DNA from: Tubulanus polymorphus
Lineage: Eukaryota; Animalia; Nemertea
DNA length: 64,000 nucleotides
Direction: 5' to 3'
Assembly (NCBI RefSeq): GCF_964204645.1
Contig: NC_134028.1
Location: 11,703,263-11,767,262 of the forward strand
Part shown: one piece after another, positions 1 through 64,000 of the stretch
Position numbering within the stretch: position 1 is the first letter of the stretch
Layout of the letters: each line of letters starts with the position of its first letter
Translations under genes and position numbers: made by a program
Notes under the pieces: generated by a model
The model's database searches: none
What the model was told of the DNA's origin: nothing
The model's input: the letters and a program-made list of their open reading frames with translations, nothing else

Positions 1-270
1 TTCAGAAGTATTTTCATTTTTAATAGTAGTAGTTTCAGAATTATTGATATTATAAATTTTATTTGATTTTTTATACCAACTACACCCAATCAAAATGAAT
101 ACAATTACAAATCCAGTTGTAAAATATAAATATTTATTAAATATTCTATTATCAGAAGGAGTAGAAATAACAATATTTTCACCATTTTTATTTACATCTT
201 TATTATTTATTTTTTCTTTTACAGCTTTTTAAAATTCTCTTCATTTAATTCCTAATTGCCGAGACCATTC
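1..270 (-). pseudogene. Small membrane protein remnant, homolog of 34999..35367
   Basis: WSRQLG motif and a hydrophobic FTTGFVIVFILIGCSWY-like segment on the minus strand; frame disrupted. Confidence 0.6.
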
Positions 271-874
271 AATTTGTTTCTGTGATCTCGGTTTTTTCTT
301 CACAGTTAATCCTTTCATCTCTTCCACTTCGCCCATTTATTGTAGAAAAATTTTTACTTTCAATATTTGAAAATGTTATAACTCCAGTTGATAATAATGT
401 CATAAATCCACCTAATTGAAATGATAAATATCCAATCCATTTATTTAATTCAGTCATAACTAAATAATCATTTTTTAAATCGGAATATAATCTATTTTCA
501 TCTTCAATTGGTAGCATATATTTACATAATTTACTATAACCTTTTACTACATTTTCTGATAACACATAGTTAATTCTAGCTATTCTCGCAGTTTCGTAAA
601 TCTTAAATAATTTAATAATTTGATCTGGTTTCATTGTATCTAATTCATTATAAGATAAATTTTTACCAATAAAAGTTTTACATTTTCCAGATGCTATTAA
701 TATTTCTAATTGATGTTTGCAATAAAGATAATATTCATAATTATTATTTGTTGTAACATCATTTAAAGCACCATCATCTGGAGTTAATTTTGTTTCTGTT
801 ATTCCTAAATCATCCGAAATTTTTTCAATTGGAACATCACTATTTTTAGATTTTATTTTCTTTTCACCTCCCAT
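269..874 (-). CDS. Polinton conserved hypothetical protein (homolog of 34407..35006)
   Basis: Shares YEYYLYCKH, LYSDLKNDYLVMTEL and STGVITFSNI blocks with copies B and C. Confidence 0.8.
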   Translation of the reverse strand: MGGEKKIKSKNSDVPIEKISDDLGITETKLTPDDGALNDVTTNNNYEYYLYCKHQLEILIASGKCKTFIGKNLSYNELDTMKPDQIIKLFKIYETARIARINYVLSENVVKGYSKLCKYMLPIEDENRLYSDLKNDYLVMTELNKWIGYLSFQLGGFMTLLSTGVITFSNIESKNFSTINGRSGRDERINCEEKTEITETN

Positions 875-1083
875 TCATATAACAAAAAATCAATTGTGTT
901 GTTGCAACTAGAATTTAACGAGAATGTAACTGAAAATATACTAGATTAACAAGCTGGTTTAAATATTATTGTTTTTATTTATTTCATCTGTTGAATTTCA
1001 TTTGATTTTTATTTCAACTACCAATTACTAGAATTCAAATAGAATGTTACTTAAGATATAATAGATTAGCAAGCTAGTTGAAT

Positions 1084-1692
1084 TTAAATAAATTCATATT
1101 TAAATGGATGTTGTAATCGAAATAGTAATTTTGATCTTTTATTATTTTTCAATTTATCCACATATTCATTATGTAAATCATGTGGAATAATATCATTTTC
1201 CTCAAGTGCATTTTTCATCGATTTTCTATCTTTATAGTAGAATAAAACTAAAAATCTAATGTTTTCTCTAAAATCTTTAACAATTGAATTATATTTTTGA
1301 TTTATAACCCATGTTGTTATCCCAAAATGTCTCCCAGAGAAAGCTAAATAGCATAACTCACTTTCTCTAACTTTTGAATCATGTAGATTAGCACAATCAT
1401 CTATGATAAATAATGTATTAGATCCTTTATATATATCAATTGCTATTTTAATACAATTATCTAAATTTTCTTTAACTGTTTTAGGATCTAATATAATAAA
1501 TTTATTATTTCTAGTAATATTTCTATCATAAGGTTGATTAACTTCATATGTTGGACAAAATAATACTATATTATCAAAATAGTTTTTATAAATAGTTTCT
1601 AATAAATCTAATATAAAATAAGTTTTTCCACAATTTGTTACACCAGAAATTTACATATTATGAGGCTCAAATATAAATAATTCCTTATTCAT
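1084..1692 (-). pseudogene. A32/FtsK-like packaging ATPase, copy A, with nonsense codon
   Basis: Walker A GVTNCGKT, Walker B FIIDD and SGRHFG read on the minus strand; stop codon just before Walker A. Confidence 0.85.
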
Positions 1693-2810
1693 TTATATAT
1701 TTTTAATTTTACTTGATAATAACCATTCATTAAATTTATCTGGCCATCCAACCCATTTTACTAAAGAATATTTTTTTCTATTAACAGTTTTTGTTTTCAA
1801 TACTTTTTCAAATTTATATTCTTGTTCTAGATTTTCAGTAGTTAAACTTAATTCTTCTTCATAAAAATACCCATCAACTTCTTCACCATCTAAATCTTCT
1901 AATTTATAGACATATGGTTTTGTTGTTATTACCTTTTTTATTTTATATATTTCTCTAGTAAAATTACGATCGTATCCTTTGTCAAATATCTTTCTATACT
2001 TAGAAATTCTAACATTTTGACCAACTTTAAATTTAGGTTCACTAAAATCATCTACAAAAAAATGCTCCATATAAATTATTTCAAACAATTTCAGCATTTT
2101 CAGGTTTTCTAGCGTCGATAGGTTTCATTCCAACAGAAGAATGATAAGAATTATTATAACCTTCCATCAATTTTGGTAAAACATCAATCCATTTAAAAGT
2201 GTTATTTGCTGTAAAATATTTCCACATTCTTGTTCTTAATGTTCTATTAAATCGTTCAACAACTACCGTTTTTTTATCCGATTTTATTGAAAATTTTCAA
2301 TATTATGATCATCTAAGATTTCAAGAACTACTGAATTATCAAAGTCTTTTCCATCATCAAATTGTATTCTTTCTGGCTTTATTTTACCACCTGAAAATTT
2401 TTTTTACACTAATGATGTTTGTGCAGCATCTTTTCTATAAAGTGGGAAGCTCCATACATAACGACTAAAAATATCAATTATGTTCAAGATCCACCAATAA
2501 TCATCATTATCTTTCTCAACATTTTTCATATCAATTAAATCTCCTTGCCACTGTTGATCTACATAACTTAGAAACCATAGTTTTACGAGTTTTATATTTT
2601 CTAACAATTTTTTTAAGTGTTGTATATGTTGGTTGTTCTAACATAAATTCACTTATATCTTTATACTTAACTAAATTTTGTGGGATTATCTTATCTAATT
2701 TATCTTGTTTTACTTGACGCCATATATTTTTGGTAGAAGAATAAGCAACCGAACGCTCAGGGTTGTAATATAAATTTCTTAAATATTGTTCTTTAGTATT
2801 AGGAGTTTTA
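1693..2810 (-). pseudogene. Polinton rve integrase with C-terminal chromodomain, copy A, frameshifted
   Basis: QWQGDLIDM, IDIFSRY, VERFNRT, PKFKVGQNVRIS and chromo-like LVKWVGWPDKFNEW fragments. Confidence 0.88.
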
Positions 2811-2827
2811 ATTTTAACTTTATATTT

Positions 2828-3680
2828 CTAATATTGAATACTATCTAATTGAGAATTTATAATATTTAATTGCGCGTCAGATATAATATAAATGTGCATT
2901 TTGAAATTTTTGTCTCCTTTTTTCTTTTTCATGAATAATTGTATTCCATCGTTAGTGTTCTGTAATTTCTTCCGAGAACCATGTAATGAATTATCCTCTG
3001 TTGTTCTCAAATTTAACCATAATGCTTATTTATTGCCGGTATAGTAATCAATTTGATTAATATTACAATTTTCAGATGATTTTACGTTTTCATTCATAAA
3101 ATGTTTTCTAATTTCTGGCCACTGATCTATCATTCTCATTCCTTGACAAAATATTTTATTTGCTATACCTTCAATAGTTATTTCTACCTTTGATATTCCA
3201 GGATTAAAATAATTATTTACATTTATTGCACCATTAGAATATGTTGCAATTGTAAAAAGTATTAATATACCTTTAATAGCTCTTCTTGGGAAGTTAATAT
3301 TCTCATTAATTATTTCATCATTTGCATTGATAGTTACAGTTTTAAATTTATCAATATAATCATATAATAATGAAAATCCTTGATAATATTGAGTTTGAAT
3401 TATGCTAGCAATATTTTCATAAGTTACTGTATCATATTCTAAACATATATTCGATAATCTATAACCCATATCTTTAACTACACTTGATAGCACAATTTCA
3501 TTAACAGGAGCAAATGTTATTTCGAATATAATATCTTCGTGTATAGCATATTTATATAAAGGCGCATTATAATTTATCAATTCAAAATCTAATGGAATTT
3601 TATATTTGCTTCCATAAATCTTTTTCATCAAATTATCTATGCCATTAGTTACTATTGCGTTTTCAGCTTCTGATCTTAAT
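2828..3680 (-). pseudogene. Putative major capsid protein, C-terminal part, copy A
   Basis: Nearly identical to 38397..39287 and 17833..18543. Confidence 0.75.
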
Positions 3681-3735
3681 TAGGGTTTCTGCTGCCTCGG
3701 CAGAAATCCTATTGGATTCCTGCTGATTATTATTT
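3680..3735 (+). mobile_element. End of a HINE/DINE-1-like (non-autonomous Helentron) element
   Basis: TAGGGTTTCTG...CAGAAATCCTATTG hairpin followed by CTGCTGATTATTATT; the same motif recurs at 62329-62440. Confidence 0.5.
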
Positions 3736-5499
3736 TAACATATTTTCCACTCAGTTTCGTCACAAAAAAAATCATCTTCTATTAGATTTGACTACTAACA
3801 ACTTTGAAACGAAATGTTAAACTCTGATAATAATATAACAGTCTCTTGCTGCGCGTAGTTTCTATGGATGTACTGTGCTTCCTATTTTAAACTTGAAGTT
3901 ACTTAAAGATAACACCGGTGGAAATAGCAACCATCAATCATGGCGCGCATACTGGCGCGTATCTGAAAGTTTGTGACGTTATTTCATAAATAAATAAAGA
4001 AGGAAGGCTTCGAGAATATCCAAATCACAGGTTACTGTGAATAACTGGGGTTCGACCAATCACAAGTTAAAAATGTACTTCCTTGTTTGTGAAGTAAGTT
4101 TATTCATACTGTTATTAAAATCAGTTCCTCTCAAACATTCTATAGTAGTATAGTTTTGTTCGTGGATATCAATACTTCGAAAAATCAACAGCGGTTTATT
4201 CATTTATTGTACCGGTACGCGTTTTCTTAATTGAATTGAATTGGTCCGGTCCAAAAGGCGGGTCATACTAGTTAGCGTCAGAAAATGTCAGCGTCGGTGA
4301 TACCTTGTTATCGTCGATATTAAACGGTCTAAAGTCAGTTAATAAATCAAAGCTTAGTTGACAAAGAACCGTGAGATGGAGAGGTAACACTTCATATAAA
4401 ATAAAATGTTTTATTTTTTTGCAAAATAACAAGCTAATTTTTTTTACAACTTGAATCTTGAATAGTTCAGATGTTCCGTCGTACATCTATCTACGTTATG
4501 GTTTCCCGTGAACGTCGTAATTTTTGTTGTAAGTTTAATGCTTCTCGCCAGATCATTACCTTGACAAGAGGCCCTGAAGGTAAAAAAGAGAAAATATATG
4601 TTTTTCTGATGCTTCTGTATTCCATTGCCCTAGCAAACTCATTAATGACCAAATACTGTGAGTTGCTAAATTACGCTAAATATTAAGTTCGTTCGTATCA
4701 TCTCGAAATTTCAGCCTGGCCACCCTCAAGAAATGTTTTAAACGCCTGTGCAATGTTCTATCAAAATCATTGAAGAAACTGTTTTCATGCACAAACATGC
4801 ATTGTAGCGACAGATAAGAAGACAAAGCAATTCAAACCCACCGTTCATATCGCTAAATCAGGTCTTTAATTATGTTGTTATAACTTTATTCGGAAATAAT
4901 TCAGTAATCGCACATTCGCTATTAAAATAGCTTCAGGACAGCCGAAAATGTGGAGAGCTTTCAATTGGCAAGCTGGTGCTGTCATCATAAATCGGTATTG
5001 CCCAATCGCAAGGCCAGTGAATCCATTGAGTAAAAAGTGGAGGGATGGAAGATTATTTTTTTCCCCTAATAACCTATAGTAGCAAACGATATGGCTGAAA
5101 GAAGTTAGTATTCCGATTCAGCAGGCATTTTTTTTACAAACGAGGTCCAGTCATGAAAAAATAAAGGTCAGTTAATAGGATATATATTGTGATTCGTTAA
5201 TTCATCAGGAGAAACTGAAGACTTACCTCCCTCCCTCGTACATGTACCATACCCGACGACTGGTGGAAGTTAATACGCTACGGTTTTTTCGAGTATCTTG
5301 ACGTCGACGGTACTCTTATTTCAAGAGTCAGTGACCAAAGTATAAAAATGTAACGTGCTTTTCCGCCATTTGTTTTCTTAACAGTAATCGTCAATACACA
5401 GCTTGATATTTTACAAAATGGATCTATTTTAGCGAGGATCCACCTGTCATTCTACACAGCGTTAAGCGCAAACGCATCTGCTAATGATTATTCATTCCA

Positions 5500-6420
5500 G
5501 GTCAAGTGAAACTATATTAAAACTAAGGAAATTTTCTAATTATCTAAAATTTTACAGCTTAGATCAATCACATCGCAACGAAATTCGCACAATAGCGAGG
5601 GTTAGGCTATTTGAATCACCTGCAACAAGAAATACGACCAGGTCTATCACTGTTTCAAAATGTGGCTTGTTAACACCACTTTCTAGCAATATTGGCACAA
5701 GACCACAAGACCGTTGGCATAAGAAGCGAACCATAGGTTCGCTAACAAAGAATATCTCATTGTGGTTGATTGTTACCCATGTTACCCTGAAGCTGTGTGC
5801 ACACATTCGAGACAAAACTGGTAAGTTGGTTATAAATGGTATGAAAGGTCTATTTTCTAAGCATGGTATACCCCAGGAGGTATTTTCTGACAATGGTCCA
5901 TGTTACAGTTCTGTTACAGGATCAGTTAAAACCTGATTATAGTAAAGAAGTTGTTAAAATGAAAGAATCACAAAAGAAAACTCAGAAACTGTATTATGAT
6001 AAAGGTACAAGGTCAACGTGTTCCCTAAAACAAGGTGATACTGTTAGAATTACAGATGGTAAAACACAGAGGTGGTCACAGAAAGGTGTCATTGTGGGAA
6101 AAGTTGCCCCAAGGTCATATCTTGTGAAAACCGAAACTGGTGTTTATCGTAGAAATAGGGTTGCATTGCTTTCCACAAAAGAGAAGCCACCAACCCTGAA
6201 CGCACCCACTGGCCTGACATAGTTCATCTGATGTAACAGGTGCTAGTAACACTGCTAGCAACCAGGATTCGCAACACACGCTGGCACATCATGGTGGTGA
6301 AAATGCTCATGTCCCAGTCCCTCAAGCAACCACTACACCAGTTGTAACAAACCCAAGTGTTGGTCCCAGAAGGTCAGAAAGGGTTATTAAGAAACGGAAA
6401 CATTTATTGAAAAGAACTAG
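5500..6420 (+). pseudogene. Ty3/Gypsy integrase remnant
   Basis: FSKHGIPQEVFSDNGP rve core, then QKLYYDK...GDTV...PRSYLV...YRRNR C-terminal motifs; internal deletion. Confidence 0.85.
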
Positions 6421-6430
6421 TGTTAACTGG

Positions 6431-7092
6431 ACGTATCGGCCCCACTCCGCGCGGTTGCGCCACCGCGCGGTATTTACGCGAAGCTGCAGAACACCAAAGT
6501 GGCCACTCTCTCAATTTTCAATGATAGAAATCGTGTGTGCATTTCAATTATTTCGGCTGTTAGGGTTTTAAGGCACAATATAAGTTGATGATGTGATATG
6601 GCGATGTTAATTAATGATAATTCCGCAGTGAAGCTAGTCACGAACGGTGCCGATTGAGTGTACAGCTGCCAAAAACACTGAAATGTGCGTAGTTGCGTAA
6701 CTATTTGCAGTGAATTGCAGACGAAATATGAAGCCTTAGCGGCCGTTTAAAAAAAATTATACCAATCGCAATTGTAAAATAAAAATGAGATAGAACCTAA
6801 GTTAAAATTCTGACTATTTCTAAAATGTTATAACTAATTTTTAGTCAGTGCGGAACGTTTAGTTTTCCAACAATAATGAGGGTTGGAAGGTAGTCATGCA
6901 ATTCAATTCAATTTATTACACGTTACTTCCGTGTTGTTGAAAATCTCGTGAGTCCTGGACCAAACCCAAATGAACAATGTGATCTGTGTGCTGGCCACAA
7001 ATGCACACAGATCAGACTACACTACCCATTACACACTCCAGTACCCACAGCTTTCATATATCCATCCAAATATTTAGTGTCTTTCTTCCTGG
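6431..7092. mobile_element. TIR-less ~660-bp non-coding element, copy 1
   Basis: Highly similar to 26960-27625 and 28821-29485 in inverse orientation; flanked by CTGG/CTGG; GC-rich stem near one end. Confidence 0.85.
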
Positions 7093-7202
7093 TTGTTACA
7101 TGTTTACCAGTCGAGTGTACAAGTACAGACTTTGAATCTAAGTACTGATATTATTATTGTATCATTGTATAGTTTTATTTGTTTGCAATCTTGTTTATTA
7201 TT

Positions 7203-7312
7203 AAAGAAAGGGAGATGTCATGGATTTGACTTTCTCGTGCTGCCACCTACAATCTGAAAATATCTGTATTATGGGTAATCATCATGGCGTCGTAATAAAC
7301 GAATCTATAACA
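7203..7312 (+). repeat. Gypsy polypurine tract and probable short 3' LTR
   Basis: AAAGAAAGGGAGA (7203-7215) immediately followed by TGTCA; AATAAA at ~7294 and CA at 7312. The partner LTR was not found. Confidence 0.5.
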
Positions 7313-7358
7313 TCGTTAATCAAGAATTTATTCCGTCTTAATCTCGGTCTTAATCGAC

Positions 7359-7949
7359 AGTAATAGGGGTTTAGTTGTTCTATACCAAAGGTCGAACGGT
7401 CGAGCTCATTAAAAAACAAATATTAAAAGTAATTTAAAACTATAATATAATTTCATAGCCGTGTGCATTTTATATTTTAACTAAATATTTATTCTAAGAT
7501 ATTAATAATTTAAATTTTAAAAGCATATTGTATTAAATCAATTGGTCGCTCCGCTTCGCTGCCGCTCCACTCCGCGACAAATTGATTTATTTACAATACA
7601 CAAATTCATATAATCAAATATATTTTAATAATAATAATTATTCTATTATTCAACTGAAATACACACGGTTATGAAAATATATTATAGTTTTAAATTACTT
7701 TTAATATTTGTTTTTAATGAACTCGACCATTCAACCTTTAGTATAGAACAACTAAACCCCTATTACTCTTAAAATATTTATATATATGAATAACATTTAA
7801 ATTGACAGATTATTCAATATAAAAGTGTTAGTGAAGTGTGAGCTCTTATAGAATAGATATATAGATATATTTTAAACATTATTTCAATATTTATATTTGT
7901 ATGAGTTAGATTTTTAAACATTAAAAGTGTTAGTAAAGTGTGATTGAAA
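7359..7949 (+). repeat. Left TIR of copy B, including a terminal imperfect palindrome at 7359-7767
   Basis: Reverse complement of 25273-25881. The first ~110 nt are repeated in inverted form ending at 7767. Confidence 0.93.
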
Positions 7950-8010
7950 TAATACATATATAAATCATTGAACTTCTAAAATCAATTTAAAAAAAAAATT
8001 TACGATTAAA

Positions 8011-11000
8011 ATGGAAGCAAATAAGTACTACTGTTCAACATGTAATATCAATATAGATAAATCCCAAAAATCAAGACACAATAAAACTAAAACACATTTA
8101 GAGAATAAATTGAAACTAAAATATAAAGATGATATATTAGAAACTAAATTAGATGAATTAAAGAATGAAAAAGAAACATACAAATGTGATACATGTAATC
8201 AATCATTCAGTGATAAAAGATATTATAATGAACATTTAAAATCTAAAAGTCATATTAGAAATATGAATAATGATATTTTAGGTGAGGGTTATTTTGATAA
8301 TGATAACGGTAAGAAACATAAGACAATAAAAGAATAAGAAATAAATTAAACAATAAAAGACCATACATGGAAGATGTAAGAAATTATATTAATTCATTAG
8401 ATAATAAAAAAGATATAGAGATAACCGAAGCATATAAAAGTGATATTGGCCCAGCAGCTATTGAGTTTAAATTTCATAAAGGAAAAGCATTAGAAGAAAA
8501 TAAAAAACATTTAGAAAATATGAAAAATATTATAAAAATAATAACTGATGTTGAATACCCTAAAATTAGTATATCTTCTAAAGTAAAGTTTATAAAATCT
8601 GAAGATAAACCAATATATAATATAATCTTCATTCACAACATATTATATCTAAACAACATATAGATGATAAATTAGATAAATGTTATATTGAAGTAAAAAC
8701 TAAAATAGAAGAGAAATATTTTGAAGGATCAGGTTTAATATTTGATGAAATAATATTTATGACTTTACATGTTTATAACACAAAATATAATAAGTTAACT
8801 AAATCAAAACCAATTGATGAAAATAATGTATCATATTATAAAGAACCAGATATTGAAGCATCGAGTTATATTAAACTACCATTTAAAACGAATGCTGTAA
8901 TAAATGTACAAAATTTTGATGATAAATGTTTTCTATGGACAATTATAAGTTGCTTACATCCAACAGAAGATATTACACATAGTTTTAGATTATCTCATTA
9001 TAAACCATTTGAAAATAATTATAAGATAGATAATTATCCTGTTAGAATTAAAAACATCCCAAAAATAGAAAGAGATAATAATATTAAGATAAATGTGTTT
9101 TATTTACTCAAATTACCAAATACAAAAGGTAACAATATAAAACATTATACATTAGAACCTTTATACCTATCGAAAGATTATGATTCAAACGATGTTATAG
9201 ATATATTATATTATGAGAATCATTATATGTGGAATAAAGAATTGATTTATGTTTTAAATCAGAAAATGATTTTGATAATAAAATATATCTATGTAGAAAA
9301 TGTTTACATAAATTCAGAACTGAAAGTGCATTATTAAATCATAAACAATTATGTGAAAATCATGATTATTGTAAATTAGTTTTACCAAATGAAAAAGATA
9401 AAATATTAGAATTCAAAAAATATGATTACAAAAATAAAGTACCATTTGTAATATATAGAGATTTTGAATCATTAAGTAAAGAACTAACTGATCAAGATAG
9501 AAAAGAAATATATTATAAAAGAAAGAAATTAAATTCTAATGAAAATGATTTCTCAGAAGAACCACCAATAACAAATACAATTAAAAAGATTCATCAATCA
9601 GCTGCAGCTTTCGGGTTATATATTAAATCTGATTATCCAGAACTAATTAAAAGTGAATATTATCATTATAGAAATGAAAATGTTATCAATCATTTTTGTG
9701 ACTTATCAATTGAATATGAAATAAGATTTAGTAAATTATTGAATACAAATAAAGAAATTATAATGACAGAAAAAGATAAAGAAGAATTTGTGTTTGCAGG
9801 TAAATGTTATTATTGTGAAAAGATATTTAATTATGAAGATAAAAAAGTAAGAGACCATGATCATTTGAATGGAAAGTTTAGAGGCGCTGCACATGAGAAT
9901 TGTAACTTACAAGCTAAGAAAAAAATTAACTTTGTACCAGTTATATTTCATAATCTATCAGGATATGATGCACATTTATTTATCAAACAGTTATGCCTTA
10001 AAATAGAAGTAATCAATAATGAAAAAGAAAGATTAAATTCAAATAGATCAAAAGATAAAGTACCAACTTATAAATTTAAAATGTTAGCTAGAACATCTGA
10101 GAATTATATATCATTCCAATTTGGCTGCCTAAGATTTATAGATTCATATAGATTTTTAAACAGTTCATTAGATAACTTATCAAAATCATTAGTTGATGAA
10201 CTTAAAAAGGAACAATTTTATGATGAATTAAAAAATGAACATGTTAAAGATGGAGTTTTTGAAAGAACGATTAATATATGGAATCATTTTAGAATAAAAA
10301 ACTATGGTAAATTAGTAGATTTGTATCTAAAATCTGATGTTTTATTATTATCGGATATATTTGAAAGGTTTAGAGATGTAAATCTAAAATATTTCAATAT
10401 TGATCCATGTCATTGTTATTCAAGTACAGGATTAACATGGGATTGTGGATTAAAATTTACAGATATAAAAATGGATTTGTTAACAAATATAGATCAATTA
10501 TTATTATTTGAAAAATCTATAAGAGGAGGAGTTTCAGGTGTATTAGGAGATAGATATTTCAATGTAAATGATAACCCTGGATATAAGTTATTATATATAG
10601 ATGCAAATAATCTATATGGTTGGGCAATGATGGAACCACAACCTTATGGAGTATTTGAAATAAGTTAAGTTTTACAACATGAAAATAATGATAAATTTGA
10701 TTGGAAGAAAAGAATCCTAGATATTGCAGATGATTCAGATACTGGTTACTTCTTAATAATTATGTAGTACATTATAGAATGTTAAAGTTTTATCTAAAAC
10801 AATGAATGATCCTAAAAAAAGTACATAGATATATTTCATTTAGCCAATCTAAATGGTTAGAAAAATAATTAGATTTTAACACCAAACAGAGAACCGAAGC
10901 TAAAACTGATTTCGAGAAAGATTTCTTCAAGTTAATGAATAATGCATTCTATGGAAAAACTTGTGAAAATATTAGAAACAGAAATGATATTGAGTTAGTT

Positions 11001-11757
11001 AGTAATGGTAAAAGGATAAGGCATTTACAATCATATCCTAAGTTTTTAGGTAACAGAATATTTGATGAAAATTTAGCTGCAGTTAAAATGAGAAGAACAT
11101 CAATGAAATTTAATAAACCAATCTATGTTGGTGCTTCAGTTTTAGAATTATCAAAATTACTAATGTATGAATTCTATTATAATGTATTACAACCACTTTT
11201 TGGAGAAAAACATATAGAAATCTTATATTTTGATACAGATTCTTACATATTAAAGATAAAAACTAATAACATAACCGATGATTTAAAAACATTAAAACAT
11301 CATTTTGATTTTAGTAACTATCCTATACATCATGAATTGTTTAGCAATGATAATAAAAAAGTTCCCGGTAAATTCAAAGATGAATTAGGTGGCGAAGAAA
11401 TGATTGAATTTATTGATATTAGATCTAAAATGTATTCATATAAAACTAAAGAACATAAGGCTAAAAAGTTAAAAGGAATAACCAAAAGTGTAGTAGAAAA
11501 GAATATTCATTTCAAAGATTACATCAATTGTATATTCAATGAAGAAGGTAGAAAACATAAGATGAGATGAAGATCTGAAGATCATGAAATGTTTATTGAA
11601 GACATTGACTAGTCTAAACCCATTTGATGATAAAAGATATATTTTAGATGATGGAATTCATACAGTTGCTTATGGTTGTAATTTAGATGAATACTTAAAA
11701 TTTAAAAGAGAAGAAACAAAAGAGAACGAGATAATGAAAAGAATTCTAACGTGTTAA
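8011..11757 (+). pseudogene. Protein-primed family B DNA polymerase (pPolB) with N-terminal C2H2 fingers and an endonuclease-VII-like insert
   Basis: YIKLP/NVQN.DDKCFLW, DFES, RDHDHLNGKFRGAAHENCNL, FHNLSGYD, YLKSDV, SIRGG, YIDANNLYGWAM, KLMNNAFYGK, YFDTDS, FDDKR; several stops, frameshifts and two short deletions. Confidence 0.95.
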
Positions 11758-11786
11758 TCAAATTTTAATAAAAATATGTATTATAA

Positions 11787-12140
11787 ATGGAGAGTAAACA
11801 AGCAAACAGTGAGAACAACAAATCATTTCTAGATAGAATAAAAGATACTTCAAATGTCAAATCAGTAGATTATAAATTTAAGATGTTAAAAGAATTAATA
11901 ATCCATCAGAAATATCTAATTACAAATATGGATACAGTTACTAACAAATATGAAGATAAATTAGTTATACACTTAGAATATGAAGGATTAAAAGGAAATA
12001 CATATAAATTCAGAACATATTTACCAGATAGATTTCATAGATTATCAAGTGAAGAGCTAGAAGAATTATGTTCTGGAGATTTCTATTTCGTATAAAAAGG
12101 TAAGAATGAAAAGGGGCACCACGAAATAGATTTCGAATAA
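11787..12140 (+). pseudogene. Small hypothetical protein, possibly OB-fold
   Basis: ORF with TAAATG start; probable premature stop at 12093; beta-rich pattern ending YLPDRF. The fold is an inference. Confidence 0.4.
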
Positions 12141-12154
12141 AATATGTAAAATAA

Positions 12155-12615
12155 ATGGTGGAATTAAAAGAATACAGAATATTTGTAGATTCTAGAAGAC
12201 TTACAAATTATAAATCTCATAATTTACTAGTACAATTAGATAGAGAATTTAAGAATTGTGTTGATTTAAAATTAGTTAATATAAGTTTATGTAATTCTTT
12301 TTACAATGTATCGGATAAAACTATTGAACATAGTTTTTTTAATTCATGATAGAAATAAAAGTAAATGGTTTCATCTTTATCTTAAACCAGGATTATATAA
12401 TTTAGATACATTAGCGCAGGAAATTAATAGAAGAGCTCGGTTGAAAATGGGTGCATCTGCTGGATTTGGATAAAGACTGATTAAAAGTGATAGCTCCGAT
12501 TAAATAAGAATAAAATTAGGTAATGAAGATCAACATCAATTTCTAGTTAAAAAACCTTTAGCTAAAATTTTAGGAATAACCCCAGATGTAGGGATACGCA
12601 ATGCTGATGCTATAC
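12155..12615 (+). pseudogene. Putative minor capsid (penton) protein, N-terminal part
   Basis: IFVDSR...L.REFKN.V.LKLV...NSFYNV followed by LKPGYYNLDTLAQEI, a pattern typical of polinton/virophage pentons; cut by the duplication at 12616. Confidence 0.6.
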
Positions 12616-13979
12616 CAATGGTATTAAAAAAAGTATTTAAAATGGGAAGTGTTAATGTTGATAGATTTGGTATAAATGATATCTTAAAATTAACCTTAGC
12701 AGTTACTTTATCTAATTTAACTATTGATTATTAAGAAAAACAAAAATATATTCCTCCTATATAAATACATAATTATTTTACTAAATAAATGGCTTCTGCA
12801 GTTATAACTATTATCGGATCTGCAATTGTTAACGCTTAAGCATTTACTGGTGGTGGTTATTTATTTAAACATATTGATAAAAATGGATCATTAACAGAAC
12901 AAAAAAGACATAACTTAGCATTAGAGAAATATAATAAAGCAGCAGAAGAATATTGAGAAAAGAGACAAAACTATATGGATTATATTAACAAAGAATTATA
13001 TGATCAGAAGATTTCACATAGAGATTTTCAATCAGTTGATGATGCAATGAATTTATATAACGCGGTAACCAATAAAGAACAATTACATCTACATAAACCT
13101 ACAATATCAGACAAAACATGGTAAAGAAATAAGAATTAAACTAAATGATGTAATTACTAATTTAATAAGTAAATCATTTAACAATGCATCAATGATTAAT
13201 AAAGAAAATTATAATATAGAAAAAGTAATTGATTTAATTAAAACGCCTTTAGAATATTATGAATTAAATGAAGATGGAATTATTGATGATATTAAAAACA
13301 TATTATCCAAAATATATGATAATCATAAAAGTAGTAATGAAATAAATGTTGAAATAATCATAAATAAGATAACTAAATATTTTGATGATAGTAATTTTTT
13401 TGATAAATAAATAAGTGATAATAAGTGGATGATAACTGGATTATATAATGGAGCATTACTATCAGTTGGAACTGTAGGTTATTCAATGGTATTAAAAAAA
13501 GTATTTAAAATGGGAAGTGTTAATGTTGATAGATTTGGTATAAATGATATCTTAAAATTAACCTTAGCAGTTACTTTATCTAATTTAACTATTGATTATT
13601 AAGAAAAACAAAAATATATTCCTCCTATATAAATACATAATTATTTTACTAAATAAATGGCTTCTGCAGTTATAACTATTATCGGATCTGCAATTGTTAA
13701 CGCTTAAGCATTTACTGGTGGTGGTTATTTATTTAAACATATTGATAAAAATGGATCATTAACAGAACAAAAAAGACATAACTTAGCATTAGAGAAATAT
13801 AATAAAGCAGCAGAAGAATATTGAGAAAAGAGACAAAACTATATGGATTATATTAACAAAGAATTATATGATCAGAAGATTTCACATAGAGATTTTCAAT
13901 CAGTTGATGATGCAATGAATTTATATAACGCGGTAACCAATAAAGAAAAATTACATCTACATAAACCTACAATATCAGA
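12616..13979 (+). repeat. ~496-bp direct duplication (12616-13111 and 13484-13979)
   Basis: Near-identical sequence at an offset of 868, sharing the same stop codons. Confidence 0.93.
13411..13632 (+). pseudogene. Small hydrophobic protein
   Basis: GALLSVGTVGYSMVLKK...LKLTLAVTLSNL; start codon mutated; one internal stop. Confidence 0.5.
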
Positions 13980-14079
13980 TTATTATACCCCAAGTAATGA
14001 ACAGAAGAAGTATGAAATAATATGGATTTTAGGTGGAACTATTATTGTTATATTTGTAGCATATAGATTTACTAATTAG
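13657..14079 (+). pseudogene. Small membrane protein (hydrophobic N-terminus, helical middle, C-terminal TM)
   Basis: MASAVITIIGSAIVNA*AFTGGGYLF...EQKRHNLALEKY...IIWILGGTIIVIFVAYRF. Confidence 0.65.
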
Positions 14080-14100
14080 TAATTTTTTTTTGCTAAATAA

Positions 14101-14514
14101 ATGGATGATAATATTGATATTATTCCTCATAATATAAATAAAACTAAATTAAAAATATATTTAGAAAAACAAATATTAGAATTTGAAAGTGACTTAAAAG
14201 TTAAAAAGAAAAAATATTTAAAAAGTAAAATTATCTTATTATTAGTGGTTCGGTTACAATTAGTTCTGTCATAACATTTTTAGCAATATTCAGTCCATTA
14301 ACACCTTTAGCTATATCAATTGGCGTATTAGGTTTAAGTTCAAGTGTTTTAACCGGCATAAGTTCAAAATTGAATATAAAAAGTAATTAAGAAAAAATTA
14401 AAACTAATATAAAAGAAATTAATAAATTAAAAAATACGATTGATTATATAATAAGTTTAAACGGTCATATAACAGTTGAAGAAGATAAATTATTAAAAGA
14501 ATTAGTAAATTATT
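14101..14514 (+). pseudogene. Small two-TM protein
   Basis: TAAATG start; hydrophobic SVITFLAIFSPLTPLAISIGVLGLSSSVLTG; frameshifted. Confidence 0.5.
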
Positions 14515-14532
14515 AATTTTTTAATTATATAA

Positions 14533-15810
14533 ATGGGGTTTCCAAAAGCTTTCCAATATAATAAATCAATTAAATATAATATTCCTGCAATAGATTTTAG
14601 AAAAAATATTACATATAAAAATGTAGTTTTAAATTCATTAACTAATTTAGAAATTTATGTTACTGAATCACAGTTTTTTATTTCTAAAGTGGAAAATATA
14701 TTTAATACATATGAAGTTACTTTTACTCGAGATGAATATCATATATATAAAGTAAAATCCAATATGAAATATTGGCAGAATCAATTAAATTTTGCTGTTT
14801 ATTGTGCAACAACTGGTTGTGGTATAAGTTGGAATGATCATTTAAATAACTAAGATAAAAATTTGAAGTATTCTGATTTAAAATTAATTCACACAATATT
14901 TAGATTTCACATATATTTTCAAATCAGAATAATATTAAATGAATTAGAACGTCCTTTATCCGGATCTAAATATTTTAAAGAATTGGATAATAATATTAAT
15001 CTATCTAAGTTTTATAAAATATGTAATGAATTTAACATAAATATTAATTCCGATTTTAGAGCGCATGGTAAATTGCAAGGTGTTGGTGAAGAGTATGAAA
15101 TAAAAAGAATTTATTATATGCATAGAATTGGAGCTTATCATAATTATAAAATCGATAATAATAATGGTTGGGTTAATTTCATTTTAGAAAATGGTGAAGG
15201 TTTTAACAAATCAGGTATACAAAGAATAAATCAATCAATTAGAACTTATTTGATATGTATTTTAGGTGCGCAAGTTGAAACAAGATCACCAATAGTTGGA
15301 AATGATAACACTTCATTTGATACGCAGACACAATTCAAAGTATTATTTGAAGATTCCATTCATAATGATAAAAATAGATCTATTCCAGAAAACATTGTAA
15401 GATATCAAAATTATTTAGATAAATCACATATTACATTAAGTATTAAATATTGTATAGGTCCTAATCTATTAATTATTTCTAATGATTTAGTATTAAAGAT
15501 GGGAAACATAATTGGTTACAATAATCTAATTAAAACTGCAACAATAAATAATTCATTTGGATTAAATGATATAAATAAAAAGATTATTATTGCTCCAAAA
15601 TTAATGGAAGGTGAAAAAAATAAAAAACATATTCAATCACCTGAAACTAAAATTAAAAATATTAAATTGGTTAATGATTCTAAAATAAAAGATTACAATA
15701 CATCAGAAAAAATTAAAACTGATAATATTCAACATGACATAATTAAACTAAATGATGATAATAAATCCCATGAAAATGCTAAATTAGCTTTAACTTGTAT
15801 TATATTTTAA
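14533..15810 (+). pseudogene. Polinton-family hypothetical protein (~425 aa, one stop)
   Basis: ORFs 14533..14853 and 14863..15810 are in the same frame; YWQNQLNFAVYCATTGCG and FRFHIYFQIR motifs. Confidence 0.7.
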
Positions 15811-15833
15811 ATTTTAATTTTTTTATTATGTAA

Positions 15834-17278
15834 ATGGCAGAAGGCGGAGGAGATTTCGAAATGAAAAACATGGGAAATAATGATGATGCCAATACTAACG
15901 ATGATGATTATGTGTCTACTGATACTAATATTGATAATGATGATGAATCAGCATATAATTCTAATTCTAATTTAGCAGATAGTGGTTCTGAAGCCCCATC
16001 AACAGATGAATTTGATAGAAGAACTAGATCGAGAATAAATCCTGAAAATCAAGGTTTATCAAGACAAGATTTAGAAAATAAAGAATATATCTATAAATTC
16101 AAACCTATATTTGAAGATTCTGGATATAATATAAATGCCAGAGGCGCCAGACTTTCAGTACAAGAATTAAAACTTTTAGATAATGGTGAATATTATTATC
16201 ATTTGAAAGATGATTATTATATTAATATCACTTATAAACGTGAAAACAAAATATTAGCAGAATCAACTTTTAGTAATTTAGAACCATTTAGAATTAAAAG
16301 AATAAGTAATAATAGTAATGAAATAGAAGATGTAACAAAAGAAGAAATAAATCAAAATAAAAGAGTATTTAAACAAAGAATTAATGACTTATTTGAAACA
16401 ATCAAAAATAATTTAGAACCAGAAACAATTGCTGAAGAAGTTATTAATTCCAAAACTAGTAAACTTAAGTCAAACGAAGTTCAAACTGAAAAACTTTTAC
16501 CGAATGGATTACTTGATTCAACAGATCAAGAAATAGAAGCTTTAAGTATGTTTTCTAAAAAAACAATTAGAGAAATAATAAGTATACGAAATGAAGCTGA
16601 TAAAATTGCGCACGATAAAAATATTAGATATAATAAAATTAAACCTTTAGAAAATAAATTATTTGTCACCAGAAAAGAATTAGAACAATTAAAATTAGAT
16701 AGAGAATTTAAAGTTATTGAAGAAATTGAATTAAAAAAAAGAAATGCATATTTAGAAAAAGAAATTGATGATTTAGAATATAACATAGAATTTCAGAAAG
16801 AAAAAATGAAATTATTATTAAAATCATATGATTATTGTATTAATAGATTAAAGTTGTTGTTAAAGAGTTAATACTAAAACCAAATTCTGACATATCACTA
16901 AAAGATAGAATAAAATTATTAAAGTTATTATTATTAAAGTTTGAAGGAATAACAATTCTTTCAATTCTAACAGCTGTAACTATGGTATTTACAACAATTG
17001 GTTTAGTTATATCAAATGCTTTAAAATCTACTCCTACTCCCAATAAACCAGATAAACCTCCAAATAACAATTCTATACAAGATAAAGTTAAAGATGGTTT
17101 AAAGAAATTTGCAAAATATTTATGGGAACTATCTAAAAAATCTGCTGCAGCTTTACCAGGAATTATTGCATCAATTGTTGGTTTTATTTTAAAATCTGCT
17201 GGAAACATTATTAACTTTGCTGCTGAACATATTATTTTATTTTTAATTACAGTTGTAAGTGCAATTATTTTGGGTTAG
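15834..17278 (+). pseudogene. Large protein: acidic N-terminus, coiled coil, C-terminal membrane segments
   Basis: ORF 15834..16871 is frameshifted into GITILSILTAVTMVFTTIGLVIS...AAALPGIIASIVGFIL...IILFLITVVSAIILG. Confidence 0.7.
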
Positions 17279-17347
17279 TAAATATGATATCAAAAAATAT
17301 CAAGTAAACATGATAAAAAATAAATAATTAATTTTTTTGTTGAATTA

Positions 17348-18603
17348 ATGAGTGGGAGTTATATCAATCCTTCTAAGAATCATAGAATATCTAATGCTAT
17401 TAAAGCAGAAAGATCACATCATATAATTACCCATAACCCTTCTAATATTAATCCTGATGAAACTTTATATGTTAGAATTCCTCGATTAACACAAAATACT
17501 TTTTATGTTCCAAATAGTATTTATTTATCAGCCGATATAAAAGTAACCGGTAATAATAATTATTATGTTGTCGATAATGTTGGAAGATATTTGATTAAAA
17601 AATTAACAATAAAGATCGGTCCAGAAACAGTTTTCTCATTAGATGATTATAATTTATTTATGCATTATAAAGATTTATGGTTAACTAAATAATATGATAT
17701 TTCAAGGCATCCGATCAGAAAACCAAAATAAATTAAGATCAGGAGCTAATGACGCAATAGTAACTCGTACCGCAGATAATTTGATAAAAAAAGATCTATG
17801 GAAGCAAATATAAAATTCCATTAGACTTTAATTTGATAAATAATAATGCACCTTTATATAAATATGCAATTCAAGAAGATGTTATATTAGAAATAACATT
17901 TGCTCCTGTAAATGAAATTGTATTATCCAGCGTTGTTAAAGACATGGGTTATAAATTATCGAATATATGTTTAGAATATGATACAGTAACTGATGAAAAT
18001 ATTTCAAGTATAATTCCAACTAAATACAATCAAGGATTTTCATTATTATATGATTATATTGATAAATTTAAAACTGTAACTATTAATGCAAATGATGAAA
18101 TAATTAATGAGAATATTAACTTCCCAATAAGATCTATTAAATGTATATTAATATTTTTTACCATTGCAACATATTCTAATGGTGCAATACAGGTTAATAA
18201 GTATTATAATCCTGAAATAACAAAAGTAGAAATAACTATTGAATGATTAGCAAATAAAATATTTTGTCAAGGAATGAGAATGATAAATCAATGGCCAGAA
18301 ATTAGAAAACATTTTATGAATGAAAAAGTGAAATCATCTGAAAATTGTAATATTAATCAAATTGATTATTATACCGGTAATAAATATGCATTATGGTTAG
18401 ATTTTAGAACAACAGAGGATAATTCATTACATGGTTCTGGGAAAAAACTACAGAACACTAAATATGGAATACAATTATTCATGACAAAGAAAAAAGGAAG
18501 CCTAAATTTCAAAATGCATATTTATATTATATCTGATATCTGATATTAAATATTGTAAATTCTCAAGTAAATTCTTCAAATTCTAAGTAGTGTTATGTAT
18601 TAA
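17348..18603 (+). pseudogene. Putative double-jelly-roll major capsid protein, copy B
   Basis: Three collinear fragments totalling ~410 codons; beta-rich; the most conserved gene among copies A, B and C; THNPS, IPLDF and LWLDFR motifs. The fold is inferred. Confidence 0.72.
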
Positions 18604-18635
18604 AATTTTAACTTTAATAAAAATTTATATAATAA

Positions 18636-19508
18636 ATGGAAGGAGGTAAAGTATATAAACATATTCCATACATCGATACACATGAAAATAATGATGGTTT
18701 ATATTATGTAATACCTTGTAATATAGCTTTGATATTCGATCCTATTTTCAAAATTTATAAAACTAAACTAATAGAAATCGATAATAATAAAAGTGAAGTT
18801 GTTGATAATTTAAGTAATGTAATTGATAATAATGCAATACCTTCTACATCTAATAATGCAATACCTTCTACATCTAATAATGCAATACCTTCTACATCTA
18901 ATAATGTAATACCTTCTACATCTAATAATGTAATACCTTCTACATCAAATAATGAAATAATATTAAATATTAGTGAAAATAGAAATTATTGTGATTATTG
19001 TAAATGTGAATTTTCAAACGCCCCATCAAATTGGAATAAACATATGAATACAAAGGTACATATTACTTATGTAATAGAACGTGTTGGTTTAAGAGAATTT
19101 ATAGAACACCCATTTAAATATGTTACAAAGTTTTTTTCAAATAAAAATGTAAATGGTAAACAATTATATGAAGATTTATCATTAGCAACACCTAATAAAG
19201 ATGAATTAGATTTAACCGATGCTAATAAAATATTAGGATCAAACATTGTAAATGAAATATTAGGAGCAAACACTAAGAAAGATGATAATGAAAATATAGT
19301 TACAGATAAGCATATTGATAATAAAGATTCTATGAAACATAAAGTAGAAAATAAAGATATAGTTGAGATGACTAATAAGTATATCAATAAACCAATTATT
19401 TATGAAGATACGGTAGAGCATTTGAATAAATTGTTAGGGCCTGATGATGAATTGGAGAGTGATGATGAAAGTGATTCAGAAATTAATTATCTAACACTCA
19501 AAAAGTAA
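18636..19508 (+). CDS. C2H2-type zinc finger protein with NN(A/V)IPSTS repeats and an acidic tail
   Basis: YCDYCKCEFSNAPSNWNKHMNTKVH; intact 290-aa ORF with TAAATG start. Confidence 0.75.
   Translation: MEGGKVYKHIPYIDTHENNDGLYYVIPCNIALIFDPIFKIYKTKLIEIDNNKSEVVDNLSNVIDNNAIPSTSNNAIPSTSNNAIPSTSNNVIPSTSNNVIPSTSNNEIILNISENRNYCDYCKCEFSNAPSNWNKHMNTKVHITYVIERVGLREFIEHPFKYVTKFFSNKNVNGKQLYEDLSLATPNKDELDLTDANKILGSNIVNEILGANTKKDDNENIVTDKHIDNKDSMKHKVENKDIVEMTNKYINKPIIYEDTVEHLNKLLGPDDELESDDESDSEINYLTLKK
18827..18953 (+). repeat. 24-bp coding tandem repeat, 5 units
   Basis: AATAATG(C/T)AATACCTTCTACATCT repeated. Confidence 0.9.
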
Positions 19509-19877
19509 TAAAGGTTGAAAATTGTATGAAATAATAGTAAATAAAAAGGGGTTTTTAAGTATTTAAGGTATTAATACAATCTAATAAAATCTAATACATA
19601 AAATATCTTATTTTATAAACTTATATTCATATGGAAATTGAAGCCTCAGAAGTAATTTTGAACCTTTATTATTTTCAAACTTATTCATATATTAGTTGAA
19701 AAAATAAAAATAAATTGGTTGAAAATTGTATAAATAATATTTATTTTAAAAAAGGGGGTTTTAAGTATTTAAGGTATCTAATAGGATATCTAATACATGG
19801 TAGGTATTAGGGTATCTAATAGGGTATCTAATACATAGGTAACTAATAGGGTATCTAATACATAGGTATATAAATAG

Positions 19878-20485
19878 TTATTTTATAAATTTATATTTAT
19901 ATGGAAATTGTAGTCTCAGTAATAATTTTGAACCTTTATTATTCTTTAATTTATTCATATATTCATCATGTAATTCAGTAGGTATAATTTGATTTTCAAT
20001 GATTGTTGCATAGATTTTCTATTTTTGTTATAACATTAAACTAGAAATCTTATATTCTCCCTAAAGTCTTTAACAATTGAATTATATTTTTGATTTAAAC
20101 CCCATGTTGTTATCCCAAAATGTCTTCCAGAGAAAGCTAAATAACATAACTCAGTCTCTCTAACTTTTGAATCATGTAAATTTGCGCAATCATCTATAAT
20201 GAATAATGCATTTGATCCTTTATAAGTATCAATTGCTATTTTTATACAATTATCTAAATTTTCTTTTACTGTTTTAGGATTTAATATAATAAACTTTTTC
20301 ATCTTAACTATATCTCTATTATATGTTTTATTCATTTCATAAGTAGGACAGAATAATATTATATTATCAAAATGATTCTTATAAATAGTTTCTAACAAAT
20401 CTAATATGAAATGTGTTTTACCACAGTTTGCTACTCCAGTAACTAACATATTATGTGGTTCAAATATAAATAAATCTTTATTCAT
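19878..20485 (-). pseudogene. A32-like packaging ATPase, copy B, frameshifted
   Basis: GVANCGKT, FIIDD, SGRHFG; collinear with the intact 36458..37069. Confidence 0.9.
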
Positions 20486-21570
20486 TTATTCTTTTAATTT
20501 TACTAGATAAAATCCATTCATTAAATTTATCATCATATCTTTTATATTTCACCAAAGAATACTTTTTTATCTTCTAAGAAGAGTTTTTGTTTTCAATACT
20601 TTTTCTATTTTATATTCTATTTCATCTGGATTTGGTACAAGTGATAATTCTTGTTCATAGAAATAACCTAATATTTCTTCGTCTTTTAGATCTTCTAGTT
20701 TATAAACAAATGGTTTAGTTAATATTATCTTTTTAATCTTGAATATTTCTTCTGTAAAATTAGGGGTATAACCTTTATAAAATGTTTTTCTATATTTAGA
20801 TATTCTAACGTGTTGTCCAATTTTAAATTTAGGTTCGCCGAAATCGTGTGTAACAAATGCTCCATATAAATTATTCCATACTATTTCTGAATTATCTTCT
20901 TTTCTAGCTTGTATAGGTTTCATATTTATAGAACTATGTTTATATTATAACCTTTCACTAAATCATCTAATACATCGATATATTTGTATGTTTCATTAGC
21001 AGTAAAATATTTCCACATTCTAGTTTTCAATGTTTTATTAAACCTTTCTATAATAGATGCTTTTTTATCTGAGTGTGTTGAAAAATAATCTACATCGTTA
21101 TCAGATAATAGTTTTTTGAAATGTTTGTTATAAAATTCCTTACCTTCATCAAATTGTATCTTATCTGGAATAGCTTCTTTAAATATTGATTTAAAAGCAT
21201 TTGTTACTTCTATACCAGTTTTATTTTTGATTGGAATTAACCATGCGTATCTACTGAATATGTCTATAACATTTAATATCCAGAAATATCCTTTGTTGTG
21301 TTCTTCTAAGTTCTTCATATCAATTAAATCAGCTTGCCATTGTTGATCTATATATGAAACCATAACTTTTCTTGTTAAATAAGTTTTATCCATTTTCTTA
21401 TGGATTTGATATGTTGGTTGATTTTGTAACCATGATATCAATTCACTATATTTTATATTACCATTTTCTTTATCAGATTTAATTTTATTCCATAATTCTG
21501 AAACGTTAGAATATGATACTTCACTTTCTGGGTTGTAATATAAATCCCTTAAATATTGTTCTTTTTTCAT
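20478..21570 (-). pseudogene. rve integrase with chromodomain, copy B, frameshifted
   Basis: QADLIDM, QFDEGKEF and IERFNKTLK (DDE); collinear with 35374..36465. Confidence 0.93.
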
Positions 21571-21576
21571 CTTATT

Positions 21577-21972
21577 TTAATCCATTAATAATAATTTAGA
21601 TTTAGTTTCAATGGCTTTATGATTTGACTTATTTTCTGGTATAATAGGTTTATTATCATTGGAATCATCTTTATCATCAGATTTGAATTTTGATTTATAT
21701 ATTACACCGGATAATATAATAACTGTTACTAATCCAATTGTAATATATAATTTATAATTACTTCCACTATTAGAAGAATCAGATGGATTATTATTTGAAT
21801 CAATATCAGATAATTTCTGTGATTCATTTACATCAGTTAATTTATTTTTCTTAGCTTTTTTTAATTCTGAAGATCTTTTACCTAATTCTCTTGCCCATTT
21901 AATTTGTTTCTCGGATCTAACCTTTTTCTTAACGTCACTGTGTGGGCGCCGTACGGCAATACCATCACTCAT
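21577..21972 (-). CDS. Small single-TM protein
   Basis: Basic N-terminus and TM LYITIGLVTVIILSGVIY; intact homolog at 34999..35367. Confidence 0.75.
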   Translation of the reverse strand: MSDGIAVRRPHSDVKKKVRSEKQIKWARELGKRSSELKKAKKNKLTDVNESQKLSDIDSNNNPSDSSNSGSNYKLYITIGLVTVIILSGVIYKSKFKSDDKDDSNDNKPIIPENKSNHKAIETKSKLLLMD

Positions 21973-22578
21973 TTATTTTAGTTAATTTTTGTTCTGATTC
22001 ATTTTCTGTTTCGCCGTTTGGTTGTAGTACATCTGTTTCGTTCTTACCTGATTTATATTCCATAGGCTTGATATTCGAAAATGTTATGACGCCAGTAGAA
22101 ATTAATGTCATTATTCCTCCTAATTGGAATGAAGTGTATCCAACCCGGTTTTGTAATTCTGTCATAACTAAATAATCATTTTTTAAATCGCTATATGATT
22201 TATTTTCATCATCAATTGGTATAATCCAGTTACATAATTTAGAATAACATTTTATAATACCATCACTTATAGAGTCGTTTATTCTAGCTAATCTAGCTTC
22301 TTCATAAATCTTAAAATATTTTATTACTTTATCTGGTTTTATAGAGTCTAATTCTTGAAAAGTTATTATTTTTCCCAAGAAATTCCCAAGAAAGATTTCC
22401 CGCCAGCAATTAGTAATTCAAGATGGTGTTTACAATATAAATAGTATTCATAATTTATATTGTTATTAACTTGAATATTATTTTCAATTTTGGTCGGAAT
22501 ATCCTTATTATCACTAATACCTAAATCATCTAATGTTTTTTCAATGCTGGTATTATTCTTACTCGATTTCTTTGACAT
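21965..22578 (-). pseudogene. Conserved hypothetical protein, frameshifted (homolog of 34407..35006)
   Basis: Two fragments collinear with the intact gene in copy C. Confidence 0.8.
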
Positions 22579-22824
22579 TTATATTAGATAAATTTAATAA
22601 GAAAAATATTATAAGTATTATAAAATGATACCAGTATCTCTTTAGATTAATACTAGCTTAGTTAAAGTTAAAGAATTTTAGTATTAGTTATTGCTTTTTT
22701 AGTATTTTTTATTTGTGATATAAAGTATTCTTTTTTGAAAAGAAAATATAAAAAAGCAATAACTAATACTAGCTAGTTGAAGATATGTAATTTTTAATAC
22801 TTTTTATTTAAAATCTATTATTCT

Positions 22825-23491
22825 TTAACCACTCATTAAAGATTCAACGTATTGTTCAATATTTGGATCATTGTTCCATTGTTCAATAAATTTCTTTGCC
22901 TTTGTTAACTGTTCTAAATATAACTGTAAATCTAGTTTATTAGATTTGATTTGATTTTCTTTCTTTTCAAGAGGTCTTAAATTTTTCCAACCCCAAATAA
23001 GTTTTTTTATTGTATTCATCATTCATGTTAAATTTAGATATCGGTAACGTATGATCAATATGAAAATAATCTCCATAATTATCTATATTCATTTGACTAT
23101 CGAATTGAAATATAATCCATGATTTGAGAAATTCATCTGAACAACCCAACAAATTAGATAATGTTTCTGAATGTGTTTCTTTGTTGAATAATTGTGTTAA
23201 TCTAGATCTTAAGCATTGTTTCAATCTAAAATTAAGATCTGTTTGATATCTTTCTCTCATATATTCTGCCATATAATAATTATAATGTTCTATATTATCT
23301 TCTCGGTATTGTTTGTTATATAGTTTAGTGCAAGTTTTACAGCAATATTGAAAACCATCTTTGCTAATCTTACGCTTAGTAAATTCTGTTAATGATTTAT
23401 CTAATTCACACTTAGAACACTTCTTGTAGTATATATTTATAACACCAGTGTTATTTGTAATATTGATAGTTTGTGGTTGTTCTGGTTCCAT
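22825..23491 (-). pseudogene. HNH-type endonuclease with N-terminal CxxC...CxxC finger, frameshifted
   Basis: CSKC...KDG...CKTC, HIDHTLP and NLRPL...EN..KSNK. Confidence 0.75.
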
Positions 23492-23923
23492 TTATTATAC
23501 GTATTTTTTTACTAAATTGGTTAATATTTTAGAATCCTCTTCCATTTCTTCGACCAACGTCATCCTTTTTCATTCCTCGCTGGTCTTGATAAGTCGTTTC
23601 GATTCCTTGATATCTAAATCATACCACTGGGCAAAACCGCTCTTATAGGAGCGCTTTTGCTTAATGCGCATGCGTTAATCATAATTATATATTCATTCTG
23701 TAAATTCTGTAAAATAGAAACGACCGACATAAAGTATCAAAACGTGTTCGCATTAGGCAAAACCGCTCTTATAGGAGCGGTTTTGATCAATGCGCATCCG
23801 CTAATCATAATTTAAACAACTGAACATAGAACATTCACCAAGCATATTTACACAATACATATACAAGTATGTTCGATCGTTGTATTGACAAAATTTATAG
23901 TTTCAACTAATACATCATTTGAT

Positions 23924-24667
23924 TTATAATTCCAACCAGAACTTTTCAATTTCTGGATCATTGACAAGCATTTTTTCAATATCGTTTAAATATTTTACTA
24001 TATCAGAAAATGACAAACTTAAAAATTGGAATCTTTTATATGTAATTAATCTCCCCCCTACGCTTCTTAATTTTCTTTCATACCCAGCACTAATACCTAT
24101 ATATTCTTTAACCCAAGACGCCCAAGAAATCCCCGCAGTTTGTTTATAAAACATTAAAAATCCCCTATTTAAACAATCTCCGAAAATGATATAATCCCAT
24201 AAATGCTTTGCTTTTTTAAATAACAAGGTTCTATAATTTTTTTTAAATTAAACGGTTATTTCATTAAATGATGTTACACCTTCTATTTCTTTAAAACTTA
24301 CATCTTTTTCATTCGATAATTTTGATTTTAAAAACTTATTTAACTCATTTCCACCAATTTTCTTTTTAGTTTTTGTTCCTTTTAGTCTCAACAATATTTC
24401 TACATTGGTTGTTGGTCTTTTCGGTAATGATGTTACGCTTGATTGCTGGTTTTCTATTATTTTTTCTAAAATTAATGTCATTTCTTGGTGGTAATATAAA
24501 TTTTTTTTAACTTCTAACGTTTCGCCGTCTATATCTAAAGATTCTTTTACTTCAACACCCATTTCCATCGGTTCGTCTTCCTTCATTTCGGTTGGTTCGT
24601 CTTCCTCCATTTCGGTTGTCCTCTGAGAATTAAGAGTACTTCTTGATACACACGACATTTTATTCAA
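23924..24667 (-). pseudogene. Accessory hypothetical protein (two fragments)
   Basis: Adjacent same-strand ORFs; an N-terminal remnant (RESIEMEDKTL) is present in copy C at ~33310-33429. Confidence 0.55.
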
Positions 24668-25272
24668 CTAAAAGATATCAGCGGTAGAACAGGAACTGCG
24701 ATATTAAATGATATAAATATTTTCAAGTCTATCGCTTCTAATTATTATAACTTATTATAGTTCAAGTTATTATCTATCTAACGTAAAATAGAATTAACTG
24801 TAACTGTAGTTGTCAAAAGCACTTAAAGGTTTCATATTTAATAGCCCTAATAACTACAAAAAACAGTACTTACATTTAGATTTAGAATTGTAAACTATAA
24901 ACTCCTAATTTCGTTTTGAGAGATAGAATATCCTAAGCGTTATGTTACAGCGTCTATTCAGTTCCAGTGCGATTTCGAAATGAACACGTCGTCGATTATG
25001 CCACGTCATCTAGTTCCGGCACACCTTCTAGAATGTTCTACACGTTTGTGATTATGACGTGTCATCTCTATTCAGAGTTCCGGTACACCTTCTAGAATGT
25101 TCTACGCGTTTGCAATATTATGTCTCATATGTCTCGGCGTCATAGTAACAGCTGTAACAGCTGTGAATTTATTGATTTATTCAATAGTTCATTACATGAA
25201 ATGTATATAGGCTCAAATAGAATCATGTTCTAGTATAAACAGCTATGTATTATATCATGTATATATGTATGT

Positions 25273-25881
25273 TTTCAATCACACTTTACTAACACTTTTA
25301 ATGTTTAAAAATCTAACTCATACAAATATAAATATTGAATGGTGTTTAAAATATATCTATATATCTATTCTATAAGAGCTCACACTTTACTAACACTTTT
25401 ATATTGAATAATCTGTCAATTCAAATGTTATTCATATATATAAATATTTTAAGAGTAATAGGGGTTTAGTTGTTCTATACTAAAGGTTGAATGGTCGAGT
25501 TCATTAAAAACAAATATTAAAAGTAATTTAAAACTATAATATATTTTCACAGCCGTGTGTATTTCAGTTGAATAATAGAATAATTATTATTATTAAAATA
25601 TATTTGATTATATGAATTTGTGTATTGTAAATAAATCAATTGGTCGCGATAGCGAAGCGGAGCGACCAATTGATTTAATACAATATGCTTTATAGGGTTA
25701 GGGTTAATACAATATGCTTTTGAAATTTAAATTATTAATATCTTAGAATAAATATTTAGTTATAATATAAAATGCACACGGCTATGAAAATATATTATAG
25801 TTTTTAATTACTTTTAATATTTGTTTTTTAATGAGCTCGACCGTTCGACCTTTGGTATAGAACAACTAAACCCCTATTACT
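25273..25881 (-). repeat. Right TIR of copy B, including a terminal palindrome at 25454-25881
   Basis: Reverse complement of 7359-7949. Confidence 0.93.
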
Positions 25882-26011
25882 ATCGACCATCCAGTCATTA
25901 CAATCCTCGTTCTATTTGCTGGGTGATTTTTTACGTTATTTGAACAAGTTTTTAGGCTTTTGCCTTAACACATTTTTTGGAGCCTTACCCACCGCCTGGT
26001 GCTTGGCTAAT

Positions 26012-26320
26012 CCTTCTAAAATGTGCCCCACGTAATGTATCCTGAGGGAAATATCATAATTTTCGGGAGTAAAATTTGTATTTCTGAGGGATACTTACGT
26101 GGGGCACAGGATATTCCCGCCAGCCTTCCCCGCTCGGCTCTTTGCGCAGAGTTTCGGAAGAAATTGAGTCACATGGCTCGTGGCAGCGCCACCGTACGGT
26201 ACGGGGTACTCCAAAAAATGTTTAGCGGTATAATTCCCAAACTTAGGTAACTTCTAAAATGTGCCCCACGTAAGTATCCCTCAGAAATACAAATTTTACT
26301 CCGGAAAATTATGATTTTTC
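26012..26320. repeat. Small element with nested direct and inverted repeats (MITE-like)
   Basis: CTTCTAAAATGTGCCCCACGTAA occurs twice; ~26050-26108 is inverted at ~26261-26320. Confidence 0.55.
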
Positions 26321-26540
26321 CTTGGCCATTTTTTTCCGTGCACCGGTAGTTATATTGTATGTGCCTAGCTAAAGTCATTCCCATCATTAGGCACTTTAAT
26401 ATGAATCTTACCAAATGGATCGGAGAGAAATGTATATCTTTTAATGCATGTTTACTAATATAACCTTTTGGAACCTAATCTAAATCTACATGTAATATAT
26501 CCAATATATCCCAATATATCTTTTCCTACCAGAATCTGAC

Positions 26541-27706
26541 GGTTAGCGGTAAAAATGCCCTTGGTAAAAATCCCCTAGGTAAAATTCCCTGGTTAAAAAT
26601 CCCCAATTCTTCAAACAAGGTAAAAATCCCCCTACTTTGGTTCATCGCACATTTCAAATAGCCTGAATTACACTAGCTTGAATCTAAAATATTTGAACTA
26701 AAAGTTCATTATTTCTAATAATTCATGGCATCGCACAGCTGAAATATACCACAAGTTAACTAGCGTTCACAGTTCAAAATATCCCAGTTCGAATTTCAAG
26801 ATATTACAAATAAAAAGTTCATTATTCTTAAAGTAATTCTAACAATTTATTTTATGCTTAGATTTAATTTAATTGCAAATGAATAAAATTGGAGAAAATC
26901 TTGCAAATTCTTGAAAACAAGTGGATTTTTACCTACTTTGAATATTTGCGGATTTTTACCCATGAAGAAAGACACTCTAAATATTTGGATGGATATATGA
27001 AAGCTGTGGGTACTGGAGTTTGTAATGGGTAATGTAGTGTGATCTGTGTGCATTTGTGGCCAGCACACAGATCACATTGTTCAATGGGGTTTGGTCCAGG
27101 ACTCGCGAGATTTTCAACACCACGGAAGTAACGTGTAATAAATGATGACTTGAATTGCATGACTACCTACCACCCCTCATTACTGTTGGAAAACTAAACG
27201 TTCGGCACTGACTAAAAATTAAGTAATAACATTTTAGAAATGGCCAGAATTTTAACCAGGTTCTATCTCATTTTTATTTTACAATTGCGATTGGTATAAT
27301 TTTTTTTTAAACGGCCGTTAAAGCTTCATGTTTCGTCTGCAATTCACTGCAAATAGTTACACAATTACGCACATTTCAGTGTTTTTGGCAGCTGTACACT
27401 CAATCGGCACCGTTCGGGACTAGCTTCACTGCGGAATTATCATTAATTAACATCGCCATATCACATCATCAACTTATATTGTGCCTTAAAACCCTAACAG
27501 CCGAAATAATTGAAATGCACACACGATTTCTATCATTGAAAATTGAGAGAGTGGCCATGTTTGTGTTTGCTGCTTCGCGTAAATCCCGCACGGTGGCGGA
27601 ACCGCGCGGAGTGGGGCCGATACGTCTAGGGGATTTTTACCTAGGGGATATTTACCTATTTTATTTTATATATACCTATTATTTTAGGAGATTTTTACCT
27701 ACAACC
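26541..27706. mobile_element. Mutator-like MITE carrying a nested insertion
   Basis: 9-bp TSD GAATCTGAC (26532-26540, 27707-27715); GGTT...AACC ends; GGTAAAAATCCCC subterminal repeats in inverted orientation. Confidence 0.85.
26960..27625. mobile_element. TIR-less ~660-bp element, copy 2
   Basis: Inserted in the MITE repeat unit TTTTAC|CTAGGGGAT. Confidence 0.85.
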
Positions 27707-28089
27707 GAATCTGACTCGTGTATCTCTAGCATTAGATACACATGTGGAATTGCTGTCTTCTTCATAACTTTGTTAAATCTATACGAAGATGTTTGAAAAA
27801 GTCCAGTTGCATTGAAAACCCCATTCCAGATCAAAGACGTTGAGGGTTCCGCTAAATAAGAACTGTTAATAATACATTGAAAACCCTTGAAAATCCGTTC
27901 ACCTAGATTTAGTAACAAAATTAAACTCTCTTGTGCGTGTTCTTTTGTAATTAAGTATTCATGAACTTTTAAATTGAAACATTTCCTAATAAAGAATTTC
28001 CACTTTCTAGGTGCCATTTTCTGACGGTCCCTCGAATTTTGAAAATTGCCGTGAAAATAGCTTGACCCGCAAATTAGAATTTGTCACCT

Positions 28090-28301
28090 TGTCGAAAGGA
28101 ACGACTCCAAATTGTGCGGCGATAGCAACGCCCGACCAAAAACCACTAGAACAGACAACAAGTGTGTAGAGTACGATAGATTTGACTTTAATACCAAAAA
28201 TAGTATACGTGACAAGATATTTATAGTTAGCACTGAAAATGCGATTCGGTTGATCAGTTGTGGTCACGGATCACCGTTGGTGACTGTGACAATTCGCGAC
28301 A
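28090..28301 (-). repeat. BEL/Pao 3' LTR
   Basis: Direct repeat of 50879-51094; PPT-like GGCCGGGAG adjacent on the minus strand (28302-28310). Confidence 0.92.
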
Positions 28302-28329
28302 CTCCCGGCCATCTAATGAGAAGAAACAT

Positions 28330-29900
28330 AATAATACAAACTACAAAACAAGAACACTTATGTTACACATCAACAATACTATGATATCATTTTTAATCAT
28401 CTTCATCATCTTCTAACACAATCATTTTTTTAAATCTTTTTACCGGCTGCGATAGCAGCTAGACGGCTAGAATAAGGTCTACGACCCGAATCTGTTGATT
28501 TAGTATTTACATTCTGATCAAAAATATCGCATTCTACCTCCAATGGGTAAAGCTTGGAAACAGGTCAGTTCGTTATACCTTTAGATGTCTTGATAATGCA
28601 AGATCTAACTCTACCGTCTATCGTATTTTTATGTAAATCCAAAATGATCCCCAAGTGCTATTTAAGACGGGGCAACTTATCATCGTGAATAATAACAACA
28701 GAGCCCCTTTTGATATATTCATCGTGACCGATATATCTATGGGTCTCACGTAACCCAGTGAGGTACTCCGATTTCCAACGTTGCCAAAACTGATCTAACA
28801 AAGTACACATGTACCCATATCCAGGAAGAAAGACACTCTAAATATTTGGATGGATATATGAAAGCTGTGGGTACTGGAGTTTGTAATGGGTAGTGTAGTG
28901 TGATCTGTGTGAATTTGTGGCCAGCACACAGATCACATTGTTCATTGGGGTTTGGTCCAGGACTCGCGAGATTTTCAACAACACGGAAGTAACGTGTAAT
29001 AAATGATGACTTGAATTGCATGACTACCTACCACCCCTCATTATTGTTGGAAAACTAAACGTTCGGCACTGACTAAAAAGTAGTAATGACATTTTAGAAA
29101 TGGCCAGAATTTTAACTTAGGTTCTATCTCATTTTTATTTTACAATTGCGATTGGTATAATTTTTTTTTAAACGGCCGTTAAGGCTTCATGTTTCGTCTG
29201 CAATTCACTGCAAATAGTTACGCAACTACGCACACTTCAGTGTTTTGGCAGCTGTACACTCAATCGGCACCGTTCGTGACTAGCTTCGCTGCGGAATTAT
29301 CATTAATTAACATCGCCATTTCACATCATCAACTTATATTGTGCCTTAAAACCCTAACAGCCGAAATAATTGAAATGCACACACGATTTCTATCATTGAA
29401 AATTGAGAGAGTGGCCATGTTTGTGTTTGCTGCTTCGCGTAAATCCCGCACGGTGGCGCACCCGCGCGGAGTGGGGCCGATACTTCTAGAGCTCAGTGTG
29501 GACTGTGTTAGCATAAAATCTGGGTCATTAGGAACCACATCACTGCAAGAAGGCAAAGCAGTGATGCGCCTCCCGCAGACCAAATGTGAAGTCATAACAA
29601 TATCATCCTTGATATCAGAAGATACATATATCAAACGGCGATCATGAAGGTTCGCCTCGACCTCAGTGAGTACTATATACAATTCATCTAACGATACTGA
29701 CGATCTACCTAGTAACTTCTTCAAAGAAGACTTTGTGAGTCCGACCATTCGCTCCCAGATGCCACCCTGCCAAGGAGCCCACTTTGTGATGAACTGCCAA
29801 TCAATACGCCGCTTCGATATGTACTGACGAACACGCAAATCATCAAATATTCGCCTCAATTCTGAGTTTGCGCCGATAAAGGTAGAAGCATTGTCGGAGA
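28330..29900 (-). pseudogene. BEL/Pao integrase, interrupted
   Basis: SDNASTF, APWQGGIWERMV and FWQRWKSEYL across the nested insertion. Confidence 0.9.
28821..29485. mobile_element. TIR-less ~660-bp element, copy 3
   Basis: Removing it restores the BEL integrase frame STLSSR-YGYMCTLLDQFWQRW. Confidence 0.88.
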
Positions 29901-29981
29901 GTAGCTTCCTTGGCAGGGATCTTCTGGGTCAAAATTGGGTATTTCGAATTGTCACTAAGAGGAGCGTTCTGTAGTCTACCT

Positions 29982-31860
29982 CTACATCTGATAACACCAT
30001 CTGAATCCAAGAATAATTGCAATTTGATTTACAATGGAAGGGGTGTTTTTTGATGAAGGGTTGTTTTTTGATACACCGCGTAAACGATCAATTACATCCT
30101 TAAACATCAAATTTTGACATTCTTTGATTAATAAAGTCTGAACTGTGTTGAGCTCGTGTACATTTAATGAACTTAAATTTCGTAATTCACGTTTTGTTTT
30201 CAAATTCGCAATATAACGCATGGCATATGCAGTTGTTCTAACTAATTTCACGAAAGACATGAAATTATTTATATCAATGATCATCCCAACAGGATTAACT
30301 AAATTCTTCGCAGTATCATCATCATTCGACAATTCATCTTTGTGAACGTACGATTCATCTGCAACCTGTAATACTGATGTATCTTCAGCAATTATATTAG
30401 GACGTTTATCTCGAAAAATAAGCCAATCAGGTCCCTTCGACCAAAATTGCTTTCAATCTCTATAGATATCAGAAGTTACGCCACGGGTTATCAAATCTGC
30501 TGGATTCGATTTAGATGGACAGAAATTCCATTCGTTCACATTCACCAGAGAATTTATTTCTCTGAGCCGATTTTCGACAAACTGAGGTAATTTCTTTGTC
30601 GAACGTAACCACCCCAATACTATTTGACCGTCACTCCAAGTGTGAATCTGAAGTGTAGTACTCAAAGCTACGTTAATGGTTTTCGAAATATGTACAGCTA
30701 ACCGGGCCGCAATAGTCGCAGCCATCAATTCTAGCTTTGGAATTGTAAGCTCCTTCACGGGTGCAACGCGACATTTTGACATGATAAAAGAAGATTCTGA
30801 ACCACAAACTAAATATGCGACTGCGCCATACGCCCGTGAACTAGCATTACAAAACACGTGCAATTCCCGTGGCATTTGTGATGAGAAATCATTTCTAAAA
30901 TAATTACGTGGAATTACGATAGATAACGCGCCATCAATATCGCTAGAAATAGACTCCCAGGTCATACAGGTAACGATTCGTCCCAGTCGTAATGCCCCTT
31001 CAATATATCTTGCATCAATAATTAAGCCCTAACGGCAAACGGAGTAACAAAACCAAGGAGATCATACACAGCAGCTGTATTCATTAAAATCGACCGTTTA
31101 GTTTTTAGACTCTCGATGATGTCGTAAACTAGGTTTTGGAGATGCCCAACTTCCGAAATTGAAATTCGCCTAATCTCGATCCCTTGTAAAAATCAACTAA
31201 CTGATCTTCATTTACCTAGTGGAGACATTATCTACATTAACATCTCGTAATATATTGATCGGCATAAACTCCACCAAAATTGCGTAAATGATAGATAAGA
31301 GTGCTATTCAACATGAATAGCGAACATGTTGCGCCGAAAAGTACACGTTTAAACCAATAAACATCCATTTCACTTACAGGATCATCAAAATCACTCAACC
31401 AGAAAGATCTGGTTACATCACGATCACAAGGATCCAAACCAACATGCATAAATGCTTTCTCGATATCAGTAACTAAAGCGTAACGAAACAGCCGAAAACG
31501 CATCAAGATTGACGTAATGTCATTTGAAATCGGAGGTCCCGCCTCTAAACAATCATTGAGCGAGAACGAATCTTTAGATGACTTACAGCTACAGTCAAAA
31601 ACTATCCGTACGGGAGTAGTTATTGACTCCTTAAAAATTGCGTGGTGAGGAATGTAGTACTCTTTCACAAACAATAAGACACTTGGCTATTCAACCTTTT
31701 CTATAAAGTCACGTGCTAATTGATATCGAATATTGTACCATTGTATTTGTTCAGAAAATTGGAATCTTTGGACAATCGACGAGCCAGAGATCTTGTCCTT
31801 GAGAAAGCTACACCATAATTTGTAGGTAAAGAATCATGATTTTCCTTCCATGGAAGCTTA
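29982..31860 (-). pseudogene. BEL/Pao reverse transcriptase and RNase H region
   Basis: YYIPHH, RIVFD, DIEKAF, RVLFG, YDLLGF, LHVFCNAS..AYGAVAY, TIPKLEL and SNPADLITRG. Confidence 0.92.
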
Positions 31861-31866
31861 GCTAAG

Positions 31867-32287
31867 AGTAATAGGGATAATAGGCTTTCAGATCAAAGGT
31901 CGAAGGGTCGAGCTCGTAAAAAAATGAAAATAACAATAATTTACAGTTGAATTAGTCGCGCACACTCCTAATTCAACTGTAAATTATTGTTATTTTCATT
32001 TTTTACTCACTCGCCCCTTCAACCTTTAACCTGAAAGCCTATTATCCCTATTACTCTTAAGATATTCACATATACATGAATAAAATGTAAATGAATAACA
32101 TTTAAATTGACAGATTATTCAATATAAAAGTGTAAGCTCTTATAGAATAGATATATAGATAGATATATTTACAACATTATTTCAATATTCATATTTGTAT
32201 GAGTTAGATTTTTAAACATTAAAAGTGTTAGTAAAGTGTGATTGAAATAATACATAATATAAATCATTGAACTTCTAAAATCAATTT
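31867..32287 (+). repeat. Left TIR of copy C with a 189-bp terminal palindrome (31867-32055)
   Basis: Reverse complement of 42726-43142. Confidence 0.92.
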
Positions 32288-32309
32288 CGTAAAAAAATAT
32301 GTATAATAA

Positions 32310-32969
32310 ATGGAACCAGAACAACCACAAACTATAAATATTAAAAATAACACTGGCGTCATAAATATATACTACAAGAAGTGTTCTAAATGTGAATTAG
32401 ATAAATTAGCTTTAACAGAATTTAGTAAGCGTAAGATTAGCAAAGATTCAAGTTTTCAATATTGCTGTAAAACTTGTTTTAAACTATATACCAAACAATA
32501 CCGAGAAGATAATATAGAACATTATAATTATTATATGGCAGAATATATGAGAGAAAGATATCAAACAGATCTTTGTTTTAGATTGAAACAATCCTCAAGA
32601 TCTAGATTAACACAATTATTCAACAAAGAAACACTATCTAATTTATTGGGTTGTTCAGATGAATTCTTAAAATCATGGATTATATTTCAATTCGATGATA
32701 AAATGAATATAGATAATTATGGTGATTATTACCATATTGATCACGTGTTGCCGATTTCTAAATTTGACATGAATGATGAATACAATAAAAAACTTATTTG
32801 GAATTGGAAGAATCTAAGACCTTTAGAAAAGAAGGAAAACATAATTAAATCTAATAAACTAGATTTACAGTTATATTTAGATCAACTGGATAAAGCAAAG
32901 ACATTTGTTGAATTATGGAATAGTATTTCACAGAATCAACCGCATTCTGAGGTTTTAATCAGTGGTTAG
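32310..32969 (+). CDS. HNH-type endonuclease with zinc finger, open reading frame
   Basis: CSKC...CKTC; YHIDHVLPISKF...WNWKNLRPLEKKENIIKSNK, resembling giant-virus HNH proteins. Confidence 0.78.
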   Translation: MEPEQPQTINIKNNTGVINIYYKKCSKCELDKLALTEFSKRKISKDSSFQYCCKTCFKLYTKQYREDNIEHYNYYMAEYMRERYQTDLCFRLKQSSRSRLTQLFNKETLSNLLGCSDEFLKSWIIFQFDDKMNIDNYGDYYHIDHVLPISKFDMNDEYNKKLIWNWKNLRPLEKKENIIKSNKLDLQLYLDQLDKAKTFVELWNSISQNQPHSEVLISG

Positions 32970-33489
32970 AAAGCTGGCAATTCTATTTTTGAGCTTTGTA
33001 TGTATATAATACATAGCTTTTGCTTCCTACTAAAACATATGTTGCCAAATATATCTTGTTTTCAATTCTAAAGAATTAATTAACTTCATCACAAAGAAAA
33101 TCTGTGCAGAAATAATTAGTTTGGTCGAACGTCCGCCACGTCGGCAGTTAGAAATCAACTTTCACATACATAGTACGTATTGGATATTCTCTCTCAAAAC
33201 ACAGTTTACAGTTCTAAATCTAAGTGTAAGTACATATATTATGAAGTAGGGAAACCTTTAAACATATTTAAGTACAGTAATTCATTTTCACGACATCTTT
33301 TAGATTAAAATGGAATACAGAGATCAACCAGAAATTCCAAGTCAACAATCGGGTGAGGAACTAATGCTGCTGGATAGTGAAACTCGGGAATCAATAGAAA
33401 TGGAGGATAAAACTCTCGTAACACACTGAAGGTCTTTGTAATATAGATATCAAAAATGTAATCTCGATTGTATATATGTTTTAATATTG

Positions 33490-33997
33490 TATTGTTTACT
33501 GTTAACTAAGTATTGCGCAATAACCGGTCCGATTGAACCGCTTTTCTATTGTTCTCCATTGTTCTATTATTGATCGTTGTTAATGGCGGCGGTTGTTCTG
33601 TATTGATTGTTTACTGTTAACTAAGTATTGCGCAATAACCGGTCCGATTGGACCGCTTTTCTATTGTTCTCCATTGTTCTATTATCGATCGTTGTTGACG
33701 GAAACAGCTGCTCAATATTGATTGGTTACAGTTCTATGTTTGAATGTTGTAGTTTACAGAATAAAAATATAACTGTGTATTGCGCAATAACCGGTCCGAT
33801 TGGACCGCTTTTCTATTGTTCTCCATTGTTCTATTATCGATCGTTGTTGACGGAAACAGCTGCTCAATATTGATTGGTTACAGTTCTATGTTTGAATGTT
33901 GTAGTTTACAGAATAAAAATATAACTGTGTATTGCGCAATAACCGGTCCGATTGGACCGCTTTTCTATTGTTCTCCATTTTTCTATTATCGATCGCT
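33490..33997. repeat. Tandem array (115-152 bp spacing) with four palindromic cores
   Basis: TATTGCGCAATAACCGGTCCGATTGGACCG at ~33511, 33626, 33778 and 33930. Confidence 0.9.
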
Positions 33998-34406
33998 AAA
34001 ATTTACATAATAAATATATGTGTTTATGAAATAATATTTCCACCAGTCGTTTCTTTGAATTTATTTTCAGTTTTAGGATTTATTATCGAGAATCCGAAAT
34101 GACTTATCTGGACAGTTATAATTACTGCTCCTAATAGATAGACAATAGTAGTGAGATATTAAATCCTAATTTAAATAAAATATAATAAAAAAACAATAAC
34201 TTCAACTGCTAGTGAATTCTATTATATTTTTAATATTTTCTTTTCAAAAAGAGAATACTTTATATTTTGAATAGATTCAAATAGAAATTCTTTAAATTCA
34301 AACAGCTAGTATCAGTAGTCAATACTAGAATTCTTTAACTTTAACTATCTACTATCATTTGAAGAATACTTATAATATTTTTTTCGCCTTTTTTTCTCCT
34401 ATATAA

Positions 34407-35006
34407 ATGGCAAAGAAATCTAATAAGAATAGTATTGATATTGAAAAGACATTAGATGATTTGGGTATAAGTGATAATAAAGATACAGTTGTAACTAATT
34501 TTGCTCAAGTTAATAACAATATAGATTATGAATACTACTTATATTGTAAGCATCATCTAGAACTATTGATTGCCGGTGGAAAAACTAAAGAGTTTTTAAA
34601 TAGAATTACTTTTCAAGAATTAGATGCTATGAAACCAGATAAAGTAATAAAATATTTTAAGATTTATGAAGAGGCAAGATTAGCCCGAATAAATGATTCT
34701 ATTTCAGATGGTATTGTCAAATGTTATTCTAAGTTATGTAACCAGTTAATACCAATTGATGATGAAAATAAATTATATAGTGATTTGAAAAATGACTACT
34801 TAGTTATGACTGAATTACAAAAATGGGTTGGATATGCTTCATTTCAATTAGGATCGGTTATGACATTAATTTCTACTGGCGTCATAACATTTTCGAACAT
34901 CAAACCTATGGAATATAAATCAGGTAACAACGAAACAGATGTACTACAACCAAACGTCGAAACAGAAAATGAATCAGAAAAAAATTTAACTAAAATAAAT
35001 GAGTGA
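34407..35006 (+). CDS. Polinton conserved hypothetical protein
   Basis: Intact 199-aa ORF with homologs in copies A and B; hydrophobic C-terminal segment. Confidence 0.82.
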   Translation: MAKKSNKNSIDIEKTLDDLGISDNKDTVVTNFAQVNNNIDYEYYLYCKHHLELLIAGGKTKEFLNRITFQELDAMKPDKVIKYFKIYEEARLARINDSISDGIVKCYSKLCNQLIPIDDENKLYSDLKNDYLVMTELQKWVGYASFQLGSVMTLISTGVITFSNIKPMEYKSGNNETDVLQPNVETENESEKNLTKINE

Positions 35007-35367
35007 TGGCGTCAAGAAAAAGGTTAGATCTGAAAAACAAATTAAATGGGCAAGAGAATTGGGTAAAAGATCTTCAGAATTAAAAAAAGCTAAGAAAAAG
35101 AAATTAACTGATATAAATGAATCACAGACTTTATCTGATAATGATTCGGATGATAATCCATCTGATTCTTCTAATGCTGGAAGTAATTATAAATTATATA
35201 TTACAATTGGATTAGTAACAGTTATTATATTATGCGGCGTAATATATAAATCAAAATTCAAATCTGATGATAAAGATGATTCCAATGACAATAAACATAT
35301 TATACCAGAAAATAAGTCAAATTATAAAGCCATTGAAACTAAATCTAAATTATTATTAATGGATTAA
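34999..35367 (+). CDS. Small single-TM protein
   Basis: TM LYITIGLVTVIILCGVIY; overlaps the upstream gene by 8 nt. Confidence 0.78.
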   Translation: MSDGVKKKVRSEKQIKWARELGKRSSELKKAKKKKLTDINESQTLSDNDSDDNPSDSSNAGSNYKLYITIGLVTVIILCGVIYKSKFKSDDKDDSNDNKHIIPENKSNYKAIETKSKLLLMD

Positions 35368-35373
35368 AATAAG

Positions 35374-36465
35374 ATGAAAAAAGAAAAATATTTAAGAGAG
35401 TTATATTATAACCCAGAAAGTGAAGTATCATATTCTAACGTTACAGAATTATGGAATAAAATTAAATCTGATAATGAAAATGGTAATATAAAATATAGTG
35501 AATTAAAATCATGGTTACAAAATCAACCAACATATCAAATACACAAGAAAATGGATAAAACTTATTTAACAAGGAAAGTTATGGTTTCATATATCGATCA
35601 ACAATGGCAAGCAGATTTAATTGACATGAAGAACTTAGAAGAATACAACAAAGGATATTTCTGGATATTAAATGTTATAGACATATTCAGTAGATACGCA
35701 TGGTCAATTCCAATCAAAAATAAAACTGGTATAGAAGTAACAAATGCTTTTAAATCAATATTTAAAGAAGCTATTCCAGATAAGATACAATTTGATGAAG
35801 GTAAGGAATTTTATAACAAACATTTTAAAAAACTATTATCTGATAACGATGTAGAATATTTTTCAACACACTCAGATAAAAAAGCATCTATTATAGAAAG
35901 ATTTAATAAAACATTGAAAACTAGAATGTGGAAATACTTTACTGCTAATGAAACATATAAATATATCGATGTAATAGATGATTTAGTGAAAGGTTATAAT
36001 AATTCTAAACATAGTTCTATAAATATGAAACCTATACAAGCTAGAAAAGAAGATAATTCAGAAATAGTTTGGAATAATTTATATGGAGCGTTTGTAACAC
36101 ATGATTTCGGTGAACCTAAATTTAAAATTGGACAACACGTAAGAATATCTAAATATAGAAAAACCTTTTATAAAGGTTATACCCCAAATTTTACTGAAGA
36201 AATATTCAAGATTAAAAAGATAATATTAACAAAACCATTTGTTTATAAATTAGAAGATCTAAAAGATGAAGAAATATTAGGTTATTTCTATGAACAAGAA
36301 TTATCACTTGTACCAAATCCAGATGAAATAGAATACAAAATAGAAAAAGTAATGAAAACAAAAACTCTTAAAGGAAAAAAGTATTCTTTGGTGAAATATA
36401 AAGGATACGATGATAAATTTAATGAATGGATTTTATCTAGTAAAATTAAAAGAATAAATGAATAA
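35374..36465 (+). CDS. Retroviral-type (rve) integrase with C-terminal chromodomain, intact
   Basis: DDE motifs QADLIDM, FDEGKEF and IERFNKTLK; YKIEKV...LVKYKGYDDKFNEW. Confidence 0.95.
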   Translation: MKKEKYLRELYYNPESEVSYSNVTELWNKIKSDNENGNIKYSELKSWLQNQPTYQIHKKMDKTYLTRKVMVSYIDQQWQADLIDMKNLEEYNKGYFWILNVIDIFSRYAWSIPIKNKTGIEVTNAFKSIFKEAIPDKIQFDEGKEFYNKHFKKLLSDNDVEYFSTHSDKKASIIERFNKTLKTRMWKYFTANETYKYIDVIDDLVKGYNNSKHSSINMKPIQARKEDNSEIVWNNLYGAFVTHDFGEPKFKIGQHVRISKYRKTFYKGYTPNFTEEIFKIKKIILTKPFVYKLEDLKDEEILGYFYEQELSLVPNPDEIEYKIEKVMKTKTLKGKKYSLVKYKGYDDKFNEWILSSKIKRINE

Positions 36466-37069
36466 AGATTTATTTATATTCGAACCGCATAATATGTTAG
36501 TTACTGGAGTAACCAATTGTGGTAAAACACATTTCATATTAGATTTGTTAGAAACTATTTATAAGAATCATTTTGATAATATAATATTATTCTGCCCCAC
36601 TTATGAAATGAATAAAACATATAATAGAGATATAGTTAAGATAAAAAAGTTTATTATATTAAATCCTAAAACAGTAAAAGAAAATTTAGATAATTGTATA
36701 AAAATAGCAATTGATACTTATAAAGGATCAAATACATTATTCATTGTGGATGATTGCGCAAATTTACATGATTCAAAAGTGAGAGAAAGTGAGTTATGTT
36801 ATCTAGCTTTTTCTGGTAGACATTTTGGGATAACAACATGGGTTTTAAATCAAAAATATAATCCAATTGTTAAAGACTTTAGGGAGAATATAAGATTTCT
36901 AGTTTTATTTTACAACAAAGATAGAAAATCTATGCAACAATCATTGGAAGAAAATCAAATTATACCTACTGAATTACATGATGAATATATGAATAAATTA
37001 AAGAATAATGAAGGTTCAAAATTATTACTGAGACTACAATTTCCCTATGAATATAAGTTTATAAAATAA
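36458..37069 (+). CDS. A32/FtsK-like DNA packaging ATPase, intact
   Basis: Walker A GVTNCGKT, Walker B FIVDD, GRH arginine motif, LNQ sensor. Confidence 0.92.
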   Translation: MNKDLFIFEPHNMLVTGVTNCGKTHFILDLLETIYKNHFDNIILFCPTYEMNKTYNRDIVKIKKFIILNPKTVKENLDNCIKIAIDTYKGSNTLFIVDDCANLHDSKVRESELCYLAFSGRHFGITTWVLNQKYNPIVKDFRENIRFLVLFYNKDRKSMQQSLEENQIIPTELHDEYMNKLKNNEGSKLLLRLQFPYEYKFIK

Positions 37070-37436
37070 CTATTTATATATCTATCTATCTAATACGTAT
37101 TAAATACGTATTAGATACGTATTAAATACATTAATACTTAAAACCCCATTTTTAAAATAAATATTATTCATACAATTTTCAACCAATTTATTTTTATTTT
37201 TTTCAACTAATATATGAATAAGTTTGAAAATAATAAAGGTTATTTATTATTACCGAGGTTTCAATATAAATTTAAAAAAGAAATATAATTTAAGGTTTTT
37301 TCAAATAATATGTATTAAATACGTATTAGATACGTATTAGATATGTATTAGATATGTATTAAATACGTATTAGATACCTTAATACTTAAAACCCCCTTTT
37401 TTATTTACTATTATTTTATACAATTTTCAACCTTTA

Positions 37437-38363
37437 TTACTTTTTGAGTGTTAGATGATTACTTTCTGAATCACTTTCATCATCACTCTCCAATTCATCA
37501 TCAGACCCTAACAATTTATTCAAATGCTCTACCGAATCTTCATAAATAATTGGTTTATTGATATACTTATTAGTCATCTGAACTATATCTTTATTTTCTG
37601 ATTTAAGTTTCATAGAATCTTTATTATCAATGCGCTTTCCTGTAACTATATCACCATGTGGGTGCCATACGGCACCATTTTCATTAGTATCTTTATTAGT
37701 GTTTGCTCCTAATATTTCATTTACAATGTTTGATTCTAATTTAATACCATCAGTTAAATCTAATTCATCTTTATTAGGTGTTGCTAATAATAAATCTTCA
37801 TATAATTCTTTACCATTTACTTTTTGATTTGAAACAAACTTTGTAACATATCTAAATGGGTGTTCTATAGATTCTTTTTTACCAACACGTTCTATAACAT
37901 TAGTAATATGTACCTTTGTATTCAGATGATTATTCCAATTTGATGGAGCGTTTGAAAATTCGCCTTTACAATAATCACAATAATTTCTATTTTCACTAAC
38001 ATTTAATATTATTGCATTATTATATGTAGAAGGTATTACATTATTAGATGTAGAAGGTATTACATTATTAGATGTAGAAGGTATTACATTATTAGATGTA
38101 GAAGGTATTACATTATTAGATGTAGTAGGTTTACATTATTAGATGTAGAAGGTATTACATTATTAGATGTAGAATGTATTACATTACTTAAATTATCAAC
38201 AACACCACTTTTATTATTATCGATTTCTATTAGTTAAGTTTTATAAATTTTGAAAATAGGATCAAATATCAAAGCTAATTACAAGGTATTACATAATATA
38301 AACCATCATTATTTTCATGTGTATCGATGTATGGAATATGTTTATATACTTTACCTCCTTCCA
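37437..38363 (-). pseudogene. Zinc finger/repeat protein, homolog of 18636..19508, frameshifted
   Basis: Collinear DNA similarity; about 7 units of the 24-bp repeat at 38011-38190. Confidence 0.8.
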
Positions 38364-38396
38364 TTTATTATATAAATTTTTATTGAAGTTAAAATT

Positions 38397-39538
38397 TTAA
38401 TACATAACACTATTTAATTGAGAATTTACAATATTTAATTGCGCGTCAGATATAATATAAATGTGCATTTTAAAATTTTTGATACCTTTATTCTTTGTCA
38501 TGAATAATTGTATTCCATCTTTAGTGTTTTGTAATTTTTTTCCAGAACCATGCAATGAATTATCCTCTGTTGTTCTAAAATCTAACCATAATGCATATTT
38601 ATTGCCGGTATAATAATCAATTTGATTAATATTACAATTTTCAGATGATTTCACTTTTTCATTCATAAAATGTTTTCTAATTTCTGGCCATTGATCAATC
38701 TTTCTCATTCCTTGACAAAATATTTTATTTGCTATTCCTTCGATAGTTATTTCTACTTTTGTTATTTCAGGATTATAATAATTATCAACATTTATTGCGC
38801 CATTAGTATATGTTGCAATGGTAAGAAATATTAATATGCCTTTAATAGATCTCCTTGGGAAGTTAATATTCTCATTAATTATTTCATCATTTGCATTAAT
38901 AGTTACAGTTTTAAATTTATCAATATAATCATATAATAATGAAAATCCTTGACTGTATTGAGTTTGAATTATACTTGAAATATTTTCATCAGTTACTGTA
39001 TCATATTCTAAACATATATTCGATAATTTATAACTCATATCTTTATTAACGCTAGATATTACAATTTCATTTACCGGAGCAAATGTTATCTCAAATATAA
39101 CGTCTTCTTGAATTGCGTATTTATATAAAGGTGCATTGTTATTTATCAATTCAAAGTCTAATGGAATTTTATATTTGCTTCCATAAATCTTTTTTATCAA
39201 ATTATCTGCGGTACGAGTTACTATTGCGTCATTAGCTCCTGATCTTAATTTATTTTGGTTTTCTGATTGGATGCCTTGAAATATCATATTATTTCTATTT
39301 TCTTTAGTTAACCATAAATCTTAATAATGCATAAATAAATTATAATCATCTAATGAGAAAACTGTTTCTGGTCCAATCTTTATTGTTAATTTTTTAATCA
39401 AATATCTTCCAACATTATCAACAACATAATTATTATTATTACCGGTTACTTTTATATCGGCTGATAAATAAATACTATTTGGAACATAAAAAGTATTTAT
39501 TTTGTGTTAATCGAGGAATTCTAACGTATAAAGTTTCA
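38397..39538 (-). pseudogene. Putative major capsid protein, copy C, 5' end deleted
   Basis: 296-aa open C-terminal part; upstream fragments match 17460-17690. Confidence 0.75.
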
Positions 39539-42500
39539 AAATTCAATCATTTCTTCACCAACTAATTCATCCTTAAACTTCCCTGGAACTTTTTTATTAT
39601 CATTGCTAAACAATTCATGATCTTTACGATAATTACTGAAATCAAAATGATGTTTTAATGTTTTTAAATCATCAGTTATGTTATCAGTTTTTATCTTTAA
39701 TATGTAACTGTCAGTATCAAAATATAGTATTTCTATATGTTTTTCTCCAAAAAGTGGTTGTAATACATTATAATAGAATTCATTCATTAGTAATTTTGAT
39801 AATTCTAAAACTGAAGCGCCAACATAGATTGGTTTATTAAATTTCATTGATGTTCTCATTTTAACTGCAGCTAAATTTTCATCAAATATTCTGTTACCAA
39901 TGACCTTAGGATATGTTTGTAAATGTCTAATTCTTTTACCATTACTAACTAACTCAATATCATTTCTATTTCTAATATTTTCACAAGTCTTACCATAGAA
40001 TGCATTGTTCATTAACTTGAAGAAATCTTTCTCAAAATCAGTTTTAGCTTCAGTTCTCTGTTTGGTGTTTAAATCTATATATTTTTCTAACCACTTAGAT
40101 TGACTAAATGAAATATATATGTATGTACTTTTTTTAGGATCATTCCTTGTTTTAGATAAAACTTTAACATTCTATAATGTACTACATAATTATATTTATC
40201 TTCTTGAGTTACCATTAACTTTTCTGTATGAATATGATTTTCGGGTTTAATTCTTTTTTGATAATTTGATAATTCTTCATGAGTTACAGTTTTATGTTCG
40301 GGACAGTAAGCTAGATTTCTAGATTTAAATTTTTTATCTTCAGGATATTCCAAGTCTACAACAAAGAAGTAACCAGTATCTGAATCATCTGCAATATCTA
40401 GGATTCTTTTCTTCCAATCAAATTTGTCATTATTTTCATTCTGTGAAACTTCAGTTAATTCAAATACTCCATAAGGTTGTGGTTCCATCATTGCCCAACC
40501 ATACAAATTATTTGCATCTATATATAATAACTTATATCCAGGGTTATCATTTACATTGAAATATCTATCACCTAATACACCTGAAACTCCTCCTCTCATA
40601 GATTTTTCAAATAATAGTCTTTGATCTATATTTGTTAACAAATTCATTTTTATATCTGTAAATTTAAATCCACAATCCCATGTTAATCCTGGTGATGAAT
40701 AACAATGACAAGGATCAATGTTAAAATATTTTAGGTTTACATCTCTAAACCTTTCGAATATATCGGTTAATAATAATACATCTGACTTTAGATATAAATC
40801 TACTAATTGCCCATGATTTTCTATTTTGAAATGATTCCAAATATTCAATGTTCTATTATATACTTCATCTTTAACATATTCATTTTTTAATTCATCATAG
40901 AATTGTTCTTTCAATAATTCAGTTATATTGAAATCATTATGTGATTTATAAAATGAATATGGAATTGCGCCTTTATATCTCATTAATTGAAAATCATCAT
41001 TATTTGGGTAGTGTTGTTTTAATATTTTTAATTCATCATCAACTAATGATTTTGATAAGTTATCTAATGAACTATTTAAAAATCAGATTTAATATATAAC
41101 CCGAAAGCAGCAGCTGATTGATGAATCTTTTTAATTGTATTTGTTATTGGCGGTTCATCTGAAAAATCATTTTCATTAGAATTTAATTTCTTTCTTTTAT
41201 AATATATTTCTTTTCTATCTTGATCAGTTAATTCTTTTTGTAATGATTCAAAATCTCCATATATTACAAATGGTACTTTATTTTTGTAATCATATTTTTT
41301 TGAATTCTAATATTTTATCTTTTTCATTTGGTAAAACTAATTTTACAATAATCATGATTTTCACATAATTGTTTATGATTTAATAATGTACTTTCATTAC
41401 TGAATTTATGTAAACATTTTCTACATAGATATATTTTATTATGGTGATCATTTTCTGATTTAAAAAATAAATCGATTTGTTTAATCCACATATAATGATT
41501 CTCATAATATAGTATATCTATAACATCGTTTGAATCATAATCTTTTGATAGATATAAAGGTTCTAATGTATAATGTTTTATGTTGTTACCTTTTGTATTT
41601 GGTAATTTGATTAAATCAAATACATTTATTCTTAAATTATCATCTCTTTCTATCTTTGGGACGTTTTTAATTCTAACAGGATACTTATATATCTTATAAT
41701 TATTTTCAAATGGTTTATAATTAGTTAATCTACAAATATTATAAGTTGCAGGATGTAAGCAACTAATTATAGCCCATAGAAAACATTTATCATCTTCATT
41801 TTGTACATTTATAACAGCATTAATTTTAAATGGTAGTTTAATATAACTCGATGCTTCAATATCTGGTTCTTTATAATATGATACATTATTTTCATCAATT
41901 GGTTTTGATTTAGTTAACTTATTATATTTTGTGTTATAAACATGTAAAGTCATAAATATTATTTCATCAAATATTAAACCAGATCCTTCAAAATATTTCT
42001 CTTCTATTTTAATTTTTATTTCATTATAACATTTATCTAATTTATCATCTATATGTTGTTTATATATAATATGTTGTGAATGAGAATTTATATTATATAT
42101 TGGTTTATCTTCAGATTTTATAAACTTTACTTTAGAAGATATACTTATTTTAGGGTATTCAACATCAGTTATTATTTTTATTATTTCTTTCATATTTTCT
42201 AAATGTTTTTTATTTTCTTCTAATGTTTTTCCTTTATGAAATTTAAACTCGATAGCTGCTGGGCCAATATCACTTTTAAATGCTTCGGTTATCTCTATAT
42301 CTTTTTTATTATCTAATGAATTAATATATTTTCTTTCATCTTCCATGTATGGTCTTTTATTGTTTAATTCATTTTTTATGCTTTTAATTGTCTTCTGTTT
42401 CTTATCATTATCTTTATCAAAATAATCTTCACCTAAAATATCATTATTCTTATTTCTAATATGACTTTTAGATTTTAAATGTTCTTTATAGTATCTTTTA

Positions 42501-42703
42501 TCACTGAATGATTGATTACATGTATCACATTTGTATGTTTCTTTTTCATTCTTTAATTCGTCTAATTTAGTTTCTAATATATCATCTTTATATTCTAGTT
42601 TCAATTTATTCTCTAAATGTGTTTTAGTTTTATTGTGTCTTGCTTTTTGGGATTTATCTATATTGATATTACATGTTGGGCAGTAGTACTTATTTGCTTC
42701 CAT
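39536..42703 (-). pseudogene. pPolB, copy C, internally and 3' deleted
   Basis: Open 459-aa N-terminal part; YIDANNLYGWAM, NNAFYGK and YFDTD; deletions at ~41085 and ~39538. Confidence 0.93.
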
Positions 42704-42725
42704 TTTAATACTAAATTTTTTATTA

Positions 42726-43142
42726 AAATTGATTTTAGAAGTTCAATGATTTATATCGTGTATTATTTCAATCACACTTTACTAACACTTTTAATATTCA
42801 AAAAACTAACTCATACAAATATGAATATTGAAATAATGTTGTAAATATATCTATATATCTATTCTATAAGAGCTTACACTTTTATATTGAATAATCTGTC
42901 AATTTAAATGTTATTCATGTAAATTATGTTTATATATATATGAATATTTTAAGAGTAATAGGGGTAATAGGCTTTCAGGTTAAAGGTTGAAGGGGCGAGT
43001 GAGTAAAAAATGAAAATAACAATAATTTACAGTTGAATTAGGAGTGTGCGCGACTAATTCAACTGTAAATTATTGTTATTTTCATTTTTTTACGAGCGCG
43101 ACCCTTCGACCTTTGATCTGAAAGCCTATTATCCCTATTACT
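42726..43142 (-). repeat. Right TIR of copy C with a palindrome at 42954-43142
   Basis: Reverse complement of the left TIR. Confidence 0.92.
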
Positions 43143-43790
43143 GCTAAGTATATTCCATCACCTCTTGTAATGTTGCTGTCACAGTAGCTGTCTAGAAATG
43201 CGGCATTAGAATTCAAAGGCCCCAGAGTTTCAATACCTAACATTTCAAGTGACCAGAAATCCTGAAGATCTAACTTCTCAGTCCCAGTCGACAACAAACT
43301 ATGAGTGCATAGATTGGTCGTATCATTGGATTGAACCGGACCACATATAATATAGCCTAGCTTACTAGGTACGGCAACTGGACCGCTTTCGGATTTTATG
43401 AATTCGTTGTCAATCATGAAATTGTAATAATAATCCGACCCAACTAGAATTTCTACATTAAATGAATCGGAACGATATTCAGGGGAATGAGCCAACTTAA
43501 AATGCTGAAATTCTGAAATGTCAGTAGTGCTTACATCGAGTGGGCGTGTAATGGCAGGAACAACAATAGCATAGACTTGAATAACCGACTTATCGTCACA
43601 AAGAACGGACAGAGAACGGACAGTTCAACAATCTCTACCTGACGGGTTTTTGCACCGATTACCCCAAACCCAGGTAGATTTAACGTTTCATGTCTGATTG
43701 GAATTAAATTCAAACGGTGAACAAAATCACTTGTAACGAAAATCACTTGTGCTTTGCGAGCCGTCATCGAACAATATATTAGACAGCATA
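43143..43790 (-). pseudogene. BEL/Pao aspartic protease region
   Basis: NILFDDGSQ, ILVGSDYYY, SKLGYIICGP and FWSLE motifs. Confidence 0.85.
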
Positions 43791-43899
43791 TTATTATTTA
43801 TTTTTTTTATTTTTATTTTTTTTTTATTTTTCCATTTTGAATTATAATAATCGTACAAAGTAATACAAATACAACAAGAAAATTAATTTTAGAAAATTA

Positions 43900-44972
43900 T
43901 TTGACACCTGCGAAAAAAATGTAGGATTTCTGGGCTAAGCTAATGTGGAATTGCAAATTTGAAATCGAAGTTTTTAAGAAATTTGGGGAATGATGAGATT
44001 TGGCGATTGGGTAGATGATACAGGTCTTCGACTCTAGTAGTGGTTTAAATTTTTTTTATTGAAAATTCTCAATAATTGATCGCGAACTTGCGACCGACTT
44101 CATTTACTTAGGCCTCTAAGCTGGTCTGCAACTTCATTGCCTCCATGGTTGAAGAAAGAGCTCTTCTGATGTCTGCTTCATCATGACTTCGAGCATATCG
44201 TGTGGCCTAGCCAGCCGGCCCGGTCCCCGGGCCCGGGCCACCGGTTTGGCTGTCACTCGATATCCTAGAGTCTTGAGTCTGGGTGGGTTGAAGTAGACAT
44301 TGTCATTTAAAATAACATGCTTATGTTGTTCTGTATGAATTACCCGTGTGTTATGTATGTTGTATTAATTTATTTCAAAATTTGTATTTATTGAATTTGG
44401 GAATTTTATCCCGGAATTTTAAAGTAATAAGGATCAATAAAGAATTGAATTAAATTGTCATTAAACATATTTTCTAAAACGTTTGAATATTGAAATTATA
44501 TGTTTACACATTTCCATATTGACCACTTGTAGCCGCTGATGAAATTCACGCCGGCCCTACACACATCGTAGATAGCTTCGTCATTCAACCGGCATACCCA
44601 CTTCAGGGTCTGACTTTTACATCAGACTTCCAAATCGTGTATACATCCGCCATTTAACCGAATAATCCGATTTACTTATCATTTCTATTTATGCCTGCCG
44701 CTTCTGATATAATCATACATCCGTTACTATTACAATACGTCTTCTAATGATATTCAATGCAATATAACATTTCGACGTTCAAATATAGGTCATTATATAA
44801 TCACAGGAAGCCATTCTACATCTATGTCAATAATATTTTGCCAGATAGCTTGTTTGTGTACACATAGACCTGTGACGTTTTGCACATCGATTTACGGCTG
44901 TCGTTTGTAAAATGACGCTGAATGGTTAACATTGTTTAGGTTTCATAATGGTAACGTTTTATAAGGCGTCAA
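43900..44972. mobile_element. Unclassified ~1.07-kb insertion in the LINE 3' UTR
   Basis: Separates the UTR from the tail; short inverted ends TTGACACCT/AGGCGTCAA; GC-rich palindrome at 44210-44250; no clean TSD. Confidence 0.35.
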
Positions 44973-45127
44973 AAAATTCAAGATGGAGGGAAACATGAAG
45001 AAACCTGTTAAGGTTTATATGATTTTCATGCCACCCTCATACACCCAATCACACTCTCTTTCACACCACATTCACACTGAAAATATTTAAGTGCCAGATG
45101 GCAGAGACTGGCAAGGTTATCGAAACA

Positions 45128-48018
45128 TTAATTGAGAAGATACTGTTTGAGAGCACGTTTAAAAACTGGAGGGGATACTGATCCAATGATCTTCAGTGAG
45201 TAAGGTAAGTTATTCCAAGTTAAAGGGGCTGATACTTTTAATGAAAATTTCTTTCGATTGGTTCTAAATTGTTCTACTTTGAATGCATGACGGTTTCGAG
45301 TATGATGATGGTGAAAGTCGGAATTTAATGAAAAATAATCTGAAAACGAGTTAGGCAGTAGTGAATTCTTATATTTAAATATGAAAAAGCACAATTGAAA
45401 TTTCGTCATTGCTCGAAAAGTAAGGATGGGGGCTGTATGGTCAAAGAAGGTAACCTTCGATATTACCCTGATCGCACGCTTTTGAAGTAGGATTATTGGC
45501 CTGATTCTCGATTCGTAGTTATTGCCCCAGATAAAATTGCAGTATTGGAGATACGGGTAAACAAAACTATAGTATAAGGTTTTCATCACTAAAACTGGCA
45601 ATCGTCTTTTAACTCTATTCAAAACACCAATACTACGAGAGATCTTTTTACAGACAAATGATATGTGGTCAGACCACGTCAGTTTACTATCAATATATAA
45701 ACCAAGAAATTTTGTGGAATGAACTTGCTTTATTGGGACATTTCCAATTTTTATGGCACAAAGGGTACCCTTGAAATTTCCGAAAATCATAAAATAACAT
45801 TTTTCAAGGTTAAGAGACAATTTATTAACTTGAAACCACATTCGAAGTTTGATGAGTTCATTGTTTATCAGTTGGAATATCTTCTTATGATCTTTTGAAT
45901 AAGCGAAGCATGTTGTGTCATCTGCAAAAAGGGTGAAGTCAAGAATTTTTGAAGCATTGACACAATCATTTATGAATAATAGATATAAAAGAGGACCGAG
46001 AATAGAACCTTGGGGAACTCCGATAGTTATACCCCTTCTTGACGAGTAAATACCATTAAAACAAACAATTTGACCACGATCAGACAGGTAACTTTCGAAC
46101 CATTTGAAAGGTAAACCCCGAATACCATAGTGATCTAATTTACCGAGCAGAATTGTGTGGTTGACCGTGTCGAATGCCTTCTTTAGGTCTAAGAAAATGC
46201 CTATGGCTGAATATTTTTTATCAAGGTATGATGTTAGGTGTCTGTTACTTTGGCAAGAGCAAGTGCTGTGGAATGATTTGATCGAAAACCGAATTGATTT
46301 GAAGAAATAACGTTATGTTTATTGAGAAAGGAGGATAATCTGTTAAAGACCAGCTTTTCTAAAATCTTTGAAAATACCGGAAGAATAGAGATTGGACGAT
46401 AATTATTGAAATTTTCAGAAGCTCCTGATTTAAATAACGGGTTAACTTTGGCTTGTTTCATGTCAAACGGAACAATACCATTATAGAAGCTACAATTAAA
46501 TATATGCGATAAAGGAGCATTTATTAGATCTATTGTGTCTTTAAGTAAAGATGTACTAATACCATCCAACCCTGCACTTTTTTTCGGATAAAAATTTCTA
46601 ACTATAGATTCAATTTCACAAGGATTAGTAGGAAACATAAAGAAATTTTCGTTAGTACGATTTTTCAGGTAATATGTGTAGTTGTGACCAGGGAAATCAG
46701 GTATAGTCTCAGAAATTTGTGAGCCTATTTTAGAAAAGAAATCGTTAAACCCACACGCTATGCGATAGTCGCCTTTGAATTCCTGGTTATTTATAAGAAC
46801 ACTAGGTAAAATAGGAGAAGATGATTTACGTAGTATCTGGTTAATAAGTTTCCATTTAAGTTTCATATCAGTACCTATATCGGTAAACTTTTGAGAATAA
46901 TAATCAGATTCAGCTTTTCTTAAGATTTTAGTAAGAACGTTTTTATAAGAATTGTAACTATTCTTGACATCCACGGATGTAGAACGAATTGATTTCTTGT
47001 AAAGTCAGTTTTTGTGCTTAATGGAGTTAAATATCGCTGGAGTAATCCACGGCTTCTCAAGGCGTTGTCTATCATTTAGTTGGGTCGGGAGAAGGGGGAA
47101 AGCTTCATTAAACGCAAGATTAATTTTATTTGAAAAATTATGGTAGGACTGATCAACTTCTGAGCATGAATAAATATCATTCCAATCAGTGCTTAATAGG
47201 AGTCTACGATACTTGGATATATTTTTAGTACAGTAAGAACGCTCCATATTTTGTCTGTTATTTGAACAATTTAAAATCTTCTTGCACATTGTAAAAACAG
47301 GATAATGATCCGATAAATCAGTACAAATAATCCCGGAGGTATGATTGACATTTAAATCATTAGTAAAGATATTATCAATAACAGTGGATGTGTTCGTGGT
47401 TACTCTGGTAGGCTTATCAATCAATGGAAAAAAAGATGATGAAACCAGAGTATCCACGAACACCTCAGTATTTCTGTGCTCATCAAATTTGGATAAATCT
47501 ATGTTATAGTCAGCGATAAGGTAACACCGTTTGTTTTCGCGATTGATATTTACAAGTAGTTTTTCAAACTCTTCAACAAAGGGATCGAGCCTTCCTCCTA
47601 GGGGTCTATAAATTACTCCCATAATGATATTGGAGAGTTTGCCCATATCAATCTCGATAAAAAGAGATTCGAATGTAAGAGAACTTGGTGCGATATCGTT
47701 GCGGGTTTTATATTTCAATGAGTTCTTGATATAAAGAGCTACTCCACCACCCTGGGTTTCGATCCTGGAATTGAATTCGCTTGAATAACCAGGGATATTA
47801 TACATTATACTATTATCATGGTCATCATTTGTCCATGTCTCTGTGAATCCTAGAACAGAAAATTTATCGGCCGAATAGTAGAGAAAATCCGTTATTTTAT
47901 CAAAATTTGAATTGAAACTCCTGGCATTATGTGAAAAAAAAGATAAATTATCTCCACTTGAGAGTAATTCATTTTCGTCGTAATAACGACAGGTATTATT
48001 GCCTGATATATCAACCAT
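45128..48018 (-). pseudogene. LINE ORF2: APE endonuclease and reverse transcriptase
   Basis: TETW, GGGVALY, IDNIFTN, SDHYP; NYRPISILP, QFGFR, DLKKAFDTV, GVPQGSILGP, FADDT, KFLG. Confidence 0.93.
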
Positions 48019-48091
48019 AGAATAAATGTTCTAGTCGAGTGAACACATTAATGTCAACATTGACCCGAGTCGGGACACTCTTTCAAGAGTC

Positions 48092-49321
48092 TTATTCATC
48101 ATCGCCATCTGATTCCACATTTGGTTTTTTCGCTAATTTTTCCGCACTGGGTGGAGAGGTCACCGATCTATTCTTTCTTTTGTTATTTGATGGCGTAGAC
48201 GTAATGTCAGGTTTAAGAGCAGATTCAAAGTTACTGGAAAGTGCCGACTTTCCTAAATCATTAAGATGCACCCCGCGACTATCACTGACGTTGTAATACC
48301 TATCTCGAATGTTGCCTGTAGGTTTGATGATCACATCATTATTTATATAAATCATATTTTGCTTAACACAAAACGCCTCCATATATCTATTTACGAAACC
48401 AACCGCTGCATTATACTCTTTTACGGTAGGAGATGACCCCTTTTTAGGTATAATGCTTGATACGCAAATTTTCGATTTCGGGAAATGCTCCTGAACTTTT
48501 GAACCCAATGGTGAAGTTCATTTTAACACTGTCAACATCGGATCTATGACGATTAATGTCGTTAGTTCCGAGATGGACCACGACACTTTCAACAGAATCG
48601 GGATGGGCAATATTTGAGCTAACTTTCGAGAGTAGTTGGTCGATGTATTCAACAGTTGCTCCTGACTGATGAATTACTTTTCCATCGGGGTATTGAAAAT
48701 CCCGCATGTTTGAGTCTCCAAGAATGACAACTTTCGTGCCGGATGGTTGATCAATTGGCTGGTCAATTGGGTGGTCGATTTTAGTAATGTCACTCACTGC
48801 CCGATCTACTCCACCCGCAGCTGCAGAGAACGGCTGTGACATTTTGCCACAATCTCGCGCTTTATGGTTTAAACTACCACACCGGTAACACTCGACTGGT
48901 TTTGATCTGAGCTGGCATTCATATGCGTTATGATCACCTAGGCAAAACTGACAGCAAAAGCCCGTACCGAAAATCCTGATATTGAAACGGTTGATTTTTG
49001 TGTATGTCGGAATAACCTCAATGACGTTTTTTTAACTTAAGATACCTAGTCCCAGTATATATGCTAGTACCTTTAATTCGTCCCATTTTAAATGATCCTT
49101 CAGCATATTCTCCATATTTGTTGAATCCGATTCTTTGTCTCTAAATCCTTAGCCGTTATTATACATAGTTTTGAAGTGATCTGGATAGATAATATGCAGT
49201 TACTCACATTATCTAGTATTTGAGCTAACGCCTCGAATACTTGCTGGTGCGAAGGTTTCATTCCATCTAACTCAAATTTGAATGATTTATCCCTATTTAA
49301 TCCACTCATTTTTTCATTCAA
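48092..49321 (-). pseudogene. LINE ORF1 with CCHC zinc knuckles and an SGNH esterase domain
   Basis: CQFCLGDHNAYEC and CYRCGSLNHKARDC (~48845-48960); GDSN, HLGTND and DSRGVHLN. Confidence 0.82.
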
Positions 49322-49455
49322 TGATATGACTGATCAATCCCGAAATGAATATCCGTATATAACGATGAAGAATCAAATTGTAACGATTGAAATTACAAGT
49401 ATGACTTGGACAATCGTACGTGACAGCTATTCCGCCATCTTGAATCAAATTTTTT

Positions 49456-50860
49456 GTTCGATTTAACTAAGGCCACGGCCGATTTCAGTAAGGTAGATTT
49501 GTCTTTGATCTCGGTTAAGAGAGTTTCAACTGACTTGGCCTCAGTCAAACCCGAAACACTCGAATGAAGTTCAGTTTGAGTGACAGCGCACTTATGATTA
49601 TTCGAATACCTGTTCGTTAAACTCGCACTGTTAGAACCTAAGCGTCTAAACATTGATGCCCCAAAAAAACTAGTGTGATGTTTATTATGACATGTTTTGC
49701 ATGAAAATTTCGATACGCAAGCCCTAGAACGACGTTTCGCTAAGCAGTTAAAACATAGCCTTGACTATCTAACTATACCCAGTCTAGAATTTGGATCGGA
49801 AACTGTTTTACAGTCGTTAACATGATGATTATTGTTACAAAATAAGCACCTATGTTTCTTAACTTGGCTCAGCAAGGCTTCAGCTGTACTGTGCGACGAA
49901 ATCTCGAACGACTCTGACGAATTAGCTGGTTGACACGATTTTAGGATTTCAATTTCTCGGAGTAACGCGTCGCGCAAATGATGAAAAACCCACTGCATTC
50001 CACTTCGAAGTTTCGTAATGTTATACCTGACATCATTAGGCAATTTCCCGAGAATAATCGGCACCAGCATTGAACCGTACGTAGGCCTATCGGATTGAAT
50101 TCCTAATGACTCCAAACTCCTAATTTCAACCTACATGCTGTCATAAAAATTTCACAGCGATTTGACCGATTTATCCGGACCCTTGATGTAAACTAATGAG
50201 TTCATAAAGGCCTCGGAAATTTGGTCCGTTCGGCCGAACCTACTTTCCAGTATCGACCTAGCCTTCGCATAATTAGGTGCTGTTAATGGTAATCCTTCGA
50301 TAGATGTTCTAGCCACACCCGACAAATGACATTTTAGGTGGCTGAACTTTTCGATGTCTGATAGCTTATCTTGATTGTGAACCTACGCGTTAAAAAGGTC
50401 CCAAAACGATTGCCAGTGCATAATGTCACCGGAAAAAAGTGGCAATTGTAATTTCGGAAGACACATTTTCGAAACTGAACTATTAGAGGCACTCGGTTGT
50501 GATTTGATTTCAGGATTCGATTGTTGACTACAGATAAGTTCATTAACAGTGAAGTCTAATTCAGACAATTTACAGTGTATGTCGGTATGTCGTACTCGAC
50601 GATTTTTTTTTTCGAAAGCGTCGCCCCTCAAATCTAAATCTCTAGAATTTCACTATCTACATTTTTCAGTTCTTGCCATTTGCGTTTGAGAGAATTTAAC
50701 AGACACGTACCCAGTACTGCGTTGTTTTCGTCGACTGCAATTTCACATTTCTTGACCAACTTCGTAAATTGACCGCGTTGAATCCGACGAATTTCCAGAG
50801 CACCAGCAGCAGCAGCTCGCCAGTCTGAAGATGCTGTATCACTACCATTCGGTACTGCCA
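49456..50860 (-). pseudogene. BEL/Pao gag
   Basis: LPKLQLPLFSGD...WQSFWDLF, ILGKLP, CLFCNNNHHVNDC and further knuckles; TLLKSA protease lead-in. Confidence 0.88.
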
Positions 50861-50861
50861 T

Positions 50862-50875
50862 GGCTCGAGGGACCA
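50862..50875 (-). promoter_or_regulatory. Primer-binding site, tRNA-Tyr-like
   Basis: TGGTCCCTCGAGCC next to the 5' LTR, one mismatch from the complement of a tRNA-Tyr 3' end (TGGTCCTTCGAGCC). Confidence 0.7.
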
Positions 50876-50878
50876 AAA

Positions 50879-51094
50879 TGCCGAAAGGAACGACTCCAAA
50901 TTGTGCGGCGACACCGACGCCCGACCAAAAACCACCACAGAACAGACAACAAGATGTGTAGAATACGATAGATTTGACTTTAATACCAATTATAGTATAC
51001 GTGACAAGATACTTATAGTAAGCACTGAAAAATGCGTTTCGGTTGATCAGTTGTTGACACGGATCACCGTTGGTGACTATGACAATTCGCGACA
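50879..51094 (-). repeat. BEL/Pao 5' LTR
   Basis: Direct repeat of 28090-28301, followed by the TSD CACCT. Confidence 0.92.
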
Positions 51095-51714
51095 CACCTT
51101 TTTAACGATATACAAATTTAATTTTTTTGTGACAAAAGAGGGATGGACGACAATAAATTGCGCTATAAATATGAATAAATTTACCCTCAGATTGTATCTA
51201 CTTACACTCCAAGTAAAAAAGTGGGGGATTTTTACCCAACTTTATTAAAGGATATAGAATTTTTTCCTTGGGCCTTTTGTAACCTACTTTTATCTCTATG
51301 CCACTGTGAACCTATGTTCATTGTTGTCCAGCCTCAGACGGGCCCAAATTAAAGGTTATAGATTGAATGTGCATGTGCAATTTAAGATTTAGCTTGACAT
51401 TCCTCTTATATTTTTCGGCGAGAACACACTGACGGTCATCTGCCAATTTCAGGGATAAAAACAGCTGATATTGAAAAAAAACCGGAAAATATTCCGAATT
51501 AGAGTCGCTCTTCGAATGAGACGCCACATTGGTTTCTCCGACTCCACAATTGTGCTAACTACTGCCAAAAACTGTCTTAAGGAGCACTCCTAACTACAGA
51601 GCGCTCCGATGTGACGTGCGCGATTGAGGCGATTGACACTGATCTCAGGAATGAAGAAAATAAAAGAGAAAGTCGGAAATCCGTCTATGGTCGGAAGATT
51701 TTCATCCCTGCAAT

Positions 51715-52681
51715 TTGATAAAGGAGATTGAACTGAAAATACAGTGTCGCAAAGGAGCCGCCGATGAGCAAATACCGCTCCGTCAAATATTTGACGAGGA
51801 ACCCAGGCGATCAGAAGTTGGGGCAAATGTTAGTTTCGTCGCTATCGAAAGCTCTATTTACAAGCGTAAACGGACAAATCTACCCGCTATGCCACCCAAT
51901 ATAGAACAGTATCCGGGAGCAATAGCAGCCAGTGGATACAGCACAGCCTCTGATGGTTCTCCATTTTATCGTGGAGTTGTCAGAACCCCAGATGGAATGG
52001 CAATTGTTTTTGCAACTGATGCGCAAATCAAATTACTAGTGGCGCGAGAAACAGCGCGCATGGCAATACTGGCACAGTTTTACCAGTTATTCACCGTGTT
52101 CGGGACAATTTCCGGCTACGTTTTTCCTGCAGTCTTTGTTTTAATGATCAGGAAGAAGACTTATACAGGGCTGTTTTGGAAAAAAATCCGAGAAATAGCG
52201 GCTACATTCAACCCATTGCGCGTGATGGCTGATTTCGAGGAGGCACCAGCAACGGCCATTCGTATTGTTTATCCAGACGTAAGTGTATCTGGATGCTGGT
52301 TTCATTTTGCACAAGCAATATTCCGCCGTTTACAGAAACTGGGACTGCAGGACTTATACCGTGATATAAACAGTCTAGTACGTGTTCTCGCGATGAAGAC
52401 CATGTCTCCCCCCACTTCCAGCTGATAATATTGAGGAGAGACTTCATCTAATCCGCGGCAAAAATACAGTTAGACGATTAAGATCGTTCTTTCGGTATGT
52501 GGCCCAATATTGGATGGGGAGAATTGGGCCAGAACGAATATCTGTGCATGGTTATCCGGACAGAAAAAATAATGGTGTTAAAAGTTTTCACGCACAACTG
52601 AGGCCCCGCTTTGGGGTTCATCCAAATATTTGTATGTTTCTCAAACATCTCGGAAAACTAGCTGAAGAGGTTGTCAATTAA
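51715..52681 (+). pseudogene. MULE (Mutator-like) transposase remnant
   Basis: FYQLFTV...PAVFVLM, ADFE...GCWFHFAQAI and NNGV.SFH motifs; the first catalytic D region appears deleted. Confidence 0.85.
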
Positions 52682-55600
52682 ACAAGCCAATGAAACTCAA
52701 TAATTGACTCATCAATAATCGCTTCCCGAAGTATCCAAATTTAATGGGGGGGGGGGGGCAGCTGCTATTTTCGCCCAAGTTTACTTTCTCAGATGAAGGA
52801 ATTCCGTCATAGGGAAAGTAATCATTTTCGCAATCATTAGAAATAAGTTGAAGTTATCTGTCGAGAGCAGACAACCCTGGAGAACATGAGTCATATTTTG
52901 ACTTGAAATGACCAATGAATAAGGACAGTAAAATAAATTAGGTCCAAAAAAGGGCAAATTTCATGGGAAAATAGCACAGTTACAATAACATTACTGTCGA
53001 CACAGAGCTATATGATATAATACCGTTATTTATTTGTTCTGTTTGAATACTGTCAAATTTCAATATGATATTAAACTGAAAAACTTTTGAAAATGATTGT
53101 GATAATAACACGACAGAGGACTAAAAAAATCTTTGGTTGCCAAAAAACAAGAAATTGATTTTCACATAAGAGGAATCAACTGCCACTAATCTATAATATA
53201 TATATTCACATTTTACTGATAACATACAAACAATTGTTATGAAAACACGACAAGGATTCTTTAATTGCCAAAAAAAGCAAGAAATGCACATAGATTTGCA
53301 CATAAGAGCAATCATTGTCAAATAGGTCAAAGTGAATAAAGATTCTATTATTTTCCTGTTGTGCTATTTCCACATTCCAGGAAGTGATGTTGAAACCGTA
53401 CAAAATGAAAGAGCACATCATTGAAAATAACCAACATGAATTTGATAGAATAATCACATTTGGAAATAGACAAACATGGAAATAGACAAACATGGAAAAT
53501 AATAGATTTCAAATAATCAATTTCCATGATGGTCAATTTCCGAATGTGACTATTCTATCAAATTCCAGTACTGGATATTTCTATCTTATTCCAAGGTGTT
53601 CACTGATGCTAATTTCCATGTCATGCATTTTCCAGACGTGAAAATTCTATTTAAGTCCAATACTGGATTTTTAGGACAATTTCATGTCGGACAATTTCCG
53701 TGTTGTGCATTTTCATGTTGTACTTTGTCTATGATTGGTTTATTCCATGTTGTACTAATTCAGCATCCCCCGTTTTGGAACAATAATGAGGGGTGGTAAG
53801 TAGTCATGATTTAACACATGTTACTTCCTTGTGGTTGAAAATCTCGCCAGAATGGCAAAACATTGAAACTGGCAATAAATTCCTATTATCATATACATTT
53901 TTTTTGCACATTTTCATAATTTATACGCTATAAAGTGCCGATATACAATTGCTTGTTAACGATCAGTATGTTTGGTTGCGATGGTTGCCTAGGTTTCCAC
54001 CATCTTGTTTGCTGTGCACATGCTCCCCATTCTGTTTTTTTAACACAATCCACATGTGTGCACTACACTCGCCGTATGAGCGTTCGCAGCTCTCAAAACA
54101 AAACTGCCTCTAAAAGCATACTGGAACCTGCCAACCTGGCCACCTTTTCTTTGATTTTACATCTACATGATTAAATCAATTTCTGACACCGTTTTTGCAT
54201 TTTTTATTCGTGTATCTAGTGTTTCAACGTATTTATCAGCATACCTGGGGACTTCCAGTGGTTAAGATGTTTGAGCATATGAACAATTTTGAAATATTGA
54301 TTTTTACTATGTGTGTCATTCGATATATTTCAACTCATAAATTTTTGGAGGATTTAATTAAAGAAATAGTCATTAAGCCTTTAAATGATTGCACATGCGA
54401 TCGACTGCCCCACTCGTGCTTGAAATGGAAAATTATTACCTTGTACACGATGATGAGTTATTGAAAATTCAAGATGAAATCTAAATCATTCGATTCTTTC
54501 AAAGAAATCCATTGGAAAATGTGGTTCGGAAATAAACTGAATTTTTTATTACCTCATCTCACATGGTGCCTCTCCCTGGACGTATTAACTACACTAACTA
54601 TGATCGTTGTGATCTGTGTGCTGGCCACAGAGAAAAAATAAAAAGGCACTTTAAAATTCAGACACGGTCAACACGGTCTAAATCCGCCCCTGGTATGACA
54701 AGTCTGATGCTCCGCAATCACATGTTGACCACGGTTGGGTAATAGTTAACAATACATGACTACCAGTACATCATAAAAAAGGAGCACTTCCAGAACATTT
54801 TTCTAACATATTATGTACAGATATTATAAGTTACGATAATGACTATACAGATTCATCTGACATAAGAAAACCAGTGATGATTCCTCAGAATACGATTCTG
54901 AGTCTGGAGATTCTGATTGAACAGGAAAATTGTTTACCTGATAATCGAGTTTGTGAAGTTTGAAAAACCATGAAATTAACAGAGTATGATTCTTTTTAAA
55001 TTCTTAATGATTCAATATTATGCCTATACATAGTAATCTAATGATAGGAATACATGTACCATAATATCTTGATAAGTGTAATAAACTCGATTTATATAAT
55101 GAATACCGCGACTTTATATTACTTTGTTGAAAAACTGCAGAGGTTAAACAGTAAGACGCCATATTGGATTTTGGCCTGCAGGGGCACTGCAAATAACTCA
55201 TTTTGTATCAGCAATCTAAATACATCTACTTTAATCTTAATCTTTTTATCTTTATCCTATCGTCTGATTCTTGTATAAATATTCTGTCATTTCATTTTGT
55301 TTCTCAGTATGCCTGATGATGGCTAAAAGTGTTAAGCCGAAACATTGCTCAAAATAATTTCTCTTCTATTCAAGAATTGTTGCCCTTGGGTCTAAATCCC
55401 TGGCAAAGGAGTCAAAGATACCGGTATACGAAATCCCATTGCTATGGAGCCGTTATATCCGCCCTCTAAAATACACATATGTACATCATTGAAGTTGTGA
55501 AATGTGTGATAACTACAGTGGTGTTCGTTGTGCAACGACAAAGTAATTAATAATAATTTACTGAATGACATTTTTACTATGAATGATCTGGCAAATTTTT

Positions 55601-57377
55601 TGGCAAAATCTAAGTCAAATTCGCTGTGGTATCAGGACCTTTCAAAATTCAGCAATTGGTTACAATGCACCTGAACTTAGGTGATATGAAATGTCCATAC
55701 TGGATACTGCATTCACTTATTGCATTGATACATACTTTCTCAAGCAATAATTATCATATAAAATAATCACCAGTACATACCCCACTTACGGTATGTTATG
55801 TAGACTCAGCTCCAGTTGGAACCAATCAACTCAGATAACCAGGCGCGGATCCAGACTGTCACATATGCAGCACGTGCGGTAGTTGCAGTTTTCAAATGCC
55901 CTTGAAAAATTGTTGTTTCAGGAAAAAAGTAAATGAAAGGGCACACAACTTGTGAGTCAGACCATCCCAAGTTAATTGTCTGTTTGCCGTAACACCGACT
56001 CAATTTTTCAGTATGAACCGGTAGGCAGGTCGAAATTTTTTTGTGCAAAAATTTTAGGGCAAAAAAATAAATTTATGACCTTTTTTACATGATAATATCA
56101 CAAATCTGCGTTTTGCTAGGGAAATTTGTGTAATTTGCCAGGATTTCAAGAATAATTTTAAAATTCTAATTTCTACCAGAGTGTCATCGCTGTGTTCAAA
56201 ATAAAACAGAACATTGAATATATGCGCGCTATAAAAAAAGTTTTCACTCGCTGGGCCTTTTCAAAGTTGATGCCCTTTTTCACTGACCTGTAGTCATTAA
56301 AGCCCTAGATTGTCATTGTAGCCCTAGATCCGCGCCTAATAACCTATCAATTTGAGTGTTTATTGAAATATATTCTGAACCTATATGATCTTGAAAAATT
56401 TATTTCAGTCCAAAAAGTTTTAACATTGGGTGTTGTACATGTGACCCCACACATTTTCCATTCAAAATGAATTAATATAATTTCGTTCAAACACAACACA
56501 TAAATCAATTCATCACAACTCTTTTAGATGCGTCATCACAGACACTATGGTGGTTTTAATGTTTGAAGGGATGAATCAGTCAATAGCTTTTTCATACATT
56601 CACCATCTCAGTGTTGGGGATGAAAAATGCATGCGCAACTTAGCAATTAAAAGCTGCAGAAATTATTGCGCGATTTTAATAGAAGTCCAGACAACTTATT
56701 TGTGAACTTAATATCTACACTCAAATGTGTTAGAGCCAACTGACAGGCAGGAGAGTACCTGGTTTTACAGAGAATACTCAATAAGTTTTGTGAAAACACG
56801 TGGTCGTGTTATATAATCATCTACAATCCAATTATAAAGTATCAGACTCTCTTATGGTGGGTTCTCATTACTTGGCATTTACAACAAAAATCTATGATAT
56901 CAAGTCATTTAATAAATTGCCCATGGGCAAAGTGTGGTTTACCTTGAAAGCTAGAGGTTGTTTGGGGTAAGGGCATTGCTTGAAAAATCTTTTTAATTCG
57001 TGACTTCAAAGTTCTACAAGTTTAAATATTGTATTTTATCTTTCTTAAAGGATTATTTTGTAGTCAAATAAGACCAAAGATATACATTTGTTTACAGTCA
57101 ATATCCTAAATTTCGTAGGGTACACTTGTAGGCGCGGCATGGAAACTATTTTATATTTTCAAAGAAATATTTTTCATAATATGAAAAAATATTCAAATAA
57201 AATTCATATGATGTCACATATCAAAGGGTGGCTGAATATGTATGGCTGCGGAAGCTAAAATACCGGTGCAGTAAGCAATCGGCGTATTAGATCGTTTTAA
57301 ATCCTGGAATTTACCACTACAATATTCAGACCTCGACCTATACCTATAGATTGCTGCTTAGCATTTTCAGGTCACAA

Positions 57378-58166
57378 GAAATTACAATTTATTACAAATT
57401 CTATCAAACAGAAAACACAGCGCTCTTCTTCTGCTGATGAAATGTCAAATGCGCCAGCAAGCAGCATTACAGTACCACTATAGTAGTGTATACTGTACAT
57501 GCGTGTGTTTGTGTGTGCAACAGTCTAATCTAATGATTTCCGCGCGCACGTGTAGGCCTTGTGTAAGTGAATGTTCGCTTACACTTCAATGCCAATGAAA
57601 TCAATCACCGGGTATTAGAATGAAACAATACCTGTGGCGGATAGTAATTACATTCTCACCAGCAATGAGCATTTGAAATTCGCACGTTTACGGCACCTAG
57701 TCCAATGAAACGTTCGCCATTCTATGGCTTACCCACAATTATTTTAGTAGCGTCGGAATTCCCCGTACAATGTAATGAAATTACAATTTATTACAAATTC
57801 TATCAAACAGAAAACACAGCGCTCTTCTTCTGCTGATGAAATGTCAAATGCGCCAGCAAGCAGCGTTACAGTACCACTATAGTAGTGTATACTGTACATG
57901 CGTGTGTTTGTGTGTGCAACAGTCTAATCTAATGATTTCCGCGCGCACGTGTAGGCCTTCTGTAAGTGAATGTTCGCTTACACTTCAATGCCAATGAAAT
58001 CAATCACCGGGTATTAGAATGAAATAATACCTGTGGCGGATAGTAATTACATTCTCACCAGCAATGAGCATTTGAAATTCGCACGTTTACGGCACCTAGT
58101 CCAATGAAACGTTCGCCATTCTATGGCTTTCCCACAATTATTTTAGTAGCGTCGGAATTCCCCGTA
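57378..58166. repeat. Tandem duplication, 399-bp period, two copies
   Basis: 57378-57767 is almost identical to 57777-58166. Confidence 0.93.
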
Positions 58167-58867
58167 TATCCCAAAAAAGCCAATTACATTCGCTCGTAGA
58201 GACAACGCCACCGAATCGTTGTCATTGCAATTTTATACGCGAGAGCTAAGAATTTTCCCACCAAAAACATTTTTTCGTAGAATTTCAACTCCGTTGACCA
58301 TGTCATCGACGGAGGTTCGCCATGTTTCAATCGCATCGATTATACGTCGTTTAAGCCGAGAACCAATGAAACAAATGCTCACATAAAAAAACGTACCGCG
58401 ATTTTACATCAATTGGCTCAATGCCAACATCATATCGCTGATAAAGGTAAACCAAAAAGTATAACATCATTGTTTTATATTATTACTAGATTGAATTTTC
58501 AAATGAAAACTATGCAAACTGAAGTTAATGATAACCACAAAACAAAGCAATGTTCTAGCTTATAATAATAAGGTTTTTAATTTCTGTAATTTGCATAATC
58601 TATGCTTAATTTACTGCAGCAATGTTATAACAATGTACCCACAACTGAGACATAAAGGTTGACGGTAGATGACTTACCCAGGTTGAAAAAATAGGGCTCA
58701 TTCGCTTGTCCATAATGTATATATATAATAATTAGTCCATAGACCATAGACCGGAAACAAGCTACAAAATGCCTCATTCACGCACAAATATGGGTGTGGC
58801 TGCCATCTCAAATGGCCTTCATGTGTCAAGCATAGAGATCATCCTCCCGTGATCCCTATGGCTATAG

Positions 58868-59541
58868 TTAGGCCATCCCAAAATAATTGTCTACCGTAAA
58901 CTGACCAACCCGAATTCAAAAGTATCGATTCTGGGATTCATTGAATTGAATGAAAAATTTTACAAGAACAGCCGACCGACTGACCCTCTGCCAATGTATG
59001 AGCTATGTATGTTTGTGAACTGTGCATCGTGTGAAATCGTGCCTTGGAGTGATGGAACCTTACCACCCTATTATGGCTTGAAATAGCAAGTGGGAATTTC
59101 CAGGTTGTTCAATATGGTGTCCATCATGCAGTTAGATGAATAGTTATTATGGTGATTAAATCCATTGACATCTGCTTCTTTGTCTAGATACAAGACAGAC
59201 ATGTGGCCACGTTTAAGTATTCCAGGAAACTGGCCGTGTTCCTGCCGATCATTCTAGTGAATATGTTAAAGCCAGCAATGTTAAAGCGCGAGGTGATCAA
59301 TGTTGTTTCATTTTGAACACATGGATGACACTTCGGATGAAGTAAAAATTTGAAAATTATTCTTGAAATCTAGGCTATTAGATAAATGAACAACGCCGAT
59401 TTGTGATATTGTTTTTCATGTAAAAAAGATGATAAAATTGTTTTATTCCCTAAAAAGATTTTCTTCCTACCTACCTACTGACTCACCCTGAAAACGTGGA
59501 TCAGTGTTACTGCAAACAAAAATTAATATGGGACGGCCTTA
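58868..59541. mobile_element. MITE-like element; related copies at ~55958-56240 and ~60606-61148
   Basis: Inverted ends GGCCATCCCAAAATAAT / ATTAATATGGGACGGCC; the related copies share TTGTCTGTTTGC(C/T)GTAACACCGACTCAA. Confidence 0.5.
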
Positions 59542-60050
59542 TGAGAAAATTGTTCTAAAAGTGAAGAGCGTACAGTCGGAACAGGGTACAAATGACTTAT
59601 TTCATACACATATATAACTTTCCAAAATATTGAATTCGGTCTTTAAAGAGATGAATGAACGAATGTACGGACTATGGATGAAAGTGAATGCAATAGCCTA
59701 CTGGGACTAAACCCCTAAGTGGGCTAAATAGACATTGATTGCGATCATGAAAACCTGCCAGTGCTTCATATATTCAGTATAAAAAATTTTCTCAACAACA
59801 TGGCACAGGAGAACAGATTTGATTTCTATCGGGCTTTTTAATAGAATTGTCTTTAGATGAGGGCAGCAATTCCAAGGTGAGCACACTTTTTCACAAGATT
59901 CTTTAAAGATCATGAATGGCAGAAAATTGAGTAATTCATTCATTCACTCTTACATCAAAATGACAAAATATGGCTGAGTTGTGCTCTCATGGAATCAATA
60001 TTCATACATAAATAATATTTCTTGATGTTTCTTGTAGCCCGCATTCACTT

Positions 60051-60316
60051 TCACTCATCTACTCTGTACACATGTAACCGTTCTTCATCAGGATGTACAG
60101 TGGGATTCAGGAGCATTCTCCGACTGGAACCACTGCTACTTGAGCCAGTTGACCCTTCTGAGACAAGTGGGGTTCCGGGCAGTGATAATGATTCATGTTG
60201 ACCTGAAGTCAAAACATCACTTTCATCACGAGAGCTATCACAATCATCCTCGCGGTCATATAGCACCTTTGTGTGAGCTGCTGGGCGAAAAACTATCCTT
60301 AATCCTGGTGATAAAC
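60051..60316 (-). CDS. Probable terminal coding exon of a host gene
   Basis: Polypyrimidine-CAG acceptor; open frame LSPGLRIVFRPAAHTKVLYDRE...RVDE*; phase fits the exon at 62460-62515. Confidence 0.6.
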
Positions 60317-61164
60317 CTGAAAAAAATATAGAATACTATAAATATTGGTTAAATTCTGTAAAATAAGTCACTGATTTAAATTTCAGTTCATTCATTATTT
60401 AGAAATGAGTATTTCAATCAGCAATTCTCAGGTGTATGTTATTGGTGTAGTGTGTGACATCACTTCAGAAAATCAATATTTTAATATTATTTTGAGAATT
60501 TAGTAAATGAACTTTATGGATGTTTTGATAAAATCCATCATCCTTATGAAGCAACAAGATTTCTCATTCATGGGTTCAGCCTGATTTCATCATTTCAGAT
60601 CCGAGACAATTCCTAAATAATTGTCTGTTTGCTGTAACACCGACTCAAGTTTTCAGGATGAGTCAGGATGATTTTTTTGCAAAATTTATGGGCAAAAAAA
60701 TTATCACCCTTTTTATATGGAAAAAATATCAAAAATCTGCGTTGTGCACGGGAAATTCGTATATAGCCTAGATTTCAAGAACAATTTTGAAATTGAATTT
60801 TTTTCTGAACTTCATCTGGAGCGTCATCTCTAGTGCTCAAAATGAAACAGTACATTGAATATATGCGTGCTATAATATCCCCAACTTTAAAATAGTCACT
60901 AAGAATGAATGGCAGCTTATTGGAACACTTCCAGTTTCCTGGAAAACTTAAACTAGGCAACACTCAAAACATATTTTCACTCGACGTACACTTGACTTCA
61001 AAGATACATAGGAAGTGGGTCGGTCGGTCGGCCGTTATCGAGAGTAAAATTTATTTCAATGAATCCCAAAAACAGTTTTCACTCGGTACCTTTGAAGTCT
61101 GGGCGGTCAGGTTACGGCAAACAGACCATTATTTTGGGATGGCCTGATAGAATCAGATAGCTGC

Positions 61165-61855
61165 ACTAAGAAAGAGTATCCTAAGAGGGCAACGTTCTGA
61201 CCAGAAAGTCGGCCATCTTGAATTGGAGAATTCTTCAAAAGAATACTTTACATTCTATGCTACACACAAAAATTTCATGGAATCAGCTCAGACAGTTTTT
61301 GAGATATCACGTACACGGGAAGTTCACATAGGGACATCTATGAAAATCAATGTGGCCACCAATCAGTCATTATGCAACGTAAAATCCTAATTTTTCAGAT
61401 GAAAATGTGGGTCCTTCAGGTACAAAGTGACAATAGATGAAGCATCAGCAATGATTACAGTATCGTTTAAGAGTTCAAAATATGCCATTTTGACCTTAAA
61501 GCAGGTCATGAGTCAGCCATCTTTTATCGGAGAAATCCCCAAATCAATAGGGTTCCTCTTCATACTATCATACACACACTATACAAATTTCATGGAATCA
61601 GCTCAAACGGTTTTTGAGTTATCATGTAAACGGGAAGTTCACAACTAGAAAGAAGGTCATAATTCAGCCATCTTATAATTGGATAATACCCCATAACTAA
61701 AGAGTCCATCAACATACTATCATACATATACCATAAAATTTCATTAAATTAGCTCAACCGCTTTTCGAGTTATCGTGTGCATGGTAAGTACACGTGAACA
61801 CGCTGCTGCGAAAACTGATACATCCCCCCACGACTTCATCGGGGGGATATGATAA
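61165..61855 (+). mobile_element. HINE/DINE-1-like non-autonomous Helentron
   Basis: Internal repeats AAATTTCAT..AATCAGCTCA...TTTTGAGTTATC occur three times; 3' palindrome ATCCCCCC...GGGGGGAT. Confidence 0.6.
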
Positions 61856-62328
61856 TCATTATGCAAACCATGCAGTTATGAGTGTGATATATGGTAGAAC
61901 TATTCGGTTTAGACAAAATTTGCAAAAACTATCATTTGTGAATTTGTTATCATGATGATAGTGATTGTTGTTCCCTATGGGCCTGCCTTAGAATGAAAAC
62001 GAAATTTGAACCCTTGCATAAGATATTTTTATTCTAGGAAATACCGTCACACGTATCTCACCTACATAAATTTCCAAAAGCATTTCCTTATCTATTGGCC
62101 CCAAATGACTGCAATGTCTTTAACCATCTGATTAGCACATTAATATTGATCTGCTCTTCAGTTAAATCCTCATAATATATTTTGTAATTGTTGGTTATCC
62201 TTGTGATATGATTGTCAAATTAACATGACTTTTCTTCTTCTTTTGGGTGGTATATACCTAAATCTTGCTTTTCTATATCTCTCCTGCTGTTAAATTATAA
62301 CATAATACAATGTATTACTCTTTGTAAT

Positions 62329-62445
62329 TAGGGTTTTCTGTTACTTCAGAGAAAACCCTATTGATATTCGCGTGATTCTTATTAGGGTTTCTGATGCTTT
62401 CGCAGAAACCCTATTGTCATTCTGCTGATTATTATTAGGGTTTGC
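62329..62445 (+). repeat. Tandem HINE-like terminal hairpins
   Basis: Two TAGGGTTT(T)CTG...(C)AGAAA(A)CCCTATTG stems plus a third half copy. Confidence 0.55.
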
Positions 62446-62459
62446 TTTCTGCAACTTAC

Positions 62460-62515
62460 CTTCACTGTTGGTGAAACTATTCTGTATCACAAGTACTACG
62501 CTGCATTGACAGATA
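62460..62515 (-). CDS. Probable internal host exon (56 nt)
   Basis: CAG acceptor and GTAAG donor; ICQCSVVLVIQNSFTNSE-G joins in frame to the exon starting at 60316. Confidence 0.5.
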
Positions 62516-63559
62516 CTGTACATAATATAAGTCAGAATTCCACCGTTTACTCAAAACATAGAAATTTAATCCTGATTCAAACAGTATCCATCTACGTACA
62601 TGTATTGCGTGTGTCTTATTCCCAAAGCGCGTAAATACGTGTATTTGTGTGTGTGTCCTTACATGCATTGATAGAGTCATGTTCTAGATCTATAGCAACA
62701 AGTAAGCAGTAGTGGTATTTTTATCTCTTGGAAGTCGATTGTTTTGCCGTTGAATGAGGACATTCCTCGAGTGAATGCAACTGAGGAATTTTTATAGCCT
62801 TGTGCTGTATACACAAGTTTTTGCATCATATAGATTTTACATGCGTATTCAGCTAGTAACAGGAATACTCCTCAATAGATTTACTTATATGAGATGTACG
62901 TAATACACGTACCATAATAACTTCCCAAAATAACTGGATTCCGAATACGGACTGACAAAAAGTGAACGCAAAGTCCAAAGTGGGCTAAAAAATCACATGC
63001 AATTAAAAATTACCCTGGGTACTTTGATATCGATACAATGTAGCTCGGTTACACAATAGCCTAGGTTAATGACGGTTTGCCGCAAGATAAATCGGCAGAA
63101 ATTAGAAAACACCAGCTAACATCACAGTTGTTTACTTTTTCTAAGGATTTTGCGGGCTTAAGACATTGACTAGAAATTAGGGCGATCAGACTTAAGATGG
63201 CCATCCTGTGACCTGTTTTGTGCCTGCAAATGTCATTTAAGCCTGAGTCCTGTAGTTTCCTAATGGATTGCCATTTTACACTGCAAGTTTTGATGGGTAT
63301 TCTATGATTTTTAATACATCAGACAGGTATTGTTGATCAGCCAATTATCACACGATTGGCGTCCGTCTTAGTGTCATCAGTATTCATTCAGGTGGAAAAA
63401 GTTTCTTAAGGAAAATACAAGTTTTTAACTTATAGTCTTGACATTTGATCGTTACTAGCACTGTCATAAAATACATCTCCTCAGATGGCATTAGAATCAC
63501 CTTTTTCTTTGTTCTTGCCACCAAGGGGAGTTAAATATTGAATAACATATAATTTTCTA

Positions 63560-63965
63560 TTCATATTGGAACCTATGCATATTTTGTAACCACAATCAAT
63601 TGCAAAATTGTAGCTAATGGTATGTTTTATTATTGTTGTGAGTTTCAATGCCATTGATTTTGGTATATGGTCACCAGGGGGCATTGAATGATAGAATTAC
63701 ATAGTATCTCTACATTATATTGGTACCTAAGCAAATTTTGTTACCACAAACGATAGCGAATTTGTAGGTCATAATATGTTCTATCATCGGAGTGAGTTTC
63801 AAGGTGATTGGTGTTGAATAGTACATTAACTTAGTATTTCTATATTATAATGGTACCTATGAATATTTTGTTACCACGAGCAATTGCAAAATTATAGCTC
63901 ATGACATGTTCCAGGTTCGTGTTGAGTTTCAAGGTCATTGGGTTTGCATACCAGGGGGCGTTTAA
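63560..63965. repeat. Degenerate tandem repeat, about three units
   Basis: ATTTTGT(T/A)ACCAC...GAGTTTCAA recurs three times at ~140-bp spacing. Confidence 0.55.
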
Positions 63966-64000
63966 AAGTAGAATGATTTATTATTTCCTTATTTTATTGA

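Follow-up and report, generated by a model that had tools for sequence, protein, structure and literature searches.

Two Polintons of the nemertean Tubulanus polymorphus end in long imperfect palindromes that are predicted to fold into hairpins and keep one fixed orientation. The feature is real and family-wide, and the terminal palindromes are probably functional. Replication of these elements likely still starts by protein priming. The reading that we tentatively put first, with confidence short of even, is that replication is protein primed and that the 3′ end of the displaced strand folds back locally to rebuild a duplex origin, instead of forming a panhandle.

Anatomy and folding of the element ends

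The window, which is the whole 64,000-nucleotide stretch of DNA analyzed here, contains two complete but decayed Polintons, B and C, and a truncated third copy, A (1..3681, minus strand), which has no terminus inside the window. Element B occupies 7359..25881 (18,523 bp, with genes mostly broken), as delimited by its TIRs, TSD, and gene content. It is flanked by ATCGAC (7353..7358 on the plus strand, partner at 25882-25887), and its left TIR (7359..7968, plus strand, 610 nt) and right TIR (25254..25881, minus strand, 628 nt) are 91% identical. Element C, at 31867..43142 (11,276 bp), is internally deleted and lies in the opposite orientation to B. Its TSD is GCTAAG (31861..31866 on the plus strand, partner at 43143-43148), and its TIRs of 452 nt (continuing to 32318 on the left) and 448 nt (beginning at 42695 on the right) are 94% identical. 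Both complete elements (2/2) have a 6-bp TSD and 5′-AG...CT-3′ termini, their ends reading AGTAAT, which is an imperfect trinucleotide repeat. The terminal palindromes, annotated like the two elements without a strand, correspond only to the outer portion of the TIRs, into which the inner side of each palindrome runs on. In B, the left palindrome (7359..7767, 409 nt) is composed of an outer arm, a branched center, and an inner arm, and the right one (25454..25881, 428 nt) is oriented as the left one. In C, the left (31867..32055) and right (42954..43142) palindromes are both 189 nt long and again oriented alike. The four mapped end coordinates in the first-pass annotation proved exact, as judged from the occurrence of AGTAATAGGG on both strands. 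Within the window, it is present on the plus strand solely at 7359, 25454, 31867, and 42954, and on the minus strand solely at 7767, 25881, 32055, and 43142. A composite transposon made of two MITE-like end units was rejected because the TSDs flank whole elements only.

DNA folding bears out the description of these ends as imperfect palindromes. The folds of 7340-7900 (B left, z -15.4) and 31867-32200 (C left, z -18.8) were each equaled in stability by 0/100 shuffles, and the first base pairs with the last in 8/8 folds (four ends, two strands each). Consequently, the 3′-OH of the strand ending CCCTATTACT is predicted to be paired and to point into the element, as originally proposed. This 3′-terminal strand folds 9-10 kcal/mol better than the other strand in 4/4 ends. 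A sliding fold over 190 nt placed the C ends at the top and missed the B ends, the B arms being too far apart for that window size. A host-side palindrome at 53425-53580, which bears no relation to the elements and reaches -39 kcal/mol at that same fold size, illustrates that palindromes per se are not unique to these ends.

Each end possesses an outer-type and an inner-type arm, with the outer-type arm first and an identical loop polarity in 4/4 ends. The inner arm has lost a motif that the outer arm carries. The proposal that structure rather than sequence is conserved holds in part: the symmetry is kept in both B and C, but the sequence is partly shared, since the first 10 nt and the outer-arm motif are common to the two elements (45/57 columns identical). 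Within the first 56 nt, 9/10 aligned differences between B and C are altered in both arms. Together with five mirror pairs found in raw reads (below), this upholds the expectation that the hairpin structure is family-wide and that its stems covary.

The arms are imperfect in a patterned way. Transition mismatches are fixed in both ends of B (positions 28, 35, 39, 47, and 108) and in both ends of C (positions 26, 28, 35, and 47), and those at 28, 35, and 47, as well as a 1-nt bulge, are common to B and C though the flanking bases differ. All distinct fixed mismatch positions (6/6) read G.T on the 3′-terminal strand and C.A on the other, a modest bias of 1 in 64 if the positions are independent, and two mismatches private to B show the opposite bias, with G.T on the 5′ strand. 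The G.T bias could stem from selection for wobble pairs or, if a strand is exposed, from C-to-T damage to it, and under either cause it points to a single-stranded 3′ strand. CpG decay alone was rejected as the cause of the arm mismatches, 3/5 fixed C/T sites in B lying outside CpG (by eye).

Other features lie in or near the palindromes. The last four bases of the C TSD (31861-31866) are identical to those bordering the inner arm, and the palindrome reaches 4 bp into host DNA, which is probably chance. The center of the B right palindrome (25675-25725) is directly duplicated over a short stretch that surrounds two TTAGGG-like units (near 25693). No other doublet of this kind occurs in the window, and it may reflect telomerase-type healing of a break in the hairpin center, or chance. 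Internal repeats are found in B and C at 12616-13979, 18827-18959, 33485-33995, and 38010-38186; B has a 496-bp near-perfect duplication, both elements have 24-nt coding repeats, and C has 115/152-nt tandem repeats. Between the elements are broken LTR-retrotransposon-like pieces (5466-6222, 29329-31686, and 43082-48018, BEL/Pao-like by eye), among which repeats of 670-690 bp occur at 6427, 26957, and 28818. These adjacent retroelements, along with animal names among the integrase matches, point to an animal host.

Raw reads and related Polintons

Population evidence comes from raw-read run X5 of the same species, of which 12% was read and in which frequencies are unphased; the Logan contigs X1-X3 are too fragmented to span an end. 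The depth is 6 on the B flank and 22-27 on the C flank, and reaches ~1,400-1,600 at the B hairpin center and up to ~2,970 on the C outer arm. Comparison of element and flank depth leads to an estimate of roughly a hundred to several hundred such ends in the genome. At C, 1,765 reads run from the outer terminus into diverse host flanks, and no break at the inner terminus is among the best six breaks listed (the smallest of which has 190 reads, with 131 further rows). The depth at this inner terminus falls from 875 to 750, i.e., by 14%, whereas an even flip/flop mix would halve it. For B, 569 reads break at 7359, and the depth goes from ~1,900 to ~1,750 across 7767. The inverted (flop) isomer thus represents at most about 15% of the ends in reads, which report integrated copies only. 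With 0/4 ends inverted in the window, the flip/flop isomers raised by the first-pass annotation are rare or absent among integrated ends.

The reads extend the covariation seen between B and C. Among 40 of the 75 variant rows, five pairs of mirror positions vary at matched, unphased frequencies (43/46, 36/42, 21/19, 38/42, and 20/25%), and several rows in the same set of 40 have no partner. The position-28 mismatch is repaired in 29% of reads (32028 A>G). Shorter hairpins of ~120-150 nt are also present, their centers being different yet again self-complementary, and the loop polarity is identical in 10/10 rows that have a loop (by eye, among the 12 rows listed of 51). In many copies, the inner TIR (about 7780-7970) is deleted and the hairpin retained, with losses of 150-190 nt; the two largest deletion joints are 7797-7961 (463 reads) and 7802-7971 (213 reads). 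Such deletions beside a retained hairpin show that the hairpin, not the long TIR, is what is kept. Reads that switch arms within the stem are few (70 in two joints for B, 27 in three joints for C) and may be inverted centers, arm conversions, or library artifacts. No long outer-type arm joined to interior DNA stands out among the read rows listed.

We found 108 related loci via their integrase or pPolB and recognized an end in three of them, L047, L035, and L006. As L047 and L035 were spotted through their hairpins, 3/108 is not an estimate of frequency. Both are distant pPolB Polintons with an integrase and an ATPase. L047 has a 211-nt hairpin (33-251, z -23) located 8 nt inside an AGTAGT-type terminus, and L035 a 150-nt hairpin (15330-15485, z -10) located 6 nt inside such a terminus, the last 8 and 6 nt being unpaired. 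Neither of the two exhibits the 3′-strand folding bias. Further coding content includes a 2OG-Fe(II) oxygenase in L047 and a PC4-like domain in L035. These extra ends suggest that the feature has been overlooked in Polinton surveys. L006 has plain TIRs without a hairpin, and the closest loci (L015, L016, and L017, with integrases 63-85% identical) stop short of an end. Scanning viral contigs with a single integrase protein yielded no usable match. Two candidates were discarded: the single end-motif scan match in L001 has no inner copy and was judged chance, and the fold-back in L008 is polymerase-like coding sequence at a contig end, a probable assembly artifact (by eye). A 184-nt palindrome lies between the integrase and pPolB of a viral contig (L002:4657-4840); it starts ACTACT and ends AGTAGT, an end-unit arrangement in reverse, and is possibly an end-to-end junction.

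Gene content and the predicted terminal-protein domain of pPolB

The Pfam scan covered 30 ORF pieces of degraded copies. The pPolB gene of B, broken into several frames (8011..11570, plus strand), comprises C2H2 fingers, a TP-type motif at 8723, OTU-type motifs at 8921 and 9218, an endonuclease VII-like insert at 9805, and the polymerase. PF03175, the protein-primed family B polymerase, is above cut-off in the polymerase pieces of both B and C. The endonuclease VII-like domain matches PF02945 (E 4e-5), and B retains an intact nuclease motif in it; searching the PDB with the insert sequence returned 0 hits. The motif recurs in 16/24 related loci tested, irrespective of any known hairpin end, and was not found in the hairpin-ended L047 and L035, so the insert is not tied to hairpin ends. 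B also contains pieces of a broken major capsid protein gene (17348..18543, plus strand; a weak Capsid_N match, E 7.5e-4, below cut-off), a partial ORF for an A32-type packaging ATPase (20036..20485, minus strand; PF04665 above cut-off), and two ORF pieces of an rve integrase (20567..21570, minus strand; PF00665). C encodes a 363-aa rve integrase with a chromodomain (35374..36465, plus strand; PF00665 and PF00385) and a 203-aa A32-type ATPase (36458..37069, plus strand; PF04665). Among the 30 ORFs of these degraded copies, several of which stayed without an assignment, the scan found no HUH Rep/NS1 nickase-helicase, no A22-type resolvase, and no Pfam match for a Ulp1/adenain maturation protease or a minor capsid protein. 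The gene beside the integrase-side TIR (32310-32969, plus strand, and 22967-23491, minus strand) shows Cys pairs by eye and has no Pfam match. By eye, it also displays an HNH-like motif, which we take to mark a candidate second nuclease.

As for the N terminus of pPolB, we modeled the unchanged 330-residue N-terminal stretch of the C protein with 98 relatives, which gave a pLDDT of 88. In the model, residues 1-127 comprise a sheet plus two helices, and helix 2 is connected to the last strand by a Gly-Ser-Gly loop. This predicted terminal-protein (D1) domain (41933..42316, minus strand) contains a candidate linking Ser (codon 41983-41981), which is present in 94/96 non-gap rows of the 99-row alignment. 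In a Foldseek search, the top rows are Y-family polymerases (best E 0.011, none at E<=0.001), and realignment to Y-family little-finger domains superposes 107 residues with a Z of 9.4 and an RMSD of 2.6 Å. Similarity to the Y-family little finger and the placement of the Ser are the published criteria for PRD1-like terminal proteins, according to the available text of PMC11071308. On the strength of this model, C pPolB is predicted to keep the TP (D1) fold with its linking Ser. The domain that follows, a predicted vOTU-type domain (41495..41785, minus strand, from Cys codon 41785 to His codon 41497), has a Cys in 97/97 rows at the start of the first helix and a His in 94/97 at the fourth strand, as expected for vOTU, and gave no structural or profile match. 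B pPolB carries the same TP and OTU motifs as C. A profile search with the N terminus returned zinc fingers and noise only, an Atlas search one unnamed match at 0.81, and folding the TP part from its sequence alone produced a poor model (pLDDT 55).

Replication models and known systems

Any replicon that uses protein priming has to restore a duplex origin on the strand it displaces; a panhandle is the usual model for this, with direct evidence described as lacking in the available text of PMC11886824. In the reading that we tentatively favor, whose steps beyond the anatomy we infer and whose TP and OTU domains are predicted, TP-pPolB would initiate at the outer arm and displace one strand. The 3′ arm of that strand would pair with its inner copy 100-400 nt away, not with the other end 11-18 kb off. 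TP-pPolB would then start on the folded 3′ arm and copy arm, loop, arm, and interior, which would preserve orientation and mismatches without a nick. The 3′ arm may be trimmed and re-extended on the inner arm, repairing the tip and keeping the terminal 25-27 bp of both arms alike. On a side path, the paired 3′-OH may be extended into the element, yielding snap-back and palindromic products. Local fold-back with TP initiation would make the inner TIR dispensable, and unpaired tips such as those of L047 and L035 harmless or helpful.

Fold-back combined with protein priming is consistent with the fixed orientation, the retention of a predicted TP, the 3′-strand bias, the covariation, and the dispensable inner TIR. 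It also suits the 8 and 6 unpaired nt of L047 and L035, phi29 origins being strongest at 6 unpaired nt when the non-template strand is present (PMC4150772, available text). However, a 5′ overhang, as the fold-back would have, makes protein-primed initiation at phi29 origins markedly worse according to the same text, and the 3′ base is fully paired in B and C, hence self-priming should compete. A panhandle of TIR against TIR is also far more stable than two hairpins (-597 vs. -258 and -431 vs. -184 kcal/mol), so that kinetics alone favors the local fold. Moreover, the orientation is that of integrated copies, and an integrase could pick one isomer out of a flip/flop pool. The asymmetry is not universal either, given the position-28 repair and the two private B mismatches, and both the Foldseek E values and the unphased read frequencies temper the case.

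A close rival, possible but rather doubtful, is a hybrid cycle in which the first strand is protein primed and the paired 3′-OH of the displaced strand self-primes the second, giving a hairpin-closed duplex and head-to-head dimers. A nick confined to the boundary of the outer arm, made by either the rve integrase or the endonuclease VII-like insert, would free a correct 3′ end and thereby keep the orientation, similar to certain parvovirus ends. The 3′ base is indeed paired in 4/4 ends, and phi29 polymerase readily extends such ends and TP-primes poorly on them, a recessed paired 3′ end being a good DNA primer for it (PMC4150772, available text). This, and the better folding of the 3′ strand, is what survives of the self-priming proposed initially: the ends are compatible with self-priming, and the data do not support self-priming or hairpin caps as a substitute for protein priming. 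Also in favor of the hybrid cycle are the motif that the outer arm holds and the inner arm is missing, the intact nuclease motif in B, and the single form in which certain bocaparvovirus ends are found (PMC8242256, available text). The cycle requires, however, a site-specific nick. L047 and L035 leave 6-8 nt unpaired and have no endonuclease VII-like motif, which among relatives occurs regardless of hairpins, and long joints of outer-type arm to interior are not prominent among the listed read rows.

Alternatively, although we consider it unlikely, the main role of the palindromes might be in double-stranded form, either as cruciforms or as signals that are bound during excision, integration, or packaging. 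The four-way junction of a cruciform at an integrated end would lie at the border with host DNA, and a nuclease that cuts such junctions could release the element there. The palindrome starts at the exact first base of the element, and an endonuclease VII-like domain is present. The fact that rve integrases are not known to have excision activity also counts in favor of this alternative. Mismatches in vaccinia hairpins serve packaging and not DNA synthesis (PMC8956199, available text). A cruciform folds both strands, however, leaving the 3′-strand wobble bias unexplained, and among relatives the nuclease motif does not go together with hairpin ends. Solo-hairpin footprints would also add host-flank breaks at the inner terminus, and such breaks are rare. 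Equally unlikely in our estimation is a broader combination, in which a Polinton lineage would couple TP priming to obligatory hairpin self-priming and a one-sided nick, and use the same palindrome as a host-boundary cruciform for self-excision. If true, this TP/hairpin/cruciform cycle would lie between adenoviruses and parvoviruses, and would explain how Polintons with only an integrase exit the genome.

That the palindromes are a by-product, one past template switch having duplicated the terminus inward and inter-arm copying keeping the arms alike without selection, is improbable. Copying alone yields mirror changes, a few reads do switch arms, and L006 has TIRs without a hairpin. On the other hand, B and C share mismatch positions and a bulge despite differing flanking bases, centers of varied length and sequence are each self-complementary with constant loop polarity in the 10/10 loop rows listed (by eye), the hairpin outlasts deletions in the neighboring TIR, and it recurs in distant Polintons. 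Least probable of all is the strong form of the first-pass annotation, in which TP-independent rolling-hairpin replication or poxvirus-like covalently closed ends replace protein priming: the size, mismatches, and paired 3′-OH resemble parvovirus and poxvirus ends, and such a model has been proposed for Halocafeteria elements (bioRxiv 10.64898/2026.07.28.741278, available text), but pPolB retains the predicted TP fold along with the Ser, Cys, and His, the flop isomer is rare or absent, the tips of L047 and L035 are unpaired, and neither a Rep nor an A22-type resolvase was found among the 30 ORFs scanned.

The first-pass annotation was aware of no such description for Polintons; for related elements, the idea has been published. 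In its available text, that preprint, of July 2026, describes palindromes inside TIRs beside the TSD in endogenous virophages (subtypes 1, 2, 5, and 6) and PLV subtype 4 of Halocafeteria seosinensis, and proposes hairpin priming. It is the one direct precedent in the literature covered on Polintons, adintoviruses, virophages, and linear plasmids; Kapitonov and Jurka 2006, Pritham 2007, Repbase reports, and supplements fall outside that scope and may mention palindromic TIRs. The words "palindrom" and "hairpin" are absent from the main texts of surveys of vertebrate Mavericks (PMC8097293), nematode Polintons, and adintoviruses (PMC8502044), the last of which does not link Beta PolB to endonuclease VII in its main text, and such ends are not described in the available portions of 10.1101/2022.05.25.493380, PMC11296320, 10.1101/2022.07.28.501842, 10.1101/2023.08.22.554363, and 10.64898/2026.10.13.758929. 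Polinton replication and chromosome exit have been modeled, not shown, and the ends of this family provide a defined short substrate with which protein priming, self-priming, and nicking could be told apart using oligonucleotides.

Compared with known systems, as portrayed in the available text of each source, B and C are closest to animal Polintons/Mavericks (PMC8097293) and adintoviruses (PMC8502044), with which they share TIRs of several hundred bp, a 6-bp TSD, AG...CT ends, pPolB, an rve integrase, an A32 ATPase, a capsid gene, and, in B, a length of 18.5 kb. They differ in having a palindrome of 120-430 nt at the start of the TIR and in that the end motif is AGTAAT instead of (AGT)2 or (AG)3, which are common in vertebrate Polintons, other motifs being known (PMC8097293). 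The Halocafeteria virophages and PLV also have TIR palindromes next to the TSD and rve integrases, but in a protist host, with a single stated length of 52 nt and mostly non-pPolB replicases; here, palindromes of 120-430 nt accompany pPolB and a predicted TP, and covariation and fixed orientation were measured. The range of terminal palindromes, which covered protist virophages and PLVs that use other replicases, thereby comes to include pPolB Polintons, contrary to the association made in the preprint. The TP-capped telomeres of Streptomyces (PMC13685816) similarly combine a 5′ terminal protein with a palindromic 3′ strand folding back over a few hundred nt, but there replication begins at an internal site and Tap/Tpg patch the ends, whereas the present elements are eukaryotic, integrate, encode a pPolB fused to a predicted TP, and have one long hairpin. 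Adenovirus, PRD1, and phi29 (PMC11886824 and PMC4150772) are likewise TP-primed strand-displacement replicons that need a duplex origin on the displaced strand, but have simple ITRs, whereas here the duplex can be rebuilt within one end. Casposons (PMC4046053) are integrated pPolB-encoding elements too, some with palindromes inside their TIRs, but they are prokaryotic, use a Cas1 integrase, and have palindromes described only as internal. Parvovirus and poxvirus ends (PMC8242256 and PMC8956199) share terminal hairpins of 100-400 nt, conserved mismatches, and structure kept more than sequence; in contrast, the elements studied here revealed no HUH Rep and no even flip/flop mix, keep a predicted TP, and integrate with a 6-bp TSD. 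What is new is the occurrence of long one-way hairpins alongside a retained (predicted) terminal-protein domain, and the population evidence against flip/flop resolution; the feature is a variant of the Polinton end and not a replicon of a new kind.

Follow-up and report, generated by a model that had tools for sequence, protein, structure and literature searches.

The tips of two Polinton/Maverick elements in the nemertean Tubulanus polymorphus, elements B and C, are long imperfect palindromes in which the differences between the arms favour one strand. Where a difference recurs at both tips of one element and can be scored, the strand ending 3' at the terminus nearly always carries a G·T or G·A pair. 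We propose that these shared mismatches reflect selection for folding of the 3'-terminal strand while it is single-stranded, which would recreate a duplex origin where protein-primed replication can begin; to this reading we give an even chance. It is a good deal more probable that some selected function lies behind them, when a protein-primed origin, self-priming and marking of the arms are taken together.

Polinton insertions and their palindromic tips

In the analysed 64,000-nt stretch (the window), three related Polinton insertions lie within 43 kb. One of them, A (positions 1-3680), is a third copy that is incomplete and more diverged, and no matching terminus for it was found in the window. 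Judged from their sequence, the other two, B and C, are Polinton/Maverick insertions (Table 1). B has terminal inverted repeats (TIRs) of about 0.6 kb and a 6-bp target duplication, ATCGAC, while C has TIRs of about 0.4 kb and the target duplication GCTAAG. Both read AG...CT from end to end, letters that are a feature of Polinton/Maverick termini, and the two are mostly 86-93% identical over long shared blocks. Pfam profiles for an organellar/viral PolB, an rve integrase with chromodomain and an A32 ATPase matched in both elements. Several genes of B are broken, among them the candidate capsid gene, where the Capsid_N match is weak and below the cut-off (E 7.5e-4). No Pfam match to an adenain-type protease or a penton was found in 35 ORF stretches, in which genes are broken. 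The named relatives of the integrase come from animals, and the host flanks contain pieces of Pao and RT retroelements.

Table 1 Features of elements B and C in the window.
Feature	Position	Strand	Details
Element B, Polinton/Maverick	7359..25881	.	18.5 kb
B left terminal palindrome	7359..7767	-	409 nt; arm alignment, folding
B left apex motifs GCGGCAGC, GCGAAGC, GCGGAGC	starts 7565, 7559, 7554	-	pattern scan
B pPolB in several frames, with endonuclease VII-like insert	7972..11570	+	DNA_pol_B_2 E 3e-9; Endonuclease_7 E 4e-5
B right terminal imperfect palindrome	25454..25881	+	428 nt; + strand is the 3'-terminal strand
B right inner arm	25454..25565	+	T of the T·G pairs at 25481, 25488, 25492, 25500, 25560
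B right apex, overlapping mini-hairpin motifs GCGATAGC, GCGAAGC, GCGGAGC	25646..25663	+	pattern scan
B right outer arm, ends in the element's 3' end	25769..25881	+	arm alignment
Element C, Polinton/Maverick	31867..43142	.	11.3 kb, internally deleted
C left terminal palindrome	31867..32055	-	189 nt; tandem G·A/A·G at 48-49 on the - strand
C integrase (rve and chromodomain) and A32 packaging ATPase	35368..37069	+	Pfam
C pPolB N-terminal reading frame	41324..42742	-	zinc fingers, predicted terminal-protein domain, vOTU domain
C right terminal palindrome	42954..43142	+	189 nt; arm alignment, shuffle test

All four tips of B and C are imperfect palindromes of 189-428 nt, which open each TIR and adjoin the target duplication. 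The inner arm is a copy of the terminus in inverted orientation, and the terminal base pairs exactly with it, with template continuing inward. Against 200 shuffles, the two ends of C gave folding z-scores of -20 and -24.

Several further features were seen in and around the elements. A subterminal ORF (22967-23491 in B, 32310-32969 in C) encodes paired cysteines and a His-Ile-Asp-His motif, appears HNH-like by eye and gave no Pfam match. The interior of C holds four copies of a 74-nt repeat at a spacing of 115-152 nt (33503-33995), to which short palindromes in B (23632-23794) are related. A homologous ORF of both elements (18803-18983 and 37977-38210) contains coding tandem repeats of 24 nt. 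In host DNA, positions 26022-26321 form a small fold-back element that has no relation to the Polinton tips; its arms of ~60 nt are 97% identical. The right hairpin of B alone contains a 28-nt insertion (25691-25718) holding TAGGGTTAGGGTTA beside a short local duplication. This insertion resembles a captured piece of TTAGGG repeat, a telomere motif, as might be acquired at a break, and contigs from three sequencing runs skip its site.

Strand polarity of the arm differences

We aligned outer to inner arms with a scoring that was blind to mismatch type. The arm sequences of B and C were as quoted in an earlier note made from the sequence, and its four same-direction C/T differences in B, all with C in the outer and T in the inner arm, lie at positions 28, 35, 39 and 47 from the tip (at the right end, inner 25481, 25488, 25492 and 25500 and outer 25854, 25847, 25843 and 25835). 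Two of the four, 28 and 47, are outside CpG, as it had said, with 35 and 39 inside. On the strand that ends 3' at the tip, each of the four is a T·G pair, and the complementary strand has C·A; C has the same polarity at 26 (A/G), 28, 35 and 47.

Considering only differences common to both ends, B has T·G on the 3'-terminal strand at 28, 35, 39, 47 and 108, one bulge, and two G·T and one A·A in the upper stem; a C·A at 113, the last pair before a branched zone, runs the wrong way. C has pairs of G·T type at 26, 28, 35 and 47, one bulge and, on the 3'-terminal strand, pairs of G·A type at 42, 48 and 49. Positions 28, 35 and 47 are common to B and C and were counted once, with sign tests run on distinct sites and bulges and A·A excluded. 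Of the shared sites scorable by a G or C, 11/12 were G·T or G·A on the terminus-ending strand (two-sided P 0.006), a count in which the G·A class was added after the data had been seen. G·T against C·A alone gave 8/9 (two-sided P 0.039), and the lower stem with the adjacent sites 47-49 merged gave 7/7 (P 0.016). Thus, the polarity observation holds, and is broader than first noted. Other fold-backs in the window, taken as controls, had too few clean mismatches.

In contrast, the seven differences specific to one end are unbiased (two G-containing, three C-containing and two T·T), the pattern expected of recent neutral change; the three that contain C on the 3'-terminal strand, and so run the wrong way, are all in B. 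At 25550, 25552 and 25782, nearly all depth of the sequencing-run contigs carries another letter (in run X1, for example, 48,901/48,901 and 97,275/99,437), a depth that is no measure of copy number and comes from contigs that can lie on either arm. These contigs suggest that the wrong-way pairs of B at 98 and 100 are not family-wide. The middle zone of B-left, which is loosely paired and uncertain in alignment, has 16 mismatches (5 G·T, 2 A·G, 6 A·A, 2 T·T and 1 T·C), a count that includes the two upper-stem G·T and leaves out B-right owing to the 28-nt insertion.

The sample is two related elements in which three sites were inherited once. With so few independent events, P values of 0.016-0.039 under the most conservative counts and one mismatch class defined post hoc, chance has to be weighed as an explanation, but we consider it very unlikely, since the stem polarity, the apex motifs described below and the contrast with the end-specific changes all agree in direction.

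CpG decay, which the earlier note had named as a competing account, fits poorly: it hits both strands, and only 2/6 lower-stem transition sites are CpG. The observed/expected CpG ratio is 0.89-1.05 in the host flanks, which are not depleted, and 0.71-0.77 in the elements. A wider version would be local strand-biased mutation or repair with no functional selection, either C>T and A>G changes where the 3'-terminal strand lies exposed, or repair that removes C·A and C·T hairpins. A C>T or A>G change on that strand would indeed account for each of the six lower-stem transition sites. However, the three G·A sites and the apex motifs are left unexplained, and the TIR interior is C-rich on the 3'-terminal strand (21-25 C against 9-14 G). 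Private changes there number 0 for C>T, 1 for G>A, 3 for A>G and 3 for T>C, and gene changes whose direction was set by comparison with copy A (2,320 columns) are also even-handed (C>T 6 and G>A 9; A>G 20 and T>C 20). These counts leave room for a bias restricted to the last 100 nt, and in the repair version the strand must fold all the same. We regard mutation or repair bias as improbable.

Arm evolution and orientation

The outer arms of B and C show 0/10 differences at the tip, 12/17 at 11-27 in an ungapped comparison (with gaps allowed, 8 mismatches and 2 gaps) and 1/22 at 28-49, while the inner arms differ at 4/22 sites of 28-49. All 12 outer-arm changes at 11-27 are mirrored in the inner arms, so the arms have been kept complementary, through copying or selection. 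The mismatches at 28, 35 and 47, inside a conserved GGTCGA core, are nevertheless found in both B and C, and further mismatches of the same polarity have arisen in each lineage.

That the arms are kept distinguishable, as had been suggested, gains indirect backing here: positions 28, 35 and 47 persist while 12/17 of the neighbouring positions changed in both arms. The agents put forward for this, an integrase or a nickase, do not fare as well. A retroviral-type integrase reads its end within the first 25-27 nt, and these are the same in both arms except for one G·T at C-right position 11, which makes a role for integrase weak. No HUH nickase was found in the 35 ORF stretches scanned. If the mismatches mainly served to mark outer against inner arm for either enzyme in duplex DNA, the persistence of three arm differences in the core would be accounted for, but duplex DNA offers no reason for G·T or G·A to gather on one strand, and with the tips alike and a nickase missing from those stretches we think such marking has little likelihood. 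A replication origin for a terminal-protein polymerase fits better than either enzyme.

As the earlier note stated, no flipped isomer is present: 4/4 ends are in the same orientation, which would happen by chance in 1 of 8 cases and is weak alone. The build-up of polarity is the stronger argument against flip-flop, as we infer that a regularly flipping hairpin could not accumulate it.

Folding of the two strands

Comparison of the folding energies of the two strands, which had been proposed as a check, favours the 3'-terminal strand at 4/4 ends. With DNA parameters it folds better than the other strand by 8.8-10.2 kcal/mol (-119.4/-109.2, -123.0/-113.3, -80.6/-71.8 and -75.7/-66.3 kcal/mol), an advantage that derives from the same mismatches and is no independent evidence. 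The strand gap is larger with RNA parameters, 21-28 kcal/mol, as would suit a structure acting as RNA with G·U pairs. Yet the nearest long ORFs read inward at 4/4 ends, which makes the G·T strand the template strand, Rfam gave no match near threshold, and the class of motif found at the apexes is described as far less stable in RNA form (PMC13037366). An RNA role is hardly credible on these grounds.

Mini-hairpin motifs at the apexes

A scan for the pattern GCG(N)NAGC found three overlapping motifs in each apex of B, at both ends and all on the 3'-terminal strand (Table 1). The two apexes hold 6/21 of the motifs in the window, both strands counted, and a 10-nt indel separates the two ends, yet three motifs remain at each. 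Of the four motif types present, three have measured melting temperatures of 71-76 °C as DNA: 76, 73 and 71 °C for GCGAAGC, GCGGAGC and GCGATAGC, respectively, whereas the related GCGAAAGC, as RNA, has a melting temperature of 39 °C (PMC13037366 section 2.3). The fourth, GCGGCAGC, fits the general pattern and is absent from the melting table of that paper. According to the same source, the mini-hairpin structure forms with GNA triloops only, and such motifs occur at single-strand origins (PMC13037366).

The C apex has no GCG(N)NAGC motif; it is purine-rich on the 3'-terminal strand, where tandem G·A is possible. We take the B motifs as a probable independent sign of 3'-strand folding. Contigs from the sequencing runs show length variants of 4-10 nt in the apex (25645-25658), which would mean that the number of apex units varies among copies.

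The polymerase and its predicted terminal protein

Both elements have DNA_pol_B_2 matches above the cut-off. We modelled the N-terminal frame of the C pPolB on a 15-sequence alignment (mean pLDDT 70.9). Residues 145-260 of the model resemble the Y-family little-finger fold (Z 7.5, rmsd 3.1, 102 aligned) and residues 292-412 a vOTU protease (Z 7.5, rmsd 3.4, 102 aligned); a Z of 7.5 is moderate, under the tool's level for a clear match, and a designed protein ties. An adintovirus protein was the best viral structure match (E 1e-16). Across the 15 aligned sequences Ser241-Gly242 is almost fully conserved; it lies between helix 2 and the last strand (strand 4), and the same domain layout and linking position are described for PRD1-like terminal proteins (10.1101/2024.03.18.585575). 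The pPolB is thus predicted from the model to retain a terminal-protein domain with a candidate linking serine, and with this layout and the Ser-Gly pair protein priming has likely been kept.

The predicted domain bears on the strongest competitor of a protein-primed origin, in which the folded 3' end primes from its own 3'-OH, as happens in parvoviruses, and the closed end is then resolved so as to keep one orientation. Self-priming predicts the same polarity, and the last base is placed for it, pairing exactly with the inner arm with template onward. It has been proposed for Halocafeteria virophages (10.64898/2026.07.28.741278), and some bocaparvovirus ends are described in one form only (PMC8242256). 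An endonuclease VII-like insert in the pPolB could do the cutting. Against it stand the predicted persistence of the terminal-protein domain with its candidate serine and the lack of an HUH endonuclease in the 35 ORF stretches. Ordinary parvovirus terminal resolution flips the hairpin, and such flipping would erase the polarity. We judge self-priming unlikely, while giving it real weight.

The endonuclease VII-like insert (9238-10668) is present in the B pPolB and in an intact relative (P0135), and is missing from C. A PDB sequence search did not confirm it, we found no paper passage on its mismatch preference, and a link between the insert and the hairpin is speculation.

A proposed origin at the folded 3' end

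For the protein-primed origin, we envisage that strand displacement, or a strand leaving the chromosome, would give a free single-stranded 3' end, which would pair with the inner arm 190-430 nt away and not with the far end of the genome. The fold-back would present a duplex terminus at which the terminal protein primes, and the polymerase would copy through the hairpin without inversion, so that it never flips. Inner-arm changes would persist where pairing on the 3'-terminal strand survives. The same changes would erode the GGTCGA core in its inner copy and make the other strand's hairpin less stable, giving fewer false starts and fewer cruciforms in the duplex form.

In its fullest form, this amounts to a one-strand origin switch: the 3' ends would fold, through G·T, sheared G·A and mini-hairpins, into a duplex origin only when single-stranded, and the same letters would inactivate the inner copy and suppress chromosomal cruciforms. 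We offer the switch tentatively, as a possibility with the balance against it. If the switch is real, the long-proposed single-stranded intermediate of Polinton excision and replication would have left its mark in these sequences, with a local fold-back in place of the panhandle. Counting against the protein-primed reading are the wrong-way B 113 and three end-specific B sites, the motif-less C apex and the fact that 3'-OH self-priming predicts the same polarity. Its structural core, that the 3'-terminal strand is under selection to form a structure when single-stranded, had been put forward in the earlier note and appears largely right, as the polarity, the G·A sites, the apex and the unbiased end-specific changes agree; the agents named there are unsupported.

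The exit of Polintons from the chromosome and their start of replication rest on models, as summarised in 10.64898/2026.07.28.741278. Where the evolution of a palindrome favours folding of one strand, this would tell which strand is single-stranded and at which end; the polarity argues against flip-flop hairpin transfer. The tips are short natural DNA substrates on which protein priming could be set against self-priming, and the polarity count can be applied to any Polinton, polinton-like virus (PLV) or virophage with palindromic ends.

Comparison with related loci and known systems

We collected 119 related loci, 92 through their integrase, of which 80 are metagenomic and were the best among 192 confirmed, and another 27 through their pPolB. 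Among these 119, most of which are without their ends, there was no B/C terminus and no comparable long terminal hairpin. In three loci (L116, L129 and L138) the available sequence includes TIRs but no long hairpin, so the polymerase group as a whole may not share such ends. A 525-nt fold-back in L081 was rejected as a terminal hairpin, as it duplicates coding sequence. A single-sequence scan of viral contigs gave no match; the pattern matches there (22 and 2) had no hairpin context and were judged chance, and searches of tRNA, phage and atlas collections gave no useful match. Polinton-type integrases of L086-L092 sit on short contigs in bacterial MAGs and are probably binned eukaryotic or viral DNA.

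Terminal palindromes as such are already known; the strand polarity was not found in the literature searched. Our search by title and start of abstract, with subscription journals, Repbase and the 2006-2007 founding papers outside its scope, found no report of strand-polar mismatches at Polinton ends. The word 'hairpin' is absent from two adintovirus-related papers, a nematode Polinton preprint and the terminal-protein preprint (10.1101/2024.03.18.585575). The closest precedent is in Halocafeteria seosinensis, where virophages (subtypes 1, 2, 5 and 6) and the PLV subtype 4 have terminal palindromes and hairpin priming is proposed (10.64898/2026.07.28.741278). As described there, these ends are like those of B and C in having the palindrome in the TIR by the target duplication of an integrated element with an RVE integrase. 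They differ in that the palindrome of the figured subtype is 52 nt, against 189-428 nt in B and C, and in that the palindromes mostly accompany non-pPolB replication genes, whereas B and C both encode a terminal-protein pPolB. The main text of that paper uses none of the words mismatch, wobble, flip and imperfect, and its supplement may bear on this.

In gene content and layout, B and C are like other Polintons and adintoviruses, with TIRs, a 6-bp target duplication, a pPolB with terminal-protein and vOTU domains, an integrase and a packaging ATPase. The standard Polinton model of Kapitonov and Jurka has the two far ends anneal, as reported in 10.64898/2026.07.28.741278. Like the adenovirus panhandle, that model joins far ends, whereas the 3' ends of B and C can fold locally.

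Parvovirus replication employs an HUH Rep, and poxvirus genomes have covalently closed ends. Imperfect terminal hairpins are common to both and to B and C, and mismatches in the viral hairpins are functional (PMC8242256, PMC8956199), as described for the vaccinia hairpin (PMC8956199). Parvovirus flip/flop needs both strands to fold (PMC8242256), whereas B and C favour one strand, with 0/4 ends flipped.

Streptomyces telomeres offer a parallel in the fold itself, having 3' single-strand hairpins closed by sheared G·A that serve terminal-protein priming (PMC4513846). GNA loops of this type, with sheared G·A on the 3' strand, are predicted in the B apexes and absent from C. The Streptomyces ends belong to a bacterial linear replicon with an internal origin and Tap/Tpg end patching, and consist of several short palindromes without integration (PMC4513846), whereas B and C are integrated elements that carry one long fold-back at each tip.
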